From the IMG/VR virus record IMGVR_UViG_3300042317_001568, positions 141,011 through 205,010 of that record: a stretch of 64,000 bases of DNA; one strand, 5' to 3'. Under the pieces are notes generated by a model. That model was not told where the DNA came from, did no database searches, and saw only the letters and a program-made list of their open reading frames with translations. The position numbers were made by a program, and so were the translations under genes. Every line of letters starts with the position of its first letter. Position 1 is the first letter of the stretch. Below, in pieces: positions 1-64,000 of the stretch.

Positions 1-89
1 ATATGGATTTATTTGATATCATTCCAGAAATCGGCGTTCCGGAAAATGATCCTGAAACAACGCCGGTTGCGGAATGATTTTAGGAGAAT

Positions 90-221
90 ATGCATTCTCC
101 CTCTTTTTACCTATCGGTGGCTATGTTTACTTTAATCAGCCTGTCATGGCACATTGGGTTGTTCAGTCTTGTCGCAATGTCGTTTTTCATGGTGTACATC
201 AGCAAACGTTACGGTCGATGA
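90..221 (+). CDS. small putative membrane protein (43 aa, not in ORF track)
   Basis: AGGAG SD at 82-86, ATG 90, TGA 219-221; MHSPSFYLSVAMFTLISLSWHIGLFSLVAMSFFMVYISKRYGR is hydrophobic. Confidence 0.45.
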   Translation: MHSPSFYLSVAMFTLISLSWHIGLFSLVAMSFFMVYISKRYGR

Positions 222-403
222 TAGGTATGTCTTTACTCTGTATTCTGAGTAATCAGATACGTAGTACGGTCAAACTGGACACTGCGATCTTCCGCGTGTC
301 GCTTGACACGATTCCCGAGCCGAATATGATAGGCGATTCTTCGACATGGTCGCAGCATAGCGGACGCGACCAGCGCTGACAACTCGTTTTGCAAGGAAGC
401 ATC

Positions 404-916
404 ATGACGCAAAAAGATTCTTCTCACGTCGCCGAAAAAGATGCGGCGCTCTTACGTCACCGCCCACGCCGCAATGAGCGGTGCGCTTGCGGTAGCGGCA
501 AAAAATTTAAACATTGCCACGGCACCACGCCAAACAACATCAATTGGCGTAAGCCCGCCTACATCGACGGCGGCGAGTCTCCGGTGCGTTGGGTTATTGT
601 TAATCGATCCGGCACTAGTTTCTTTTCGACAAAAGACGACAAGCTTATGGTGTTTAAGTCTCGTGCGGACGCCAACGCCATTGCCATGTTGGATTTTTTT
701 GCGGATCAAGAACCCGGCGACATTAACGTTGGGGGCGTAGGGCCGACAAAATGGCAGCATTTGCAAGATACGCTGCCGTACATTGAAGTTGAAAACGCGG
801 ATCAGGGTTTTGTGTTTATTCAAGAACGCATCGACTTTGCCCGCGACACGTATCTAAACGCTGCCGGCGCTGACGCCGACATTCCTCCCACCGAAACGGA
901 TTCGCAGGAGAACTAA
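404..916 (+). CDS. SEC-C motif protein
   Basis: RNERCACGSGKKFKHCHG is a SEC-C zinc motif; ATG 404 follows AAGGAAG. Confidence 0.8.
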   Translation: MTQKDSSHVAEKDAALLRHRPRRNERCACGSGKKFKHCHGTTPNNINWRKPAYIDGGESPVRWVIVNRSGTSFFSTKDDKLMVFKSRADANAIAMLDFFADQEPGDINVGGVGPTKWQHLQDTLPYIEVENADQGFVFIQERIDFARDTYLNAAGADADIPPTETDSQEN

Positions 917-921
917 TTCGC

Positions 922-1278
922 ATGGCATCGCGGCCCACAGCACGCGCTACGGCGCATGGTTGGAACGACTCGTGGTGGGATTACGTCAAGCACGGGCAGC
1001 CAATGGACCCCGCAAAAAAAGCGGAGTTAGCGGCTAAAAAGAAAGCGCGTCAGCAGGAAACAGCAAACAAGGGTTTGCGGTTTATTATTTTGAAAAGCTC
1101 GCGGTATGTAGACGAAACCGATCTCTCGGTTACTGACGCGTACACCGGACCTACTTGTCGCCGCGCTAAAGTTGAGCCGGGGCAGGTCTATACGTCGTTT
1201 GAGACGGCGCAAGCAGACGCTGACAAACTGTCAAAATTCAACTCTGCAGGATTTGAAGTGCACCCTCTTTCATCATGA
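922..1278 (+). CDS. hypothetical protein
   Basis: 118-aa ORF packed in the plus-strand operon. Confidence 0.6.
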   Translation: MASRPTARATAHGWNDSWWDYVKHGQPMDPAKKAELAAKKKARQQETANKGLRFIILKSSRYVDETDLSVTDAYTGPTCRRAKVEPGQVYTSFETAQADADKLSKFNSAGFEVHPLSS

Positions 1279-1296
1279 TCTATAGCGACTACACGG

Positions 1297-2406
1297 ATGT
1301 TTTACGCGGCAATCGAATCTCGCCTCCGCATGGCGAAAATGCGGCAAAATCGTATTGCCCGCGTGATGTCCCGGGCGCGACACATATTCGCGCTGGTGAC
1401 GACATTCGGGTTAGCGCGCAATCGTGAGAAACGCGCGGTACGCCGACGATGGCGTAAGTTTCAAGGCTGGTGGTTGCATACGCTAGAGCAGCTTTGCACT
1501 CACGGATTATGGTCACCGGTTTCAGACCAGTGTTTTTCTAATCTCACTGCAAACGAAGCCAACCGATTTGATTTCGCGTTTGGCTTGTGCACGCGGTGTC
1601 TGCCTTTATGTGTGAAGTGGGTAGAGTCTCGCGCGTCTTTTGTGCGGCGTCTTCGTCGCAAAATAAACGCGCAGATTATTCCCTGCCGTAAGACGCATTT
1701 CTGTCCATCTTGTTTTGCGTCTTTGTCGGCCAACCAGTATCGAAAATTTAAAGAGGTCGTAAACGATCTTATTCAGAGTCACGCCGTCGTTAGCGTTACG
1801 GCGCACGTCTCTGCTGTGTTTATTCCAGCGACCACACTGTACGATAAAAATCTGCAGCAGGACGAGTATTTACGGGAAAACATTGGAGCTCTTCGGCAGG
1901 CTATAACGCACGCAAAAAATTTGCGGCAAAAGCTGCACAAGCGGTTTCAGCGCAACACGCTTGGGTCGTTCTGGCGGATCATCGCTGTTCCAATGCCAGA
2001 CGGCTGGCGTTTGGAAACTCGATGGGTGGTGCTGCATCGAAGCGATACGCCCCCACCGATTGAAGACACTGACGACAGTCACGTACGGTTTCACAAAACT
2101 GTGGCTTTAGAGTACTCAACGTGGGCCGAGCGGTTTTCTAGCGGCGACCTTGATGACACGCTGGCCGACGTGCTGGCTCGATTTGCTAAATATCCAGTAT
2201 CGCTCATTCGCGGCGATGTAGACCTTATTGCTGCGTGGTTAAACGCTAGCGCAAGAACAAAAGTTTTGCTCGGAACTGGTCTTTTAAAACAAGCCGGCCC
2301 AAGCCTTATTGGTCACTACAAAAAACGCGACAAGCGCACACGCCGAGCTCGCGCGTACAGGAGAAGTCGTCTTGCCGGGCAAACGACGCAAACGCGCAAC
2401 ACGTAA
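1297..2406 (+). CDS. hypothetical protein with CxxxxxCPxC zinc motif (possibly degenerate Rep-like)
   Basis: 369 aa; IIPCRKTHFCPSCF; basic N- and C-termini. Confidence 0.6.
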   Translation: MFYAAIESRLRMAKMRQNRIARVMSRARHIFALVTTFGLARNREKRAVRRRWRKFQGWWLHTLEQLCTHGLWSPVSDQCFSNLTANEANRFDFAFGLCTRCLPLCVKWVESRASFVRRLRRKINAQIIPCRKTHFCPSCFASLSANQYRKFKEVVNDLIQSHAVVSVTAHVSAVFIPATTLYDKNLQQDEYLRENIGALRQAITHAKNLRQKLHKRFQRNTLGSFWRIIAVPMPDGWRLETRWVVLHRSDTPPPIEDTDDSHVRFHKTVALEYSTWAERFSSGDLDDTLADVLARFAKYPVSLIRGDVDLIAAWLNASARTKVLLGTGLLKQAGPSLIGHYKKRDKRTRRARAYRRSRLAGQTTQTRNT

Positions 2407-3508
2407 TGGTGTTGCTCCGGGTATTGCGTTTGACCCTGCGCCTACCACGCAGCGGTTACGCTACTTGTGTGAGTTCTTGTTTGCCGGCGACCCCTATGCC
2501 ATGGCGCAGGCGCTTGGCGTTTGTTATAGGCACTTCTATACGGTTTACGACGGCCGGTGTAAATTGTCGATTCGCATGGCGGGGCAAGTTATTGCCGCGC
2601 TGAACGTTCGGGCCGAGTGGCTGCTAAACGGAACAGGGCCAATGCTAGCGACAGACATTTCTGAAATTCGATTTCATCTTGCGCCGACTATACGTAGTTC
2701 GTTTCCGTTAAAATCGGCTGATCGGTTTATCCGGCCGGAAACTGTTTGCGCGGCGCCGTCTGATAATGCTGCGCCAGAAGCTGTGGGTGATTACTCGGAA
2801 GCCGCCACCGCGCTTTTTAAGGCGCGTGTGCAGAATGCTCCGGTACTCCTGTTGGTCGGCGGCACCGCGGCACCAGCTGGCCCGGCAATGGCTTCTTTTA
2901 TCCGTAGTGGTTATGCCGGCGCTGCTGGCTTTACCCTGCAGGCGGCAAAACAAGATGCCTCGCCGGCACTAGCCGCAGGTGAATTAGACTTAAACAACAT
3001 AGCTAGGTTTGCTGCCGCCGTTGGCCGAGGATACGGGGAGGCTATTGCGTCAAAGATTCATAGTCCCCGTTCTCCGTGGCCCAGAGAGCACAGCGCCTTG
3101 GCTGCGGCATACGACAACTCGCTGCCGATAGCTGTACAGGTTGAGCTTGGTGAAATACCCGAGCATTTTGGCCCAGTGCACGCCGGCGCAGAGTTAGGCG
3201 CCGCTGTTGGTTCTGCAGCGTATGTGGACCAGCTTGTGTTGGCTGACTATTTGCAAAAAATTGACTGCCATGACGCGGCAGTCATTATTTGCGTTGGAGA
3301 AGCACATCGTTGGCTGACTGCCTTATCGCGGCAGTCAACCTTACTTCGGAAAATCATCTTGGCAGACGCTGACACATCGGCGGCGCAGTGTTTTTCGCAA
3401 AAAGCGGCGCAGGTGATCTACATTGACAATAGTGCTTGTGTGTTTTTTCGTGAATTGCTTGTGGCGGTTCAGGCGGCTCAAGCCGCCGGTGAAATGACTG
3501 GAGAATAG
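2309..3508 (+). CDS. Cro/CI-type HTH fused to a deoxyhypusine-synthase-like domain (start uncertain)
   Basis: LNVRAEWLLNGTGPM repressor-like signature; GRGYGEAIA...HSALAAAYDNSLPIAVQVELG...GAAVGSAAYVD resembles bacterial DHS-like proteins. Confidence 0.55.
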   Translation: MVTTKNATSAHAELARTGEVVLPGKRRKRATRNGVAPGIAFDPAPTTQRLRYLCEFLFAGDPYAMAQALGVCYRHFYTVYDGRCKLSIRMAGQVIAALNVRAEWLLNGTGPMLATDISEIRFHLAPTIRSSFPLKSADRFIRPETVCAAPSDNAAPEAVGDYSEAATALFKARVQNAPVLLLVGGTAAPAGPAMASFIRSGYAGAAGFTLQAAKQDASPALAAGELDLNNIARFAAAVGRGYGEAIASKIHSPRSPWPREHSALAAAYDNSLPIAVQVELGEIPEHFGPVHAGAELGAAVGSAAYVDQLVLADYLQKIDCHDAAVIICVGEAHRWLTALSRQSTLLRKIILADADTSAAQCFSQKAAQVIYIDNSACVFFRELLVAVQAAQAAGEMTGE

Positions 3509-3509
3509 A

Positions 3510-4724
3510 GTGGCAGATAGTGTTTTTGAACAAGTCGATCAGTTTGTGCTGCACTCTTCCGCGCCGACAGTTCCGAAAGAGGACGTATTGTCGGCGCAAG
3601 AGCAGCTCACCTTTGTGACGTCGCTTATTGACTTCTGGAAGCAGGTACCTAAAGCCTGTCGCGCTCAGTTGCAACGCGTGTCTGAAAGTATTTCGCAGCT
3701 TGATTTCCCACTAATTGGTGGAGATTTTTACTCGGCATTGTTTTCTAGCGAGCGGATTGCCAGCGCAGAGAAGAAATACGGTTTGTCGCAGGAAGAGGTT
3801 TTTGCTGCGTTGCTGTACGCGCTGCAGCTGTTTTTGATGCGGTCTGACCCAAAGACGGCGGTTATCGATGACTTGTGGAAACTGGTTGTAATTGCGCTGG
3901 AGAAAGCGGCCAACAGAAACAAGCCGACCAACGAGCCCGAGCTGTACAACGAGCGCATGGTGTCTCGGGTATTTAAACACCGCAAACAAACCATTGCGTC
4001 GTTGGGCGCCGTCAACGCCGAGTATGTGTATTTTGAAACCCCGGTAGCCGACGACAAACATGGGCCAGAGCTCCGCGGACTGGCATTTATTTCTCGCACT
4101 GATTTGCCAAAAGCAAAGCAGCCTGCTTTCGCCAATAAGCTTTTTGTGTTGCTCGAAACCGGCGAGCACATTATTGTCGAGACAAATGCTTCAAACCTAA
4201 GCCGCCACGCCGATCCCGAAGCCTACGAGAAAATTCCGGCGAGCTTGTTGCTGCAGGCGGTAATTGCGGCGCCACTGATGGTTCGCATGGGCGTTATTAC
4301 TCGGTCTCAGGCTGATACTATCGCAGAAACGTTTGGTGAGTTTATTGCGCCTGTAACAGCAGAGATTATTGCTGACACGGCGTCCATGCTGCCGATTGAA
4401 CAGGTGTTTGTGCGGGCGCACGCCAACACGGCTTATGCCGGGCACGTTACTGGACCCAACGGAGCCGAGGTGCGGTTTCCCGCACTAAGCATCGACGACA
4501 CCAATCAGCTCGCTTTTGTGTTGCGCGCGCGGATTACGCCGAGCAGCTATTACTTGGTATCTAGTCTGGTGGCGGGCGGAGACGACTCTCCCGATGTACC
4601 CATCATGAAAAATGACTACCCAAGACAGCTGTCTCCATACGGCGTATACTTATTTCCAACGTCGCAGGATTTGTTCGTGTTGTCGGCTTTTCCGCACAAC
4701 TTTATTCTTGGCCCCGAGGGATAG
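3510..4724 (+). CDS. hypothetical protein
   Basis: 404-aa ORF starting 1 nt after the upstream stop. Confidence 0.7.
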   Translation: MADSVFEQVDQFVLHSSAPTVPKEDVLSAQEQLTFVTSLIDFWKQVPKACRAQLQRVSESISQLDFPLIGGDFYSALFSSERIASAEKKYGLSQEEVFAALLYALQLFLMRSDPKTAVIDDLWKLVVIALEKAANRNKPTNEPELYNERMVSRVFKHRKQTIASLGAVNAEYVYFETPVADDKHGPELRGLAFISRTDLPKAKQPAFANKLFVLLETGEHIIVETNASNLSRHADPEAYEKIPASLLLQAVIAAPLMVRMGVITRSQADTIAETFGEFIAPVTAEIIADTASMLPIEQVFVRAHANTAYAGHVTGPNGAEVRFPALSIDDTNQLAFVLRARITPSSYYLVSSLVAGGDDSPDVPIMKNDYPRQLSPYGVYLFPTSQDLFVLSAFPHNFILGPEG

Positions 4725-4729
4725 GCGGC

Positions 4730-5344
4730 ATGTATTTGTTCATGGACACGGAAACCGGCGGGCTAACGCCAGACCGTAGTTTGCTTACGGCGTCGTTTAT
4801 TCCGGTGGACAAGAATTTCGGCATTATGCCGCTTACGTATTTCGATCCGCTAATGCAGCGGACAGAGCACGCTGAGTGCGGCCTGTATCTGGCTATTAAG
4901 CCGGAGACGTACGTCATCGACCAAGAGGCGTTAGCCGTTAACAAAATCAACATCGCCGAGCACGAGCGCGACGCGGTACCGGTCGACATGGCTCGCCGGC
5001 TGATCAACAGTTTTGTAGAAGCCGCGCGCAAAGAATCCGGCAAAAAGTATCTGGTCCCCGCCGGTCACAATGTGGCGTTTGACGTGCAGTTTTTGAAAGC
5101 GCAAATCTTCACTGAAGAAGAGTGGGACCGGTTGTTCACGTACCCGTTTCTGGACACAGCGTCTGCTGCGCGGTTCCTCAACGCAGCTGGGGCTATTGAC
5201 GGCGGGTACTCGCTGACCACGATGCGGTCCAAGTTTTTGAGCGCCGATTTTGGAGTTGCGCACAACGCAGAAGTGGATAATCTGACGACTATCGCGTTGG
5301 CTCAAAAGCTCACTGAATTCGTTCAACGGCGCGCCAGCGCCTAA
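4730..5344 (+). CDS. DEDDh 3'-5' exonuclease (DnaQ-like)
   Basis: ExoI MDTETGGL, ExoII GHNVAFD, ExoIII HNAEVD. Confidence 0.9.
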   Translation: MYLFMDTETGGLTPDRSLLTASFIPVDKNFGIMPLTYFDPLMQRTEHAECGLYLAIKPETYVIDQEALAVNKINIAEHERDAVPVDMARRLINSFVEAARKESGKKYLVPAGHNVAFDVQFLKAQIFTEEEWDRLFTYPFLDTASAARFLNAAGAIDGGYSLTTMRSKFLSADFGVAHNAEVDNLTTIALAQKLTEFVQRRASA

Positions 5345-5448
5345 ATCGCGTCAAACTTCCGCGATCTGGCACCCTAGTCATGAGTGGGTCATAACCGTGA
5401 AGCGTACAGCAAAGAAAGGTGATACTCCAATTTGTGTGTGCGAAGCCG

Positions 5449-5457
5449 TGGTATAAA
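5449..5457 (+). promoter_or_regulatory. extended -10 element upstream of tRNA-Gln
   Basis: TG-n-TATAAA, 20 nt before the tRNA start. Confidence 0.4.
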
Positions 5458-5477
5458 AGGACGTTACCGCGCGAAGC

Positions 5478-5548
5478 TGCCCGATGGTGTAACGGTAGCA
5501 CAAGAGATTTTGGCTCTCTTAGTCTAGGTTCGAATCCTAGTCGGGCAT
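5478..5548 (+). tRNA. trnQ: tRNA-Gln(UUG), CCA not encoded
   Basis: acceptor TGCCCGA/TCGGGCA; D arm GGTGTAACGGTAGCAC; anticodon stem AGAGA/TCTCT with loop TTTTGGC; T arm CTAGG-TTCGAAT-CCTAG. Confidence 0.95.
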
Positions 5549-5549
5549 T
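5525..5549 (+). repeat. 25-bp direct repeat, copy 1 (tRNA 3' end)
   Basis: TAGGTTCGAATCCTAGTCGGGCATT, identical to 6108-6132. Confidence 0.95.
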
Positions 5550-5561
5550 CGGAGGTTTTAA

Positions 5562-6110
5562 ATGAGTACTAGCGTAAATCTTTGGGATCAGCTAGACGTA
5601 CCGCACAAAGGTTGGATTTTTTTAGACGTTATAGATACGGAAACAGCAGAAGCAACCTGCGAGATGTGCGGAAACGAGCGTATTCGTTATGTACATATGA
5701 TGGCGCACGCAGATTACGCCGCACGACTCAGTGTTGGTTGTGTGTGCGCCGAAAAAATGGCAGATGATTATGTTAACCCGCGTCGTCGCGAACGTAAATT
5801 GCGCAATGCTGCTGCAAAACGCATTCGCGACAAAAAACGTGAACTTGAAAATAAAGAAACGCGGCGACAACAAATACTTGACGCGGTGTGGCAAGAATCA
5901 AAAAACGGCAATCCGTATTTGCGCATAAATCTATACTACAGCGACAGTAGCCACATCTGGACGCGAAAAATTCACGCTGTAGTAGTCAAATCAAAATTTA
6001 CAGCTTCTTGGGCATTCTCTGTCGATGGCGTGTTTTCATCGTATAAGCACGCCAGCATAAACGCGGCGATGGCGGCGGCAAAACAAGAAATTTTGCGCAA
6101 ATTTGTTTAG
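5562..6110 (+). CDS. zinc-finger-like hypothetical protein inside a tRNA-flanked cassette
   Basis: CEMCG...H...H...CVC motif; GGAGG SD; its stop codon TAG is the first 3 nt of repeat copy 2. Confidence 0.8.
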   Translation: MSTSVNLWDQLDVPHKGWIFLDVIDTETAEATCEMCGNERIRYVHMMAHADYAARLSVGCVCAEKMADDYVNPRRRERKLRNAAAKRIRDKKRELENKETRRQQILDAVWQESKNGNPYLRINLYYSDSSHIWTRKIHAVVVKSKFTASWAFSVDGVFSSYKHASINAAMAAAKQEILRKFV

Positions 6111-6132
6111 GTTCGAATCCTAGTCGGGCATT
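6108..6132 (+). repeat. 25-bp direct repeat, copy 2 (att-like)
   Basis: identical to 5525-5549. Confidence 0.95.
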
Positions 6133-6159
6133 GGTTTAATTTTACTTTTGGAGAACAAC

Positions 6160-6480
6160 ATGATTAAAAACAATTTGGTGTACCAGTCTTATCGTTCGGC
6201 TAAGCAAAAGACAGAGCGGCGTTTAGTTGGATTGCCGCTGCGTAAGCATTTAATCAAAAACATTTGTCGCGTCATGAAGGAGTATGCTCCGCTTGTTGGC
6301 GTAACTCAAAAAGAAATTGCTGCCGACATTAAGGCTATTCAGGCGTGGAAACTTGATGCGGTGACAGATTGGTACTTCCTATACGACGCGCTTGGGTCTT
6401 CTTCTCGCCTTGATATTGAACTGCTTGATTTTTGTTCTTATGCGCGGTCGCGCTGGTGGTACAACCAACTTTCGCGGTAG
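6160..6480 (+). CDS. hypothetical protein
   Basis: GGAG SD then ATG 6160. Confidence 0.65.
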   Translation: MIKNNLVYQSYRSAKQKTERRLVGLPLRKHLIKNICRVMKEYAPLVGVTQKEIAADIKAIQAWKLDAVTDWYFLYDALGSSSRLDIELLDFCSYARSRWWYNQLSR

Positions 6481-6496
6481 AGTATTTTTTGGTTTT

Positions 6497-6638
6497 TGAT
6501 CGGCTCCTCAGTGACAGCGACTAAGGCGGCGCTTTGGTGCGCCGGTACCCAACAGCCACGTGCTTGACCTAACCCGACGGGGTGAACTACACAGCATGCC
6601 GGTGAGGTACATAGCGGGTGCAATTCCCGCCCGATCAA
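6497..6638 (+). ncRNA. tRNA-like structured RNA with enlarged core (~142 nt)
   Basis: acceptor-like stem TGATCGG(6497-6503)/CCGATCA(6631-6637) directly after T-arm-like GCGGG-TGCAATT-CCCGC (6614-6630); intergenic. Confidence 0.6.
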
Positions 6639-6689
6639 TTCGGAGGCTGACGTTAGAGTTACAAAAATTTGTTTAATAAGGACGCAGTA

Positions 6690-6998
6690 ATGACATTCAA
6701 CGAACTGGAAGAGAAGGTACTGCAGTGGGCGATAGACCGAAAGATCATCCCCAACAGCAATCCGACAGCGCAACTCATGAAGACGATGTCGGAGTTGGGC
6801 GAGTTAGCCGACGCCACGCTCAAGGACAATCGACACGGCATTGTGGACGGCGTTGGCGACGTGCTGGTGACACTGATTCTGTACTGCAAATTACAAGAAA
6901 TCAGCGTAGCGGCATGTTTAGGCCGTGCCTACGATGAGATTAAAGATAGAAAAGGCACTTTAACACCAGAAGGTATTTTTGTGAAGGAGACAGCATGA
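6690..6998 (+). CDS. MazG-like nucleotide pyrophosphohydrolase
   Basis: QLMKTMSELGELADA...DGVGDVLVTL matches the ExxE...D..D NTP-PPase pattern. Confidence 0.85.
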   Translation: MTFNELEEKVLQWAIDRKIIPNSNPTAQLMKTMSELGELADATLKDNRHGIVDGVGDVLVTLILYCKLQEISVAACLGRAYDEIKDRKGTLTPEGIFVKETA

Positions 6999-7273
6999 TC
7001 GATCCAAATAAAGTAATAAATGACTGCGAGCAAGCCGATCATATTATGCAGGATCAACGGGCCGAAATTGATCGGCTCAAGGAAGCCATCCGCCGCCTCG
7101 CTGACCAAGACGCCACGCTCTCGGTGTGCAACGGCAACGTGATTGTGACGATGGACGCCACTCTCACCGACGAGGAGCGGGAGGCGGTGGAGTGGGCGGA
7201 AGAACTCGCTGGAAACTGCGAAGAGTTTGATCGCGTGAACACGCTGCGCAACCTACTAGAGAGAACGAAGTGA
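6995..7273 (+). CDS. hypothetical protein with TLTDEEREA module
   Basis: ATGA overlap with upstream gene; C-terminal TLTDEEREAV...TLRNLLER. Confidence 0.75.
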   Translation: MIDPNKVINDCEQADHIMQDQRAEIDRLKEAIRRLADQDATLSVCNGNVIVTMDATLTDEEREAVEWAEELAGNCEEFDRVNTLRNLLERTK

Positions 7274-7533
7274 CTAAAACACAATGTCAAGTTCCGTCGC
7301 AAATAAACGTGACGCTCACAGACGAGCAGCGAGAGTCATTGCGGGCGTCCTTGTCAGGCGGTGCAGGAGGCCCGCTGGTTCATCCACCGCAGCCCGCGCT
7401 CACCGCCGATGAGTGGGAAGCCGTCTGGCTGGCAATCGGAATGTTCGCGGAAGGGCCGGAGCATATCAAGCGACATGAGGAAATGGCCGACACGCTGCGC
7501 AACCTGCTGGAGCGGCTAGGAGGTGCAAAGTGA
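7270..7533 (+). CDS. hypothetical protein with TLTDEEREA module
   Basis: GTGA overlap; TLTDEQRES and LTADEWEAV...TLRNLLERL. Confidence 0.7.
   Translation: MTKTQCQVPSQINVTLTDEQRESLRASLSGGAGGPLVHPPQPALTADEWEAVWLAIGMFAEGPEHIKRHEEMADTLRNLLERLGGAK
7283..7308 (+). repeat. imperfect 26-bp direct repeat, copy 1
   Basis: AATGTCAAGTTCCGTCGCAAATAAAC; 22/26 identical to 9250-9275. Confidence 0.6.
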
Positions 7534-7838
7534 GCGACACAAACAAGCCTGTGGCATGGGCAGTGACGCCGAACGGCCGCGACGAGGAGATTGACTGCGA
7601 GTTCATCTACCCTGACGCCGCGACTGCCGGAGACGTTGCGCTGGGTTGCGATGGCGTGGTGTTGCCGCTCTTTCGTCCGAAGCCACCGCCTGCCACCACG
7701 CTCACCGACGAGGAGCGGGAGGCGTTGAATCGCGGAATCGACGCGTTGTACGGCGTGGAGGACGTATCGGATGGTGCGTGCCGCAGAGACGATGCCGCAG
7801 CGAGGACGCTCCTCGCGTTACTGGAACGACTGAAGTGA
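7530..7838 (+). CDS. hypothetical protein with KPVAW and TLTDEEREA modules
   Basis: GTGA overlap; stop codon overlaps attC-like site 1. Confidence 0.75.
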   Translation: MSDTNKPVAWAVTPNGRDEEIDCEFIYPDAATAGDVALGCDGVVLPLFRPKPPPATTLTDEEREALNRGIDALYGVEDVSDGACRRDDAAARTLLALLERLK

Positions 7839-7882
7839 GAACGATGCGATCTGCGGCGCAGTCCCCTCAATCGCGTGGTTCT
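7838..7882 (-). mobile_element. attC-like site 1 (degenerate or hybrid)
   Basis: AGAAC-GATGC-GATCTGC...CCTCAATC-GCGTG-GTTCT; ends and GCGAT/ATCGC pair, inner arms mismatch. Confidence 0.55.
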
Positions 7883-7896
7883 GGAGACACACACAC

Positions 7897-8064
7897 ATGA
7901 CAATCACTCAAATAATCGGTGCTGCACTGATCGCATCCCCCTTTGCGGGCGTTGCGGTGTTGTGCCACATGCACGGCGGCTGGCCCGCCGTTGCTGTAGT
8001 GTTTGGGGCGAGCGGAGCCGTTGTTGCTGTTATCGCACTTGGGTGCCGACTTCTGGTTCCATAA
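7897..8064 (+). CDS. 55-aa hydrophobic cassette protein (not in ORF track)
   Basis: GGAG SD; MTITQIIGAALIASPFAGVAVLCHMHGGWPAVAVVFGASGAVVAVIALGCRLLVP; stop TAA lies in ATAAC of site 2. Confidence 0.7.
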   Translation: MTITQIIGAALIASPFAGVAVLCHMHGGWPAVAVVFGASGAVVAVIALGCRLLVP

Positions 8065-8105
8065 CGCTTGCGATCTGCGGCTCGTCCGCAGCATCGCGTG
8101 GTTCT
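8061..8105 (-). mobile_element. attC-like site 2
   Basis: ATAAC-GCTTGC-GATCTGC-GGCTCGTCC-GCAGCATC-GCGTG-GTTCT; hairpin with one extrahelical base. Confidence 0.8.
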
Positions 8106-8127
8106 CTCAGGGAGTCTGGTGCGATCA

Positions 8128-8316
8128 ATGAGATGGTTCATCTGCAAAAACCACAGCGGCGAGAAGTTTGTGAAACGCTGGTACGCGATCTGGCCGGTGA
8201 CGGTCAAGGGTGAGACGCGATGGTTGGAGTGGGTCGCCGTGGAATACCGGAGGGTGTTCTACGTCGGCAAGGATCACATTCAGCACGGGGAGCAGGCGGT
8301 TCGGTTTGTGAGTTGA
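8128..8316 (+). CDS. 62-aa Trp-rich cassette protein
   Basis: GGGAG SD; MRWFICKNHSGEKFVKRWYAIWPV...; ends 1 nt before site 3. Confidence 0.7.
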   Translation: MRWFICKNHSGEKFVKRWYAIWPVTVKGETRWLEWVAVEYRRVFYVGKDHIQHGEQAVRFVS

Positions 8317-8317
8317 G

Positions 8318-8403
8318 AGAACACGCAGGATCAGGAGCGGCGAACAATGAGCGATGACAACACGCAGGACGGTGCCGAGCCGTCTCCTGCATCCGCTGGT
8401 TAT
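8318..8403 (-). mobile_element. attC-like site 3
   Basis: AGAAC-ACGCAG-GATCAGG...CCTGCATC-CGCTG-GTTAT; the start codon of the next ORF lies in its loop. Confidence 0.8.
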
Positions 8404-8580
8404 CCGCAGCAAGTCGCCTGCGACGCTTGCGGTGGTTCTGGAAAGTTCTGCGTAGGGGAGACATTGGTCAGCCGCGACATGGCGATAGACGCAGAGTGTC
8501 CGTCGCTTGAGGGCACGCACTACGAGTACGAGTTCGCGCGGTGCCCGGCTTGCGGCGGCGACGGTTGGGTTCTTGGATAA
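8347..8580 (+). CDS. 77-aa CxxCxGxG zinc-finger cassette protein
   Basis: CDACGGSG and CPACGGDG (DnaJ-type zinc motif); stop codon lies in site 4. Confidence 0.75.
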   Translation: MSDDNTQDGAEPSPASAGYPQQVACDACGGSGKFCVGETLVSRDMAIDAECPSLEGTHYEYEFARCPACGGDGWVLG

Positions 8581-8628
8581 CGACAAGGATAAGCGGCGGC
8601 TTCGCCGTCCGCTTCATCCGCTGGTTCT
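8577..8628 (-). mobile_element. attC-like site 4
   Basis: ATAAC-GACAAG-GATAAGCGG-CGGC-TTC-GCCG-T-CCGCTT-C-ATC-CGCTG-GTTCT; two extrahelical bases. Confidence 0.85.
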
Positions 8629-8647
8629 GCGTCAAACGAGGTGAGAC

Positions 8648-8893
8648 ATGAGAACGCTTGAAGACGAAGAAGACCCCTTCATTCCGACTCCGTCAGAGGC
8701 TCGTCGCTTCGGGCGGCTGGACAAGATGCCGGAACATAAGCGACTGAAGGCGACAGTGCGGATGTTTTTGGATGCGATCAGGTGTGTGCCGATGCGGGCG
8801 ATTGACTGCGATCAACTTCTGGTAAGTGAACTGTTGAACCGTCTGCACGATGAAACAAAACCAAACCGCAAGAAGAAGCGTCGCGCAAAGTGA
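8648..8893 (+). CDS. 81-aa cassette protein
   Basis: GAGGTG SD; sits between sites 4 and 5. Confidence 0.7.
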   Translation: MRTLEDEEDPFIPTPSEARRFGRLDKMPEHKRLKATVRMFLDAIRCVPMRAIDCDQLLVSELLNRLHDETKPNRKKKRRAK

Positions 8894-8896
8894 CGC

Positions 8897-8981
8897 AGAA
8901 CGCCAGAGATGAATGGCTGCGAACACAGGAGCATGACACATGACAGACGAAAATGAGCAGTCCATTCCATCGCGTGGTTCT
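8897..8981 (-). mobile_element. attC-like site 5
   Basis: AGAAC-GCCAGA-GATGAATGG-CTGC...GCAG-T-CCATTC-C-ATC-GCGTG-GTTCT; two extrahelical bases. Confidence 0.85.
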
Positions 8982-9251
8982 CACGGGGAGCCGTGCGCGT
9001 GGGCTGTGGTGCTTGCTGACGGCCAGCGAATCTACGATGTCTATGGCATCGAAGAAGAGGCCAAGGCGATTGACGAGGCAGTTACTGGGAATCACGGCAT
9101 CGTCCCGCTCTACCGCTCTCCCACGCTCACCGACGAGGAACGCGAGGCGCTTGCTGAAGCGATTGGAGCCTACAACGACAACGACGACGACGAGGAATGT
9201 GCTAAGATTGCGGCCACGCTTCACGGCTTACTGAAGCGGCTGGGCGGTTAA
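8940..9251 (+). CDS. hypothetical protein with EPCAW and TLTDEEREA modules
   Basis: starts inside site 5; paralogous to 7530-7838. Confidence 0.75.
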   Translation: MTDENEQSIPSRGSHGEPCAWAVVLADGQRIYDVYGIEEEAKAIDEAVTGNHGIVPLYRSPTLTDEEREALAEAIGAYNDNDDDEECAKIAATLHGLLKRLGG

Positions 9252-9275
9252 TGTCAAGTTTTGTTGCAAAAAAAC
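9250..9275 (+). repeat. imperfect 26-bp direct repeat, copy 2
   Basis: AATGTCAAGTTTTGTTGCAAAAAAAC. Confidence 0.6.
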
Positions 9276-9287
9276 TAGGAGCAACTA

Positions 9288-9530
9288 ATGACCGACAAAG
9301 AGAAAAACCGCAGTTACATAACAGCATGTGTTTCGTGCGGCGGGCGTATTCAGGTCACAAACGGCGTCAGTGGCAGGCACGAATGCTCTAAACGGCATGA
9401 CGCCGCGCAAAAAGCTGCCGACACGCGGGCCTACGATGACGTGCCAACGCGGCGAAAACAATCCCTACTGACGCGGCTTTCAACCGGGTTTAAAATGCTG
9501 GCCGAAAAAGAAGACGACGACCCCGAGTGA
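9288..9530 (+). CDS. small zinc-binding hypothetical protein
   Basis: AGGAG SD; CVSCG...HECSKRH. Confidence 0.65.
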   Translation: MTDKEKNRSYITACVSCGGRIQVTNGVSGRHECSKRHDAAQKAADTRAYDDVPTRRKQSLLTRLSTGFKMLAEKEDDDPE

Positions 9531-9602
9531 CCTGTCGCAAAAACGGAAAAATAGCGACAAGTTTTGGCAATATGTCGCCGGTAACAACATCAGGAGGATA
9601 AC

Positions 9603-9803
9603 GTGACCGACAAAGAAATTGAGCAAAAGTTGAGTTTGTGGGGAGCCGGCCGGCCAAAGACCGCCGAGGGGCAGTTAGCCTTGCAAGCCGCAGACGTTAT
9701 TTCCAAACTTCGTGCCGATCTGAAATATGAGCGCGCCCGCGCTGATTTGAATGACCACACTGAAGAATTAAGAGAACTGTACGCAAAAAATAAGGCGCAA
9801 TAA
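9603..9803 (+). CDS. hypothetical protein
   Basis: AGGAGG SD, GTG start, TAATG coupling to next gene. Confidence 0.65.
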   Translation: MTDKEIEQKLSLWGAGRPKTAEGQLALQAADVISKLRADLKYERARADLNDHTEELRELYAKNKAQ

Positions 9804-10201
9804 TGAGTCCAGAACTTGAACAACAACTGATCAAAAAATACCCTGCGCTATTTCAAGATACAGACAAACCGGCAACGGAAAGTCTGATGTGCTTTGGCTG
9901 CGAGTGCCGTGACGGCTGGTACAACATTATTGAGAGCGCGTGCGGAATCATTTCTCACTACATCGAGCAACGGCGAAAAACAAACGACCTTTCGTCATTT
10001 CGCTGGATGCAGATTAAAGAAAAATTCGGCACGCTGCGGCTGTATCACTCCGGCGACGCAGACGAATACATTTTGGGTGTAACTGACATGGCGGAAGACC
10101 TTTCCGGTTCTGTTTGTGAAGTGTGCGGAAATGTTGGCCAGCTGTGCGGTACTGGGTGGTATCAAACACTCTGCCCTGAGCACGAAAAGCTTCTTCCGTG
10201 A
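9803..10201 (+). CDS. phage hypothetical protein with C-terminal zinc motif
   Basis: GWYNII...QIKEKFGTLRLY...CEVCG...TLCPEH. Confidence 0.75.
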   Translation: MSPELEQQLIKKYPALFQDTDKPATESLMCFGCECRDGWYNIIESACGIISHYIEQRRKTNDLSSFRWMQIKEKFGTLRLYHSGDADEYILGVTDMAEDLSGSVCEVCGNVGQLCGTGWYQTLCPEHEKLLP

Positions 10202-10267
10202 TGGCGGTTATCGGCAAAAGCTGGTAGAATATGCCCGAGGAATTTTGCCGTGTTTAGTGCCGCACAC

Positions 10268-10831
10268 ATGTCAAAAGCCGAGTTGGATTTTATTCGTTTG
10301 TACGTGCAGATCACGCACAAACGCTTTGCGGCATTGCAGGCCGTGTTGAGCTTGGCGCATCCAGACAATCTGGCGCTTTTGGACATGGTGCACGCTACAG
10401 AATTGGTAGCGCACATGGAGCGGCTACAAAACGATTTTGACGGGCAGATACAGCAACTCCAGTTAAAACACAATATTCCGTCTAAACGTTTGCCGCCTGC
10501 CCCGCCAACAAATGAGCAACTGGCCGACATTGTTGTCATGTCATTTTTCAAAGTTGTCGGCGTAATGAACGCGACAAACGGTTTGATGGCAAAGACAAAA
10601 CAAAACGGGTGGTTTAGCGGTAAACCCAAAGAGTGGAATGATCTTTTCGACAAGCTGGCGACCGACTTACCCGAAAACCAAATGGATTCGGCGCTGTCGC
10701 CTTATCTAAAATCTGTCGCCAAGTTTTTTCCAAAATATTATCCCCCCGGGAACTGGTCAAAGTTGTTTCCGCCTCCGCAGCAAGAATTTTACGAAGACGA
10801 CGAATACGACGAAGAGTGGGACAACGAATAG
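10268..10831 (+). CDS. hypothetical protein with acidic tail
   Basis: ORF ending FYEDDEYDEEWDNE; start uncertain. Confidence 0.65.
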   Translation: MSKAELDFIRLYVQITHKRFAALQAVLSLAHPDNLALLDMVHATELVAHMERLQNDFDGQIQQLQLKHNIPSKRLPPAPPTNEQLADIVVMSFFKVVGVMNATNGLMAKTKQNGWFSGKPKEWNDLFDKLATDLPENQMDSALSPYLKSVAKFFPKYYPPGNWSKLFPPPQQEFYEDDEYDEEWDNE

Positions 10832-10839
10832 GAGGGCCT

Positions 10840-12021
10840 ATGCGGCCGTTGTTTGTTTTTTGTGCTGATTTGCATTTGGAAGATGGCGCTTGGACTTCTC
10901 GGATAAACATCTACGGCGACGCGTATTACAGTTTTAAGCAGATCGTAGACCACTGCATTGAGCACAAACTGCCGCTCATACTTGGCGGCGACGTGCTGGA
11001 AAAGAAAAGCAATGCGGCGCGTCCAATTGCAAAACTGTGCGCCGAGCTGACCCGCATGCAGGACGCCAAACTCCCGGTGTACTACATTCAGGGTAATCAC
11101 GAATATGATCGCTATGCGCCGTGGCTAAGCGTGCACCCGTGGCCGACGCACATGCATAACCTCACAGTGGTGTTCGACAACGTCAGCGTGCACGGCATCG
11201 ATTGGTTACCAAAGGGAGAAATTCAAAAAGCGCTCAAAGATGTTCCGGCGACTACAGCCGTACTTGTCACGCATCAGGTGTGGCAAGATTTTATGGGCAC
11301 CGTTGGGCGAACCGAATGCGATTTGTCGGAGGTGCACTACGCACACACAGTCCTCGCCGGTGACTTTCACGTTACAAAAGTAGCTGAAGGTACAAACGCG
11401 CAAGGAAAACCGATTCGCATGTTGTCTCCGGGTTCAACTGCTATGCAAGACATCGGCGAAGAACCCGAGAAGTTTTTCTTCGTTATTTGTGTTGACGAAG
11501 CGGGCAAAATTGTTTTCGCCCCGCATCGGCTGCAGACACGCAAATTTTTGAGTTATGTTGTTAAAACAGCGGAAGAGCTGGACGAACTGTGCGCCGGCAA
11601 ACTGGCAAACGCTGTTGACCGGGTACTACAGGCGGCCCGGCTTTACGTTCCGCCAGAACTAGCAAAACCACTGGTTCGGGTGAAATTCAACAAAAACCTT
11701 CCGGACGCTTATCTTCGAATCACGACGGCCGGCGCTGACATAGCGCATTTGTTTTGCGACGCCATTGCGGATCGTGACGATGAGAACAAAGACCGCCCCG
11801 CCCGCCCGCGAGATGAAACAAAAAACGACTTACTGCACGCAATCGCCGAGCTGCTTGGCGACGACACAGATGAATATCGCTTCGCGCAAGAAATACTTGC
11901 GGCTACAAATCCAAAGCGGCTCGTTGAGTCGCACCTACACGAATATGTGAAAGGGGCAGGCAATGCAGCTATTACGGCTGGAAGTTCAGAACTGGGTGCA
12001 CCACCGGAAACGGGTTTGTGA
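10840..12021 (+). CDS. sbcD: Mre11/SbcD-like metallophosphoesterase nuclease
   Basis: ADLHL, GGDV, GNHE, THQ, GDFH motifs; GGAGG SD; adjacent to the ATPase. Confidence 0.9.
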   Translation: MRPLFVFCADLHLEDGAWTSRINIYGDAYYSFKQIVDHCIEHKLPLILGGDVLEKKSNAARPIAKLCAELTRMQDAKLPVYYIQGNHEYDRYAPWLSVHPWPTHMHNLTVVFDNVSVHGIDWLPKGEIQKALKDVPATTAVLVTHQVWQDFMGTVGRTECDLSEVHYAHTVLAGDFHVTKVAEGTNAQGKPIRMLSPGSTAMQDIGEEPEKFFFVICVDEAGKIVFAPHRLQTRKFLSYVVKTAEELDELCAGKLANAVDRVLQAARLYVPPELAKPLVRVKFNKNLPDAYLRITTAGADIAHLFCDAIADRDDENKDRPARPRDETKNDLLHAIAELLGDDTDEYRFAQEILAATNPKRLVESHLHEYVKGAGNAAITAGSSELGAPPETGL

Positions 12022-14116
12022 GTTTACCCGCGGCCTTGTCGCCATCCTTGGCGAAAATGGTTCCGGCAAAAGCAGCTTGTTCGGCGCGGTCAGCTGGCTG
12101 CTTACTGGAGAAAACCCCAACTACGGCACTAAAGCCGAAAACATCTCTCAATACGCCGAAAACGACGAGCCGGCTTTTGCGCGACTTGAGTTTGAGCACA
12201 ACGGCCATATCGCCGTAGTAACTCGCTGGCTTCGGCCCGAAAAAGAAACAGCCACGATGCTCGTCGACGACGTCGAGGTGGCCAGAGGCGACAAAAGCGT
12301 CACCGCGGCTATTGAGCAGTTGCTTGGAATTGACGCCAAGTTTATTTCGCGGTTTATCATTGTTGGTCAGCTAGACATTTTTTCGTTTATTGACCAACGG
12401 CAGAGCGAAGTCGACACTTTTTTTCAGCACCTCTTCGGCACAGCAAAAGCTCAAAAATGCGCCGCTGCCGTAGGCGACGTTCTTCTGACAGCAAAGCCAC
12501 CCGAGATATTGCGCACGTCGGCGGAGCTGCAGTTGGTAAGAGACGCGTTGGCTACAAAAATAAAAGACGCTCAGGACCGCGTCGACGCTATTCCGACAAT
12601 TGACGCATTTTTGAAAATGCAGCAGGTAGATCAGGCTATTATCGAGCAATGGCGTTTACGTGAAAAACTTGGCGCAGAGCTTTCAGCACTTGAGCAGCGG
12701 GAAAAAGAGTACGCAAAAGAGCTGCAAATAGATGACGACCAGTTGACTCAGTACGCTGCTGATCTCGCCGCGCTTACCGAGTCCGCTGACACTCAAGACG
12801 CAGACTACACATCGGCGAAGGTTGCTTTAGCGCATTGGGGCAACTACAAGACTATTGCTAGCCAACGCCGACAGATTGAAACACAGCGCGCGGGAATCGC
12901 TACTGCTCGAAACGAGAATATACGCCCGGAACCAGTGACGCAGTCGGTGATTGACATGGCTGCGCAAAAGTATGCGCATTTGCATCAAGAGATCACGCGG
13001 CTGCGAAATTTTGTTAGCGCTTTTTCAAAGGCCGGCACAGCCGAATGTCCGACGTGTCATACGCCGACCGCGAACTTACAGGCGCAACTCGATGAGTCGA
13101 AAAAGTTGTTGCCGATTCTGCAAGCACAGGCCGTAGACGCGCAAGAAGCCTTGACAGAGCTGCGAAAAGCCGCAGACGGTTATGCAAAGTGGGAAAAGAC
13201 AGATCACGAATTATCGGTACGGGAACAGGCGCTTCAAACATCACTAGCGCAACTTACAGCCGTCTCCCCCCCGACAGATGACGAAACGATTCTGCAGCAA
13301 ACTGTAATAGATTACGAGGAGTTGCAGGCGGCAAAAATCGGGCTTAATGAGCTGCTTCAAAAGCTTCGTGAGCACCGCGCCCAGCTTGCCGGAGTCGCTA
13401 CCACAATCGCGGAACGGAAAAGCGAAATAGATCAATCTGTCGCGGTTATTTCTACGACTCAGGCTGACGCACATTTGGCTTCTTTACGGTTGGAAAAACT
13501 CAAAGAGCGGTGTGCTTTGCGGCAGTCACTAGAGCGCGAATTTGAAGAACTTCGTTTTTCTGATCGACAATTAGCCGAGCAGCAGGCAAATAGTCAAAAA
13601 CTGGAGGAGGAGGCAGCCCGGCTTAAAAACTGGACAGAGCAAGCGACGCGCGTTCGGGAGGCTTTCAAGAGTGCCCCGCGGCTTGTGGCTACAAGAAATC
13701 TGCAGCGGCTGGAGACAGCCATTAACGAGCTGCTGCAAATTTTTAGCGTGAACTTTTTAGTCCGCGTCGCCACCGACGGTACCCCCACGTTTGTGGCCGA
13801 ATTTTATGACGGGCGAAAACAAGTTGCGCAGCGGTTGTCCGTCGGGCAGAAAACAGTTTTGGCGCTTGCGTTTCGCGTAGCGTGTAATGCAATGTTTGCA
13901 GAAGAAATTGGTTTGCTTGCGCTCGACGAGCCTACCGCTGCTTTGGATTCTGTGCGTATTCAAGCGCTCGCTCCGGTTCTGGAAAAGCTACGAGAACTAT
14001 CGACGGCAAAAGGGTTACAATGTCTATTGGTGACGCACGCGTCTTCTTTGTCGCATTTGTTTGAGTCGACGATAGAACTCGAAGCACCGGAAACCCGCCA
14101 TGTCAAAAAATTATGA
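11963..14116 (+). CDS. sbcC: Rad50/SbcC-like SMC ATPase
   Basis: Walker A GENGSGKSS, coiled coil, zinc hook CPTC, signature LSVGQ, Walker B LALDEP, H-loop VTH. Confidence 0.92.
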   Translation: MQLLRLEVQNWVHHRKRVCEFTRGLVAILGENGSGKSSLFGAVSWLLTGENPNYGTKAENISQYAENDEPAFARLEFEHNGHIAVVTRWLRPEKETATMLVDDVEVARGDKSVTAAIEQLLGIDAKFISRFIIVGQLDIFSFIDQRQSEVDTFFQHLFGTAKAQKCAAAVGDVLLTAKPPEILRTSAELQLVRDALATKIKDAQDRVDAIPTIDAFLKMQQVDQAIIEQWRLREKLGAELSALEQREKEYAKELQIDDDQLTQYAADLAALTESADTQDADYTSAKVALAHWGNYKTIASQRRQIETQRAGIATARNENIRPEPVTQSVIDMAAQKYAHLHQEITRLRNFVSAFSKAGTAECPTCHTPTANLQAQLDESKKLLPILQAQAVDAQEALTELRKAADGYAKWEKTDHELSVREQALQTSLAQLTAVSPPTDDETILQQTVIDYEELQAAKIGLNELLQKLREHRAQLAGVATTIAERKSEIDQSVAVISTTQADAHLASLRLEKLKERCALRQSLEREFEELRFSDRQLAEQQANSQKLEEEAARLKNWTEQATRVREAFKSAPRLVATRNLQRLETAINELLQIFSVNFLVRVATDGTPTFVAEFYDGRKQVAQRLSVGQKTVLALAFRVACNAMFAEEIGLLALDEPTAALDSVRIQALAPVLEKLRELSTAKGLQCLLVTHASSLSHLFESTIELEAPETRHVKKL

Positions 14117-15044
14117 CGAGACTGTAATGCGGTTGCACACAGACCAAAACGGTATTGTGTGGTTTGCACGCGGCCTAGACGCGCCGACGTCTTCCGAAAA
14201 AAATACAGACACGTTTATGCTGACGCCGGTTTGTTCTGGCAAAAGCGCGGTATTTCGGTTAATTGGAGCTGCGCAAAACGCTGAACTAATTTGCGGGCTT
14301 TTTTTACGGTTGCGTCAAAAAGAAGTCTTATCTGTTGAGTTGGGCGGACCGAATATTTTTGACGACAATTTGCGACAACTTGACGCGCAGCAGGTTGTTA
14401 TGCGCATGAATGGTGTTCGTTTACCGGCATCCCGTGGCGGCTGGCACTCAGCAACCTACGCCGACTACAACATATACGGCTTGCTGGCGCGTTTAAACCG
14501 AAACGGTTTTATGCCGGATACGCCGGCTAAGATTCATTTTGGTTCGCACCCAATTGCAAAAATTCTTCAGTTTATTCCAACACTGTCAGAGTCAGACGCG
14601 GCGGTCTTTGCTGCTACCGTCATCGACCCGCGTTGGTTTTCTGATCGGCGCACAACTGATTGCACTAAAAACGTGTTTAACTTTTTGGGGCTTACGCCGG
14701 CGTCGCAGCGCCGCGTGAGCGATCCGACTGCAATTTTAACGCGTGTTCGTGACGTACGTTGCGCTAGAGTTTTGGCCGCGTGGAAAAGCAAAGAAATTTC
14801 TCCGGACAGCGTAGACCTGAAAAACCCGGCAAATTTTTTGTACCGTATTTGGCACGCTGCCGGCGGTGGGCCAAAGGGGGACTTGCGAGCTTCGCAGGCT
14901 TTTGTACAGTATGCGGTGTCGAACTGGCTGTCAGCGCTGGAGCAGCGCGCCGGAGTCAGGGACGGGCTATTTGCGCCTAACCTGTATTTCAAAACACCAG
15001 CCGAGCAAAAAGCTTACACGCAATACGCCGCGGCCGTTTCGTGA
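14100..15044 (+). CDS. IS110-transposase/Nop-domain-like protein, apparently lacking RuvC catalytic residues
   Basis: HPIAKILQFIPTLSESDAAVFAATVIDPRWF...VFNFLGLTP resembles the IS110 C-terminal LxxIPGIG..AA..+AEIGDxxRF..AYxGLxP pattern. Confidence 0.55.
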   Translation: MSKNYDETVMRLHTDQNGIVWFARGLDAPTSSEKNTDTFMLTPVCSGKSAVFRLIGAAQNAELICGLFLRLRQKEVLSVELGGPNIFDDNLRQLDAQQVVMRMNGVRLPASRGGWHSATYADYNIYGLLARLNRNGFMPDTPAKIHFGSHPIAKILQFIPTLSESDAAVFAATVIDPRWFSDRRTTDCTKNVFNFLGLTPASQRRVSDPTAILTRVRDVRCARVLAAWKSKEISPDSVDLKNPANFLYRIWHAAGGGPKGDLRASQAFVQYAVSNWLSALEQRAGVRDGLFAPNLYFKTPAEQKAYTQYAAAVS

Positions 15045-15047
15045 CCT

Positions 15048-15542
15048 ATGCAGGAAGTAGCAATCACTCTGCGGTTTAACCGTGTCTGTCTAGGCGCTGC
15101 CAGACGACGACGCAACGGGCAAACTATATTTTGCTTTGACCGTGATCCGGACGGCAGAGTGATGTTTATGCCCGCGGCGTGGCTGTCGTGTATGCGGTAC
15201 GCTGCCAAGCTCTACAACCGATTCCATACAGACGTAAAAAACATCGATTGGTGTCCGCTTGTAATGGGTACGCCAAAACCAGACTGGCGGCGAACAATCA
15301 TTTCAAACGCCAACAAAGAAGACACCCGGGCGCATTTTGCCGTGCATGAAGCCTTCAAGCCCGGCGACAAAATCACGTTGAGCGCTGTATTGCCGCAAGA
15401 AATTGGCGTGGAAGATTTTACCTACATGTTGACAATTGTCGGCAAATACCGCGGCTTCTCGCCGTTTAACAACAATCAAGAAAAATATGGCACATTCGAA
15501 GTCATCTCAGTCGACCCAATCGCCGGACCCGGATCGGAATAG
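15048..15542 (+). CDS. hypothetical protein, possible RAMP (Cas7/Csm3-like) fold
   Basis: N-terminal ITLRFNRVCLG; C-terminal EAFKPGDKITL...MLTIVGKYRGFSPF...YGTFEV resembles the RAMP glycine loop. Confidence 0.4.
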   Translation: MQEVAITLRFNRVCLGAARRRRNGQTIFCFDRDPDGRVMFMPAAWLSCMRYAAKLYNRFHTDVKNIDWCPLVMGTPKPDWRRTIISNANKEDTRAHFAVHEAFKPGDKITLSAVLPQEIGVEDFTYMLTIVGKYRGFSPFNNNQEKYGTFEVISVDPIAGPGSE

Positions 15543-17079
15543 GTTTGCGGGTCTGCGTGTCGTTATCCATAAAACGGGTAACGTGTTGCGGCTGATGGGC
15601 GAGAACAATACGCCCCTGCCGCCTGAACTAATTAAAGCTGTTACGCGCGGCCTGCAGTATTCGCACGTCGAGCAGCTTCACGGAAAGTCGCACCGTAACC
15701 CAATTACGGGGCAGCGGCTGTTTTTCCAGACACGGGAATACAAACTATACCGCGTCGAGAACGGCCAGATTACTTTGCTTTTCGGCTACACTGCCCGAGC
15801 GCTTAAACGCCTCCGGCGGCTCGGTTGCGAAATTGCGTTTTTTGACCTAAGCCCGGCACGTGCGCGACCAAACTGTTATGTCCCGCAATGGGAGGGTCTT
15901 GCCGGCCGCATCGAGTTCCGCGCCCGGCAGGACGAGTGTTTAAATACGATTGCCCGCGTACCTTGTGGCATCATCAAAGCAGTTACGGGCTTCGGCAAGA
16001 CGACACTGATCGGAGCTGCCGCGCTGCTGTTTCCTGAGGCGCGTATTGATGTCGTCACAAAATCTGTCGACGTCGCTGAGCGTATTGTGCGCAGTCTGCG
16101 GCGGTTCGTGCCAAAGGTCGGACTCATTGGTGACGGCTCCCGCCGCCGTGAGCGCGTCACAGTAATCACCGCCGGCAGTTTGGCGCACGCCGACGGCGAC
16201 GCGGATTTTTTGTTTGCAGACGAAGTGCATCAGTTGGCCACAATCAACTTCTCGACAACGATAGCGGATCGGTACCGCAACTCACGCAACTTCGGTTTGA
16301 GCGCCACGCCGTATGCTCGGATGGACAACGCGCACGAAGTTTTGGAGCCGTTGTTCGGCCCGATGATTTTTGAGTTGACGTATCAGCAAGCGGTCGAGCT
16401 CGGGCTCGTCGTGCCTGTTCGCGTCAAATGGCTGCCTATCAGGCTCAGTCACAATCCTGCAGAACGGTTTCAGAATCGTATAGCGAGAAAACGGTACGGC
16501 ATCTGGACAAACCATGAGCGGAACCGTATGATCGCCGAAGCCGTTCGCGAGTATCCAGAAGAGTCTCAAATTCTGATACTCGTTGAGACCATTGAGCACG
16601 CTGTTTATTTGGGGGCGCAATTACCGGAGTTTACGCTGGTGTATTCCAGCATGGATAACTATGACTGCTCTAAGTACAGAAAAATGGGTTTGCTGCCAAA
16701 AGACTACAGGCCCATCTCCGACATTCAAAAGCACAATTTCCGCGACCAGTTTGAACGTGGTGAATTACGGCGCGTAATAGCCACGGATGTGTGGTCTACG
16801 GGCGTTGACTTTGAGCAGTTGAATGTACTTGTGCGTGCCGATGATCGTGACAGCGACATTGTGGACGTTCAAGGTCCCGGTCGTGTCAGCCGTATTTACA
16901 CGGCTCCTGACGGCACATCAAAAGAGGTCGGCGAAGTAATAGACTGCATGGACGTATTCGATCCCACTTTTTACAAGAAAAGCGCTGGTCGTCGTGATAG
17001 CTACAAACTACTTGGATGGGAGCAGAATTGGAATGATGCTCAAAGAAACTGGCGCAATATCCCCAACCATGAGCCGTGA
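15436..17079 (+). CDS. superfamily 2 helicase (UvsW/XPB-like); start uncertain
   Basis: TGFGKT, DEVH, SAT, TDVWSTGVD and QGPGRVSR motifs. Confidence 0.9.
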   Translation: MSANTAASRRLTTIKKNMAHSKSSQSTQSPDPDRNRFAGLRVVIHKTGNVLRLMGENNTPLPPELIKAVTRGLQYSHVEQLHGKSHRNPITGQRLFFQTREYKLYRVENGQITLLFGYTARALKRLRRLGCEIAFFDLSPARARPNCYVPQWEGLAGRIEFRARQDECLNTIARVPCGIIKAVTGFGKTTLIGAAALLFPEARIDVVTKSVDVAERIVRSLRRFVPKVGLIGDGSRRRERVTVITAGSLAHADGDADFLFADEVHQLATINFSTTIADRYRNSRNFGLSATPYARMDNAHEVLEPLFGPMIFELTYQQAVELGLVVPVRVKWLPIRLSHNPAERFQNRIARKRYGIWTNHERNRMIAEAVREYPEESQILILVETIEHAVYLGAQLPEFTLVYSSMDNYDCSKYRKMGLLPKDYRPISDIQKHNFRDQFERGELRRVIATDVWSTGVDFEQLNVLVRADDRDSDIVDVQGPGRVSRIYTAPDGTSKEVGEVIDCMDVFDPTFYKKSAGRRDSYKLLGWEQNWNDAQRNWRNIPNHEP

Positions 17080-17794
17080 TGCTGAAATTCTAAAACCAGA
17101 CTGGCACACCCGGCTTACTGACAAACAACTGATGGCGTACATTCGCTATCAGTTTATTCGTTTAAAAGAGCACGTTATTGATCTTGATTCCCCGGCACAC
17201 ACGCACCGGCGCCCGAACTGGGACGGCGGCGAAAATAGCGCGGGTGTCACCTACAAGGCTTTGTGGCCAAAAGCCATGAACGCCATTAAGGAACGAGAAG
17301 CGCATCCCGGCGTTTGGGTGACGGCGCGGTTCTCGCCAATTGCGCTATCGTTTGATTTGTCGAACCGCATGTCAGCCCCGCCGATTAAACCGTCGTCGCT
17401 AGCCGACCACAATGCCGCGACAATTTACGCTGAATACTGCAAGCGGTTTACCGGGTCATTTACGTTTAATTTGAACATTGCGTTGAAGGTTGTGGCGTCG
17501 CGTTTGCGTGAGCTAGCGGCGCACCCAATGCCGGAAAACGCCCGGGTATTTTATGTTCTTTGTGACGAGGCGCATCTTTCAACGCCGGCATTTTTCCGGC
17601 ACGGCATGGCCTCCGCCGCCGAGTGCGATAAAGCGGCGCTCAAGTACCTGTGGCGCGCCGCAGTCGACTACGAGGCGCAGCAGCCGCTTTACGACGCCGC
17701 CTGCGCCGCGCAATCTGTTTCAGATTTTATTACTCCCGAATTGCAGCAGTATGTGATTAATATCCGCAAACATTGGATGACTTACAATGACTAA
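17069..17794 (+). CDS. hypothetical protein
   Basis: overlaps both helicase genes at its ends. Confidence 0.7.
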   Translation: MSRDAEILKPDWHTRLTDKQLMAYIRYQFIRLKEHVIDLDSPAHTHRRPNWDGGENSAGVTYKALWPKAMNAIKEREAHPGVWVTARFSPIALSFDLSNRMSAPPIKPSSLADHNAATIYAEYCKRFTGSFTFNLNIALKVVASRLRELAAHPMPENARVFYVLCDEAHLSTPAFFRHGMASAAECDKAALKYLWRAAVDYEAQQPLYDAACAAQSVSDFITPELQQYVINIRKHWMTYND

Positions 17795-19478
17795 GAATCA
17801 GTTAGAAGATGGCCCACTAAAGGCCCGTGACATCGACGTCGAGTACCCAATTACCGTTACTGACGTGCGGTTGTTGGTGAAAACGTTGCTGCGGTATCAG
17901 CAGATGCTGCAAAGCGCTATCTCTGCCGGATTGAATTTCAATCAGTTTAATGGCCCGGACGAAGCGCCTTACGGTTACGTTATGCACGCCGCCGGCGCGC
18001 TTGTTAAGGAACATAACGCCGTAACAGAGGAAATGCTGAAAGCCGAACTTCAGGCTTGGTATTCTGGCGGGGCTATGGCGATAGCGCCGCAGCAGTTTGA
18101 AGAGTTGCTTGGCACTGAAGGGAATCCCGGATTTCTGAGCGAGGCTTTTGCCGCACCCGAGACAGACAACAAGCGCGTTACCGCGGAGAAAGATTATGCG
18201 CAAAAGCTGCTGTACAAGTTTCTAAAAGCGCGCATGCTGACAGCAGACTTGTCGGAAATGCTTCAGGCGTCGTCGGCTGACACGTCGCCGCAACGGTTTG
18301 AAGAGCTGCTCGGTAAGTCGTATCGCAAAGCGCAGTCAATCCGATTCATCGGCACGGAACTTGACGATGAAAATGATTTCATGCCAGAGTTCGGCTCAGA
18401 AACGAATTACGCGCCCGTAGTCGCCGAGCCAACCGGTATACCGTGGATTGACCAGTACATCGGCGGATTTTGCGCCGGAGACGTAATCGGTCTTCTTGGC
18501 CCTACTGGCGGCGGCAAGAGCAACATGATGATCTCGGCTGCGGTAAGAATGGCGCAATATTATGCGGCAAACAACCTGAACAAGTTGTCTGTCTACGTGT
18601 GCTATGAAGACGGCAATTACCGCATGAAACCGTTGTTCTGGTCCGCCGCGACGCGCATTAGCCGCGAGACCTTTGCAAACGCTGATTTCAACTGGGCAAA
18701 TATGTCTACAAGCGAGATGCCCAACGACGCTGACCGCCGTCTCCCCGAAAATCAAAATGGTGAGTTTATTCTCGGCGAGCGGGAGCGATATATTGCCGCG
18801 CAGTCTTGGATGAAGAAGCACTTCAAGTTTTTGGACTTTTCTTACAACGTTGCTACTGGCGGCCGCGGCCTTGGCGGGCTGCAGGAAATCGTATCAGTGG
18901 TTGAGCAGATTTGTGAGAAGCGTGGAATGTCGTTGGGTTTTATCGCCATTGATTATGCGGGCATACTTATTGAGCGTTACCTTGCAGCGACGGGGCGTTT
19001 AAAATCTACAGGCCCTGACGGCGTATATCTTCCGCTAAAAACGTTTGGTGACGAAGTGCGGTATAGTCTGTCTGCTCCGTACGGGGCTGTAGCTATGGTC
19101 GCGCATCAGATTGCTGGCGCCGCCGCAAACGCAAAGCCCTTTTATCGGTATCTTACGCACTGGGACGTACAGCACTGCAAGTCGTTCGCTGAGAATATGC
19201 AGGCTTGCATTTGCATAAATTCTGCGGACCCTGACACGCAAGCGCGGCTTATTAATTACTCAAAAATTCGATACGGCGCGCCCGGGATGCAGCACGGCAT
19301 TATCAAGATCAAGAGCGAGTACTGCAGTATTGACCTTGTGTCTGACTTTTATCAGGTCGATGAGTTTTCGAAGAAGATCGTTCCTAAAAATGAGCTTTCT
19401 TCAGCCGCCGGTCGACCAGCACGAACCCGGCCGTCTTCTGGAATGGTTCCCGGAGATAACTTTAGCAACATGTTGTAG
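17787..19478 (+). CDS. dnaB: DnaB-like (SF4) replicative helicase
   Basis: GPTGGGKS Walker A, IAIDY, AHQ motifs; directly upstream of the primase. Confidence 0.82.
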   Translation: MTKNQLEDGPLKARDIDVEYPITVTDVRLLVKTLLRYQQMLQSAISAGLNFNQFNGPDEAPYGYVMHAAGALVKEHNAVTEEMLKAELQAWYSGGAMAIAPQQFEELLGTEGNPGFLSEAFAAPETDNKRVTAEKDYAQKLLYKFLKARMLTADLSEMLQASSADTSPQRFEELLGKSYRKAQSIRFIGTELDDENDFMPEFGSETNYAPVVAEPTGIPWIDQYIGGFCAGDVIGLLGPTGGGKSNMMISAAVRMAQYYAANNLNKLSVYVCYEDGNYRMKPLFWSAATRISRETFANADFNWANMSTSEMPNDADRRLPENQNGEFILGERERYIAAQSWMKKHFKFLDFSYNVATGGRGLGGLQEIVSVVEQICEKRGMSLGFIAIDYAGILIERYLAATGRLKSTGPDGVYLPLKTFGDEVRYSLSAPYGAVAMVAHQIAGAAANAKPFYRYLTHWDVQHCKSFAENMQACICINSADPDTQARLINYSKIRYGAPGMQHGIIKIKSEYCSIDLVSDFYQVDEFSKKIVPKNELSSAAGRPARTRPSSGMVPGDNFSNML

Positions 19479-19486
19479 TGAGAGGA

Positions 19487-20563
19487 ATGGGCGCAACAGT
19501 GGACGCGGGAATAAAACCCCTGAACCCAACACTTTACGCGCTGCTGGAACACAAATTCAGCGGGAGCGTAAAGATCGCAAATCCCGGCGTGGCGGCAGCC
19601 ATCGAGCGTTATCGTGATCCAGTGCACCCCGGCAGGTACGTAACCCGTAGTTCACACTGGGGCGAGTACTACTGCGTATGCTGCCCGTTTTGCAACGACG
19701 TTGGACACAAGCTCTGGATCAATCATCGCTACGGTGCAGACGTCGACCCCGAAACGGGACGACGCTCGGACACGTTTTTGGCCGTGTGCTATAAAAACAA
19801 TTGTATCCGTACGCGGTATCAGCAGTTTGAAGATTTAGTTTTTGGTCCCGGCAAAAAACTACCAGTGCGTATGGGTATCGCCACCGGCATCAAACCCGAA
19901 AACGCTGAATCTATTTCTCCGCCGGGCGAGATTGTTTCCTTGGTTGATCTTCCGGACTATCATCCGGCAAACGAGTATCTACGGTCCCGAAATTTTGATC
20001 CCGCTGTTCTCGCCGAAAAATTCGGCGTCGGCGTTTGCGTAAACCCCGTGCCGGCTTACGGCATCATGCGCGGCCGAATCTACATTCCTGTGTATTCCAG
20101 CGGGCAGCTTGTTGGTTGGCAGGGACGGATCGTGACACCCCCCGACGGCAAACCGAAGTATTACACGCAAGGCAGCAAAAGCCGCGCGCTTTACAACTAT
20201 GCGCAAGCGGCTCGTCAGCCGTACGTCGTTGTTGTCGAAGGCGTGCCGAGCGTGTGGCGCATTGGCGACCCTGCCGTCGCCATTTTTGGAAAAACGTTGT
20301 CGCAATGGCAGCAAAACACGATCGGCACGGCGTGGACTGGAAAACCTGTTTTTGTCGTGATAGATTTCGGCGAAGACGAGGGGCGTGCGCTTGAGCAGAT
20401 TGCCATGCAGCTGTACCGGTATCCCATCCAGTTGGTTCCAGTGCAGATGCCAGACGCCCGCGACCCGGCTGATTATTCTTTGCCGGATTTTTACGAGTTG
20501 CTCCACGAGGCGGCAGCAGACATAGGCGTAGATTCATCAGTATTAAACACGAGAAACCAATGA
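19487..20563 (+). CDS. dnaG: DNA primase (zinc finger plus TOPRIM)
   Basis: CPFC..C zinc domain, GWQGRI, VVVEG, VIDFGED. Confidence 0.85.
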   Translation: MGATVDAGIKPLNPTLYALLEHKFSGSVKIANPGVAAAIERYRDPVHPGRYVTRSSHWGEYYCVCCPFCNDVGHKLWINHRYGADVDPETGRRSDTFLAVCYKNNCIRTRYQQFEDLVFGPGKKLPVRMGIATGIKPENAESISPPGEIVSLVDLPDYHPANEYLRSRNFDPAVLAEKFGVGVCVNPVPAYGIMRGRIYIPVYSSGQLVGWQGRIVTPPDGKPKYYTQGSKSRALYNYAQAARQPYVVVVEGVPSVWRIGDPAVAIFGKTLSQWQQNTIGTAWTGKPVFVVIDFGEDEGRALEQIAMQLYRYPIQLVPVQMPDARDPADYSLPDFYELLHEAAADIGVDSSVLNTRNQ

Positions 20564-23500
20564 GTGTAGTGTCTTTAAATCAGCGTCATACACGCTCTCT
20601 TTATGACCCTAAAAGCGCTAAGCTAACAGCAGCGCTTTTTCCGTTTTTGCCGCTCGACGCTCCGGGCATGCCGTCCGCAGGCCCGAACTTTATCGCGCAT
20701 GCCAATATCTTGGGCGACACGATCGATCCGGCAAAAACGAAAAAACAAATCCCGATCGGCGAGAAGCTGACAAACTTGTACAGAGACGCGCTGTACAACC
20801 CGCAGTTCTTTCTGCCTGTCGCTCACAAGAATGAGTTGACGGCGGTGCCGTTTCTTCCGGGACACATTCTCGGTCAAGTCGCGGACGAAAAGTTTAAATC
20901 GCTTCACGCGACTGATGACGAGTTTGGCCCTCGCCCCGCTCGCGTCATGATCGTAGGAAAGTCCCCCGGGCAGACAGAGATTCAATACCGCAACTCTTTT
21001 GGCGGTTCTGGCATGCGGCCTATGCAGCACGCTATGCAGGAGTGCGGCTTTTTGCCGGACGAGTATTTGTCGTGGTACGTAACCTTCGCCTGCAAATTTA
21101 TGTCGCCGGACGCAGAGCTGACGGCTCTCCCGGCCGCGTGGCTGAAGGACTGCGCGCTGCTGCTAGAGCAAGAAATACGGCTTGTACAGCCAGACTATAT
21201 TCTCTGCCTTGGCGCGGAGGCTACAAAGGCCGTGCTGCAGACAACCGGGAGCGTCACGAATCTTCTTGGCCGCGCTATAACGCGTAAGTCAAAAGATGCG
21301 GAAGGAAACGACCGCGAGATTCTTGTTGTCCCTGCCGTCAACCCGGGTTTTGTAGCGCGTAAGCCTGACGCTTACGAAGACTTTGTCGGCCAGATTCAGC
21401 GGTTTTACGACTTGGTTCACAACAAGCAGTCTGTTGAAGAAACAGTCGACCACGCCGAGATTTACACGGAAGAGACTTTACGTGAAATGGTCGATGAGAT
21501 GATTGCCGACACGACGCTGAACGCGAACATCATCGCCATCGACTGCGAGTGGCACGGCGAGTTCCCCACGGAAGATGGCGCTTACTTGCGCACCATTCAG
21601 GTCTCTAACAAGGACAAGTGGGCGCGCACGATTGTCTTGCGGCATCAAGGCGGTGGAATTGCTTTTCAGCCAAATCTCGACGTAATTCGCGAACAGTTGA
21701 ATCGGCTACTGAAGAGCACGCCTGATCGGCATGTCCGAGTTGGCGGGCATTTCTTTCGTGCTGACTTGCCGTGGCTTGTCCACTTCGGCGTCGATGTACG
21801 CGAGGAGTACGGTCCGGTTGATAACTCAGACGATAGAACTCGCGGGGGTTGGGACACGAGTCTGATGTATCACGCTGTAAACGAGACGGCGCGGTATGGG
21901 TTAGACGCGTGCTCCATGCGGTTTACTTCTGCGCCTATTTACTGGGAAGAATTGGACAACTGGAACAAGAAGCGAAAAAAGAATGGCGACGCAGACGGCG
22001 GTTACGGTAATTGCCCGGGCCACATTTTGCATCCGTACGCCTCGTACGACGCCGACGTCACGCGACGGATTATGTTGCGTTTTTACGGCACCAACGGCCG
22101 AGACGGCTTGTTAGCCAGCGACGCAAACGGCGTTGACTGCTGGTTACCGTACTGGACCGCGCATATCGCGTCGCTGGCGTTTCTGGAAATGGAAATGACC
22201 GGTCTCGTAATTGACCGCGACCGCGCTGACGAGCTGACAACCGTGTTTATGAATACGCAAGACCAGCTTTTGGACGAAATTAGGGCGGAACTGAACTGGC
22301 CTGAATTCAATCCAAAATCGCAGCCGCAACTATCTGTCGCGTTGTTCGGCGCCGACTTTGGCGCGCGGTATGTCAACCCACCCGAGCCGCCGGCAGACGC
22401 TTCGTTATTGAGCCTGACGCCAGTCAAGACAACCGGCAAACGCCCGACCTTGTGGGCGGAACTAGGCATGCGCGGCCTTGACGCAGCTACTGCGGTGCCC
22501 AGCACCGATAAAGAAAGTCTGGGTATTCTTGGGCATCAAAACGCCACAGCTGCCAAGATTCGCGATTACAAGTTTGTGAGTCAGGTCCTGCAGTCTGTTT
22601 TACGTAAACCAGCAAAAGACGACACCGGAGAATACGAAGCCGATGAAAACGGAAATTTCGTCTATGAGAAGGGGCTGGTGGGCTGCGTTCATTCCGACGG
22701 CCGTGTTCGCACACACTTTTTTCAGACGAAAGAAACCGGCCGCGCGTCAAGCTCTCGACCGCCTTTGCAAAACCTCAGCTCCCGCCGCGAGGACGACTAT
22801 CGACGTATCCTCGGCGCATCTTATCACCACCCAGTCCGGTCAGTCCTGCGGGTGCCAGAAGGGTACGTCGGGCTTGAAACGGACCTCACTGGTGCGGAAC
22901 TGGCGGTCCTCGCGTGGTTGTCGCAAGATAAAAACATGATCGAACATGTTCGGCGTAATCTTCTCCCAGAGAGTCACACCGACCATTACGACATCCACTC
23001 GCGACAGGCGTGCAAGGCGTTTAATCTCCACAACATCGAACCTACAAAAACTGGCCTCGTAAAGGCCGGGAAAAAGGGTTTGCGTGTTGCCGCTAAAAAC
23101 GTGAATTTCGGTATCCCATATGGCCGCGGGGCAGAAGCTATCGCGCGGCAATGCAAAGAAGAGGGTGTCGAGGTTACGCCAGCCGAGTGTCAGGCGATGA
23201 TCGACGCGTACTTTGACTCGTATCCCGGCACAGCTGATTTTTTAGCGGAGTGCCGCGCACGGTCTCAAAACCCCGGTTGGCTCGTTGGCCCATACGGCCG
23301 CTTGCGGCGCTTTTCATCTGCCGAGTTCAATCGTTCTTCTAACAGCAAGGGTACAAAAGCATACGCCGTTGTTGGAGAACAGGAACGGCAAGCGCAGAAC
23401 TTCCCGATTCAAGGCGGCGTGGCTGATGCGGTGTCAATGGCATTGGCGAACTTTTACGAGTATCGCACAAACCACTCTGACATTGATTACAAGATCGCGC

Positions 23501-23754
23501 TCCAGATTCACGACGCGATTGTTTTGTTGGTTCCCATTGAACACTCTGAACGCGTGTATAAGGAGGTTATTCCTAAATGCATGATTGATGATGTGCCGTT
23601 TTGGCCTCGCCGATTAGATGGCAGTTCCATCCTTGTTCCCGAGCCGTATCGGTTCGGCTGCTCCCGAGACGTCTTTGTGCACTGGGGCGAGAACATAACC
23701 CCCGAGCAAATCAGGGCTTACGGCATGGACTGGCTTTTTGATTGCAAGGACTAG
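20560..23754 (+). CDS. polA: family A DNA polymerase with N-terminal UDG family 4-like domain and 3'-5' exonuclease
   Basis: VMIVGKSPG..E and PDYILCLG (UDG-like); IDCEW and YDAD (exo); TDLTGAEL, AKNVNFGIPYG, IHDA (polymerase motifs A, B, C). Confidence 0.92.
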   Translation: MSVVSLNQRHTRSLYDPKSAKLTAALFPFLPLDAPGMPSAGPNFIAHANILGDTIDPAKTKKQIPIGEKLTNLYRDALYNPQFFLPVAHKNELTAVPFLPGHILGQVADEKFKSLHATDDEFGPRPARVMIVGKSPGQTEIQYRNSFGGSGMRPMQHAMQECGFLPDEYLSWYVTFACKFMSPDAELTALPAAWLKDCALLLEQEIRLVQPDYILCLGAEATKAVLQTTGSVTNLLGRAITRKSKDAEGNDREILVVPAVNPGFVARKPDAYEDFVGQIQRFYDLVHNKQSVEETVDHAEIYTEETLREMVDEMIADTTLNANIIAIDCEWHGEFPTEDGAYLRTIQVSNKDKWARTIVLRHQGGGIAFQPNLDVIREQLNRLLKSTPDRHVRVGGHFFRADLPWLVHFGVDVREEYGPVDNSDDRTRGGWDTSLMYHAVNETARYGLDACSMRFTSAPIYWEELDNWNKKRKKNGDADGGYGNCPGHILHPYASYDADVTRRIMLRFYGTNGRDGLLASDANGVDCWLPYWTAHIASLAFLEMEMTGLVIDRDRADELTTVFMNTQDQLLDEIRAELNWPEFNPKSQPQLSVALFGADFGARYVNPPEPPADASLLSLTPVKTTGKRPTLWAELGMRGLDAATAVPSTDKESLGILGHQNATAAKIRDYKFVSQVLQSVLRKPAKDDTGEYEADENGNFVYEKGLVGCVHSDGRVRTHFFQTKETGRASSSRPPLQNLSSRREDDYRRILGASYHHPVRSVLRVPEGYVGLETDLTGAELAVLAWLSQDKNMIEHVRRNLLPESHTDHYDIHSRQACKAFNLHNIEPTKTGLVKAGKKGLRVAAKNVNFGIPYGRGAEAIARQCKEEGVEVTPAECQAMIDAYFDSYPGTADFLAECRARSQNPGWLVGPYGRLRRFSSAEFNRSSNSKGTKAYAVVGEQERQAQNFPIQGGVADAVSMALANFYEYRTNHSDIDYKIALQIHDAIVLLVPIEHSERVYKEVIPKCMIDDVPFWPRRLDGSSILVPEPYRFGCSRDVFVHWGENITPEQIRAYGMDWLFDCKD

Positions 23755-23779
23755 ACATCTTCGGCGGCCGAGGTATAAT
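23752..23779 (+). promoter_or_regulatory. sigma70-like promoter
   Basis: TAGACA-N16-TATAAT upstream of the gene at 23856. Confidence 0.55.
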
Positions 23780-23855
23780 GCGGCTACCGTTGAAAGCAGG
23801 TACAACGCCCTGCACTTTTTGATTCCTAACTACTTAACAAAGAAAGAGCATAACA

Positions 23856-25232
23856 ATGCCTCGTTATCCCGGTCAGAATCTTGCTTCCGTTAACCCTGAA
23901 TACCGAAAAGAACACAAGATTGATGACGGCTCAGGTAAGACAAGCCGCTACACTTTCGGTAAAAACGTAGTCATCGCCGCCGGTGACAAAATTCTTTCTG
24001 GCGGTTTCTGCATGCGCCTGCTCCCACTTGTGGATCAGGCCGGCTCTGCGCGGGCAAACAAGCCCGAATTTATCTCGTTCCGCGAAGGTCGCGATCAGGC
24101 GGCCATCGGCGACTGGTGCCGGATTATGACGGTCGCGTACTGGGTTGGTAACCCGGGCGTGTGCTTCATTATTCATGACGGCAACCCGGAATTGGACATC
24201 AAGCAGAGTCCGTATTTTCTGCTGCGTGACGCCGCCCGCGCTAACACAGAAACTCCGGGCATTGGCCGGCTGTTTGCTGAGTTGACGCAAAATCGCGTGA
24301 TGAACTCGCATATCGGTTCGCTCTCGCAACCCGAGAAGATGCTGTTCGTTTCCGCGACGGCCGTGTATGTAGACGAGCGCGGGCAGGTAACTCTGGGCGC
24401 TTTCAGCGAAGACCCAAAGCGCAATGCGCGGGTCATCGGTCTGAAGTACAGCGCTACTCAGAGTCTGTATTCTGTGCTCAACGCCCGCGACCCGCAGACG
24501 GGTGAGTTTTACGTAAACGATATGTTGTCGTTTGGTCCGTCGCAACTTCTGTCGATTGTGCCTGAATCGTTTCAGGCAGGTCCGCAAAAGCAGATCGGCG
24601 TCGGCGAACACGGCCCGGATGTGTTTCACTGCCCGGCGTATGCCCGCAACAACGACCCGAACGCCAAGTTTGTGATCGGTCGTCCGGGAAAGCCGAGCTC
24701 GTATACGCACTACTGCATCGTGCACGACACGTTCCGCGGTCAGCCGATTTCGCTCGAAGCGTACGAAGATCGCATTACCAGCGAGAATCGTACGATGGAC
24801 GACATGCTGTACGTGCCGAGCTACGAAGAGCAGGCCGAGCTGCTGTCGCGAGCGTTCCCGCAGGAAGTGCTTGAATTTGCGTGGCAGGATTATCCTGAGT
24901 ATCGCAAGCATCTCCGCGGACGGACGACGACTGTTGAGACATCGCCGCAGCGCACTCCGACTCCGGCAGCTGATTCTAGCTGGATGGATCGCGCTGCTCC
25001 GACCGCAGTTGCCAAGGCTGCTCCGAAGCCAGCGGCTAATTACGATGATGTCCCGTTCGACGGCGAGATTTCCGAAGAGGATACCGCCAGCGTCGTGGAC
25101 ATGTTCTCCGAAGCGCCGCTCCCAGCCGGCGCGTCCGTTCCGCCTCCTCCGCCGCCCCGCGCTACTCCGGCCCGCTCTACGCCGGCTGAAATCATGAGTC
25201 GCGTGCGTAAGTCGTCGCGTAAGGACGGCTGA
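23856..25232 (+). CDS. hypothetical replication protein, possibly ssDNA-binding
   Basis: between polA and recA; Pro/Ala-rich acidic tail with DDVPF; strong codon bias. Confidence 0.55.
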   Translation: MPRYPGQNLASVNPEYRKEHKIDDGSGKTSRYTFGKNVVIAAGDKILSGGFCMRLLPLVDQAGSARANKPEFISFREGRDQAAIGDWCRIMTVAYWVGNPGVCFIIHDGNPELDIKQSPYFLLRDAARANTETPGIGRLFAELTQNRVMNSHIGSLSQPEKMLFVSATAVYVDERGQVTLGAFSEDPKRNARVIGLKYSATQSLYSVLNARDPQTGEFYVNDMLSFGPSQLLSIVPESFQAGPQKQIGVGEHGPDVFHCPAYARNNDPNAKFVIGRPGKPSSYTHYCIVHDTFRGQPISLEAYEDRITSENRTMDDMLYVPSYEEQAELLSRAFPQEVLEFAWQDYPEYRKHLRGRTTTVETSPQRTPTPAADSSWMDRAAPTAVAKAAPKPAANYDDVPFDGEISEEDTASVVDMFSEAPLPAGASVPPPPPPRATPARSTPAEIMSRVRKSSRKDG

Positions 25233-25353
25233 GTTCAACGGTAAAGTCCGCATTTGGCGTGACACATATGAATGTGCACGCCATTTGCGGTGCTTTATTT
25301 CTGGAGGTTTTCATGTCTGCAGATCGCTTACAAATTAACAATAGGACACGCAC

Positions 25354-26730
25354 ATGGCCCGCAAGAAAAAAGTAGATGCTCGTGACGTCGGTCTGCCTCA
25401 CAGCTACGACGGCGAGCATCCAGTAATCACAGAAATCCTGAAGGCCACCGCGGAGGATCAGGACCCGCTTATTGGGTTACCGCTCCCGACGTTGGCCGCG
25501 CGGTACTTGTTGCAATCAAACATCTTCCCGCTGTCTCGGTTTACGCAACTCCGAGGCGAATTCAGCGCCGGCAAGTCTGCGCTGTTAACCGAGATCATGC
25601 GGTGGTTTCATGTTTATGGCGGCGGCGGAATCCTTATCGACACTGAGAACAAGGGTTCCCCGACAATGCTGGCCGGCATGTTCGGCCACAATCAGCAGTA
25701 CATGGCCCGCACGAAAGTCACGACCGCGGCCAGTGTCGAAGAGTGGCAGAGCAAGTACATGGGTTTCTGCAAAGCTGTGCATGCGCAAATCGATGCCGCT
25801 GGAGCGCCAGAACGCGTAATCCCTATCTGCATTGGTGTTGACTCTATTTCTGCCGTCGAGGTCGACCGCCGTGTAGAGAAGGTTGCCGAGGAGGGACATG
25901 CTGCCGCCGGTCACCCGTATCTGGCCCGAAACCTCTCTGACTTTATGCGGACCGCTTTAGTGCCGACATTGCGGCACTATCCAATCGCGTTTGTGGCGAC
26001 AAATCATCTCAAGGAGGAAATTAACTCTATGGGATTCGGCCCGCCAAAGAAGTATGCTCCCGGCGGCGCTAGCCTCGACTATTACCCGACCCTGATTATC
26101 GACATGTCGCGCGTCAGTCGAAACAATATTCAAGTCGGCCGCGCAGAAGGGCAGGCGGTCCGATTGATAGCGACCAAGAATAACCTTGGTGCTCCCGGTC
26201 GCCGATTAGTTGTAAATCTTATGTGGTACAACGACATCGTAACCGGCAAAGACGCTAACGGAAACGAAACGTATCGCAATCAGCAGTATCACTATTGGGA
26301 CTGGCACACGGCCACGACGCGGTTACTCATCGAGTTGCAGGATGCCACTAAAAAGCTTCCGCCCGGCATGGACCCGAAACTTCCCGGGCTGATCAAGCAG
26401 GTCTGCGATATCGAGTATAAGCACGGCACGAAGAATGCCGATGTGCCGTTGGTGTTCTCTTCGGCTATGGGCATCACGAAGCAGGAAGCGGTGTCTGAAG
26501 TCGAGTTTTCAATGGCGCTTGAAGAAAACAAAAAGGTGCTGGGTGTTCTAAATGGTTTACTCGGGGTCAACGAGTACATCATCTGCGACCCGGCACGAAA
26601 GTATCGCGAACAGATTATGGAACAGCTGCGTGAAAAGCAGATGACGGACGTTCCTGAACTTATGGCCGCTTCTAGCATGGCCGCAAGCATGTTACCCGAA
26701 GACTTTGATCCCCTAGGACAGGTGGAGTAA
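25354..26730 (+). CDS. recA: RecA/UvsX-like recombinase
   Basis: GEFSAGKS, IDTE, VDSISA, ATNH, PGG...YY and KNNLG motifs. Confidence 0.88.
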   Translation: MARKKKVDARDVGLPHSYDGEHPVITEILKATAEDQDPLIGLPLPTLAARYLLQSNIFPLSRFTQLRGEFSAGKSALLTEIMRWFHVYGGGGILIDTENKGSPTMLAGMFGHNQQYMARTKVTTAASVEEWQSKYMGFCKAVHAQIDAAGAPERVIPICIGVDSISAVEVDRRVEKVAEEGHAAAGHPYLARNLSDFMRTALVPTLRHYPIAFVATNHLKEEINSMGFGPPKKYAPGGASLDYYPTLIIDMSRVSRNNIQVGRAEGQAVRLIATKNNLGAPGRRLVVNLMWYNDIVTGKDANGNETYRNQQYHYWDWHTATTRLLIELQDATKKLPPGMDPKLPGLIKQVCDIEYKHGTKNADVPLVFSSAMGITKQEAVSEVEFSMALEENKKVLGVLNGLLGVNEYIICDPARKYREQIMEQLREKQMTDVPELMAASSMAASMLPEDFDPLGQVE

Positions 26731-27042
26731 ATGGCTGTTTTACAAGTTGAATGTTTCGGTGGCCCGATCGATGGACAGACGATGCCGATTCCGGATGAAG
26801 CTGAGCTCGCGTGCGGTGTGGCGGTAGACAAAGAAACCGGCGAACCGCATTTCTATGTGCTGGCAAAAAAGTGGAGCTTCGAAAAGCTTGGTGAAAATTG
26901 CGTGTTTGAGTATTTTGGCAACAATCCCGAGCGGGTCGTTGCGCGGCTGCGGGACATGAACTCGCCGCTCGCCGACCAGATTGAAGCAGATTTGTATGGC
27001 CGCAGCGATGACGGCCCGGAGTTTGAAAACGACGATGACTGA
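26731..27042 (+). CDS. hypothetical protein
   Basis: abuts the recA stop; FGGPIDG motif. Confidence 0.65.
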   Translation: MAVLQVECFGGPIDGQTMPIPDEAELACGVAVDKETGEPHFYVLAKKWSFEKLGENCVFEYFGNNPERVVARLRDMNSPLADQIEADLYGRSDDGPEFENDDD

Positions 27043-27649
27043 CGGCGACAATCGCGATAGTTTTTTCAACGAGCTATTCGACGACAATAGTCGACAAGCT
27101 GGCGCTAATCGGGAGCAGCGCCAAATATCGTATGAGTCTCGGTTGGTCCGCCGAGTGTTTAGCGAATGCCGCGTGCCGCGTGTGAGCATGGGGCAACTTG
27201 TTAATCACTGCAAAGGCGCTACCGGCAACCACGAGCTCACGTTTGAGTGGTTTAATTTTACGTTTCCTGAATTCCCAGCACGCCTTATGGGTCGGCGAAT
27301 CGGATACTGCGCTCGGCGTAAACAAGCAGACGGAACGTCGGTACCGTTGTCGTTATATCAGTTACAGTTCGCCGATATTTTCCGACCAAAAAACAATCTT
27401 GTTCTGCGGTCAGTATCCCGGGCATTAGCTGATTACGAACAGGAACTCACCGACCCCTACGTGTTTATTTTTCCTATAGTGCGCAAAATGTTTTGTGCGC
27501 ACAATTTGGAGTTGCCCGGCAATCCCGGTATTGACGAACCGCGAATTCAGTGGATAATGCAAGCCCAGTCGGGCGTACGGATGACCATTGAACCGACGAC
27601 GTCATTGTTTGCCGCCGTTGGGCCGGATTGGTTTCAACCGCCAGAATAG
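27035..27649 (+). CDS. hypothetical protein
   Basis: ATG 27035 overlaps the upstream stop. Confidence 0.65.
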   Translation: MTDGDNRDSFFNELFDDNSRQAGANREQRQISYESRLVRRVFSECRVPRVSMGQLVNHCKGATGNHELTFEWFNFTFPEFPARLMGRRIGYCARRKQADGTSVPLSLYQLQFADIFRPKNNLVLRSVSRALADYEQELTDPYVFIFPIVRKMFCAHNLELPGNPGIDEPRIQWIMQAQSGVRMTIEPTTSLFAAVGPDWFQPPE

Positions 27650-27656
27650 CGGCACC

Positions 27657-28796
27657 ATGGATTCTATCGCGCAGCAGACGCGCAGCGTATTTGCACCCGT
27701 TATTGCGCTGAATTTTAACTCAGCGCAATTCGACGAGTGCAAAACATTCTTAGAGTCACGAGTAGCCGACACAGAGCGGCTGCCCGTTGTCGACCCGCGC
27801 CAACTTGTTATGACGGCCGACGGCCGGTTGGCTGAAACTGGCTATCGGTTTAACGCTATTGGTTTTGCTGCCGTCGCGAACGCTTTAATGTCTGGGCTCG
27901 TCGGCGTGTTTAACGACCTGTCAGGCGAATCGAGAAACAGGTTCAACGCTAGTAGTGAAAGTGGTGAACTCGCCGCGGCTGTCAGCATTTACAACACGGC
28001 TTTGCGGTCCCGGTTTGATGTCATGCGTGAGCGCACGTTATTGGCAGACCACCGATCCCGCACGATTGAGGGCTGCCTTGGCATTGAACATAAGCTGCTC
28101 GACAACGCCGTGTTTTTTAACACCATTGCCGAAGAGCTAGAGGCCGCACAACCTAACGCCGAGTTCTACCGGGCCGAGGTCATAGGTCGTGAGTTGCGTG
28201 TGTATTACATGGATGTACGTTCTCGGCGAACAGACGTCTACCGTGATCCGCGCCACACGTTTGCTGCCGGTTGGTACTTCTCAAATCGCGAAGACGCCGG
28301 ACTGGCAATGCGGGCGACGAACTGCTTATTCACCAAATTTGGTCCCGCTGTGGACGGTCGCAGCCGGCACACGAATCTTCGGCATGTCGGCGCAGATTTC
28401 TTTGGTCGAGCTACTTTGCTGATCCGTAAAGCCGCCGGCAATAGCCTCGACATGGCCACTGTAAGCAAAGCTATTTCGCGTCTGAACTCGGTACCCCTTA
28501 ATTTTTCAGAAGATCGCGCGGTATTTAATTCTGCGCTGGCTCAATGGATGGGTTATCTTGGGCAGTTCAAAATCGGTCGCGAGTTCGCTAAGCACATCGC
28601 CCGTAACGCCGCGGTAATAGGCTCTGACATGTCACCGCGAAATCCCTTGGAGGCTTACAACGATGAAATACTGACAAATCGCAACATGTACGACTTGTTT
28701 TGCGCTACGTTACGTTATTCAAAAAATCAGTACCATACTGTTCGTGATCTTTTACAGTCGGCCGCAATGCAGATGCTGCTTCCGACCAAACAATAG
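27657..28796 (+). CDS. hypothetical protein, possibly DUF932-like
   Basis: AGWYFSNREDAGLAMR resembles DUF932 G+.+.NSE.G. Confidence 0.5.
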   Translation: MDSIAQQTRSVFAPVIALNFNSAQFDECKTFLESRVADTERLPVVDPRQLVMTADGRLAETGYRFNAIGFAAVANALMSGLVGVFNDLSGESRNRFNASSESGELAAAVSIYNTALRSRFDVMRERTLLADHRSRTIEGCLGIEHKLLDNAVFFNTIAEELEAAQPNAEFYRAEVIGRELRVYYMDVRSRRTDVYRDPRHTFAAGWYFSNREDAGLAMRATNCLFTKFGPAVDGRSRHTNLRHVGADFFGRATLLIRKAAGNSLDMATVSKAISRLNSVPLNFSEDRAVFNSALAQWMGYLGQFKIGREFAKHIARNAAVIGSDMSPRNPLEAYNDEILTNRNMYDLFCATLRYSKNQYHTVRDLLQSAAMQMLLPTKQ

Positions 28797-28805
28797 GAGT
28801 TAATC

Positions 28806-29666
28806 ATGCCCGCAACGAATGCGATTGTTGAAAAGAATCCCGCCCCGGCTGAACTCGTGCCGGTTGTAAATGTGGATACCTGCACAGCTGAGTTGCAGGA
28901 CGTTGTTATCGAAATTGATCAAATTTTTAGTGACGCTCAGGTCGCTGGCTTAACAGCTTTTTGGCGTATCGGGCAGCTGATTACTCGGGTCAAGAATGAA
29001 CCCGAGGTGTACCTGACTCCCGAGCAACGCTCGGCTCATGTGGACGGAGCCTCGCTGCTTATTTCTATTTTTGCTCCGGTGTACACGGCCGACCAGCTTC
29101 GGAGCGCCGTAAACTTTTTTGAAAAGTACCCGACGGAGAGCGAAATTCACCGATTGCTCGCAATGCGTTGCCCGGAGCGCCCGCGGTGGCGTATGACGCT
29201 GTCGCACGTACAGCTTTTGGCGCAGGTCGCCGACGAGGACACGCGGAATACGCTTGAGAGCACTTGCGCCACGGAGGCGTATACTGCGCGCGCCTTGGCG
29301 ATGGAGCTGCAAGAGATGCGCGGCAAGGGCGCTAACACCGGTCGGCCTCACGCCGCGCCAAAGGGCCTCAAGCAGCAGCTACAGGATTTGCTGCTTCATC
29401 AGAAGCGGTTTATCGCGCGATCTGAGCAAATCTGGCTGAACGACGACGTCGAGAATGTCTACGATACGCTAGCGAACACGGCGCCCGAAAAGGTTGACGA
29501 GAACATGCGGGCGTATTTCACAGAAATTTGCGGCAATTTTACGATCATGTCCGACATGCTCGGCGACCATATGGCGACCTGCAATCGGCTGGCCGAGTTG
29601 CTTCAAGGGACTGAGGGTGACGCGGAGACCGTGACACCTAAAACCGAATCAACGATTGTGCGGTGA
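28806..29666 (+). CDS. DUF1016 N-terminal-like DNA-binding protein
   Basis: FWRIGQLI and LSHVQLLAQVADEDTR...YTARAL resemble YWxIG and LSWSH..L...D...R...WS.R.L. Confidence 0.5.
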   Translation: MPATNAIVEKNPAPAELVPVVNVDTCTAELQDVVIEIDQIFSDAQVAGLTAFWRIGQLITRVKNEPEVYLTPEQRSAHVDGASLLISIFAPVYTADQLRSAVNFFEKYPTESEIHRLLAMRCPERPRWRMTLSHVQLLAQVADEDTRNTLESTCATEAYTARALAMELQEMRGKGANTGRPHAAPKGLKQQLQDLLLHQKRFIARSEQIWLNDDVENVYDTLANTAPEKVDENMRAYFTEICGNFTIMSDMLGDHMATCNRLAELLQGTEGDAETVTPKTESTIVR

Positions 29667-29668
29667 CT

Positions 29669-30202
29669 ATGACAAACGAAATGATCATTCGAAATGTACC
29701 AATTGTTGTTGAGCCCGGCGTAAACGTAATTGAAGCAACTGTAGAAGTTGCTGAGAATGCCGGCACTCGAGAATTTCCTGTACAGCTATTTCGGTTATTT
29801 GTCGACCGCAAGGTTCTAAAGCGTTTGCCGTTTGTGCCGTCCACCACGACGCCGCACGTGTTCTCGCCTGTATCCAGCATCCGTGACTCGCCCATACTTA
29901 TCGTTTATGATCACACGGGCAGGCTCGCGATGTTATACAAACGAGCACGCCGCGACACGTGGGATCGGTATGATTTGTTTGACGAGGTTGTCGGCCGCTG
30001 CGTAATTAGTCCGTCGGTACGCTTTCGCTTTACTAACGAGAAAACGCGGGATAAGTTTTTGCGTTTAGCGGAACAGTTAATTGAGCAAAGTCGCGGTAGC
30101 GTTGTAAACTATGACGACGTGCAGGAGTTCGTCAAAATCATGGGGCGGATGCGCTCGCCGCCCGTGCTGGTTCCTGTCGCGGTTGTAAATCCTGTAGTGT
30201 AG
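29669..30202 (+). CDS. hypothetical protein
   Basis: ORF coupled to the upstream gene. Confidence 0.65.
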   Translation: MTNEMIIRNVPIVVEPGVNVIEATVEVAENAGTREFPVQLFRLFVDRKVLKRLPFVPSTTTPHVFSPVSSIRDSPILIVYDHTGRLAMLYKRARRDTWDRYDLFDEVVGRCVISPSVRFRFTNEKTRDKFLRLAEQLIEQSRGSVVNYDDVQEFVKIMGRMRSPPVLVPVAVVNPVV

Positions 30203-30222
30203 CGCAAGGATGCGATAGCTAT

Positions 30223-30897
30223 ATGGCGGAAGGACCCGCAAGTACGTGCATATGTGTTTTCTTTCGGGACACGCCTGAATGCGTATCGGACGTGGCTACA
30301 GCAGCCACGGGCCCGATTACCCGACTACTCTCGTTGGGTTGCCGTATTCGGTTTGTTTGCGCTGTCGCGCCCGAAAAAAGATCGGCTATTTTTAGTCGCG
30401 TAATGGCTGAACAACCGGCCATTCAATTTATCTTTTTACCGGATACGGCAAGCAAAGCCGACGCGATGTATTTTGCGCTTAACAGCCCCACCCCAGAACA
30501 ATACTTTGCGTGGTTCGATAATCCTACGACACTGCAGGCAAAAACAGATTCCCGCGGTTGGCTTTTTCGGGCTGTCCGGCAATTGCGTGTTTCTGAGCTT
30601 GTAGGCGCTGTGTACCGCGCGCCTGTAGAGTCTCGGCACTGTTCTTGGTTGCAGCGGCAACTGCTTGATTTCGAATTTCATTGCCCTAAGTACGTGAATT
30701 GTGTGACGAGCAATTGGTTGCTAGCGCAGCGCTCTGATCTGCTCAACTGGTCGTGGCCTAAACCGGACATGACAGAAACCGACATGGATGTTTTTCTCGG
30801 GCTGTGGCTGCACGCTAAAAAAATGCGCGTCAACCATTTCCGGGATGACGTTCAAACAACCGCAAACAATTGCGGCATAGAAAAAGCATTATGTTGA
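30223..30897 (+). CDS. hypothetical protein
   Basis: 224-aa ORF. Confidence 0.6.
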   Translation: MAEGPASTCICVFFRDTPECVSDVATAATGPITRLLSLGCRIRFVCAVAPEKRSAIFSRVMAEQPAIQFIFLPDTASKADAMYFALNSPTPEQYFAWFDNPTTLQAKTDSRGWLFRAVRQLRVSELVGAVYRAPVESRHCSWLQRQLLDFEFHCPKYVNCVTSNWLLAQRSDLLNWSWPKPDMTETDMDVFLGLWLHAKKMRVNHFRDDVQTTANNCGIEKALC

Positions 30898-31733
30898 AGA
30901 CAAGATTCAGCTATGTTCAAACAATTAAACGCCGTAACGAACTATACGCAAATGTCTTCGGGCCGCGTATTGGTACGCTCATTGACGGCGACGCGTTAAT
31001 CGCGTTGACGCAGGCGGTAATGTTGTATTTGCCGCAGACAACGTCACGAAACGCCGTATACGAATCTTTGCGTGCTTACGCCGGTACGCAGATCAGTCAG
31101 AAAAACGCCGCTGAAATAGCGTGGCGTCTTGCCGGGAATGTTTTGCGGCTGATCGACGGGACACCTATTTTACCGTGGGTGCAGCAAACTCAGGACGAGA
31201 TGCTGCCTGTCATGGTTGAGCGTGTTGTCTCCGGCGACCGAAAAGGTAAACCCGGATATTATTTCACATTGCGCTGCGTAGGCGGCTCGGCGTGTACCCT
31301 GCAATTTACGCATTTTATGTCTCGCGTGGCGATTAAAATTCTTGCGCGTGCAGTCGGGTTTTCTACAACTAAATGGGGTAAATATCCGTTTGCCGGCCGC
31401 GCCCAGCACTTTGTCGGGCTCCTATTTTTTGCTCACGTGGAAGCCGAGCGTAGCGGCGACCGGCCGTACTTCCACGAAATCAGCGCGTCTACGAGCATGT
31501 TGAAACATAACAAAGCCTTGCTGGAGGTCCGTTGCCGTGCCGCACCGTGCCCTGAAAACTATCAACATCACTGTGTTGACTGCCCTGTAGGCACCGACCA
31601 GTGTCGTTACAGTACGCATCCGCACACATACGACGTTCGCTTTTGCGCGGCCTGTCAAAAAGAAGCCTTTTTCGATTCGCGAATGCCGGCTATGATGTGC
31701 TTGCGTTGCCAACGAGCGGCACGAAGTAATTAA
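30891..31733 (+). CDS. hypothetical protein with C-terminal Cys clusters
   Basis: CPENYQHHCVDC..C...CAAC...CLRC. Confidence 0.65.
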   Translation: MLKTRFSYVQTIKRRNELYANVFGPRIGTLIDGDALIALTQAVMLYLPQTTSRNAVYESLRAYAGTQISQKNAAEIAWRLAGNVLRLIDGTPILPWVQQTQDEMLPVMVERVVSGDRKGKPGYYFTLRCVGGSACTLQFTHFMSRVAIKILARAVGFSTTKWGKYPFAGRAQHFVGLLFFAHVEAERSGDRPYFHEISASTSMLKHNKALLEVRCRAAPCPENYQHHCVDCPVGTDQCRYSTHPHTYDVRFCAACQKEAFFDSRMPAMMCLRCQRAARSN

Positions 31734-31744
31734 AGGATTAATGC

Positions 31745-32407
31745 ATGTCAGGCATAGGTTTTAAACCTCGCGGCGCCAACGGCCCGATGTACAACCCAGA
31801 GCGGGATTATGCGTACATCACCCCGACGCTGATGAGTTACGCAATCGAGAACATGGTTCGCTACGAGCCTGAAGAGCTAAAGCGCTGGAAGGCGGCCAAC
31901 GAAGTTACTGCGTTTGAGATTGAACGTGTCGCAGAGGCGCTTGCTAGGGCGCAACGTGATTTTGTAAATGCAAATGATCCGGTCGCTACGCTTGAGCAGG
32001 CGTTAAGTCGACACGAGTTTTACAATCATCGGCATTGCGTACGGCAACTGTTGTTCGCCAGCATCGGCGAGGTCTTTTGCGCGGCATGGTTCAAAGCCGT
32101 TCGCGAGGTATCCATTGTCGGCGAAGAGTCGCCGGCGCAGGCCGACATGGCGCGCTTTGTCGCGACCGTAAGAGATTTCGCTGTCGCGAGCGCCGTACCC
32201 ACGTACAACCCAGACCATCGCGCCGAGCTCTTGCAGTTCCAAAATGATGTGCTACAAACGCGCATCAACGAGCTGGGGCAGAGCCTGCAAAAAATGCGTG
32301 CCGAGCTAGAGGCCGCACGAGCTACACCCGCCCCAGCCGAAATCCCCGAACCAAAAGCCTCTCGCGGCTGGCGGCATTTTTTTTCTTGGTGGAGTGACCA
32401 TGCCTAA
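31745..32407 (+). CDS. hypothetical protein
   Basis: 220 aa with C-terminal coiled coil. Confidence 0.65.
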   Translation: MSGIGFKPRGANGPMYNPERDYAYITPTLMSYAIENMVRYEPEELKRWKAANEVTAFEIERVAEALARAQRDFVNANDPVATLEQALSRHEFYNHRHCVRQLLFASIGEVFCAAWFKAVREVSIVGEESPAQADMARFVATVRDFAVASAVPTYNPDHRAELLQFQNDVLQTRINELGQSLQKMRAELEAARATPAPAEIPEPKASRGWRHFFSWWSDHA

Positions 32408-33038
32408 GTACAGGATGTACAAGGACCCGCAAGAGTTCAAAAAGAAGATACCGAAAAAACCTTCTGACGCGCTGCGCCTGTTGGGATTGGATTTGGGTAA
32501 CAACTGCGGCGTCGCGATTTACGACTATTTGCCGAAAAAACAGATGTTCAAGGAAAACCTTCATCTGTTTCAATGGGACTTATCGCCGCAGGGGCTTGAA
32601 TCTAGCGTAGCCCGGTACGTCCGCCTGCGCGAATTTTTAAATGTTACGTCTCCTGACGCTATCGCGTACGAAGACGTCAAGTACTCGCCGCCCAAAGAGT
32701 TTTTTGTAAACAAGAAGTTCGGTATTCCGGCGATCCTTTCGCGGGTATCTACTGCGGCTGAAGTTCTTGGCGGAATGAAAGTAACCGTGGCGACATGGGC
32801 TGAAGAGGCCGGATTGTTGAGCAACGGTTACGCCATCAGCACAATTAAAAAGTACGCTACTGGCAGCGGCAAAGCGAGTAAAGACGACATGATTGCTGCG
32901 CTCAACAAACTGCTGGGCGCCTCCTTCGACCAAACCAAGTACAAGTCGACGGGAATCGATAACGTAGTAGACGCGGCTTACGTGTTGTTGCTCATGTCAA
33001 TGCACGTGCAAGCGTCTGCAGAACACAGCAAACTCTAG
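32400..33038 (+). CDS. ruvC: RuvC-like Holliday junction resolvase
   Basis: LGLDLG, AYEDV, IKKYATGSGKASKDDM, DNVVDA. Confidence 0.85.
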   Translation: MPKYRMYKDPQEFKKKIPKKPSDALRLLGLDLGNNCGVAIYDYLPKKQMFKENLHLFQWDLSPQGLESSVARYVRLREFLNVTSPDAIAYEDVKYSPPKEFFVNKKFGIPAILSRVSTAAEVLGGMKVTVATWAEEAGLLSNGYAISTIKKYATGSGKASKDDMIAALNKLLGASFDQTKYKSTGIDNVVDAAYVLLLMSMHVQASAEHSKL

Positions 33039-33040
33039 CG

Positions 33041-33676
33041 ATGGCCAAAGCAATCCTTCATGAGCTGTTGCCAGTCACAGGCGCCGACGATATTGTGACG
33101 CTGTCGTGCGCTGACATGCTCAGCAGGCGAGAACGCCCGGTCTCCCTTTTTACTCCGGGATTGCTGATCACGCACGGGCACCTCGACCGCGACCCCGTGC
33201 AAGAGTTTAACGCGTTGTACCCGGCACCGTCGGACGACTTGAAACCCTTCGCTTTTGATCTGCGAAAAGACAGTGAGCGGTTTTTCGAAGGTCTTGGCGC
33301 GGCGATGATTCCGGGGAAACCGCGGCCCATAAACTTCGACAAACGTCTTTACGCCATCGACAACGAGCGCGCTGACGAGTGTTTTGAGTTTTTATCGGGC
33401 ATATCTTTCTCTGATCCGCGGACCGGTTTTTTTGCGCAGACATGTTCGTACGACCTGATTACGCCCGACCCGACATCTAAATTGCAGCAGATGTTGACCG
33501 TCCGCGTTTTCGGGGTTGTTGCCAATGATTTTGTGGCGCTCTTGCAGGCGCGACCGTATCTGCCGGCAAAGGCTATCAAGATCGGCCTGACCGGCGATAA
33601 CAAATCGTTGTTTTTGCAGAGCCACGGAATTACGGGTATTTTTGACGGAATTGATCCTCTGCAGCATAGGGAGTAA
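33041..33676 (+). CDS. hypothetical protein
   Basis: 211-aa ORF in operon. Confidence 0.65.
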   Translation: MAKAILHELLPVTGADDIVTLSCADMLSRRERPVSLFTPGLLITHGHLDRDPVQEFNALYPAPSDDLKPFAFDLRKDSERFFEGLGAAMIPGKPRPINFDKRLYAIDNERADECFEFLSGISFSDPRTGFFAQTCSYDLITPDPTSKLQQMLTVRVFGVVANDFVALLQARPYLPAKAIKIGLTGDNKSLFLQSHGITGIFDGIDPLQHRE

Positions 33677-33678
33677 TC

Positions 33679-34089
33679 ATGGCAGAGAAGAAAGAATCTG
33701 AGGCGTGCGGCGTTGTTATCCTGACGCCAGACGGAGAATTCAAAACTGAAGTATTCGCCACCCTCGACGAACTCACCGCCCGGCTCACCGAGCTTATTGA
33801 CAAGGACGTATCAGTCTCTTGTTTTGCCGGAATACCCTTACCGATATCAAAACCGCCTTTTAGGCATTTGATGACGCCGCACGGCAACAAGCCTCTTTTT
33901 GCTGCACCCACCGCCGAACTGGAAGCCGACGAGACAGGCTATTTAGGCGTCGATCCGATCCACGTGTTTCCGCCGTCGTCTATACAGGCGCCGGTGAAAG
34001 CACGTCCGGCGGAAGACGAATTTTTCGATGACGAAGTCAGCGATACGATTGATGTTTTTAATCGCATGCTCCCTGACCCGGACAGCTAA
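33679..34089 (+). CDS. hypothetical protein
   Basis: GGAG SD; acidic C-terminus. Confidence 0.65.
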   Translation: MAEKKESEACGVVILTPDGEFKTEVFATLDELTARLTELIDKDVSVSCFAGIPLPISKPPFRHLMTPHGNKPLFAAPTAELEADETGYLGVDPIHVFPPSSIQAPVKARPAEDEFFDDEVSDTIDVFNRMLPDPDS

Positions 34090-34129
34090 ATTTGTTCGCA
34101 TAACACGGCATATTATCTGCGTCTCTGTT

Positions 34130-34161
34130 GCGCGCTATTCAAAGTAGCGCGTATTTTTTTT
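34130..34161 (+). terminator. intrinsic terminator
   Basis: GCGCGCTA-TTCAAAG-TAGCGCGT followed by a T8 run. Confidence 0.7.
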
Positions 34162-34196
34162 ATCCACCAGCGAGAAAATTAAGATGAGTAGCACCA

Positions 34197-34385
34197 ATGC
34201 GCGTAGTCATGTTTCAGGGAAAAGCTGTAAAACGCCAGCGGAGGATCGGGGACGATAAGATCATGGTCACCTTCTACAATAATCACGCGTCGGTTGTCGT
34301 AAGTGCAGCCGCGTGGGAGAATGGAAGGACAGACAAGTACACGGATGGAACGGTTCCGCGAAAGATGGTTGTTAGAAGCCTCTAG
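34197..34385 (+). CDS. small hypothetical protein
   Basis: 62-aa ORF filling the gap. Confidence 0.45.
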   Translation: MRVVMFQGKAVKRQRRIGDDKIMVTFYNNHASVVVSAAAWENGRTDKYTDGTVPRKMVVRSL

Positions 34386-34401
34386 GAGTAAATAGGCTGT
34401 G

Positions 34402-35424
34402 ATGCGTACTTCTGTAAAAACTCGCGCGCAAGTATCGACACTAATCACCGAGCACCGAAAACTGCTCCGGCGATTCAACCGTGTGTCGCACTATATCTCC
34501 GGCATTTGTGCCGGACTGTATCTACCCGGTGTGCATCAGACGTTCGACGTTCCGATGCGCAAGATCACCGGCAAGCGGCCAGTATTTGTGACGCTCGAAG
34601 CGTCAGGACCGAGCCTATCGTTTGTCGGCGCCATTAGCCGACTAAAGGCAGGAAAGCTGAATTGGCAGTCGATCTTCAATTACGACTTAGCTATTCCCAT
34701 GACGCCCCGAGGTGGCGGCCGAGTGGTGAGTGCCAAGAACGTCGTGATAGCTCGGCGTGGTTTAGAGCTGCTTTCTGAGCTGGTGGAATACGGTGAAGCC
34801 GCAGCCGCTAACGAGCACGCGCCGTTAGAGCCCGCGACGTTTCCAACCGTGGTTTACGGGTACGGCCGAATCACGGGTGAAGATTATTCCGCGGTGCTGG
34901 GTTTTGCAGTTCCTAACCCCGCAGATGGTCTTGAGTCTGTTACGGCGCGCAGGTACAGCGCGGCGGAAAAGGTTTTGTCTCGTCGTGGACTAGAAAAGCT
35001 GGAGGACATCGCTGAGGAAATGTGGCCAGTACTGATGGCCGAATTCCGCGCCGAGTACCCCGACTTCCAAATCGCCGGCGAGGTGGTATTGGACGCGCTT
35101 AAAACGCGCGCTGATTTTGTGAATATTCCGCTCCCCGCCGATGAGGCGTTGGCGGTCGATCCCGACGCAGTCGTGCAGGCAATGCGCGATAAGCTGTCTG
35201 GCCGGTTCCGTTACGAAGCGTCCTACAAGGATTTGCTTCTTGCGGCGGCTAATCCCGGCAAACCGCTGCGGATCAGTCGGCTTTCCGCGCTGCAACTGTT
35301 TCCTGTGGAAACAGCGCAGGACTTGCCGGAGTGCTACACGGGTTCGGTGTTGTCGCCGGTGAAGCTGTCGGAAGCCGCCGCCGCGGTTTCCCCCGGAGAC
35401 CCGACACCGGTAGAGGGTAATTGA
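34402..35424 (+). CDS. hypothetical protein
   Basis: about 340 aa; abuts the next gene. Confidence 0.7.
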   Translation: MRTSVKTRAQVSTLITEHRKLLRRFNRVSHYISGICAGLYLPGVHQTFDVPMRKITGKRPVFVTLEASGPSLSFVGAISRLKAGKLNWQSIFNYDLAIPMTPRGGGRVVSAKNVVIARRGLELLSELVEYGEAAAANEHAPLEPATFPTVVYGYGRITGEDYSAVLGFAVPNPADGLESVTARRYSAAEKVLSRRGLEKLEDIAEEMWPVLMAEFRAEYPDFQIAGEVVLDALKTRADFVNIPLPADEALAVDPDAVVQAMRDKLSGRFRYEASYKDLLLAAANPGKPLRISRLSALQLFPVETAQDLPECYTGSVLSPVKLSEAAAAVSPGDPTPVEGN

Positions 35425-35706
35425 ATGTCGCGCTATTTTCTAAACCACGACTGTTCGTTGGACTGGTTATTGCGGCAAGATAGTCGACCTGACATTTTGC
35501 CGAAATTCCCGGACGACGATAGTTTTGGTTTGGTTGTAGCGTACCTTGCGTCAGGGCGCATGGTGTCTGAAGTTATTCCCACGCCGCAGCAGTTCCCCGA
35601 AATCTGCGGCGTCGGTCTTCCGTTGGGCAGGCTGTATTTCCATATTTCCAAAAATCGGTTATACAGTGTGTGCGAGGGATTAACTCCAGAAGCATTTAAC
35701 AACTAA
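35425..35706 (+). CDS. hypothetical protein
   Basis: starts right after the upstream stop. Confidence 0.6.
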   Translation: MSRYFLNHDCSLDWLLRQDSRPDILPKFPDDDSFGLVVAYLASGRMVSEVIPTPQQFPEICGVGLPLGRLYFHISKNRLYSVCEGLTPEAFNN

Positions 35707-35731
35707 ACGAGCGCTAGGCAGTGCGCGTTTT

Positions 35732-35794
35732 GAAGGAACCGGGCGGCAGATGAAAGCTAGTAATCTGCCGCCCGGCCTTCCCTTTCTTTTTTTT
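35732..35794 (+). terminator. strong intrinsic terminator at the module boundary
   Basis: 13-bp stem CCGGGCGGCAGAT/ATCTGCCGCCCGG followed by a pyrimidine/T run. Confidence 0.8.
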
Positions 35795-35810
35795 AGCTAT
35801 TGAGGGAAAC

Positions 35811-36716
35811 ATGGCGCAGCGATACGGCGACCCACGCTCCGAGCGGCTGTCTAACGGACGAAGTTTGGCCGATGTAATGCCGGGCCGCACCAGAGGCATT
35901 CAAGGCGTTATTGTTGCCCCCTCAACTAAAGGCGGCGTACCTATTAACTACAACCCGCACGACATATCAAACATGTCAATTACCGTAGACCCCGACGGAG
36001 AAGGTAAGACGGTATTAAACATTGGTCGGTGCAGCGCCGACGAGATACACACTGCAAATGACGAGGCTAGAAAAAAGTTTCCGGGGCAAGACATAGAGTC
36101 ACAGCGTGAACGCGCGTTATACGCTTTTCAGTTGCTGGCAAAACCGGCAGTAAAAACCGCTGTAGCCCCACAACCTGTTTTGTCGCGTGAGGACGTGCTA
36201 GCAGACGAGGAAAGTGAAGAAGCAGAATTAATCCGGCAGCTTGCAGACGACGCCGGCATTTCTCTGCCTGCTACTCCCCCCATCGAACAAATTGATCGGA
36301 GCTACAGCCCGATGACGGCCTTTGGTTTAAAGAAAAAGGTAGGGCTTTCAGCGCCACCCACGGCTGCGCCCAGTAGCGCTAAAATCGGCCCACCGCAAAA
36401 ACTGGTGTATTTTGAGAAAGAGGGTATAGGGACTGTCCCCGCTTTTTTTCATGACATTATTACGGCCGTGACATACGCCGACGATACGAGCACAGAAGAA
36501 AGCGGCTTCATGGTGTTAATATACGACATTCGTTTTGAGCAGAGCGCCGCGCGGTGGTTTCCTCCAGCTAACGACCCGTATAACCGACCGTGGGCTGTTC
36601 AAATTAACGGCGCCAACAAGCTGTATCTTGTGCATACAACTGGTTTCCAGTATGTTTATGACAGCCACGAATACTGTATTCTGTTGGTTGAGAAGGCTGT
36701 TACCGTGCAGGAATGA
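35811..36716 (+). CDS. hypothetical protein
   Basis: GAGGG SD; first gene after the terminator. Confidence 0.7.
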   Translation: MAQRYGDPRSERLSNGRSLADVMPGRTRGIQGVIVAPSTKGGVPINYNPHDISNMSITVDPDGEGKTVLNIGRCSADEIHTANDEARKKFPGQDIESQRERALYAFQLLAKPAVKTAVAPQPVLSREDVLADEESEEAELIRQLADDAGISLPATPPIEQIDRSYSPMTAFGLKKKVGLSAPPTAAPSSAKIGPPQKLVYFEKEGIGTVPAFFHDIITAVTYADDTSTEESGFMVLIYDIRFEQSAARWFPPANDPYNRPWAVQINGANKLYLVHTTGFQYVYDSHEYCILLVEKAVTVQE

Positions 36717-36720
36717 GAAA

Positions 36721-36876
36721 ATGGAAAAAATGGCCGTGATTCGCCCCGGGCTTACACCTCCCGAAAACGGCGTCGAATCTGGTAAAATTGAAGAGAAAAC
36801 CGCCGCGGTAGAAAACCTCGACAGCGATTTTCGAAAAAAAGCTGCGGAAGCCGCGGCAAAAATTCCTCAAAAATAG
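36721..36876 (+). CDS. small hypothetical protein (51 aa)
   Basis: ATG 4 nt after the upstream stop. Confidence 0.5.
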   Translation: MEKMAVIRPGLTPPENGVESGKIEEKTAAVENLDSDFRKKAAEAAAKIPQK

Positions 36877-36888
36877 CGAGAAATTGCC

Positions 36889-38820
36889 GTGGTTTTAACG
36901 CCATCTGGGCAGGGCGGTTACGGCTCTATGGGCCGTGGCACAATGGCCGACGAACGGTTTCCCGACCCGTTCTGCGACATGGCCAGCCTATCCATGCCGG
37001 AAAGCATTCAGACCGCCTTGCGGTGGACTGAATACATCATGAATGCCAACGGTGTATACCGGCAGGCTATTGATCGCGTTGTGTCTTATTTTATTACAGA
37101 CGTAGAAATTTACGACATCGGCGAGAATACGACTGGCAGAGAAGAAAAAGAAAAGTATCAGGTTTTCCTTGAAGATACGCTGAAGATTCGCAACGTGCTG
37201 CATACGATTGCCATGGATTACATGACATATGGCAATTCGTTTACCAGTCTTCTGTTGCCATTTCGCCGCTATTTAATGTGCAAACGTTGCGGCTTTGAGA
37301 TGCCGTTTGACAAAGTTTACAACTCACCGCAATGCGCGTTTAAATGGCAGAATTTCGAGTTCCACGCGACATGCCCTAAGTGCAAATACTCTGGCGTCTG
37401 GCGGCACATCGACCGGCGCTCGGGCGACTCAGAAAATATGCACGTTAAACGCTGGAGCCCACATGAGATCGACATTTTGTGGGACCCGTACACCGATGAG
37501 TGCTCGTATGTTTGGAAGATTCCGCAAGACTATCGGACACTGATTAAAGAAGGGCATTTACATCATTTAGAGCGCGCTAGTTGGGAGATAATTCAGGCTA
37601 TCAAAAATGAGCAGAACCTCATGTTTGATAAGGGCATGATCTATCACTTGAAAGAAGACGCGCTCGCCGGCATGCGCAATCGTGGCTGGGGCATCTCGCG
37701 CATTTTGGCTAATTTCCGACAAGCGTGGTACGTGCAGATTCTCCACCGCTACAACGAGGCCATTGCGCTGGACTATGTCGTGCCATTCCGCGTCATTACT
37801 CCGGCACCCCGCGGCGGCGATGGGCAGTCATCTGACCCTGTGCATACAATTAACCTTTCAAATTTTGCGTCGCGTGTACAGTCTATGTTACGCGCCAGAC
37901 GAACAGACCCGGCCCGCTGGAACGTGCTGCCGTTTCCCGTGCAGTATCAAGCCCTCGGCGGCGACGCCACGCAGCTGGCGCCCAAAGACTTAATTGATCA
38001 GGGGCTAGATACGCTTTTAAAGTGTATCGGTATGCCCGTCGAACTGTTTAACGGCACGCTGCAGTTGCAGGCAGCACCGGCAGCTTTACGTTTATTTGAG
38101 GCGAACTGGAGCCATCTGCCGCTGAACCTCAATACGTTCATGGCCGAATTAGTAACGCAAATTGCGCGCTTTATGTCGTGGGAACCTGTCGGCGCCAAGC
38201 TTGTTCGCGTCACACACGCTGATGACCTGAATCGTCAGATGGCGAAACTGCAGCTTATGCAGGCGCAACAGATCAGCAAGGGTACTGGACTTAAGAGCGT
38301 TGGGCTTGACTACGAAGAAGAAATCAAACGCATGCTCGACGAAGAAAAGATTTACGCTGAAGAGCAACAGCGCATGCAAAAGGAAATGGAGCAGTCGCAG
38401 CAGATGCAGGACCTGAGCCAGCAGGCCCAGATGATGGGCGGAGTTGGCAATGCGGGTGCTGGCGCAACCGGCATGCCGCAAGGCGGCGCTCCGGCGCCTG
38501 CTGGCGGTGGTGGCGCACCTCCTCCGGGAACGCTGCCCGGCGCGGCCCCATCGTCTGTCGACCAGTTCATTATGCAGCGACAGAACTCCCCAAATGTTCC
38601 GCGCACGCCGGAAGACTTACAGCAGCAAGCCCAGCTCATTGCGAACGACTTGCTGTCTAAGCCTGAGTCCATAAAGGATTCGGAGCTAATTAAGTTGAAG
38701 CGCAGCGATCAAACGATGCACGCGCTTGTAACAAGCATTATGGACGATATTCGTCAGCAAGCCCGGTCGCAGGGCGGCGCTATGGTTATGCAACAACAGT
38801 TCGGCCAACCTGCGGGTTAA
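36889..38820 (+). CDS. probable portal protein
   Basis: 643 aa; YRQAIDRVV, YGNSF, RGWGIS, PVELF segments in portal-like order; Gln/Gly-rich tail; positioned before the virion genes. Confidence 0.55.
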   Translation: MVLTPSGQGGYGSMGRGTMADERFPDPFCDMASLSMPESIQTALRWTEYIMNANGVYRQAIDRVVSYFITDVEIYDIGENTTGREEKEKYQVFLEDTLKIRNVLHTIAMDYMTYGNSFTSLLLPFRRYLMCKRCGFEMPFDKVYNSPQCAFKWQNFEFHATCPKCKYSGVWRHIDRRSGDSENMHVKRWSPHEIDILWDPYTDECSYVWKIPQDYRTLIKEGHLHHLERASWEIIQAIKNEQNLMFDKGMIYHLKEDALAGMRNRGWGISRILANFRQAWYVQILHRYNEAIALDYVVPFRVITPAPRGGDGQSSDPVHTINLSNFASRVQSMLRARRTDPARWNVLPFPVQYQALGGDATQLAPKDLIDQGLDTLLKCIGMPVELFNGTLQLQAAPAALRLFEANWSHLPLNLNTFMAELVTQIARFMSWEPVGAKLVRVTHADDLNRQMAKLQLMQAQQISKGTGLKSVGLDYEEEIKRMLDEEKIYAEEQQRMQKEMEQSQQMQDLSQQAQMMGGVGNAGAGATGMPQGGAPAPAGGGGAPPPGTLPGAAPSSVDQFIMQRQNSPNVPRTPEDLQQQAQLIANDLLSKPESIKDSELIKLKRSDQTMHALVTSIMDDIRQQARSQGGAMVMQQQFGQPAG

Positions 38821-38825
38821 ACTGC

Positions 38826-39869
38826 ATGCGCATCGGAATATGTACTCATTACGCACATTGCGATCAGGCGTACCTAGCGATTCGGCTCGCGGATTTTTTG
38901 CGTGAGCAGGGCGTCGAGGCGTCTCTGTATGCGCACGACAAACCCGGTAAACTCGGCGCTGCGTACGACAATAAAATAATTCATCGCGGTCGCGCCCGGT
39001 TTACGGCGTGGGCGAAAAGTTGTCGTTCGATTATCTGGACGCATGTTCCGTCTATTGAGCAGTTAAATTACGTAAAACGTCAAAACGTACAAACCGTAAT
39101 TGTGCCCATGTGGCAAGACCTGCGGACGCCGTTTCGCAAGACGATCCGCGCTGCTGACCATGTGGTCGCGATGTCCGCTGAATGTCGGGAACTTTTTCAC
39201 AGCGTCTACAAGTTTAAAAATACGACGCTTGTGCCTTTTGACACAGGGTTGCCTCCTACACGCAAAACGGTGAATGTGAACCAGCGTCGGATACGGCTGT
39301 TGTTGCCGTGGTTTGACCGAAATGCGCGCTGCGCTCACCAGCTATTTTTGACAAATCTGCAACTGCTGCTTACCCGGATGCCGGAGGCAAATTTAACGGT
39401 TGCAATTACGTCTAGTCAGTTTTCCCCGGCGATAGCGAAGTTTTTTACGCGGCTTGGCGAAAAACTCGACAAACGTGTAAATGTTATCCGGCGTGTGCGT
39501 TACGCCGACCGACCGAAGTTGTTCTTGAATCACGATTTAACGCTATACCCTGCAGAGTGTGACAACTACGGTTTTTGCGGTCTGACGTCTATTGCTTGCG
39601 GCACGCCAATATTAACATTTGCCGTACCGCCGCAAATTGATTTTGCATATCCGGACACAAACGCAGTGGTAGTAAAAACAAAAGTGAATTATGATGAGTA
39701 CGGCGTCGCTCATGCTGACCCTGATTACGAGCGATACTTTTCGGCGCTGCAAACGCTGATTGCCGAACCTTGGCATATTGATGCCATGAACAAACGAATC
39801 AACTACAACTTAAACTCTCGACGCAAATCTTTTGAAACGGGGTGGCAAGCTATTTTGCGTCTTGTGTAG
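38826..39869 (+). CDS. GT-B (family 4-like) glycosyltransferase
   Basis: ECDNYGFCGLTSIACGTPIL resembles EgFGl..lEAmacGxP. Confidence 0.7.
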   Translation: MRIGICTHYAHCDQAYLAIRLADFLREQGVEASLYAHDKPGKLGAAYDNKIIHRGRARFTAWAKSCRSIIWTHVPSIEQLNYVKRQNVQTVIVPMWQDLRTPFRKTIRAADHVVAMSAECRELFHSVYKFKNTTLVPFDTGLPPTRKTVNVNQRRIRLLLPWFDRNARCAHQLFLTNLQLLLTRMPEANLTVAITSSQFSPAIAKFFTRLGEKLDKRVNVIRRVRYADRPKLFLNHDLTLYPAECDNYGFCGLTSIACGTPILTFAVPPQIDFAYPDTNAVVVKTKVNYDEYGVAHADPDYERYFSALQTLIAEPWHIDAMNKRINYNLNSRRKSFETGWQAILRLV

Positions 39870-39885
39870 CGCATGGAGGCGCCGC

Positions 39886-40647
39886 ATGAAAAAAACTCAC
39901 GAGCTATCGTTTGATAAAACAATCGAATTTTCGCGGCGGTATTACAAAGATCACACTACTTTGCTCGGAGAGTCGTTATCGGCGCACTGCCAACAAGTAG
40001 CGCGTCAAGCTGAAACGATTGCCGGTCGGTTGTACAAAGATGTGCGCCCAGACTATTTTCAAGACTCCAGCAAAGACGGCATTGCGGCGATTATCCACGG
40101 CGCCCTACTCCACGACATTTTCAACGTCGGCGCCTGCCCGTTTGAGCACGTAGCTGAGGCCACGACCGTTCAGATTGCGGCCAGCGTCGCCGACATTAGC
40201 CGCGACTTTCGTTTAGTAGAGACAAAGCGCGATATGGAGTTCCGCGGCCGGCTAAGTCAAAGCCCTGTCTCGTCGCAAGTAATCGCCGCGGCAGACATTA
40301 TTTGTACTGCCAACGACGCGCTTAAATTTCTAACCGCTTCCGGCCACTCAGCGATACCAAAGGTTAAGAAGATTCTTACCCAGCTTGACGGTGACTTGCT
40401 AGCAATACATGCAGCCAACAAGTACTACTCTCTGCGCCTGTACGTTCACGCCGCTAGAAACCTCTTGACAACTATTAGTCAAGAGATTAAAACCTGCAAG
40501 AATCGCGTCAAAATGGCTAGAATTGCAGCGGCGTCAACAGAGTCGCTGCGGGAAAAAATAGCCGCACGCGAAAAAGAAACAGCAGTTCCGGTAGAAACAA
40601 AAGGACGAAAAAATGCCGGCAAAAAATCTCGTACGTCAAATTCTTGA
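39886..40647 (+). CDS. HD-domain protein (SpoT/Mesh1 hydrolase-like)
   Basis: AHCQQVA...GALLHDI...VAD+S.D...AAD. Confidence 0.7.
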   Translation: MKKTHELSFDKTIEFSRRYYKDHTTLLGESLSAHCQQVARQAETIAGRLYKDVRPDYFQDSSKDGIAAIIHGALLHDIFNVGACPFEHVAEATTVQIAASVADISRDFRLVETKRDMEFRGRLSQSPVSSQVIAAADIICTANDALKFLTASGHSAIPKVKKILTQLDGDLLAIHAANKYYSLRLYVHAARNLLTTISQEIKTCKNRVKMARIAAASTESLREKIAAREKETAVPVETKGRKNAGKKSRTSNS

Positions 40648-40948
40648 TCAGTACAAGACGGCTAATCCTAACCACACCGAACCAGAGACAAAGCTGCTCA
40701 ACGGTTTCGGCGAGTTCGCTGAACAATGGTTGCGTACGATAAAGATTATCGGCGTGGGGTATACGGTTAACGGCATGGTGCTTCGTACGGCCGCGGGGGA
40801 AGAGTTGGTCTTGGATGACTCGTCCGCCACGCCCCCGACAAACATTCCGGGATACAACGCGGTCGGTATTACTGGCAACGCCGCCCCGATGTCCGTGACC
40901 ACACCGATGCGGCCATCGGACTTCTCTATTACCGGGGGGGCTGGCTAG
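40613..40948 (+). CDS. hypothetical protein
   Basis: 111-aa ORF overlapping the upstream gene. Confidence 0.6.
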   Translation: MPAKNLVRQILDQYKTANPNHTEPETKLLNGFGEFAEQWLRTIKIIGVGYTVNGMVLRTAAGEELVLDDSSATPPTNIPGYNAVGITGNAAPMSVTTPMRPSDFSITGGAG

Positions 40949-40950
40949 GC

Positions 40951-41619
40951 GTGTTTATTTGTTTTGAGGGCATTGACGGCGCTGGTAAAACAACTCAAGC
41001 GCGCATGCTGCATCAACGTCTGTGTGCCGAAGGACTATCGCCTGAACTAGTCCACGATCCCGGCACGACAAAAATCGGTACGGCTATTCGGCAGATTCTT
41101 CTGCACAACGACGCCCCGATCTCTGCGCACGCGCAAATGCTTCTTTTCTCGGCCGCGCGGGCTGAACTAGCAGTGCACATTCGCGCGGTGCTTGATGCCG
41201 GCGGCCACGCCATTTGTGACAGATGGTTGCTTTCCACGTTGGTTTATCAGGGCGAAATAAACGGCATCAGCGAAAAACTAATTACGACAATTTTTCAGGA
41301 AACCTCGCGCGTTGAGCCTGACCTCTGCTTTCTTCTAGACCTCGACCCTGAAGATGCGGGGGCTCGGATGACAAAAAGGTCCGGCAGCCAAAAAATGGAC
41401 CGATACGAGCGGCGTTGCGTCAGTGACCGAATCCGTATGCGCGATGCTTATCTCCGCTACGCCGACGAGCCGCCCCACAACAAAAACATGTATGTTGTCT
41501 CTGCCGCTGAAAGCCCAGAGGAAACACACGAGTTGGTGTACGATGCCGTCATGACTGTCTTTTCTAGAATGGAGTCTAAAAATGACAATGGCCGTAAGCG
41601 TTTGCTTGAAAAATCGTGA
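40951..41619 (+). CDS. tmk: thymidylate kinase
   Basis: FEGIDGAGKTTQ P-loop, LLFSAARAE, CDRW, PDLCFLLD. Confidence 0.93.
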   Translation: MFICFEGIDGAGKTTQARMLHQRLCAEGLSPELVHDPGTTKIGTAIRQILLHNDAPISAHAQMLLFSAARAELAVHIRAVLDAGGHAICDRWLLSTLVYQGEINGISEKLITTIFQETSRVEPDLCFLLDLDPEDAGARMTKRSGSQKMDRYERRCVSDRIRMRDAYLRYADEPPHNKNMYVVSAAESPEETHELVYDAVMTVFSRMESKNDNGRKRLLEKS

Positions 41620-42094
41620 ACGTTCCGCTGCCTTATTGCAAGCCCGGCAACAAGCGCAGCAGCTAGAAAAAAAGCTGTTGCTGTCGCCACAAAACAGAAC
41701 AGCTGTTGTGGCTATGCGTACGGTATGTTATTTGTTGATTCAGTTAGTGCAAAAATACGTTACACGGTCCCCGAAGGCTTATCAGGACTACGAGCAGCTT
41801 ATGCACTGCACTCGCATATTGCGCGAGCTTGGATTTAAACCACCAAGCGCTACAGAAACCACCGCTGACGAAACTACGTATAACGCGGACGCTGTAATTA
41901 ATTCGCAGGACTACCGGTATCTGCGTAACCGCGCGATTGCGTGTTTAGCCACTATTGCTGATCTCACTGAAAAACCTACGGCTGTCGGAACACCCGAGTT
42001 TCAAAGCGGTATGCGTGAGGGTTACCGGCGCGCTAGCGATATTGCGGCGGCTTTTTTAACTGACTTTGGCGCAGGAGTTTCTGACGATGAATAG
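41582..42094 (+). CDS. hypothetical protein
   Basis: 170-aa ORF. Confidence 0.6.
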   Translation: MTMAVSVCLKNRERSAALLQARQQAQQLEKKLLLSPQNRTAVVAMRTVCYLLIQLVQKYVTRSPKAYQDYEQLMHCTRILRELGFKPPSATETTADETTYNADAVINSQDYRYLRNRAIACLATIADLTEKPTAVGTPEFQSGMREGYRRASDIAAAFLTDFGAGVSDDE

Positions 42095-42347
42095 CACTTT
42101 GATCGAACTACGGGATTTGAATCCCGAGGCTCTTTTGTTAGATAATATGGACGAGGCGCTTGTTGGCGTCGGTCAGGTTGGCCTTGCTGACCCGGTCGCT
42201 GTCTATAGCCAAGCTTTGATTTTTGCAAAATTGTCGCGCGATGGTTTTTCCCCAGAGGAAGCCGCCGCGTATTTTCAAGAAAAAATGACTGAGATGGCCA
42301 ACGCAACCTATGCTCCGGTAATTTTACGGGACGTCATCGAGGAATAA
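42087..42347 (+). CDS. phage hypothetical protein
   Basis: EALLLDNMDEALVGV...VAVYS. Confidence 0.65.
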   Translation: MNSTLIELRDLNPEALLLDNMDEALVGVGQVGLADPVAVYSQALIFAKLSRDGFSPEEAAAYFQEKMTEMANATYAPVILRDVIEE

Positions 42348-42352
42348 TTTTC

Positions 42353-42667
42353 GTGGCCACCATAGTTCTTAATTCTGCAGACACGATTCAATTTGTTAAC
42401 ATTAGTGTCCGTGATAAACAGTCTGCCCCAACAATGCTCATGCAGGCCGGTGATTGGCAAAACGAGTCTGGCGTAGAAACCGGTATAACGGTTGACGTCA
42501 CCGGCGCCGAAGTGCCAATCTTAACTGCCGACAATGCCCGAAAGCTGGCCAAATGGTTACAACGCGCCGCCGACAGCTTAGACGGCGTAAAATCGCCCGC
42601 TAAAAAACGCCACAAATTTACGTACGAAGAAGACGACGATAACGACGATTTTTCGCGGCGGTATTGA
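42353..42667 (+). CDS. hypothetical protein
   Basis: 104-aa ORF, GTG start. Confidence 0.6.
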   Translation: MATIVLNSADTIQFVNISVRDKQSAPTMLMQAGDWQNESGVETGITVDVTGAEVPILTADNARKLAKWLQRAADSLDGVKSPAKKRHKFTYEEDDDNDDFSRRY

Positions 42668-42700
42668 CGTGTGCGTGTGTTGGGTCGGGCTGCGCGATAG

Positions 42701-44389
<1,689 letters not shown>

Positions 44390-44406
44390 TGGGGTGTTGT
44401 TGAGCC

Positions 44407-47400
44407 ATGACTCTCGCACCTCCAAAAATTCTTCAGATACGTATATTAAGCGTAACCGAGTTGCCGGATCGGCTATCCGGAAACTATTGGTCTAGCAGCG
44501 CTTATCGGTGGACAGCCACGTTAGCGGTTAATCCGCAAACTCACGGCGACCCGGCGTCTTCAACAGGCTTTTACTACACAGCCCGCGACATCAAAATCGG
44601 CGACTATGTCGTAACCAGCGGCCGTGGTTTAATTCTTAAAGTAATTGCTGTAAATGCCGGTTCGGTTACAGACACGTCTATCCAGTGCACGCTTGAAGAC
44701 GAAAATCAATACAACGCGTTTCTAAGCGAAAACTCAGACGGTGACGGTTTAATTCCGTCAAACAATACAGAAGGCGTACTGTTTGAAACAAAAAACGGCT
44801 GGCCTATTTTGCATCCTTTACCGGACGCGTTGGCTGGTACGTTGCCGCCCTATTTTTCAGCTGACATTATTTCTCGGTTTATGTACACCCGGCCCGCCGA
44901 CTCTGGCGGCAGTGGGTCTGCAGGCCCTACAGGTGCTGCTGGTCCTACTGGTGTTGCAGGCCCAACCGGCGTTGCTGGAGCTACTGGTCCAACTGGCGCT
45001 GCTGGGCTAAACGGAGCTACTGGTCCAACCGGTGTTGCTGGAGCTACTGGTGTTGCTGGTCCAACTGGCGTTGCTGGGTTAGATGGCGCTACTGGTCCAA
45101 CTGGGGCTGCGGGCGCTACTGGCGTCGCAGGCCCGACTGGCGTTGCTGGAGCTACCGGTGTTGCTGGGTTAGATGGCGCTACTGGTCCAACTGGGGCTGC
45201 TGGCCCAACTGGCGCTGCGGGCGCTACTGGCGCCGCAGGCCCGACTGGCGTTGCTGGAGCTACCGGTGTTGCTGGGTTAGACGGAGCGACGGGCCCAACC
45301 GGCGCTGCTGGGCTAAACGGAGCTACTGGTCCAACCGGTGTTGCTGGGCTAGATGGCGCTACTGGTCCAACTGGGGCTGCTGGTCCAACTGGCGTCGCGG
45401 GTGTTGTTGGGGCTACGGGCGTTATTGGCCCAATTGGCCCCGCTGGCGTCACCGGTCCAACTGGTCCTGTTGGAGCTACTGGTCCAACTGGGGCTGCTGG
45501 GTCGCAAGGTATAGACGGAGCGACGGGCCCAACCGGCGCTGCTGGGCTAAACGGAGCTACTGGTCCAACCGGTGTTGCTGGAGCTACTGGTGTTGCTGGT
45601 GTTGCTGGATTAGACGGAGCTACTGGTCCAACCGGTGTTGCTGGTCCAACTGGTGTTACAGGCCCTACAGGTCCTGCTGGTCAGCAAGGTGTTGCTGGTC
45701 CTACTGGTGTTACAGGTCCTACAGGTCCTGCTGGTGTTGCTGGGCCGCAAGGTATAGACGGAGCTACTGGACCTACAGGCCCCGCCGGGGTTGCTGGTCA
45801 GCAAGGTGTTGCTGGTCCAACTGGTGTCGCCGGGCCGCAAGGTATAGACGGAGCTACTGGACCTACAGGTCCTGCTGGTCAGCAAGGTGTTGCTGGTCCA
45901 ACTGGTGTCGCCGGGCCACAAGGTATAGACGGAGCTACTGGACCTACAGGTCCTGCTGGTCAGCAAGGTGTTGCTGGTCCAACCGGTGTTGCTGGCGCTA
46001 CAGGTGTTACAGGTCCTACAGGGCCTGCTGGTGTTGCCGGTGTTGCTGGTCCAACCGGTGTTGCTGGCGCTACGGGTGTTACAGGTCCTACAGGGCCTGC
46101 TGGTCAGCAAGGTGTTGCTGGTCCAACTGGTGTTGCTGGGCCGCAAGGTATAAATGGCGCTACCGGGCCTACAGGGCCTGCTGGTCAGCAAGGTGTTGCT
46201 GGACCAACTGGTGTTGCTGGCGCTACAGGTGTTACAGGTCCGCAAGGCTCGTCTTTAAATATTCGCGGGCAGCTTGTAGAGTGGCCGCCGTCGTGGCTGC
46301 CCGAGTTTGGCGATATGTGGGTGGCCGTCGATCCCGTGCCGCTTGACACGCCAGTTTATTTGAGCGTGCAACCCGGCGACGGCATCGCGTGGGTCGAGTC
46401 GGGCGATGGCGGAGATTGGTTAAATGTCGGGCCTTTCAGAGGACCTATTGGTCCGCAAGGTTTATTGGGCCCTAGCGGCCCAACGGGCGCACAGGGTATT
46501 CAAGGCATTCGCGGCGCGACCGGCGTACAGGGTCCGTCTGGCCTCGTCGGCGCAACAGGCCCGCAAGGACCGGCGGCAAGCAATATTGTGCTCAGCGTTA
46601 ACTCTCAGACAGGGGTGGTTGTGTTGCAGTCTGACGACATCACGCTCGACACAGAATTTACGGTTTTAGCAGTCGACCAAGGCGACCTTGCAAATAATAC
46701 AGTCATAGCAGCCGGTACGTCGTTGACGACGATTATCCGGCGCATGCTTCAAAAGCGCGTTCCGGCGACGTACTTAACGCCGACGCTCGTTATTGGTAGT
46801 ACGACCGCCACGGCCACAATTGAATACGGCTCTACTATAAATACGACGTTGTCATTGACGTGGACAAAAAGGGACGGCGGCGACCCAACACAGTTTAGAT
46901 ACCGGCAAAACAATCAAACTATAAACACAATTTCAGGGGCCACGGCCGCCGATTTTACGGTCCCGACATTTAATTTAACCAGCACAGCGACATTCAACGC
47001 TGTTGCGGACTACGCCGCGGGACCAGCAAAACCAGACAACTTTGGCGACGCTACGTTGCCGTCTTTGCCGGCAAGTACTGCTTCGTCTGGCAACGTGGTC
47101 CTAACGCCGGCGCATAAACGGTATTATGGTTGCACAGGCGCAGACACGCTAGACAACGATCTTGTGCTAGGGCTGCCGAATAGCGACTTACCAGCAAACA
47201 ACGCCGTTTCGCCGCCGATCGGTTCCGGATCGGACTTTACAAATTCGCGTAGCATTGCTAGAAAATTTAATCCAGATGGGCAGTACATTTACTTTGCGTG
47301 GCCTAACTCGTTAGAGGGCAGCACCGCCCCGGTCTTCACCGTAGGCGGATTATCGACTAGCGGCTGGGTAAAAACGACGGTACAGTTACGAAACGAACAA

Positions 47401-47496
47401 ATAACAGCGAAATTATCAATTGCTGCGACTACCTACGCCGTGTACCGTAGTCCAAACAAAATTAACGGCACCGATGTTAATGTTCAGGTGACGTGA
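44407..47496 (+). CDS. collagen-like virion fibre protein
   Basis: long uninterrupted Gly-X-Y tract plus globular N- and C-terminal domains. Confidence 0.85.
44923..46245 (+). repeat. coding Gly-X-Y tandem repeats
   Basis: 9-nt periodicity with higher-order blocks such as [27 protein letters not shown]. Confidence 0.9.
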
Positions 47497-47786
47497 TGAG
47501 TAATCTACCCGGAACAAACATAATCGCGGCTATTGTTCCGTTTACAGAGCTCGACCAGTACGCTACCCATGACGCCAAATACGGTAAAGGCGGGTATCGG
47601 TCTGTAACGAATGTTACCGCCCGCAACAATATTCCGCCTGACAGGCGCAGTATCGGCATGACAGTTCGGACAACTGATGATAATATAGTGTGGATTTTAA
47701 CGTCAGATGACGGCACTTTGAATTGTGTAAACTGCGTGTGGGTTAAAGAAGTCGATACGCTATCCATGGATGGCGGTGAGTTTTAA
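47496..47786 (+). CDS. small virion-associated protein
   Basis: GKGGYRSV...RNNIPPDRRSIGMTV; ends MDGGEF. Confidence 0.65.
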   Translation: MSNLPGTNIIAAIVPFTELDQYATHDAKYGKGGYRSVTNVTARNNIPPDRRSIGMTVRTTDDNIVWILTSDDGTLNCVNCVWVKEVDTLSMDGGEF

Positions 47787-47857
47787 TCGTTTTTTTCGGT
47801 CGCTAGTTTTTTCTGGGTATACTGTACTCGGCGGTATCCCTTACTTGGAGTAGTCTC

Positions 47858-50800
47858 ATGCCTAATGTTATTCGGATTAAGCGTCGTCTTGTTGGTGCTG
47901 CGCTCGGCACAGCGGTTCCCACGCAGTTACGCAATGCCGAACTAGCGTTCAACGAGATCAACAATACGCTGTACATCGGGCGCCAAGGCGACACGACCGG
48001 AGCGACGGAAAACGCCGCCGCCGTGGCGCTTGCCGGCGATGGCGTGGTGTGGACTGGTACCGCAACGTTTGGCAACGTTAAGACTACTGGATATTTCGCG
48101 GCCGGTGACGAAGCCTACGCATACACAAATACTTTTCCGCCGTCGGTTGATAGCGCGCAAGGCGGCAAGTTGCTGGCTAGCACTGAATATGTCGACAGCG
48201 CGCTGGCGCGGGGCACTGGAAGCGGTATGTCGCTTTTCCCTGTTGCCGCTGACGTCGCAACAACTGTGCCGATTGTTGCCGGCAGTTACTACGACAATCT
48301 TCAAGGGCTGGGCAGTGTAAGAGTCGCTATCCCGCAACCGTCGTCGGCTTCAGCGGGTCTGGCGCTATACGAGTTGAAGGGTACGCCGACAGTGCAAGGC
48401 GTTAACCTTGTCGCCAACGACCGCGTTTTAATCATGGGTCACTTGGACCCGACGAACATCGGCATTTGGACGATTCCGGCTGGCGCCGGTTCTTCCACGC
48501 CGTGGGTCCGCGAAACTGCTTTGAACGTCGCGCAGTCGTACACGTACGGCGCGCGTGTTTTTGTAACCGCTGGCGACTATGCAAATAAAACGTTTGCCGT
48601 AGCGAGTGACCCGCTAAATCCGACAAAGGATGTCGGCGGACCTAACTTCAATACGCTTAGTTTTATTCAGCATAGTTCTGGTGCGACAACAGTACCGGCT
48701 GGTGCCAGCATAAAGTTCAAGCGCGTTGTCCGCGCCAAGAGCGACTATTACCAGATCATCAACGGTAAAGTCGTTGTTGACGGTATTGTGCTGAATCAAA
48801 ACGACCGATTTATTTGGACGCCTAAAAACGAGAATCCCGGCGGGCATAACATAATCGGCAGCACCTACACCCCCGGCTCGGTGCCCGGCGACGGCACCGG
48901 CGACGAATCCGGCGGTTACGACAGTTCGCGCGCTGGTATCTATCGCGTCAATTACGACAAAACACTGACTACGAACATTACGACGGGGTTACCGGATTTT
49001 TACAGCGTTGTATCGCGCGCTGGTGATTTCAATGAAGACGCAGAAGCCGTCGCCGCGCACAACACTAAAGTGCTCGTTCGCGAAGGGCAGAACAACGCAA
49101 ACAAAATATTCACTATTACCACGAACGCGTCGAGTTTTATTCTTGCCGACGAGTTTCCCGGTGAAGTTGCGCTGTTTACATACGACTCAAATTGGAGCGG
49201 CGCGGGCGGGGCATTGTCTGGCACACCGATGATCGACGGCGTGCAAACTGTTTTCGAAGACCTTACCGCCAATCCGCCGCGTCTTGGCAGCGTTGTGCTG
49301 GTTAAAAACGAAGTCGATAAAACAACAAACGGCCTGTACTACATCAAAACAAATAGCACGTGGATTCGTCACCCGGCCGCTAACGAAACAGGTGAACTAA
49401 CTTACGGAAGTTATATCCGCGTGAAATACGGCGCGATTAACAAGAACAGCGGCTTTGTGCAGGTTTCGAATTTTGATCCGCTTATTATCGGCACGAACCC
49501 CATTGTTTTTGAGTCGCCGCAGGCATTGCTGGACTTCCGCGCTGGTGTTGGCTTAGGGCGCGACGGGCGATCTTTTTACGTCAAAACAGCAGACGCTTCA
49601 CGCATCAACGTCACAGAAGTCGGCGTCGACCTCGGGCTTGTTCCCAATGTCGAAACGACTCCCGCGACGCTTACTACGGCGTACATCAAAGTCCACGCTG
49701 ACAAATATGGCCGCGTCACTGCAGATAGCCGCGAAACTATCACGGCCAGCGAATTGCGTGACTCCATTTATTCGGGAGTTACGCCAGACACTACTGGTAC
49801 GAGTTATCTCGTGTTCTCCGAGAGCCCTGCCCTCACCGGCGTGCCGACAGCGCCAACTGCTACTGCTGGTGACAATTCAACGCAGATTGCCACTACAGCA
49901 TATGTGCTGGCTAACGGTGGCAGCAGTATTTTAGGGACTAACAACGCGTTTACCGGCGCAAACACGTTTACCAACGCTACTGGGCAGACGTTCCGTACAG
50001 CCGAAACCGCTGACGCCATTATTGTTAAAGGTGGTGGCAATACAAACAGCCGGTCTATCACGCTGATTACAGATACGCTGAGCGCGAGCAGGACTGTCAC
50101 GTTCCCCGACCATACGGGTGACTACACGTTAGTCGGCGCTGGGACTACGCAAACGCTGACGAACAAGACGCTCACAGCGCCGAAGATGACCGGCACCTAC
50201 ATTGCTGACACAAATAACAATGAGTTGATCAAGTTTCCAGCGGTCGTGGCCGGCGCTACGAACGAGATTACTGTAACCAATGCGAGTAACGGTTTGGCCC
50301 CTGAAATCTCGGCTACTGGCTCGGCCGACGCTAACATCGACCTCAAGTTAACTGCAAAGGGCACTGGCGCCGTTAATTCGACGAGCAACTTTACGGTGTC
50401 ATCCGGTAAATCGCTTAATCTATCCAACACTATTGTAACCGCAGGCACGAATGCGCAGGGGCAAGGAGCACTCACTAACGATATTAACATTGTTACGTCC
50501 GCGGCCACTGCACCGTCCGGCGTAACGCTCCCAACAGGTACGGCTGGTCGTGTTGTGGTTATTGTTAATCGCAGCAGTCAAGCAAATACGGTAAACGTAT
50601 ACCCGGCTTCTGGCGGTACAATTAACGCCCTCTCCGCAAATGCTTTTTTTGCTGTTGCGGCAAATTCTACTGCTATTTTTCGCGCCTCCAGCGCCACCCA
50701 GTGGTATTCCGAAATAGTCGATCTTGTTAACGGCACGACCGGCACATTGGCTGTCGGCAGCGGCGGTACTGGCGCGACAACGTTTACTAACGGTGCAATT

Positions 50801-53377
50801 TTAAAGGGAGCCGGTACGAACGCGATAACGACGGCTACTTCCGGAACTGATTACGCGCCTGCAACACCGAACGGTACGGCTATTCTCAAGGCTAACAACT
50901 CTGGCGGATTTTCCAGCGCCGCCGCCGGAACTGATTACGCTCCCGCAACACCGTCCGGTACGGCTATTCTCAAGGCTAACAACTCTGGCGGATTTTCCAA
51001 CGCCACCGCCGGAACTGACTACGTTGTTGGCGGCACGGCCACTTCCGGCAAGATTGTCACCCAAGCGGCGACGGCTACTAGCGGCACCTCGTCATTGTTA
51101 ATTACCGCGTCTACGGGCACGCCTACGGCCGGACTTGTCTCCGGCGACCTCTGGAACACCTCTGGCGTTCTTAAGTTCTACAACGGCAGTGCCACTAAGG
51201 ACATTGCGTTTACTGATAGCGCGATGTCGGGTAACACAAGCGGCACGGCTGCTGGTTTGTCGGCCACGCTTGTTGCCACGTCTGGTGGCACGGGGCAGTC
51301 AGCGTACAGCACGGGTGACTTTCTTTACGCTGGCAGCACGAACCCATCGTCTCTAACCAAACTCGCGAAAGCAAGTAGCGGCACAGTCGGCGCGTTAATT
51401 CAAGACGGCACCACTGGCGTGCCATCGTGGCAGACTGTTACAGGCACCGGTAACGTCGTCCGCGCCACGTCGCCGCAACTCACGACAAGTCTTACGACTG
51501 ATTCAGGCACGTTTGCGCTGCTCGACACAACGGCGACAACTATTAATGCGTTCCGCGCCGCAACTGCCATCACAATCGGCTCGGCGACGTCGGCTACAAC
51601 TACTATTCAAAGCACACAGGCGTCGTCAAATTCGACTACTGGGGCGCTGGTCGTATCCGGTGGTCTTGGTGTGGCTAGCGCCTCTTTCTTTGGCGGCAAT
51701 CTCACGGTCGCGAGCAACGGATCAATTGGCGGAGATTTAACCGTCACGGGCAACCTGACGATCAACGGTACAACGACTACTGTTAATACTAACACGTTAA
51801 GCGTTGAAGATAAAAATATTGAAATCGGCAACGCTGCTGTGCTTTCAAACGTCAGCGGCACGTGCGGTTCCGGCGTGCCTCAGATATCGGTCTCAAGCAC
51901 AAACGGCATGATGGCCGGACAGGCTTTAACATATGTGTCCGGTTCAGGGAATTTTGCTGCAGGCACGCGCATCGCGTCTGTAGACAACGCGACCCAAATT
52001 ACTTTAAACACTAATCCAACGGCCGCCGGGCCGATTGTGTTTAACGTAGGCGGGGCTACCAATTTTACGGCTATCGGTGGCGGCGTTACGATTAAGGGTA
52101 CTGTAGATAAAACGTTTCAAATCACAACCAGCAACGTACTCGACTCTAGTTTATTCAACTTTACCAGTAGCGAACATATTAATGTTGTGACTGGTAAAAC
52201 GTACAAAATCAACGACACATTAGTTCTTTCGGCCACAACGCTTGGTAGCGGCGTTACAGCCTCTAGTCTTACAAGCGTCGGCACGATTGGAACTGGCACG
52301 TGGCAGGGCACGGCTGTTGCGGTGGCCTATGGCGGCACCGGCGCCGCGAACGCTGCTGATGCCCGTACAAATCTTGGCCTCGTTATCGGAACGAACGTGC
52401 AGGCCTACGATGCTGAACTTGCGGCTATTGCCGGATTAACAAGTGCGGCTGACCGTCTGCCGTACTTCACGGGTTCAGGTACAGCGTCGCTTGCGACGTT
52501 CACGACGTTTGGGCGTAGCCTCGTCGACGACGCCGACGCGTCTGCTGCGCGGACAACCCTCGGACTCGTTATCGGAACGAACGTGCAGGCCTACGACGCT
52601 GAACTTGCGGCTATTGCCGGTTTAACAAGTGCGTCTGATAAACTGCCGTACTTTACCGGTGCTGGCACCGCTTCAGTGGCTGACTTCACAACGTTTGGTC
52701 GTAGTCTCGTTGACGATGCCGACGCGGCTGCTGCGCGGACAACCCTCGGACTCGTTATCGGAACGAACGTTCAGGCGTACAACGCCACCCTCGGGCACGT
52801 CGCGGCCGGCACGTACTCAGGCGATGATAGCATCACGACGGTTGGTACTCTTGCAAGCGGCGCGCTCGGCACGGGTTTTACGGCAGTCAACGTGGCGCAA
52901 GGCGGCACAGGTGCAACAACTCTTACCGGGCTTGTAAAAGGAAACGGCGCTTCTGCCTTCACAGCCGCCACTGCGGGTTCAGACTATGTTGTCGCCGGAA
53001 CAGCAACTGTTGGCGGTTTGCTTCTTTCTACGACAACCGGGATATCGGCCGCCGGTACGGTTCAAGCAGACGCGACTGCTCTTACAAACGATATTAACGT
53101 AGTAACTACGACGGCAAGTAATACGGGTGTTCGCCTGCCCGTGCCCGCTGCTGGTCGCGTTATCGCTGTAGTTAATCGCGGTGCAAACGCGCTCAAAGTT
53201 TATCCGGCCACTTCGACCGCTATTAATGCGCTCGCTAACAATGCGGCGTTTTCGGTGGCCGCTAACGCTACGTTAACGTTGCGCGGAAGCAGTGCAACTC
53301 AGTGGTATGCAGAACTAACCGCGGAAAGCCCGTGCGCCCTTGTCGCGGACTGCACCCTCGACGGCGGCACGTTCTAA
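47858..53377 (+). CDS. large tail-fibre/adhesin-like protein (1839 aa)
   Basis: IRIKR...ELAFN N-terminus; three DG+.L..DRVL-type repeats; Thr/Ala/Gly-rich; ends LDGGTF. Confidence 0.85.
50843..51022 (+). repeat. 84-nt (28-aa) tandem repeat, two units plus a partial third
   Basis: GGAACTGA units start at 50843, 50927 and 51011. Confidence 0.9.
52381..52782 (+). repeat. 186-nt (62-aa) tandem repeat, two units plus a partial third
   Basis: CGTTATCGGAACGAACG at 52381, 52567 and 52753. Confidence 0.9.
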
Positions 53378-53387
53378 GGAATTAACA

Positions 53388-53546
53388 ATGCAATTTAACG
53401 TGTCCGTACAGGGCAGGCCGTATAAGACCATTGAAGCTCCCAATACCGGGGTTGCTTTATCTATGGTGGCGGAAGACATCGCGGCCGGGTTAGTCCCCGA
53501 CCTCGACCCTGACGCCGATCAGAATATTGCCATTGTTCCGGCCTAA
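53388..53546 (+). CDS. small hypothetical protein (52 aa)
   Basis: AAGGA SD, ATG 53388. Confidence 0.55.
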   Translation: MQFNVSVQGRPYKTIEAPNTGVALSMVAEDIAAGLVPDLDPDADQNIAIVPA

Positions 53547-53552
53547 TCTGAC

Positions 53553-53581
53553 TTGTCAGGTTTTTAGCCCGGGTGTAGTAT
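53553..53581 (+). promoter_or_regulatory. sigma70-like promoter
   Basis: TTGTCA-N17-TAGTAT. Confidence 0.5.
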
Positions 53582-53613
53582 AGCGGCGTCTATTCCGCTA
53601 TACGGGCTTTATC

Positions 53614-54120
53614 ATGCCTAACACGATTCTTCTCAAAAAAAGCAGCACCGCAGCTGCCACGCCTACTGCCGGGCAACTTTCACCGGGCGAACTGGCTATC
53701 AATACAGCCGACGGCCGGTTGTTCGCCAAGAACTCTGCCAACGCTGTGGTGAATCTCCCGGTGTCGAGCATTAGCGGGCAGGCTATTACGCCGTCTTCTG
53801 TCGGGGCTACCGGTAATGTTTCAGGCAGCACTTTAACTTCCACCGTGGCAACAGGCACTGCGCCGCTCAGTGTGACATCGACGACTGCCGTTACGAACTT
53901 AAATGCTGATACCGTAGACGGCCAGCACGCGAGTGCATTTGCCACATCGGCCCATACGCACGGCAGCGTTACCAGCGACGGTAAAATCGGTTCGACCACC
54001 GGGCAGGTAATTACAACGGGCGCGGCCGGTGTGCTGCAAGCCTCTGCGACCATACCAGCCGCAAACCTGCCCGCTCCGCAGCGGCTCTCTTCTTATTGCT
54101 CTGGCCTTTTCTTTGGGTAA
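53614..54120 (+). CDS. short fibre-like protein
   Basis: ILLKKS...L..GELAINTADGRLF N-terminus paralogous to 47858. Confidence 0.75.
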   Translation: MPNTILLKKSSTAAATPTAGQLSPGELAINTADGRLFAKNSANAVVNLPVSSISGQAITPSSVGATGNVSGSTLTSTVATGTAPLSVTSTTAVTNLNADTVDGQHASAFATSAHTHGSVTSDGKIGSTTGQVITTGAAGVLQASATIPAANLPAPQRLSSYCSGLFFG

Positions 54121-54123
54121 ACA

Positions 54124-54495
54124 ATGGCTGCACCAAATCTACAGGCTCCGACAACAGTCACTGGCAAAACGACGTATTTGTCTTTGTCCGCAACAACTGA
54201 AACGACGCTGCTGTCAAACGCGGCGGCAAGTAACAAAGCGTTGCGTATCGCTAACTTAACAGTGGCGAATAAATCTACTACCACAAGCGCGTCAATTGCA
54301 GCAAAAATCTACACGGCTGCGAGCGCCGGTACGGGCTATTCTTTAGCCGCTACGGTGACTGTACCTGTAGGCGCTGTTGTTATCTTAATCGGCAAAGAAA
54401 ATCCGGTGTGGCTGGAAGAAGACAAGCGCATCACAGTTACAGCCGGCACAGCAAATATTCTTGACGTTGTTTGCTCGTATGAAGAGGTTGCATAA
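54124..54495 (+). CDS. virion-associated protein, MAAPN paralog 1
   Basis: paralog of 61089-61448 (KENPVWLEE vs KDNPLWLEE). Confidence 0.75.
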   Translation: MAAPNLQAPTTVTGKTTYLSLSATTETTLLSNAAASNKALRIANLTVANKSTTTSASIAAKIYTAASAGTGYSLAATVTVPVGAVVILIGKENPVWLEEDKRITVTAGTANILDVVCSYEEVA

Positions 54496-56474
54496 TGCCC
54501 CGCCCGTCTGGTGGTTATGCTGCTGGGTACGTGACGCCCGTACTGAGTTCTAATGCGGCTGTGGGAGTGTGGACGCCGCGCGATGTATACGCCAATCGAG
54601 CCGCCGGTACGTGGCCTGTTGAGGGCACGGCTACGCCAGCGTTCTCGACTGTTGGCTACACGCGACTGTGGGGTTTAACCACAAAATCTTCTGGGCTGGT
54701 CACGGGTACGGCCGCAACCGACACCGGTCGGTATAACGTGAAATGGTGGGACAACACTATTACAAACCATCTTTCCGGCGGCACATTTAGCAAAGCAGCC
54801 GCGGGTGGCTATCGCGCGTTTGAGATTTATCCGGTGCGGCAAACACTCACTTCCGCGTCTAGCAATGCGGTTTTAGCCTACAAAAACGGCTATAACGTCA
54901 CTATCGACACCGGGCAGAGTAAGTTCGGCGGCGCAAGCGCTTCTTTTGGCGGCAACGGCGACTATCTCAGGACATCTGTTGCGTTTAACTACTCATCAAA
55001 CTTCACGATAGAGTTTTGGTTTCGGCGATATGCCTCGGGCAGCGGTCAGGCCCCTACGTTTTACGAAGCCGGTGATATTCAAGGCGGTCAGGGCGGCTTG
55101 CATATTTATTATTTAAACGGTCAGATGCAGGTTAGCGACGGAATCGCCCCGGGCATCTCTGGCGGGTCAATTCCGGCGTTAAACACGTGGGTACATATTG
55201 CCCTAGTGCGGAACAACGGCACAAATACGTTGTACGTTGACGGCACCAGTGTTGGAACGAGCACGCAAGATTACGCGGCGCAGATAACAAATAACATCAT
55301 CTCAATCGGCGGCGCCCCAAACTACAGTTTTTATATCCACGGCTGGATCGACGATTTTCGGCAAACGCAAGCCGCTGTTTACACAGCCAATTTTACGCCG
55401 CCTACGGCAGCCCTCACCGCGATTACTAACACAGCGCTCCTGTACAACTTTAATACAGACTTTGACTCTATACCGTTCGGACAGTTTGACGGCTTTGACG
55501 TGTCGTCTAACAACATCACCAAGTTGCGAGGAGAAAGCCTCATAATCGACCGCGGACCGGGCTTCAATCAGTCGGTATACATGTATATCGGGTATCCGCA
55601 TTATGGTTATGGGTATGTGCCACAGTGGGTTCCCGGTCCAGCAGAATTTGCAAGTTTGAAAAACAATGATCTTGCAGCCGCTGATTTGGACCAGTTCTAC
55701 ACAGACCTCGGCGCCAGCAACGCCGGTGTTTTGAGCGTGCAGGGCAACCCCGGCATATCAGCCGACACGCCATCTATAGCCACAGCGAAAGGCTATACGG
55801 TGTTTGGCAGCGTGCCTCCGGCTACGACATTGCTTTTAAATTGCGAGGGGGCAAATAACGGAACCACGATTACAGACTCTAGCGTAACAGCGCAGACTAT
55901 TCGCCGCCTCCACACCGGCAGCACTGCTCCCGTTACCAGCACAACGCAGTTTAAGTATGGTTCGTCTTCGGTTCTTTTTAACGGCAACAACTGGCTGGAC
56001 AACTTAAACGGCAATTCGGCTAATGTCTTGGGTACCGATAATTTTACTGTAGAAATGTGGGTGTACTTAGCGTCTCGGGGAACGGTGACGCCAATCTTTG
56101 AGTTAGACCAATACACTGCTGGTATTTTGTGGCGCGTAGGCAGCAGCGTAGATAGTCTTTGGATCAAAAACAACCAATACAACTGGTCGCCGGCTACGCA
56201 CGTTCCTTTAACGACATGGACGCACGTGGCGCTTGTCAGAGAGAACGATAATGTGCGCGTATACGCAGGTGGGGTGCAGCGGCTGTCTGTCAACTTACCT
56301 GCAAACACGTTAGTTGGCACAGCGGGCAAAATAGTTATCGGCGCGTCTACGCATGATAATTACACTACCCGTATGACCGCCAACAGTTATCTTGACGACA
56401 TCCGGCTGACACGCGGACTTGCTCTTTACACGGGCACCTTCACGCCGCCGACGGCGCAACTTACGGCACTATAA
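54495..56474 (+). CDS. two-domain LamG/ConA-like virion protein
   Basis: two FTxExW...WxHxALVR...G++DDxR.T domains. Confidence 0.8.
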   Translation: MPRPSGGYAAGYVTPVLSSNAAVGVWTPRDVYANRAAGTWPVEGTATPAFSTVGYTRLWGLTTKSSGLVTGTAATDTGRYNVKWWDNTITNHLSGGTFSKAAAGGYRAFEIYPVRQTLTSASSNAVLAYKNGYNVTIDTGQSKFGGASASFGGNGDYLRTSVAFNYSSNFTIEFWFRRYASGSGQAPTFYEAGDIQGGQGGLHIYYLNGQMQVSDGIAPGISGGSIPALNTWVHIALVRNNGTNTLYVDGTSVGTSTQDYAAQITNNIISIGGAPNYSFYIHGWIDDFRQTQAAVYTANFTPPTAALTAITNTALLYNFNTDFDSIPFGQFDGFDVSSNNITKLRGESLIIDRGPGFNQSVYMYIGYPHYGYGYVPQWVPGPAEFASLKNNDLAAADLDQFYTDLGASNAGVLSVQGNPGISADTPSIATAKGYTVFGSVPPATTLLLNCEGANNGTTITDSSVTAQTIRRLHTGSTAPVTSTTQFKYGSSSVLFNGNNWLDNLNGNSANVLGTDNFTVEMWVYLASRGTVTPIFELDQYTAGILWRVGSSVDSLWIKNNQYNWSPATHVPLTTWTHVALVRENDNVRVYAGGVQRLSVNLPANTLVGTAGKIVIGASTHDNYTTRMTANSYLDDIRLTRGLALYTGTFTPPTAQLTAL

Positions 56475-57208
56475 TGATTTTCTATTACGGCACGCCAAAG
56501 TACTCTGTCGCGCTGAACGCTAAAGTCGGCTCAAGCAGTATGGCGCGGGCGATTATTGAGCAGTTTTATCCGCGGCAAGATTGGTTGATACGTACCGCGG
56601 CGTACCCAGAAGGCAAATCTCCTGAAACTGAACAGTGGCATTGGCTGTGCGGCGGCTCGCCCACGCCGCCAAAGCCTGTAGTGCTACTCGTGCGTGACCC
56701 GGTTGCTCGTTTTGTGTCCGCGTGCCAGCAAGTAAACATTAAACCCAGCAATGTCCAAAACGCTATAGACTCAATTATCGATGACGTCCAATGTCATCGC
56801 GTCAGGCCAGAAAATTTATCCGACGAGCAGTGGCGCAAACAGTTGGACTACGCGACACGCCAAAATACGCGGATGGGGCAGCAGATGATGGCTCAAGGAA
56901 AAAAGCCGCCTCGCCTTGGCTTCCTGCGCGACAACGTGCACTTTCTTCATCAGCACGAATACGCCGTAGGCCCGACGACTTGTTTTCGGTTTCCTCGGGA
57001 TATGAAGGCCGCTTGGGAGTTTCTTGAGATCGCGGCGCCAATACCGGAAGCAAACAAAGCCCGGCGAAAAAAAGCCGTGTTAACAGAAGAACAAGAAACT
57101 GCTGTGCGGCTGTACTACTCGGCAGACCAGCAATTATTTGATAGCATTACTGCGCCGGGTTATGTGTTTACTCCGGACACGACGCCGGCAACAACCGCTG
57201 ATCTTTGA
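56474..57208 (+). CDS. sulfotransferase family 2-like protein
   Basis: 5'-PSB-like AKVGSSS and 3'-PB-like LVRDPVARFVSA; C-terminal LYYSADQQLF. Confidence 0.65.
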   Translation: MIFYYGTPKYSVALNAKVGSSSMARAIIEQFYPRQDWLIRTAAYPEGKSPETEQWHWLCGGSPTPPKPVVLLVRDPVARFVSACQQVNIKPSNVQNAIDSIIDDVQCHRVRPENLSDEQWRKQLDYATRQNTRMGQQMMAQGKKPPRLGFLRDNVHFLHQHEYAVGPTTCFRFPRDMKAAWEFLEIAAPIPEANKARRKKAVLTEEQETAVRLYYSADQQLFDSITAPGYVFTPDTTPATTADL

Positions 57209-57238
57209 TTTACGCTATTTTTAAACAAAGGACTAACC

Positions 57239-57577
57239 ATGAGCGTTCTTGACCCAGAAACATCCCCGATTTTAGACCCGGCGACCCGCATTGCGAACCA
57301 ACTTAAACAAAACGCCCGCAATATATTTCGCAACATTACCGGTTCTTTTGCACAAAACGCCAAACTTTTTTGGCAGAACCCGCAAGCGACGCCGCAGGAA
57401 ATCGCCGCGGCACTAGGCACCGACGGCGTTGAACTTTTTCAGTTGCACGCCAAACTAGGCGAATTGCTGTACTCGATAAAACCCGAAGTCACTACTGCCA
57501 CTATGGCTATCGTGGGCGACTCTACGTACAACGAGGACGGCTCTGTGACTATTCCGACCACGCCGCCCGCTGAGTGA
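57239..57577 (+). CDS. hypothetical protein
   Basis: 112-aa ORF. Confidence 0.65.
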   Translation: MSVLDPETSPILDPATRIANQLKQNARNIFRNITGSFAQNAKLFWQNPQATPQEIAAALGTDGVELFQLHAKLGELLYSIKPEVTTATMAIVGDSTYNEDGSVTIPTTPPAE

Positions 57578-58218
57578 TGTCGGCTAAGCCCCGCGTCCTC
57601 GGCGCGTTGTTTACAAAAGGTCTGCAACCAGACTCGCCGCCCCACCACGACCGTATGACACCAGAGATGGGGCGCGCGTGGGCGGAATCAGTAAACGACC
57701 ACGGCTACGAAGCAATTCTGTTCACCGACGTTGACTGCAGTTTTTTACCGGTGACTGAAGTGCGAATTCCGTGCCGCGGTTTTCCGCACACGTATCGCTT
57801 TATCGCGATAGCCGATTATGTAAAAAAGCAAAACTTACGCGGCGAAATCTGGTGTACGGACGTGCGTGACGTAATCATGATCAACCGCCCGCGGCCACAA
57901 CCCGGGTTTTTGTATGTCGGGTCTGAGCCTGATGGCCCCCGCTCGTGGCGTTGGATGTCGAGTGTGCAGGCTGGTTGCCCTTTTTGGACGTACACAAATT
58001 ATCCGGGTATAAACTACAATTGCGGAATTGTAGGCGGCATTGATATTGGTGATTTTTTGCAGACGCTCGGTAAGTTAAATAAAATGTGCCGCGGCCTACA
58101 TGACATGCACTCTTTTATTTATGCCCTGCAGTCGCAAAAAAACATTGTAACCGGCCCTTTGGTGCACAGTGTTTTTACGGCTAATACTCCTACTGACGCT
58201 TGGTTTGCGCACAAGTAA
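57577..58218 (+). CDS. putative GT-A-like glycosyltransferase
   Basis: CTDVRDV (DxxD), NCGIVGG, and C-terminal FAHK. Confidence 0.5.
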   Translation: MSAKPRVLGALFTKGLQPDSPPHHDRMTPEMGRAWAESVNDHGYEAILFTDVDCSFLPVTEVRIPCRGFPHTYRFIAIADYVKKQNLRGEIWCTDVRDVIMINRPRPQPGFLYVGSEPDGPRSWRWMSSVQAGCPFWTYTNYPGINYNCGIVGGIDIGDFLQTLGKLNKMCRGLHDMHSFIYALQSQKNIVTGPLVHSVFTANTPTDAWFAHK

Positions 58219-58223
58219 TCCCG

Positions 58224-58252
58224 TTGCCATTTTTGCGCGACGGCATTACATT
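58224..58252 (+). promoter_or_regulatory. sigma70-like promoter
   Basis: TTGCCA-N17-TACATT. Confidence 0.45.
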
Positions 58253-58325
58253 ACGTTAAAGCGCGCTAGCGTAAACCCGTTTTTGCGCTACAACGTAAAC
58301 ATTGCTTATTCATCGGAGCATTACC

Positions 58326-58892
58326 ATGGCTGACCCGCAGATCATCGACGCCGTTTCAGAGCCGACCGATACCGCGCAAGTATCTCTTGATACGTCGGCG
58401 CTATCGAAAGCCATTCAGAACATTATCGCTAACAACACGCCAGTTGAGACGCGCACGGTTAACCCGGCTGAATACATTAACCGTGCTGGCAAGTCTATGG
58501 TGGAGCTCTATGACTCCTACACCAAGCTGCGCACGATCGGCACACACCTAAACGGCAAACTTGTATCAGACCCCATCCCCGATACGCTGCGGATTGAAAA
58601 CATCTCTATTCGTTTCCGCTCTGTTGAGAACGGGCAAGAATCCGAAGCGCAGACTGTAGAGCTAAAAAATCTGCAGTCAGTCGGAGACATATCGAATATT
58701 CTTTCTACGGAAATTGGCGCCGTCATCGTGCTGCTTCAGCAGGAAACAGCCGGCATCCTCGACATCGCCACCAAGACCAAAGAGCTTTGCGACAAGTCTC
58801 GGAAGGCGTGGGAAGAGTCGAACAAGGACAAGAAAATTCAAGAAATTGACGCGGACGGAAACGCCGTCACAGAAGAATCGACCCCCGAGTAA
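58326..58892 (+). CDS. hypothetical protein
   Basis: GGAG SD, ATG 58326. Confidence 0.7.
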   Translation: MADPQIIDAVSEPTDTAQVSLDTSALSKAIQNIIANNTPVETRTVNPAEYINRAGKSMVELYDSYTKLRTIGTHLNGKLVSDPIPDTLRIENISIRFRSVENGQESEAQTVELKNLQSVGDISNILSTEIGAVIVLLQQETAGILDIATKTKELCDKSRKAWEESNKDKKIQEIDADGNAVTEESTPE

Positions 58893-58950
58893 GTTAACAT
58901 TAACGTCGGCAATACCGCAAAGAAAAATACCCGCTGGCGAGGTATACTAA

Positions 58951-61086
<2,136 letters not shown>

Positions 61087-61088
61087 TT

Positions 61089-61448
61089 ATGGCTGCACCA
61101 AACATTGCTGCAACGACAAACATTATCGGCAAGCTTGACACTGCGGCAGTGACAACGTCTATGCAGGTTATGGTGTCTAATCCGGCATCTAGCGGCAAAG
61201 TCTACAAAATAAACACGCTCTTTGCTGTGAACGTTACGGGCGCTACCGCGACGGACATGCACATATCGTTATTCAGAGGCAGCAGCGAAGTTCCGATTAT
61301 TCGGTTTACAGCGGTGCCTGCCGATGCCACACTGGTTGTCATCAGCAAAGACAACCCGCTCTGGTTAGAAGAAGGCGACTCGATTAAGGCGCAAGCCGGT
61401 GCAAATGGTCGAACCGTAATTCTCTGCTCGTACGAGATTATTTCTTAA
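61089..61448 (+). CDS. virion-associated protein, MAAPN paralog 2
   Basis: paralog of 54124-54495. Confidence 0.75.
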   Translation: MAAPNIAATTNIIGKLDTAAVTTSMQVMVSNPASSGKVYKINTLFAVNVTGATATDMHISLFRGSSEVPIIRFTAVPADATLVVISKDNPLWLEEGDSIKAQAGANGRTVILCSYEIIS

Positions 61449-61458
61449 GGATTGCGTC

Positions 61459-63081
61459 ATGGGTAATCGATACTTCGGCGGTTGGTGGCCGGAAAATTTA
61501 CCTGTCTTTCCGTCATCGGGCGAGACGTCAATTCCCGGCGTGTGGCACATTGACGATGTGCATATGCTGCTTGGAGAAGGCATGACGTCGGAGATAGACC
61601 CGACCGTATACATTTACAAACGTAGCCGCGGCGGTAGCTACCCTTACATAAGCTGGCCGCGCGCCACATTCACAGTTGGCGACATTGATGACGTCACTCT
61701 CGGATGTAAATCATCTGTTGATTTTTTAGCCAGCGCAACAAAAGGCTCTTCGGCCAACTTTGGGCACGAGTTTAAATTTTATTGGGAAAAAAAAGCGCCG
61801 GGTAGCAGTACGTGGGAGCCGTACTCAAGCCCACTTGATCTGATCACAAACAAAATCAAGCTCGGTCAAGAAGTGTTTACGACCGACACTAATGTTTTTC
61901 GCGGGTACATGGCGAATTTTCGTTACAGCTCGACTGCCCGGTATATGACCGGTTCAAACGACACGACGATCACCGTAGTGGCGGACCCGGTGTTTGACGG
62001 CAATACGCTTGCCCTGCTGAAATTTAATACGAGTTCTACAACGCCGAGTGTTCCGTGGACGTCATTAGACCCGGCCCCAACACCATTTGTGCAAAGTTTT
62101 TCAACGGTCACAGACGGTGATTTACCGGGGCAGCAGTACGCGGCTTACACATACGCCGGTTTATACACGCTGTCACATAATACGGGCTTTACACGAAACG
62201 ACGGCGACTTTTGTGTTGAGTTGTATTTCAGGACTATAGACAACTTAAACTGGGCTTACTCGAACGATCAATACGCCACGCTCGTTGACATGCGTGCTGG
62301 AAATACCACAACCGGACCGATCAACGTCAACGCAATAGCTATAACATTATCAAAGCTAAACAAAGTGCAGGTCCGCCGCGGTGATGCGGTTATTATTGAA
62401 AGTGACACGTCGGTCGCAAGCAACACAATCAACCTTGAAAACTCGTGGTATCACGTAATTCTCAACAGCAAAGATGGCGTCTTGCGCTTATACCTGCGGC
62501 CAATTAGCGACCCAAATCGGGCCGCTACGCTTGTCGGCGAGCCGTACGCCGGCGAACATATTAAAAGACTTCGTTTAACTGACCTCACAAGCGCCGACGA
62601 CGATACGCAGTTTCGTGTGCGGGTTACATACGGCGCGCTACGAGAAGCGTACAGCGAGCCAGCAACGCTATCAGCGAATGCCCCCGACATTACGTGGAAC
62701 GATCCGGATGGCGGCCCGGCACCGTACTTTACTGTATCGGGAAATTATTTTCCGCATCTGCTTGGTGCAAACGCGCTTCCAAACCCCGGAAATTTTACAA
62801 TAAGCTCGGGTGTCGATCCCGGACCCGGGTTTGCCAATAATCAGTTAGATTTCAGGTGGGAATTCGCTACCGAGCGGCTTGACGGGACAGCCATCGAGTT
62901 CGACGACGCCGCAACGATACTGGCGTGGAACACGTTTGCCGGTGAAACAGACACAAGTTTTTCTTACAACCTTGTTTGGGCTGGCTCGGGTAACTACTTT
63001 GCTTTGCGCGCAGTAGCTATTTGCGGACAGGTCGCCACTGTGTATAGCCCCGTGGCATTTATCGAAAGAGCCGAAACCTGA
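61459..63081 (+). CDS. LamG/Ig-like virion protein
   Basis: DFCVELYF...WYHVIL LamG-like segments; Ig-like flanks FYWEKK and FRVRVT. Confidence 0.65.
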   Translation: MGNRYFGGWWPENLPVFPSSGETSIPGVWHIDDVHMLLGEGMTSEIDPTVYIYKRSRGGSYPYISWPRATFTVGDIDDVTLGCKSSVDFLASATKGSSANFGHEFKFYWEKKAPGSSTWEPYSSPLDLITNKIKLGQEVFTTDTNVFRGYMANFRYSSTARYMTGSNDTTITVVADPVFDGNTLALLKFNTSSTTPSVPWTSLDPAPTPFVQSFSTVTDGDLPGQQYAAYTYAGLYTLSHNTGFTRNDGDFCVELYFRTIDNLNWAYSNDQYATLVDMRAGNTTTGPINVNAIAITLSKLNKVQVRRGDAVIIESDTSVASNTINLENSWYHVILNSKDGVLRLYLRPISDPNRAATLVGEPYAGEHIKRLRLTDLTSADDDTQFRVRVTYGALREAYSEPATLSANAPDITWNDPDGGPAPYFTVSGNYFPHLLGANALPNPGNFTISSGVDPGPGFANNQLDFRWEFATERLDGTAIEFDDAATILAWNTFAGETDTSFSYNLVWAGSGNYFALRAVAICGQVATVYSPVAFIERAET

Positions 63082-63083
63082 TC

Positions 63084-63614
63084 ATGCGCGTACCCATCAA
63101 TCAGTTAACGCTACCCGAACAAGCAGCGGCGTACAATCCAGAATTTAAACGCGAGTGCATGCGTACCGGGAATCCCGTGTACGACAAAAATCGAAACATC
63201 GTCGCTTTAGACATTGACCGCATTCCGCTGCAGCGGGCATTTCACAAATGCATGATGCGGCACATGGGCTACACCGGCGCAAAGATACCCCCGATGTCAA
63301 TTGAAATGCCGCTGCCCAAAGAAATGCCGCCTCCACCTGTAGGCGCGTTAGACGCCGTCAAAAAAACAGGTGTCGGGACAGAGTTAAAAACTGTGTTAAA
63401 TCAATACGGCTTTGTGCTCTCTCCAATTTACGACATTCTCATGTACAAGTTAAATGACAAGTCGATAACCGACTGCGCACAAAATATTGAAGGCATGCTA
63501 GACGTACTGGAAGACGAAGCATATCGCAACAAGGTAACCTTCGACCGGGACAAGACTGAGATCATGATCCGGCTCGCAATTCGTAACGCACGGAAAAATT
63601 CAAATGGCAGCTAG
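63084..63614 (+). CDS. hypothetical protein
   Basis: 176-aa ORF. Confidence 0.65.
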   Translation: MRVPINQLTLPEQAAAYNPEFKRECMRTGNPVYDKNRNIVALDIDRIPLQRAFHKCMMRHMGYTGAKIPPMSIEMPLPKEMPPPPVGALDAVKKTGVGTELKTVLNQYGFVLSPIYDILMYKLNDKSITDCAQNIEGMLDVLEDEAYRNKVTFDRDKTEIMIRLAIRNARKNSNGS

Positions 63615-64000
63615 TGGCGCGTCTGGACCATCTTCTGGTTTGCTCACGAAGGGCAGCGCTTTGTTTTTGACAAACTGCCGCGACAAAAAACCTATTTTCG
63701 GCCCCAAGGACGATCCTTGCAGTAAAACAGTCAACGAAGATTGTTGCGGCTGCGGCAAGAACCAGTGCGAGTGCGCGAACCCCACGTGCATGTTTAGTTA
63801 TCCGGGAAACTCCTACACCGAGTGGGAAGACACCGAAACTTATCAGCAGCTATTTCTGTGCGATGCTGAGAACACCAGCGGCTACGGCATGACGGTTTTT
63901 TCTGGCGGCGTTAACAGCTGGTGGGGCTACTACGGCGGCTGGTGGGGCGGCTACGGATGGAACTGGTGGTGGGGCGGCGGATATTGGGGCGGCTGGGGTT
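63604..64000 (+). CDS. Cys-rich then Trp/Gly/Tyr-rich protein, truncated by the window end
   Basis: open from ATG 63604 to the end: ...CCGCGKNQCECANPTC...WWGYYGGWWGGYGWNWWWGGGYWGGWG. Confidence 0.65.
   Translation, partial: MAASGASGPSSGLLTKGSALFLTNCRDKKPIFGPKDDPCSKTVNEDCCGCGKNQCECANPTCMFSYPGNSYTEWEDTETYQQLFLCDAENTSGYGMTVFSGGVNSWWGYYGGWWGGYGWNWWWGGGYWGGWG

What the first reader, a model, noticed from the sequence alone, without database searches (positions are those of the whole stretch)
5478..6132. Single-gene cassette inserted at the 3' end of the phage's own tRNA-Gln
Seen: the last 25 nt of the tRNA region are repeated exactly at 6108-6132, enclosing only one 182-aa zinc-motif ORF whose stop codon is the first 3 nt of the repeat. 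Known: tRNA 3' ends are classic tyrosine-integrase att sites. Inference: a minimal ~580-bp integrase-less insertion into a phage tRNA, possibly mobilised in trans.
Basis: partly seen in the sequence, partly recalled or inferred. Interest (0 to 1): 0.62.

Follow-up and report, generated by a model that had tools for sequence, protein, structure and literature searches.

The report
Gene module bounded by tRNA-end repeat
A 583-base module carrying one zinc-protein gene sits between a lake jumbo phage's tRNA-Gln and an exact 25-base copy of that tRNA's end; it is a real gain/loss polymorphism, most likely made by short-homology recombination between related phages rather than by an integrase.

Summary
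tRNA-Gln(UUG) lies at 5478-5548. Its last bases (5525-5549) recur exactly at 6108-6132, 583 nt downstream. Between them is only a 182-aa Cys4 ORF whose stop codon TAG opens the second copy. At least five independent assemblies show the same arrangement.

Relatives of this 205-kb jumbo phage provide "empty sites". In L056 and L095, tRNA-Gln runs straight into the same leader and gene that follow the copy here. Other relatives carry different cargo behind the tRNA, four of them with partial tRNA-3' copies at different left junctions. One such cargo is a GIY-YIG nuclease gene.

The att/integrase reading is weak:
- The genome has no integrase, resolvase, GIY-YIG, HNH or T5orf172 gene.
- The left junctions vary between cargoes.
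- The ORF lost its last 2-4 codons at the joint.
- The joint ends a 23-nt stretch that matches the tRNA anticodon arm in register.

Best reading: a mosaic joint made by homeologous crossover between phages that carry different genes behind tRNA-Gln. The resulting short repeat then allows further shuffling or loss, perhaps stimulated by T-loop-cutting homing nucleases of relatives. This is a new variant of known modular shuffling in phage hyperplastic regions.

The parts
4730..5344 (+). DnaQ/RNase_T-like exonuclease gene (family F3). It is the conserved left frame of the locus.
   Evidence: phrog_192, E 2e-16; weak PF00929 hit. It is syntenic upstream of tRNA-Gln in 14 related loci.
5478..5548 (+). 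tRNA-Gln, anticodon UUG, with no encoded CCA.
   Evidence: ARAGORN; Rfam RF00005, 63.1 bits. It is conserved in about 25 related jumbo-phage loci.
5500..5522 (+). tRNA anticodon-arm to variable-loop stretch that matches the ORF 3' end in register (offset 583).
   Evidence: A 13-mer matches 12/13 to the phage's own tRNA and 13/13 to the L095 tRNA, and is followed by a shared TTTG in relatives' tRNAs.
5525..5549 (+). Repeat copy 1: T-arm, 3' acceptor strand and 2 trailer bases of tRNA-Gln.
   Evidence: Its minus strand contains GATTCGAAC, which matches the published T6 SegB motif RAWTSGAAC (PMC13096335).
5551..5555 (+). Shine-Dalgarno GGAGG of the zinc ORF. It belongs to a leader that recurs after tRNA 3' ends and their copies in relatives.
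5562..6110 (+). 182-aa zinc protein (family F11). It has an N-terminal Cys4 domain, a long helix and a C-terminal sheet-plus-helix domain. Its stop codon lies in copy 2.
   Evidence: 168 homologues at E<=1e-3, none with a Pfam domain on record; the window protein, neighbours and 27 family members have no Pfam match above cut-off and no PHROG match. AF2 model pLDDT 93.5. No convincing fold match: Foldseek E>0.1, best VIA Z 5.3.
6083..6107 (+). ORF 3' end. It contains the in-register homeologous patch (6083-6105) and ends at the recombination joint.
   Evidence: Relatives L003 and L006 continue for 2-4 more codons here.
6108..6132 (+). Repeat copy 2: the displaced tRNA-Gln 3' fragment, contiguous with the leader of the next gene.
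   Evidence: Its right flank aligns with the tRNA-to-leader-to-gene sequence of L056 and L095.
6160..6480 (+). 106-aa gene (family F17). In L056 and L095 it directly follows tRNA-Gln.
   Evidence: (80% and 64% aa identity).
6497..6638 (+). Unclassified tRNA-like structured RNA module: closing stem, a 5' hairpin, and a T-arm-like hairpin.
   Evidence: Fold z -3.3. No ARAGORN or Rfam call. 98.75% identical in L070 and 90% in L072, with unrelated flanks. More relatives with covarying closing stems.
6638..6652 (+). Leader motif ATTCGGAGGCTGACG. In relatives it directly follows tRNA-Gln or tRNA-Met. Here the start codon behind it is destroyed.
6690..6998 (+). MazG-like pyrophosphatase gene (family F14), another shuffled module.
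   Evidence: PF03819, E 4e-5; phrog_1992, E 4e-34. It sits at other positions in L061, L084 and L089.
10250..12021 (+). Right frame of the hypervariable region: the F2 gene (10250-10831) and an SbcD-like Metallophos gene (10816-12021).

Best explanation
The segment 5550-6132 is a mosaic joint in a hyperplastic region of a lake jumbo phage. This region (about 5549-10250) lies between tRNA-Gln and the SbcCD-like genes. It is not an att-type cassette.

Inferred origin: two related phages carried different genes directly behind tRNA-Gln, one the zinc ORF and the other the 6160 gene. They recombined out of register. The 3' end of the zinc ORF paired with the anticodon-arm to variable-loop part of the other phage's tRNA, through a 23-nt homeologous patch consisting of a 13-mer plus TTTG. 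The crossover resolved after TTTG.

That single event:
- removed the ORF's last 2-4 codons,
- gave the ORF a stop codon from the T-stem,
- left a displaced T-arm plus acceptor fragment in front of the second phage's leader and gene.

The resulting 25-29-nt direct repeat is portable homology. Unequal crossover between it and a tRNA-Gln gene moves the module into other backgrounds, and recombination between the two copies deletes it.

T-loop-cutting GIY-YIG-type homing nucleases, encoded at this very site in relatives, probably raise the recombination rate here. The genes are promoterless small ORFs, presumably read from upstream transcription.

Shown: the anatomy, the empty sites, the variable cargo and junctions, and the absence of a recombinase. 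Inferred: the crossover mechanism, the nuclease stimulation and the expression.
For: 1. Empty sites. In L056 and L095 the sequence tRNA-Gln, leader, F17 gene aligns base for base with copy 2, leader, 6160 gene in the window. In L072 the tRNA is directly followed by an 87-aa gene (88.5% aa identity) that in L007 follows the copy after the zinc ORF.

2. The frame is conserved and the interior is shuffled in 26 related loci.

3. Extra tRNA-3' copies occur in 6 loci with four different left junctions. L006 has a stack of two copies plus a remnant, each more decayed the further it lies from the tRNA.

4. The ORF ends FV* at the joint in the window and L007 (YV* in L009). It ends FAPL* in L003 and FAQLA* in L006.

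5. There is an in-register homeologous patch. Only 6 of 9087 control windows score as high, before the register is even counted, and the 13-mer is 13/13 with the L095 tRNA.

6. The genome has no PF00589, PF00239, PF01541, PF13455 or PF01844 hit.

7. Trees disagree. F11 pairs WIN with L009 (81%) and L007 with L006 (82%), while F2 for the same pairs is 30% and 27% and for WIN-L007 is 48%.

8. The window and L007 copies differ at 1 of 29 nt, while third-codon positions of the ORF are only 61% identical. That fits repeated refreshing by recombination with the tRNA.

9. Nuclease genes sit at this site in relatives: GIY-YIG in L080/L088 with a copy that starts inside the T-loop, MUG113/T5orf172 in L052/L067/L075, and GmrSD_N in L074. 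T6 SegB cuts tRNA genes at RAWTSGAAC and drives recombination-dependent rearrangement (PMC13096335). That motif occurs in the window only at the T-loop, at its copy and at one other site.
Against: - No excision product, circle or precise 583-bp deletion was seen in four lake metagenome runs. Only contigs could be laid, and contigs drop rare variants.
- All near-identical assemblies carry the module, so there is no sign of ongoing mobility within this phage species.
- The same ORF-to-copy joint sits in front of three different genes. That needs either recurrent crossovers at the same patch or later exchanges, and neither was shown.
- The strong conservation of the copy could instead mean that it has a function.
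- The empty-site genomes are only moderately related (exonuclease 43% identical or absent), so the polarity, insertion versus deletion, is inferred.
- A host tyrosine integrase acting in trans cannot be excluded. The same tRNA 3' end occurs in many PVC-group bacterial MAGs.
Confidence: 0.5

Rival explanations
1. Site-specific cassette. A promoterless single-ORF circle carries a copy of the tRNA-Gln 3' end as its attP. A tyrosine integrase supplied in trans, by the host or another element, inserts it at the phage tRNA. That regenerates the tRNA and displaces the old 3' end.
For: - The anatomy fits the definition of tDNA islands: a regenerated target plus a displaced fragment mark the ends (PMC4383910).
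- The identity block covers the symmetric T-arm, a common integrase target (from my own knowledge).
- Empty sites exist.
- The L006 stack shows older, more decayed copies further from the tRNA, which looks like tandem accretion.
- The same tRNA 3' end occurs in many bacterial MAGs of the same lake.
Against: - There is no integrase or resolvase in the unit or in the complete 205-kb genome.
- The left junctions differ, and one lies inside the T-loop.
- The ORF is truncated at the joint and an in-register homeology precedes it. A pre-formed attP does not predict either.
- Distant homologues of the ORF are not next to tRNAs.
- No circle junction was seen (a weak test).
Confidence: 0.12
2. The duplication is a direct scar of homing-endonuclease action. 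A SegB-like GIY-YIG enzyme from a co-infecting relative cut the tRNA-Gln T-loop region. Repair copied the donor's tRNA end plus the adjacent gene, then rejoined by microhomology. That duplicated the part of the tRNA on the far side of the cut.
For: - GIY-YIG and T5orf172 genes lie immediately behind tRNA-Gln in relatives. The GIY-YIG gene is itself bounded by a partial copy that starts inside the T-loop.
- The published SegB motif equals the T-loop on the minus strand.
- SegB drives recombination-dependent rearrangements of tRNA regions (PMC13096335; PMC2330249).
Against: - The window genome has no such nuclease.
- The specificity of the relatives' enzymes is unknown.
- The GIY-YIG match is short: 33 residues, 26.4 bits.
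- The joint in the window lies 5' of the T-stem, not in the T-loop.
Confidence: 0.2
3. The second copy is kept because it works, for example as an RNA processing or stability signal (a T-arm hairpin plus trailer) needed to express the downstream gene. Its identity to the tRNA would then reflect selection rather than mobility.
For: - The copy is far better conserved than synonymous sites of the adjoining ORF.
- The copy plus a GGAGG leader recurs in front of several unrelated genes.
- The simple scan reports one terminator-like hairpin in copy 2.
Against: - Copies decay in L006 and L009 (2-4 or more changes), and in L006 the T-stem is broken.
- L003 has no copy at all after the same ORF.
- The number of terminator-like sites is no higher than in shuffled sequence.
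- No RNA data exist (one search lists no RNA runs).
Confidence: 0.13
4. Remnant of a tandem tRNA-Gln duplication. The 5' part of the second gene copy was overprinted by the end of the ORF.
For: 57 nt of similarity at 79% reaches back to the D/anticodon region.
Against: The ORF's C-terminal residues are homologous to those of family members that have no tRNA nearby, so this sequence derives from the ORF. Outside the 13-mer and TTTG, the similarity is at chance level.
Confidence: 0.04
5. Assembly artefact: a mis-join at a repeated tRNA sequence.
For: Logan unitigs break at the repeat, and depth spikes on the tRNA.
Against: The arrangement is identical in at least 5 independent assemblies from three pipelines. 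Single contigs bridge each junction. Diverged relatives L007 and L009 have the same architecture.
Confidence: 0.01

Closest known systems
PeSL-mediated modular shuffling in T4-type phages (Arbiol et al. 2010, PMC2839356; Comeau et al. 2014, PMC4122927)
   Same: Small ORFan genes in a hyperplastic region are flanked by a short repeated intergenic sequence. Relatives differ by precise presence or absence of the ORF with one repeat left behind. The proposed mechanism is recombination between the repeats, which would give mini-circles.
   Different: - The repeat here is a fragment of a tRNA gene (25-29 nt), not a promoter-terminator cassette of about 100 bp.
- No promoter or terminator signal exceeds chance.
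- There are only 2-4 copies per locus, all at one tRNA.
- Mini-circles were not tested.
Genomic islands and prophages integrated in tRNA genes (Islander definition, PMC4383910)
   Same: The tRNA is intact, and a displaced copy of its 3' end marks the far end of the inserted DNA. Empty sites exist in relatives.
   Different: - There is no integrase.
- The cargo is a single 549-bp ORF that is truncated by the joint.
- The target is a phage tRNA.
- The left junctions vary.
Free-standing homing endonucleases in phage tRNA regions (T4/T6 SegB: PMC2330249, PMC13096335)
   Same: GIY-YIG-type genes sit next to tRNA genes in relatives. The T-loop sequence equals the SegB motif. Recombination-dependent rearrangements occur around tRNA genes.
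   Different: The window phage encodes no such enzyme, the cargo is not a nuclease, and no cleavage data exist for this clade.
Integron gene cassettes
   Same: Promoterless single-ORF units are stacked head to tail behind a fixed site, each ending in a short repeated element.
   Different: - There is no IntI.
- The repeat is not an attC-type imperfect palindrome.
- Junction positions vary.
- The ORFs are cut by the joint.

Membership tests
tRNA-targeting integrative element (island, prophage or satellite) | Tyrosine or serine recombinase encoded in the element | tested here: not met
   The only ORF in the unit is the 182-aa zinc protein. PF00589 and PF00239 are absent from the whole 205-kb genome, and the controls were positive.
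tRNA-targeting integrative element (island, prophage or satellite) | Regenerated tRNA plus a displaced 3' fragment as direct repeats at both ends | tested here: met
tRNA-targeting integrative element (island, prophage or satellite) | Empty target site in relatives | tested here: met
   L056 and L095; L072 as the counterpart of L007.
tRNA-targeting integrative element (island, prophage or satellite) | Fixed crossover position, with excised circular form | tested here: inconclusive
   Left junctions differ between cargoes, but each cargo could carry its own attP. No circle or skip joint was seen in contigs of 4 runs, and raw reads were not available.
Integron cassette array | IntI integrase with an attI site, and attC imperfect inverted repeats ending each cassette | tested here: not met
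   No PF00589 hit. The repeat is a tRNA T-arm plus acceptor fragment with one 5-bp hairpin.
PeSL-type mobile regulatory cassette | Repeated motif made of a sigma-70 promoter plus a terminator stem-loop | tested here: not met
   Promoter-like and terminator-like sites in 4600-7200 are no more frequent than in shuffles, and there is no promoter at the repeat.
PeSL-type mobile regulatory cassette | ORFan indels between relatives bounded by the repeated motif, in a hyperplastic region | tested here: met
PeSL-type mobile regulatory cassette | Mini-circles formed by recombination between flanking repeats | not testable with these tools
   Only Logan contigs were available.
SegB-like homing-endonuclease locus | GIY-YIG homing endonuclease gene adjacent to the tRNA gene | tested here: not met
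   Absent from the window genome. Present at the same site in relatives L080/L088, and T5orf172 in L052/L067/L075.
SegB-like homing-endonuclease locus | Target motif RAWTSGAAC in the tRNA gene | tested here: met
   GATTCGAAC occurs at 5528-5536 and 6111-6119 on the minus strand. The 64-kb window has only 3 sites in all. The motif comes from PMC13096335.
SegB-like homing-endonuclease locus | Cleavage of the HEG-less allele and biased inheritance in co-infection | not testable with these tools
   This needs purified enzyme or phage crosses.
HNH / His-Me finger nuclease (considered for the zinc ORF) | Significant match to an HNH profile or fold, with catalytic His and Asn residues | tested here: not met
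   PF01844 matched only 1 of 27 family members, at E 0.074. The Atlas shape hit to an HNH cluster has TM 0.44-0.47. There is no PDB hit.

The most novel reading that the evidence does not exclude
The 3' end of the phage tRNA-Gln works as a dedicated capture site. Promoterless single-gene units, each ending in a T-arm plus acceptor fragment, would be inserted, stacked (as in L006) and excised by a trans-acting enzyme. That enzyme could be a host tRNA-targeting integrase or a T-loop-cutting GIY-YIG nuclease of co-infecting relatives. The units would be expressed by read-through from the tRNA. This would be an integron-like gene-capture system carried on a virus and built on a tRNA gene.
Probability: 0.12. 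Interest if true: 0.8.

Novelty: new variant of a known kind. Interest (0 to 1): 0.45.

Why it matters
Phage genomes gain and lose small accessory genes in hyperplastic regions, but the joints that allow this are known in detail for only a few groups, such as the PeSLs of T4-type phages. In this case, the joints are fragments of the phage's own tRNA gene. One joint can be read base by base: an in-register homeologous patch, a truncated ORF, and a stop codon borrowed from the T-stem.

If the recombination model holds, conserved tRNA sequence serves as portable homology for gene exchange among uncultured lake jumbo phages. It would also connect to recent work showing that tRNA-region homing nucleases drive adaptive rearrangements.

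The locus also gives a family of about 170 uncharacterised zinc proteins a defined mobile context. It also exposes an unclassified tRNA-like RNA module that is nearly identical in divergent phages.

Tried and rejected
- Near-identity search of the phage collection with 4800-7000 found no match.
- The zinc ORF, its neighbours and 27 family members have no Pfam match above cut-off, the window proteins no PHROG match, and a PDB sequence search gave no usable family.
- Foldseek against PDB gave nothing at E<=0.001. VIA-align wide gave a best Z of 5.3, with AP2/GCC-box-like matches at Z 5.0 over 45 residues of the C-terminal domain. That is too weak to name a fold.
- Atlas shape and feature searches found only the protein's own unnamed clusters, plus TM<0.5 rows for UvrD-family and HNH clusters.
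- A third copy suggested in the genome (L002) is simply tRNA-Asn with a similar T-arm.
- A tRNA association of the ORF family in general was rejected: 0 of 39 distant viral loci have a tRNA within 3 kb. Bacterial homologues sit in island-like contexts without tRNAs.
- The metagenome scan for the ORF-to-copy joint returned only the same phage.
- Laying contigs of 4 lake runs showed no 583-bp skip and no circle joint. It showed only other arrangements from co-occurring relatives: a tRNA-end to MazG joint, and a loose end of the L054/L086 type. Raw reads were not available, so absence means little.
- ARAGORN with introns and Rfam did not classify the 6497-6638 element.
- No complex prediction was run, because no binding claim is made.

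Full report
**Observation**

The window is the last 64 kb of a 205,010-bp IMG/VR virus record that CheckV rates as complete. ARAGORN and Rfam both call one tRNA, tRNA-Gln(UUG), at 5478-5548. The 25 bases at 5525-5549 cover the T-arm, the 3' acceptor strand and two trailer bases. They recur exactly at 6108-6132, 583 nt downstream.

The only real ORF between the copies is 5562-6110 (182 aa). Its stop codon TAG is the first triplet of copy 2. My estimate of the chance expectation for an exact 25-mer pair in 64 kb is about 2e-6.

The arrangement is not an assembly artefact:
- It is identical in JGI, ENA and Logan assemblies from at least five samples.
- Individual Logan contigs bridge each junction.
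- Diverged relatives show the same architecture.
- Of the nine phage tRNAs plus the tmRNA, only tRNA-Gln has an extra 3' copy.

**Genomic setting**

About 25 related loci were recovered with an exact 21-nt tRNA probe and through homologues of the ORF. Many come from viral contigs of about 200 kb. They share a frame:
- a small F0 gene,
- usually a DnaQ-like exonuclease,
- tRNA-Gln,
- a hypervariable run of small plus-strand ORFs,
- a roughly 210-aa gene (F2),
- an SbcD-like Metallophos gene,
- in the loci that extend far enough, an SbcC-like gene.

In the window the variable run spans about 5549-10250. The stretch 5400-6500 has a G+C of 0.40-0.49, against 0.52-0.60 for the flanks on either side. 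The same small-gene families occur in different orders and combinations in different phages. These include F4, F5, F8, F9, F10, F13, MazG (F14), F15 to F19 and the zinc ORF (F11).

**Empty sites and alternative cargo**

- In L056 (a 204.6-kb contig) and L095, tRNA-Gln runs straight into the leader (TTGG..TTTTGGA) and the gene that follow copy 2 in the window. That gene is 80% and 64% identical at the protein level. The alignment is collinear from the anticodon arm onward.
- L072 has tRNA-Gln directly followed by an 87-aa gene. In L007 the same gene (88.5% aa identity) follows an exact 29-nt copy placed after a 75-aa ORF plus the zinc ORF.
- L009 has the zinc ORF, then a copy with two changes, then a third kind of downstream gene.
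- L003 has the zinc ORF but no copy.
- L006 has a stack: tRNA, an 86-aa ORF, a copy with 3 changes, a 97-aa ORF, a copy with 4 changes, the zinc ORF, then a 9-12-nt remnant.
- L080 and L088 have a 371-aa ORF followed by a 19-20-nt copy that begins inside the T-loop.

**Why this is probably not an att/integrase cassette**

- The genome has no tyrosine or serine recombinase.
- It also has no GIY-YIG, MUG113/T5orf172 or HNH gene.
- The left edge of the duplicated tRNA piece differs between cargoes: the variable loop, the 5' T-stem, or the T-loop.
- The zinc ORF ends FV* at the joint in the window and L007, and YV* in L009. In L003 and L006 it continues to FAPL* and FAQLA*. The joint therefore cut 2-4 codons, and the T-stem supplies the stop. 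By my reading of the sequence, two of the three frames meet a TAG inside the fragment.
- The 23 nt before the joint (6083-6105) align in register, at offset 583, with the tRNA (5500-5522). A 13-mer matches 12 of 13 bases to the phage's own tRNA and 13 of 13 to the L095 tRNA. Relatives' tRNAs also share the TTTG at the junction.
- This 13-mer encodes conserved residues (KQEIL) that are also present in L006, where no copy adjoins. The similarity therefore predates the joint. Only 6 of 9087 control windows score as high, before the register is counted.

A single out-of-register crossover explains every feature. The partners would be a phage with tRNA followed by the zinc ORF and a phage with tRNA followed by the 6160 gene. 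The crossover would be guided by the homeologous patch and resolved after TTTG.

**What happens afterwards**

The 25-29-nt repeat is itself homology to any tRNA-Gln gene. One unequal crossover in a mixed infection would move the module into another background. Recombination between the two copies would delete it, leaving the empty site and a 583-bp circle.

Two results are consistent with repeated exchange:
- The F11 protein pairs the window with L009 (81%) and L007 with L006 (82%). The F2 protein is 30% and 27% identical in those same pairs, but 48% identical between the window and L007.
- The copies of the window and L007 differ at 1 of 29 bases, while third-codon positions of the adjoining ORF are only 61% identical. 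By my binomial estimate this has a probability of about 1e-5 under neutrality. It could equally reflect selection on the copy, which I keep as a rival.

The closest described process is PeSL-mediated shuffling in T4-type phages, including the proposed mini-circles (PMC2839356). The repeat here is a tRNA fragment, though, and it carries no promoter or terminator signature.

**Role of nucleases (inferred)**

Several relatives carry nuclease-type genes directly behind tRNA-Gln:
- a GIY-YIG protein in L080/L088 (26.4 bits, short match),
- MUG113/T5orf172 proteins in L052, L067 and L075,
- a GmrSD_N protein in L074.

T4 and T6 SegB is a GIY-YIG homing endonuclease of tRNA regions (PMC2330249). In T6 it cuts within tRNA genes at the motif RAWTSGAAC and drives UvsX/UvsY-dependent rearrangements (PMC13096335). 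The minus strand of the T-loop here reads GATTCGAAC. The motif occurs only three times in the 64-kb window, two of them being the T-loop and its copy. Breaks made by such enzymes in mixed infections would make this site a recombination hotspot. The window phage itself has no such gene.

**The cargo**

The zinc protein belongs to a family with at least 168 members at E<=1e-3 in phages and bacteria, none with a Pfam domain on record, and neither the window protein nor 27 family members scanned separately match a Pfam family above its cut-off. Invariant residues include C33, C36, C60, C62, H45 and W8/W18.

The AlphaFold model is confident, with pLDDT 93.5. It shows an N-terminal sheet-plus-helix Cys4 domain, a long helix that is lengthened in this clade, and a C-terminal sheet plus helix. 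No fold match is convincing. The best are AP2/GCC-box-like hits at Z 5.0 over 45 residues.

Distant homologues are never next to tRNAs. Bacterial homologues lie in island-like neighbourhoods with HigB, M78/HTH and Piwi genes. My best guess is a small nucleic-acid-binding accessory protein, held at low confidence. It is not a recombinase by any test I could run.

**Limits**

- Only contigs, not reads, could be laid. Active excision is therefore untested.
- The empty-site genomes are moderately diverged, so the polarity of the event is inferred.
- Whether the shared ORF-to-copy joint arose once or several times is open.
- A host integrase acting in trans is not excluded. The same tRNA 3' end is found in many Planctomycetota and other PVC-group MAGs, including bins from the window's own sample.

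**Verdict**

It is a new variant of a known kind and of moderate interest.

Noticed in passing
window 6497-6638 (+); also L070:1227-1368(-), L072:1177-1318(-), L112:1758-1874, L113:1513-1648, L115:998-1146, L117:7482-7606(-): An unclassified tRNA-like structured RNA. It has a 7-bp closing stem, a 5' hairpin whose loop carries a (G)GACAG(C/T)GAC-type motif, a variable middle of 60-200 nt, and an invariant T-arm-like hairpin (GCGGG-UGCAAUU-CCCGC). It is 98.75% identical between the window and L070 although their exonucleases are only 37% identical, and the flanks are unrelated. The closing stems covary across viral contigs. The elements lie near tRNAs or tmRNA. Rfam 15 and ARAGORN do not call it.
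   Followed up: partly
window 6638-6652; L061, L084, L094, L054, L086 directly after tRNA-Gln; L056 after tRNA-Met: A 15-nt leader, ATTCGGAGGCTGACG, directly follows the 3' end of different tRNAs and of the tRNA-like element in different phages. In the window the start codon behind it has become TAG, so it is a gene-start remnant.
   Followed up: partly
L080 and L088:2679-3794(-); L075:7993-9567(-), L052:3666-5114(-); L074:4171-5508: Nuclease-type genes occupy the position right after tRNA-Gln in relatives: GIY-YIG, MUG113/T5orf172 and GmrSD_N. The GIY-YIG gene's stop codon also lies inside a partial tRNA-3' copy.
   Followed up: partly
window 6995-7273, 7270-7533, 7530-7838, 8940-9251 (+): Four paralogous small genes (family F4) share a motif of the form 'TLTDEEREAL...LLERL'. 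Family members also occur in the variable regions of many relatives.
   Followed up: no
L121, L127, L168, L169, L174, L184, L200 and others (genome contigs): The 21-nt tRNA-Gln T-arm plus acceptor sequence is identical in many Planctomycetota (Pirellulales), Verrucomicrobiota, Lentisphaerota and Kiritimatiellia MAGs. These include bins from the same lake sample id as the window's record. This hints at a PVC-group host, or at mis-binned phage contigs. Depth on the tRNA in lake runs is about 100 times that of the flanks.
   Followed up: no
L104-L108 (Ferruginibacter-like contigs), L109: Bacterial homologues of the zinc protein lie in island-like contexts, between a Piwi-domain (pAgo-like) gene with HigB and M78 genes on one side and DUF6876 on the other. 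No tRNA is nearby.
   Followed up: no
window 6134 joined to 6689, in one contig of run X22: A contig about 93% identical joins a tRNA-Gln 3' end directly to the start of the MazG gene. A loose end at 5555 in run X18 continues into the L054/L086-type leader. Several alternative arrangements therefore co-occur in the same lake.
   Followed up: no
G000:C1:5531-10269: The phage carries a cluster of six tRNAs plus a tmRNA (tag GAHAPALAA) far from the tRNA-Gln locus.
   Followed up: no

What the first reader, a model, noticed from the sequence alone, without database searches (positions are those of the whole stretch)
14100..15044. IS110/Nop-like protein embedded in the core recombination operon
Seen: the C-terminal half resembles the IS110 C-terminal domain, but the N-terminus lacks an obvious DEDD set. 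The gene overlaps sbcC and ends 3 nt before the next gene, with no IS ends or room for a flanking ncRNA. Known: IS110 recombinases, Nop56/58 and phage TIGR-Tas proteins share an RNA-binding Nop-like fold. Inference: a domesticated, possibly RNA-guided DNA-binding factor coupled to Mre11/Rad50.
Basis: inference. Interest (0 to 1): 0.62.

Follow-up and report, generated by a model that had tools for sequence, protein, structure and literature searches.

The report
Array-less TasR-like protein in phage replication operon
The gene encodes a fixed, non-mobile relative of RNA-guided TasR/IS110 proteins that has lost the usual cutting residues, has no guide-RNA array nearby, sits beside a Cas7-like protein, and belongs to the core DNA replication and recombination operon of a large group of uncultured ~200-kb phages.

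Summary
The ORF is real: 14100-15044, 314 aa. It overlaps sbcC by 17 nt and ends 3 nt before the next gene.

- **Sequence searches.** Pfam, PHROGs, NCBIfam, PADLOC and PDB sequences give nothing significant.
- **Not a mobile IS110.** It is single-copy. All 52 IMG/VR loci, and three divergent clades, show SbcD-SbcC-X-(RAMP)-SF2 helicase-DnaB-primase-PolA, down to 23% identity. The family has about 1,000 clusters and is almost absent from cellular genomes.
- **Catalytic residues.** The acidic RuvC positions and the IS110 serine position are not conserved. No long coiled coil is predicted.
- **No array.** No TIGR-like array appears in the window, about 2.3 Mb of related loci, or about 142 kb of this phage's 205-kb genome.

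A 2026 preprint briefly mentions a probably identical "arrayless compact TasR" branch. The fold call is supported. RNA guidance and coupling to SbcCD remain untested.

The parts
14100..15044 (+). X314: 314-aa TasR/IS110-like protein (degenerate RuvC-like domain plus Nop-like domain). It is the core gene of the family.
14100..14435 (+). N-terminal RNase H/RuvC-like domain (aa 1-112; strand-strand-strand-helix-strand-helix-strand) without a conserved acidic catalytic set.
14457..15041 (+). C-terminal helical Nop/Tas-CTD-like domain (aa 120-314) with motifs FIPTLS(158-163), DPRW(176-179), GLTP(197-200) and GDLRASQ(260-266).
15048..15542 (+). g164: 164-aa compact Cas7/Csm3-like RAMP protein, 3 nt downstream of X314.
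10816..12021 (+). SbcD/Mre11-like phosphoesterase.
   Evidence: Pfam Metallophos, PHROG 100. Syntenic in the loci that extend far enough upstream.
11963..14116 (+). SbcC/Rad50-like ATPase. Its 3' end overlaps the X314 start by 17 nt.
   Evidence: SMC_N, AAA_23, PHROG 77. The junction overlaps in 38 of 51 loci.
15436..17079 (+). SF2 helicase (ResIII + Helicase_C). Its ORF overlaps the 3' end of g164 by about 105 nt; the start codon is uncertain.
   Evidence: Pfam and PHROG 16. It follows X314 or g164 in every locus that reaches that far. Synonymous variation is suppressed in the overlap.
16994..23754 (+). Rest of the collinear replication block: a 266-aa unknown, a DnaB-like helicase, a primase and a UDG-PolA fusion.

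Best explanation
X314 is an exapted, non-mobile member of the RuvC-Nop superfamily (IS110 recombinases, TIGR-Tas, Nop5). Structurally it is closest to TasR.

It keeps the RuvC-like fold, but the acidic active-site residues are not conserved. It keeps a basic Nop/Tas-like helical domain with a strongly conserved polar surface (N60, H116, D122, Y126, H150, D176-P-R-W, R220, R249, S265, E302). It has no predicted long coiled coil and no guide array.

It is inherited vertically as a core gene of the replication and recombination operon of a large clade of uncultured ~200-kb phages. In that operon it always lies between SbcC and an SF2 helicase, usually followed by a Cas7-like RAMP protein.

My proposal is that it acts as a nucleic-acid-binding, non-cutting, non-recombining subunit. 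In that role it would recognise a nucleic-acid structure (an RNA:DNA hybrid, a short RNA or branched DNA) during phage DNA replication or recombination and work with its neighbours (SbcCD nuclease, RAMP, helicase), much as the dead RuvC-like domain of Nop5 or dTasR serves as a scaffold.

Shown here: the fold, the loss of catalytic residues, the synteny, the phage-only distribution and the absence of arrays in the DNA examined. Inferred: nucleic-acid binding, the scaffold role and the partnership with neighbours.
For: - **Catalytic residues not conserved.**. TasR's catalytic D11 (dTasR D11A, PMC12045711) maps by alignment range (model 8 = chain 6) to model residues 13-15, which are H/V-T/D-A.
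- **IS621 Ser241 equivalent.** In the motif GLTPRRYES it falls at position 205, which is A34/R19/G16.
- **Synteny.**
- **Family size and distribution.** 1026 clusters. One hit in 185,579 species genomes, on a 13-kb MAG contig. No cultured-phage hit.
- **Charge.** Basic pI.
- **No arrays.**
- **No embedded RNA signal.** No synonymous-site island inside X314 or the sbcC 3' end.
- **Cas7-like neighbour.**
- **Literature.** A preprint describes an arrayless compact TasR branch lacking the coiled coil in dense viral genomes (10.64898/2026.09.09.750476).
Against: - All structural evidence rests on a predicted model. I had no coordinates, so active-site equivalences come from topology and alignment ranges, not superposition.
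- Sequence-level homology to IS110 or Tas could not be demonstrated.
- The many invariant polar residues (N60, H116, D122, Y126, H150, D176, R178) could form a non-canonical active site, which would make 'non-catalytic' wrong.
- No binding to any partner was shown; the X314+g164 complex prediction gave no verdict.
- 31% of the genome (contig positions 1-63,015) was not examined for arrays.
- Stem-loop tigRNAs, which lack repeats, would escape my scans.
Confidence: 0.55

Rival explanations
1. X314 is a working RNA-guided Tas effector whose guides are encoded elsewhere. They could lie far from the gene, be embedded in coding sequence as stem-loop tigRNAs, or be taken from phage or host transcripts. 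It would direct DNA binding, possibly with the Cas7-like protein and the helicase, to specific sequences such as an origin, competitor DNA or host DNA.
For: TasR is the best structural match over both domains. Dead-RuvC TasR and TasA act as RNA-guided repressors, and tigRNAs can lie at flexible positions, including inside coding sequence (preprint). The preprint's authors leave 'alternative guide RNA source' open for an arrayless branch. The neighbour has a second guide-RNA-binding fold, Cas7/Csm3. A 662-nt structured gene-free region exists elsewhere in the genome.
Against: No periodic array was found in the window, about 2.3 Mb of related loci, or 142 kb of this genome. No long coiled coil is predicted, and in TasR the coiled coil makes the dimer that reads the two spacers. 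X314 and the sbcC end show no synonymous-constraint island. The two candidate RNAs are sporadic and not conserved with the protein.
Confidence: 0.2
2. X314 is a structure-specific nuclease or Holliday-junction resolvase with a remodelled active site built from N60, H116, D122 and Y126. It would supply the resolvase or flap activity that this replication module otherwise seems to lack.
For: The RuvC/RuvX/poxvirus-resolvase fold of the N-domain. N60, H116, D122 and Y126 are 85-95% conserved across 149 representatives. No recognisable resolvase was found among the proteins scanned in the window. The gene lies next to SbcCD and near a RecA-like gene.
Against: The first two canonical metal-binding positions (end of strand 1, start of helix 2) are A, S, G or P in most members. 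I cannot show that the conserved residues cluster, because no coordinates were available. The best whole-protein matches are RNA-guided proteins, not resolvases.
Confidence: 0.13
3. X314 is a generic YqgF-plus-helix-hairpin-helix nucleic-acid binder of the Tex/Spt6 kind. Its likeness to TasR and IS110 would then reflect only very old shared architecture and say nothing about RNA guidance.
Confidence: 0.1
4. X314 is an ordinary or decaying IS110-family insertion sequence that landed in the operon.
For: Weak PF02371 hits in 3 of 149 members. IS621 and ISCro4 are the top Foldseek hits.
Against: The same position holds in all 52 loci and in three divergent clades down to 23% identity, and X314 diverges at about the same rate as SbcC. 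It is single-copy. There are no flanks. No DEDD or Ser is conserved. The family is absent from 185,579 cellular species genomes except one MAG contig.
Confidence: 0.01

Closest known systems
TIGR-Tas TasR (RuvC-Nop effector; PDB 9mty; Faure et al. 2025, PMC12045711)
   Different: No TIGR array next to the gene or in 142 kb of the genome. No long coiled-coil dimerisation helices predicted. No detectable sequence similarity. A core, collinear gene of a replication operon rather than a stand-alone cassette.
[quoted passage not shown]
   Same: [quoted passage not shown]
   Different: Identity with this family cannot be checked, because the preprint's node-to-contig table is not available. The preprint text does not mention SbcCD, helicase, replication, RAMP or Cas7, nor any whole-genome search.
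IS110-family bridge-RNA recombinases (IS621 8wt6/8wt9, ISCro4 9t56)
   Different: No conserved DEDD, no conserved Ser at the S241-equivalent position, and a spacer before the IPxxx motif about 40 residues shorter. No Pfam hit at threshold. Not mobile. No bridge RNA.
Nop5/Nop56/58 of box C/D RNPs
   Same: A dead RuvC-like N-domain used as a scaffold plus a Nop domain, per PMC12045711 and PMC11213020. This is the best functional analogy for a non-catalytic member.
   Different: No coiled coil. No fibrillarin or L7Ae partner was recognised among the proteins scanned. No PF01798 hit. Nop5 chains do not appear among the 50 best structural rows.
Cas7/Csm3/Cmr4 RAMP backbone subunits (comparison for neighbour g164)
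   Different: About 164 aa against about 200-300 aa. No CRISPR array or other cas genes. No RAMP Pfam, NCBIfam or PADLOC hit. It sits in a phage replication operon.

Membership tests
IS110 family recombinase | RuvC-like N-terminal domain fold | tested here: met
   [not shown]
IS110 family recombinase | Conserved DEDD catalytic tetrad | tested here: not met
   Position 15 is D70/A41/S8/G6 and position 62 is A30/E27/P21/R14 among 149 representatives. Equivalence is inferred from topology and alignment ranges, not from superposition.
IS110 family recombinase | Catalytic serine in the Tnp domain (IS621 S241, GLTPRRYES) | tested here: not met
   GLTP aligns with GLTP/GLVP. The P+5 position (205) is A34/R19/G16/S10. 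Nearby S207 is kept only in the close subfamily (119 of 128) and in 28 of 149 representatives.
IS110 family recombinase | Pfam PF01548 / PF02371 match at gathering score | tested here: not met
   No hit for the window protein. PF02371 appears in 3 of 149 members only, best E 0.028. hhalign against IS4321 and its profile gives probability 0.1.
IS110 family recombinase | Mobile element: several copies, varied contexts, flanking bridge-RNA region | tested here: not met
   Single copy. Identical context in the 52 IMG/VR loci and in the loci of three divergent clades. A 17-nt overlap and a 3-nt gap leave no non-coding flank.
TIGR-Tas (TasR) | Nop-type C-terminal RNA-binding domain fold | tested here: met
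   [not shown]
TIGR-Tas (TasR) | N-terminal RuvC domain (active or dead) | tested here: met
   The fold is present and the acidic residues are not conserved. Dead RuvC occurs in natural TasR clades.
TIGR-Tas (TasR) | Coiled-coil dimerisation domain between the RuvC and C-terminal domains | tested here: inconclusive
   In the model the helices between strand 5 and FIPTLS are 7, 15, 9 and 6 residues long, and the longest helix in the protein has 24 residues. This is a DSSP string only. Self-association was not tested.
TIGR-Tas (TasR) | Associated TIGR array (dual-repeat or stem-loop units with box C/D motifs) near the gene | tested here: not met
   TRF, the repeat finder and a periodic k-mer scan found no dual-repeat array in the window, about 2.3 Mb of related loci, or about 142 kb of this genome. 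Stem-loop units were not searched properly because TIGRFinder is not available.
TIGR-Tas (TasR) | Binds a processed guide RNA and targets DNA | not testable with these tools
   Needs RIP-seq and biochemistry.
Nop5/Nop56/58 | PF01798 Nop domain; fibrillarin and L7Ae partners | tested here: not met
   No Pfam hit. No methyltransferase or L7Ae was recognised among the roughly 40 window proteins scanned.
Cas7-type RAMP (for neighbour g164) | RAMP (RRM-like) fold with a glycine-rich loop | tested here: met
   Motif.
Cas7-type RAMP (for neighbour g164) | Part of a CRISPR-Cas locus (array, other cas genes); RAMP profile match | tested here: not met
   No array. No Pfam, NCBIfam or PADLOC match.
SbcCD / Mre11-Rad50 (upstream genes) | Metallophosphoesterase plus SMC-like ABC ATPase pair | tested here: met

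The most novel reading that the evidence does not exclude
X314 (Tas-like), the Cas7-like g164, the SF2 helicase and SbcCD together form a previously undescribed nucleic-acid-guided machine. It would be built from parts of two different RNA-guided lineages and use a non-array RNA (a transcript, a primer or an R-loop strand) to direct end processing or origin or recombination events in phage DNA replication. That would be an RNA-guided system recruited for the virus's own genome maintenance rather than for defence or transposition.
Probability: 0.12. Interest if true: 0.92.

Novelty: new variant of a known kind. Interest (0 to 1): 0.72.

Why it matters
RuvC-Nop proteins are currently known as mobile recombinases (IS110), array-guided effectors (TIGR-Tas) or snoRNP scaffolds (Nop5). 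This family shows a fourth setting: a vertically inherited core gene of a viral replication and recombination operon, represented by about 1,000 sequence clusters. It has no array and no conserved catalytic residues, and it sits beside a miniature Cas7-like protein.

The finding gives the 'arrayless TasR' question raised in a 2026 preprint a concrete genomic and functional frame. It names partners that can be tested: SbcCD, the RAMP protein and the SF2 helicase. It also points to possible reuse of two guide-RNA-binding folds in phage DNA metabolism. If RNA is involved, it could reveal a new way of sourcing guides. If not, it documents loss of RNA guidance in this superfamily.

Tried and rejected
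- **Sequence searches on X314.** Pfam, PHROGs, NCBIfam, PADLOC, PDB sequences (single sequence and three profiles) and tblastn against 50,697 phage records gave nothing significant.
- **Profile comparison with IS110.** hhalign of the family profile against IS4321 and against an IS4321-like profile was not significant. The profile was shallow, because the homologue search returned only relatives at 70% identity or more.
- **Viral structure library.** Foldseek against BFVD gave no match.
- **Complex prediction, X314 + g164.** No verdict (ipSAE 0.00, controls not run). This is not evidence either way.
- **The 6497-6638 RNA as partner.** It is a roughly 160-nt tRNA-like element with no Rfam family and MFE z -1.97. 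It is 98% identical in one distant relative (L037) and absent near X314 in the other loci. Only three IMG/VR contigs carry an exact 27-mer from it. The covariance-model hits at E<0.01 fall where ARAGORN found a tRNA-Met in L010 and look like ordinary tRNA genes. Rejected as a conserved partner.
- **A 662-nt gene-free structured region elsewhere in the genome (L152:3969-4630).** No repeats and no Rfam family, and it was found only in this phage's own contigs. It is a lead, not a partner.
- **Embedded RNA.** The third-codon-position scan showed no island in X314 or the sbcC 3' end. The only island is the g164/helicase overlap.
- **Genome walk.** One look-up failed, probably because the gene has a non-ATG start. 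The walk stopped at contig position 63,015, so positions 1-63,015 were not examined.
- **Insertions between X314 and g164 in L017 and L021.** Their ORFs have no recognisable domains.
Full report
**Observation.** The ORF at 14100-15044 (+) is real: it starts with ATG and encodes 314 aa. The upstream SbcC-like ORF (SMC_N/AAA_23, PHROG 77) ends at 14116, so the two genes overlap by 17 nt. The stop codon of the ORF is at 15042-15044 and the next gene starts at 15048. The window is a one-strand, tightly packed phage genome; only six gaps in 64 kb exceed 80 nt. The window corresponds to positions 141,011-205,010 of IMG/VR contig 3300042317_001568, which is 205,010 bp long. I call the protein X314.

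**Sequence level.** X314 has no significant match in Pfam, PHROGs, NCBIfam, PADLOC or PDB sequences, and none by tblastn in 50,697 deposited phage genomes.
- It nevertheless belongs to a large family: 242 clusters at 90% identity and 1026 clusters at 50% identity at E<=1e-3, of which 587 are at E<=1e-30. The 150 representatives listed are 270-353 aa long, and all but three match nearly their full length.
- The only Pfam family touched by more than one member is PF02371, the IS110 C-terminal domain (3 of 149 members, best E 0.028).
- An insignificant hhalign match pairs FIPTLS..DPRW..GLTP with SIPCVG..GDGKQ..GLVP of IS4321.

**Structure.** AlphaFold2 with a 52-sequence alignment gives pLDDT 90 and pTM 0.88.
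- Residues 1-112 form a strand-strand-strand-helix-strand-helix-strand RNase H/RuvC-like domain. Residues 120-314 are helical.
- Foldseek against the PDB puts IS621 and ISCro4 recombinase chains in the top 10, with full-length alignments and probability 0.90-0.99. TM is only about 0.35, and I have no coordinates to say why. TasR ranks 12th.
- The RuvC-plus-Nop architecture that Faure et al. (PMC12045711) and PMC11213020 describe for IS110, Tas and Nop5 is therefore present, and TasR is the nearest solved relative.

**Catalytic residues.** TasR is inactivated by D11A. By alignment range and topology, that residue falls at the end of strand 1, model positions 13-15.
- Across 149 representatives at 50% identity or less, these positions are H98/T17/Y11, V59/T43 and D70/A41/S8/G6.
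- The start of helix 2, where the RuvC glutamate is expected from my recollection of RuvC-family structures, is A30/E27/P21/R14.
- The window protein happens to have D15 and E62, but selection does not maintain them.
- The IS621 serine (GLTPRRYE-S241) corresponds to position 205, which is A34/R19/G16. The nearby S207 is conserved only in the close subfamily.
- The conserved residues (at least 85% identical in the 149 representatives) include W21, R53, G56, N60, P84, G113-G-W-H116, D122, Y126, H150-P, F158, D176-P-R-W, P186, G197, W228, P243, F246, R249, L262, W276, F291, F297 and E302. R220 and S265 are conserved at 77-85%.
- The protein is basic: pI 9.46, C-domain pI 9.66, family median 8.8.
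- Between the RuvC-like domain and the FIPTLS motif the helices are 7, 15, 9 and 6 residues long, so no long coiled coil is predicted.

**Context.** All 52 IMG/VR loci carrying a homologue show the same order wherever the contig extends that far: SbcD, SbcC, X314, g164, SF2 helicase, a roughly 260-aa unknown, DnaB-like helicase, primase and UDG-PolA. This holds even for homologues at 23-33% identity.
- X314 diverges at about the same rate as SbcC.
- Three divergent clades taken from the representative search show the same arrangement.
- The sbcC/X314 junction overlaps in 38 of 51 loci, has a gap of 2-18 nt in 12, and a gap of 180 nt in one.
- Many contigs are 198-206 kb with different end points, which fits a circularly permuted genome of about 205 kb.
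- PolA has at most about 26% identity to any deposited phage among the rows shown.
- Among one genome per 185,579 prokaryotic species, the only hit is a 13-kb MAG contig.
- X314 is single-copy in the window.
- This rules out an ordinary mobile IS110. It also shows that adjacency to SbcC is part of a fully collinear module, so it does not by itself show a specific link to Mre11/Rad50.

**The neighbour.** The 164-aa gene that follows X314 (15048-15542) is more conserved than X314: 62-72% identity against 43-53%. It has no family match.
- Foldseek gives E 7.5e-6, probability 1.00, TM 0.6-0.67, and 91 hits at E<=1e-3.
- It carries a C-terminal glycine-rich motif, GKYRGFSPF..YGTFEV.
- It is present in 48 of 52 loci and in divergent clade 2 (hhalign E 4.8e-44). 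It is absent in clades 1 and 3, where the helicase directly follows X314.
- Two folds known from guide-RNA-binding proteins thus sit side by side in a replication operon.
- A complex prediction for X314 + g164 gave no verdict.

**Search for a guide.**
- TRF, the repeat finder and a periodic k-mer scan (at least 4 copies at a regular spacing of 26-60 or 26-80 nt) found only collagen-like or low-complexity coding repeats. The DNA scanned was the window, 1.14 Mb of X314 loci and 1.17 Mb of further related loci.
- I walked the genome of this phage upstream to contig position 63,015, so about 142 kb (69%) is held. No array appeared there either.
- A third-codon-position scan shows no constraint island in X314 or the sbcC 3' end. 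The only island is the roughly 105-nt overlap of g164 with the helicase ORF.
- A 662-nt structured gene-free stretch ending in a terminator hairpin exists at about contig 69.8-70.4 kb. It has no repeats and was seen only in this phage.
- Stem-loop tigRNAs, which lack repeats and may lie inside genes, would escape these scans.

**Literature.** Xu et al. [quoted passage not shown] They leave open whether these are arrayless systems with another guide source. That description fits X314. Identity cannot be verified because the preprint's supplementary table is not available. The preprint text does not mention SbcCD, replication, helicase, RAMP or Cas7, and I found no other paper on this.

**Conclusion.** X314 is best read as an exapted, vertically inherited, catalytically degenerate TasR-like protein that binds nucleic acid within the phage's replication and recombination machinery (confidence about 0.55).
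- The rivals are a genuinely RNA-guided arrayless Tas (0.2), a nuclease with a remodelled site (0.13), a generic YqgF-HhH binder (0.1) and a mobile IS110 (0.01).
RNA guidance and coupling to Mre11/Rad50 remain hypotheses.
- The Cas7-like neighbour is new and raises the interest of the locus.

Noticed in passing
[not shown]
   Followed up: yes
window 6494-6660 (+); L037:4074-4240: A roughly 160-nt tRNA-like element (T-arm and acceptor-like ends, non-canonical middle) that ARAGORN and Rfam do not call. It is 98% identical in a phage whose proteins are only 43-70% identical, and the flanks are unrelated. It looks sporadic or horizontally moved.
   Followed up: partly
window 15436-15542: The SF2 helicase ORF overlaps the last ~35 codons of g164. 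Third-position identity there rises to 0.6-0.75 in the g164 frame and 0.8-0.96 in the helicase frame, against a mean of about 0.5. This suggests real dual coding or a regulatory element.
   Followed up: partly
L152:3969-4630 (about 69,782-70,443 of contig IMGVR_UViG_3300042317_001568, outside the window): A 662-nt stretch with no called gene. It has 56% GC, MFE z -2.96 against shuffles, and ends in a terminator-like hairpin. It has no Rfam family and no internal repeats, and it lies in a variable part of the genome.
   Followed up: partly
window 20560-23754 (+): A family A DNA polymerase with an N-terminal uracil-DNA-glycosylase-superfamily domain fused to it (1064 aa). The fusion is conserved in all related loci.
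   Followed up: no
window 42743-47496 and 58996-61086 (+): Three large proteins with long collagen-like Gly-X-Y repeats. They account for all the strong tandem repeats in the window.
   Followed up: no
L017:10940-12668; L021:10940-12018; L033; L052: In a few relatives, 0.25-1.7 kb of extra DNA lies between X314 and g164. In L017 and L021 it holds ORFs with no recognisable domains. The pair therefore need not be contiguous.
   Followed up: partly
L003, L004, L043, L044 (about 11,420-12,350): In these relatives the helicase match starts about 1 kb further downstream of g164 than usual. This suggests an insertion (an extra gene, intron or intein) at the start of the helicase gene.
   Followed up: no
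window 5478-5548 (+): A tRNA-Gln(UUG) gene. Related phages carry tRNA-Gln and tRNA-Met at similar positions upstream of the SbcD block.
   Followed up: no
L064/L065/L066 (contigs of 205,010, 206,100 and 205,038 bp): Near-identical contigs of about 205 kb end at different points of the same gene order. This fits a circularly permuted, headful-packaged genome. The plus-strand early/replication block starts at a divergent junction next to the large terminase gene.
   Followed up: partly
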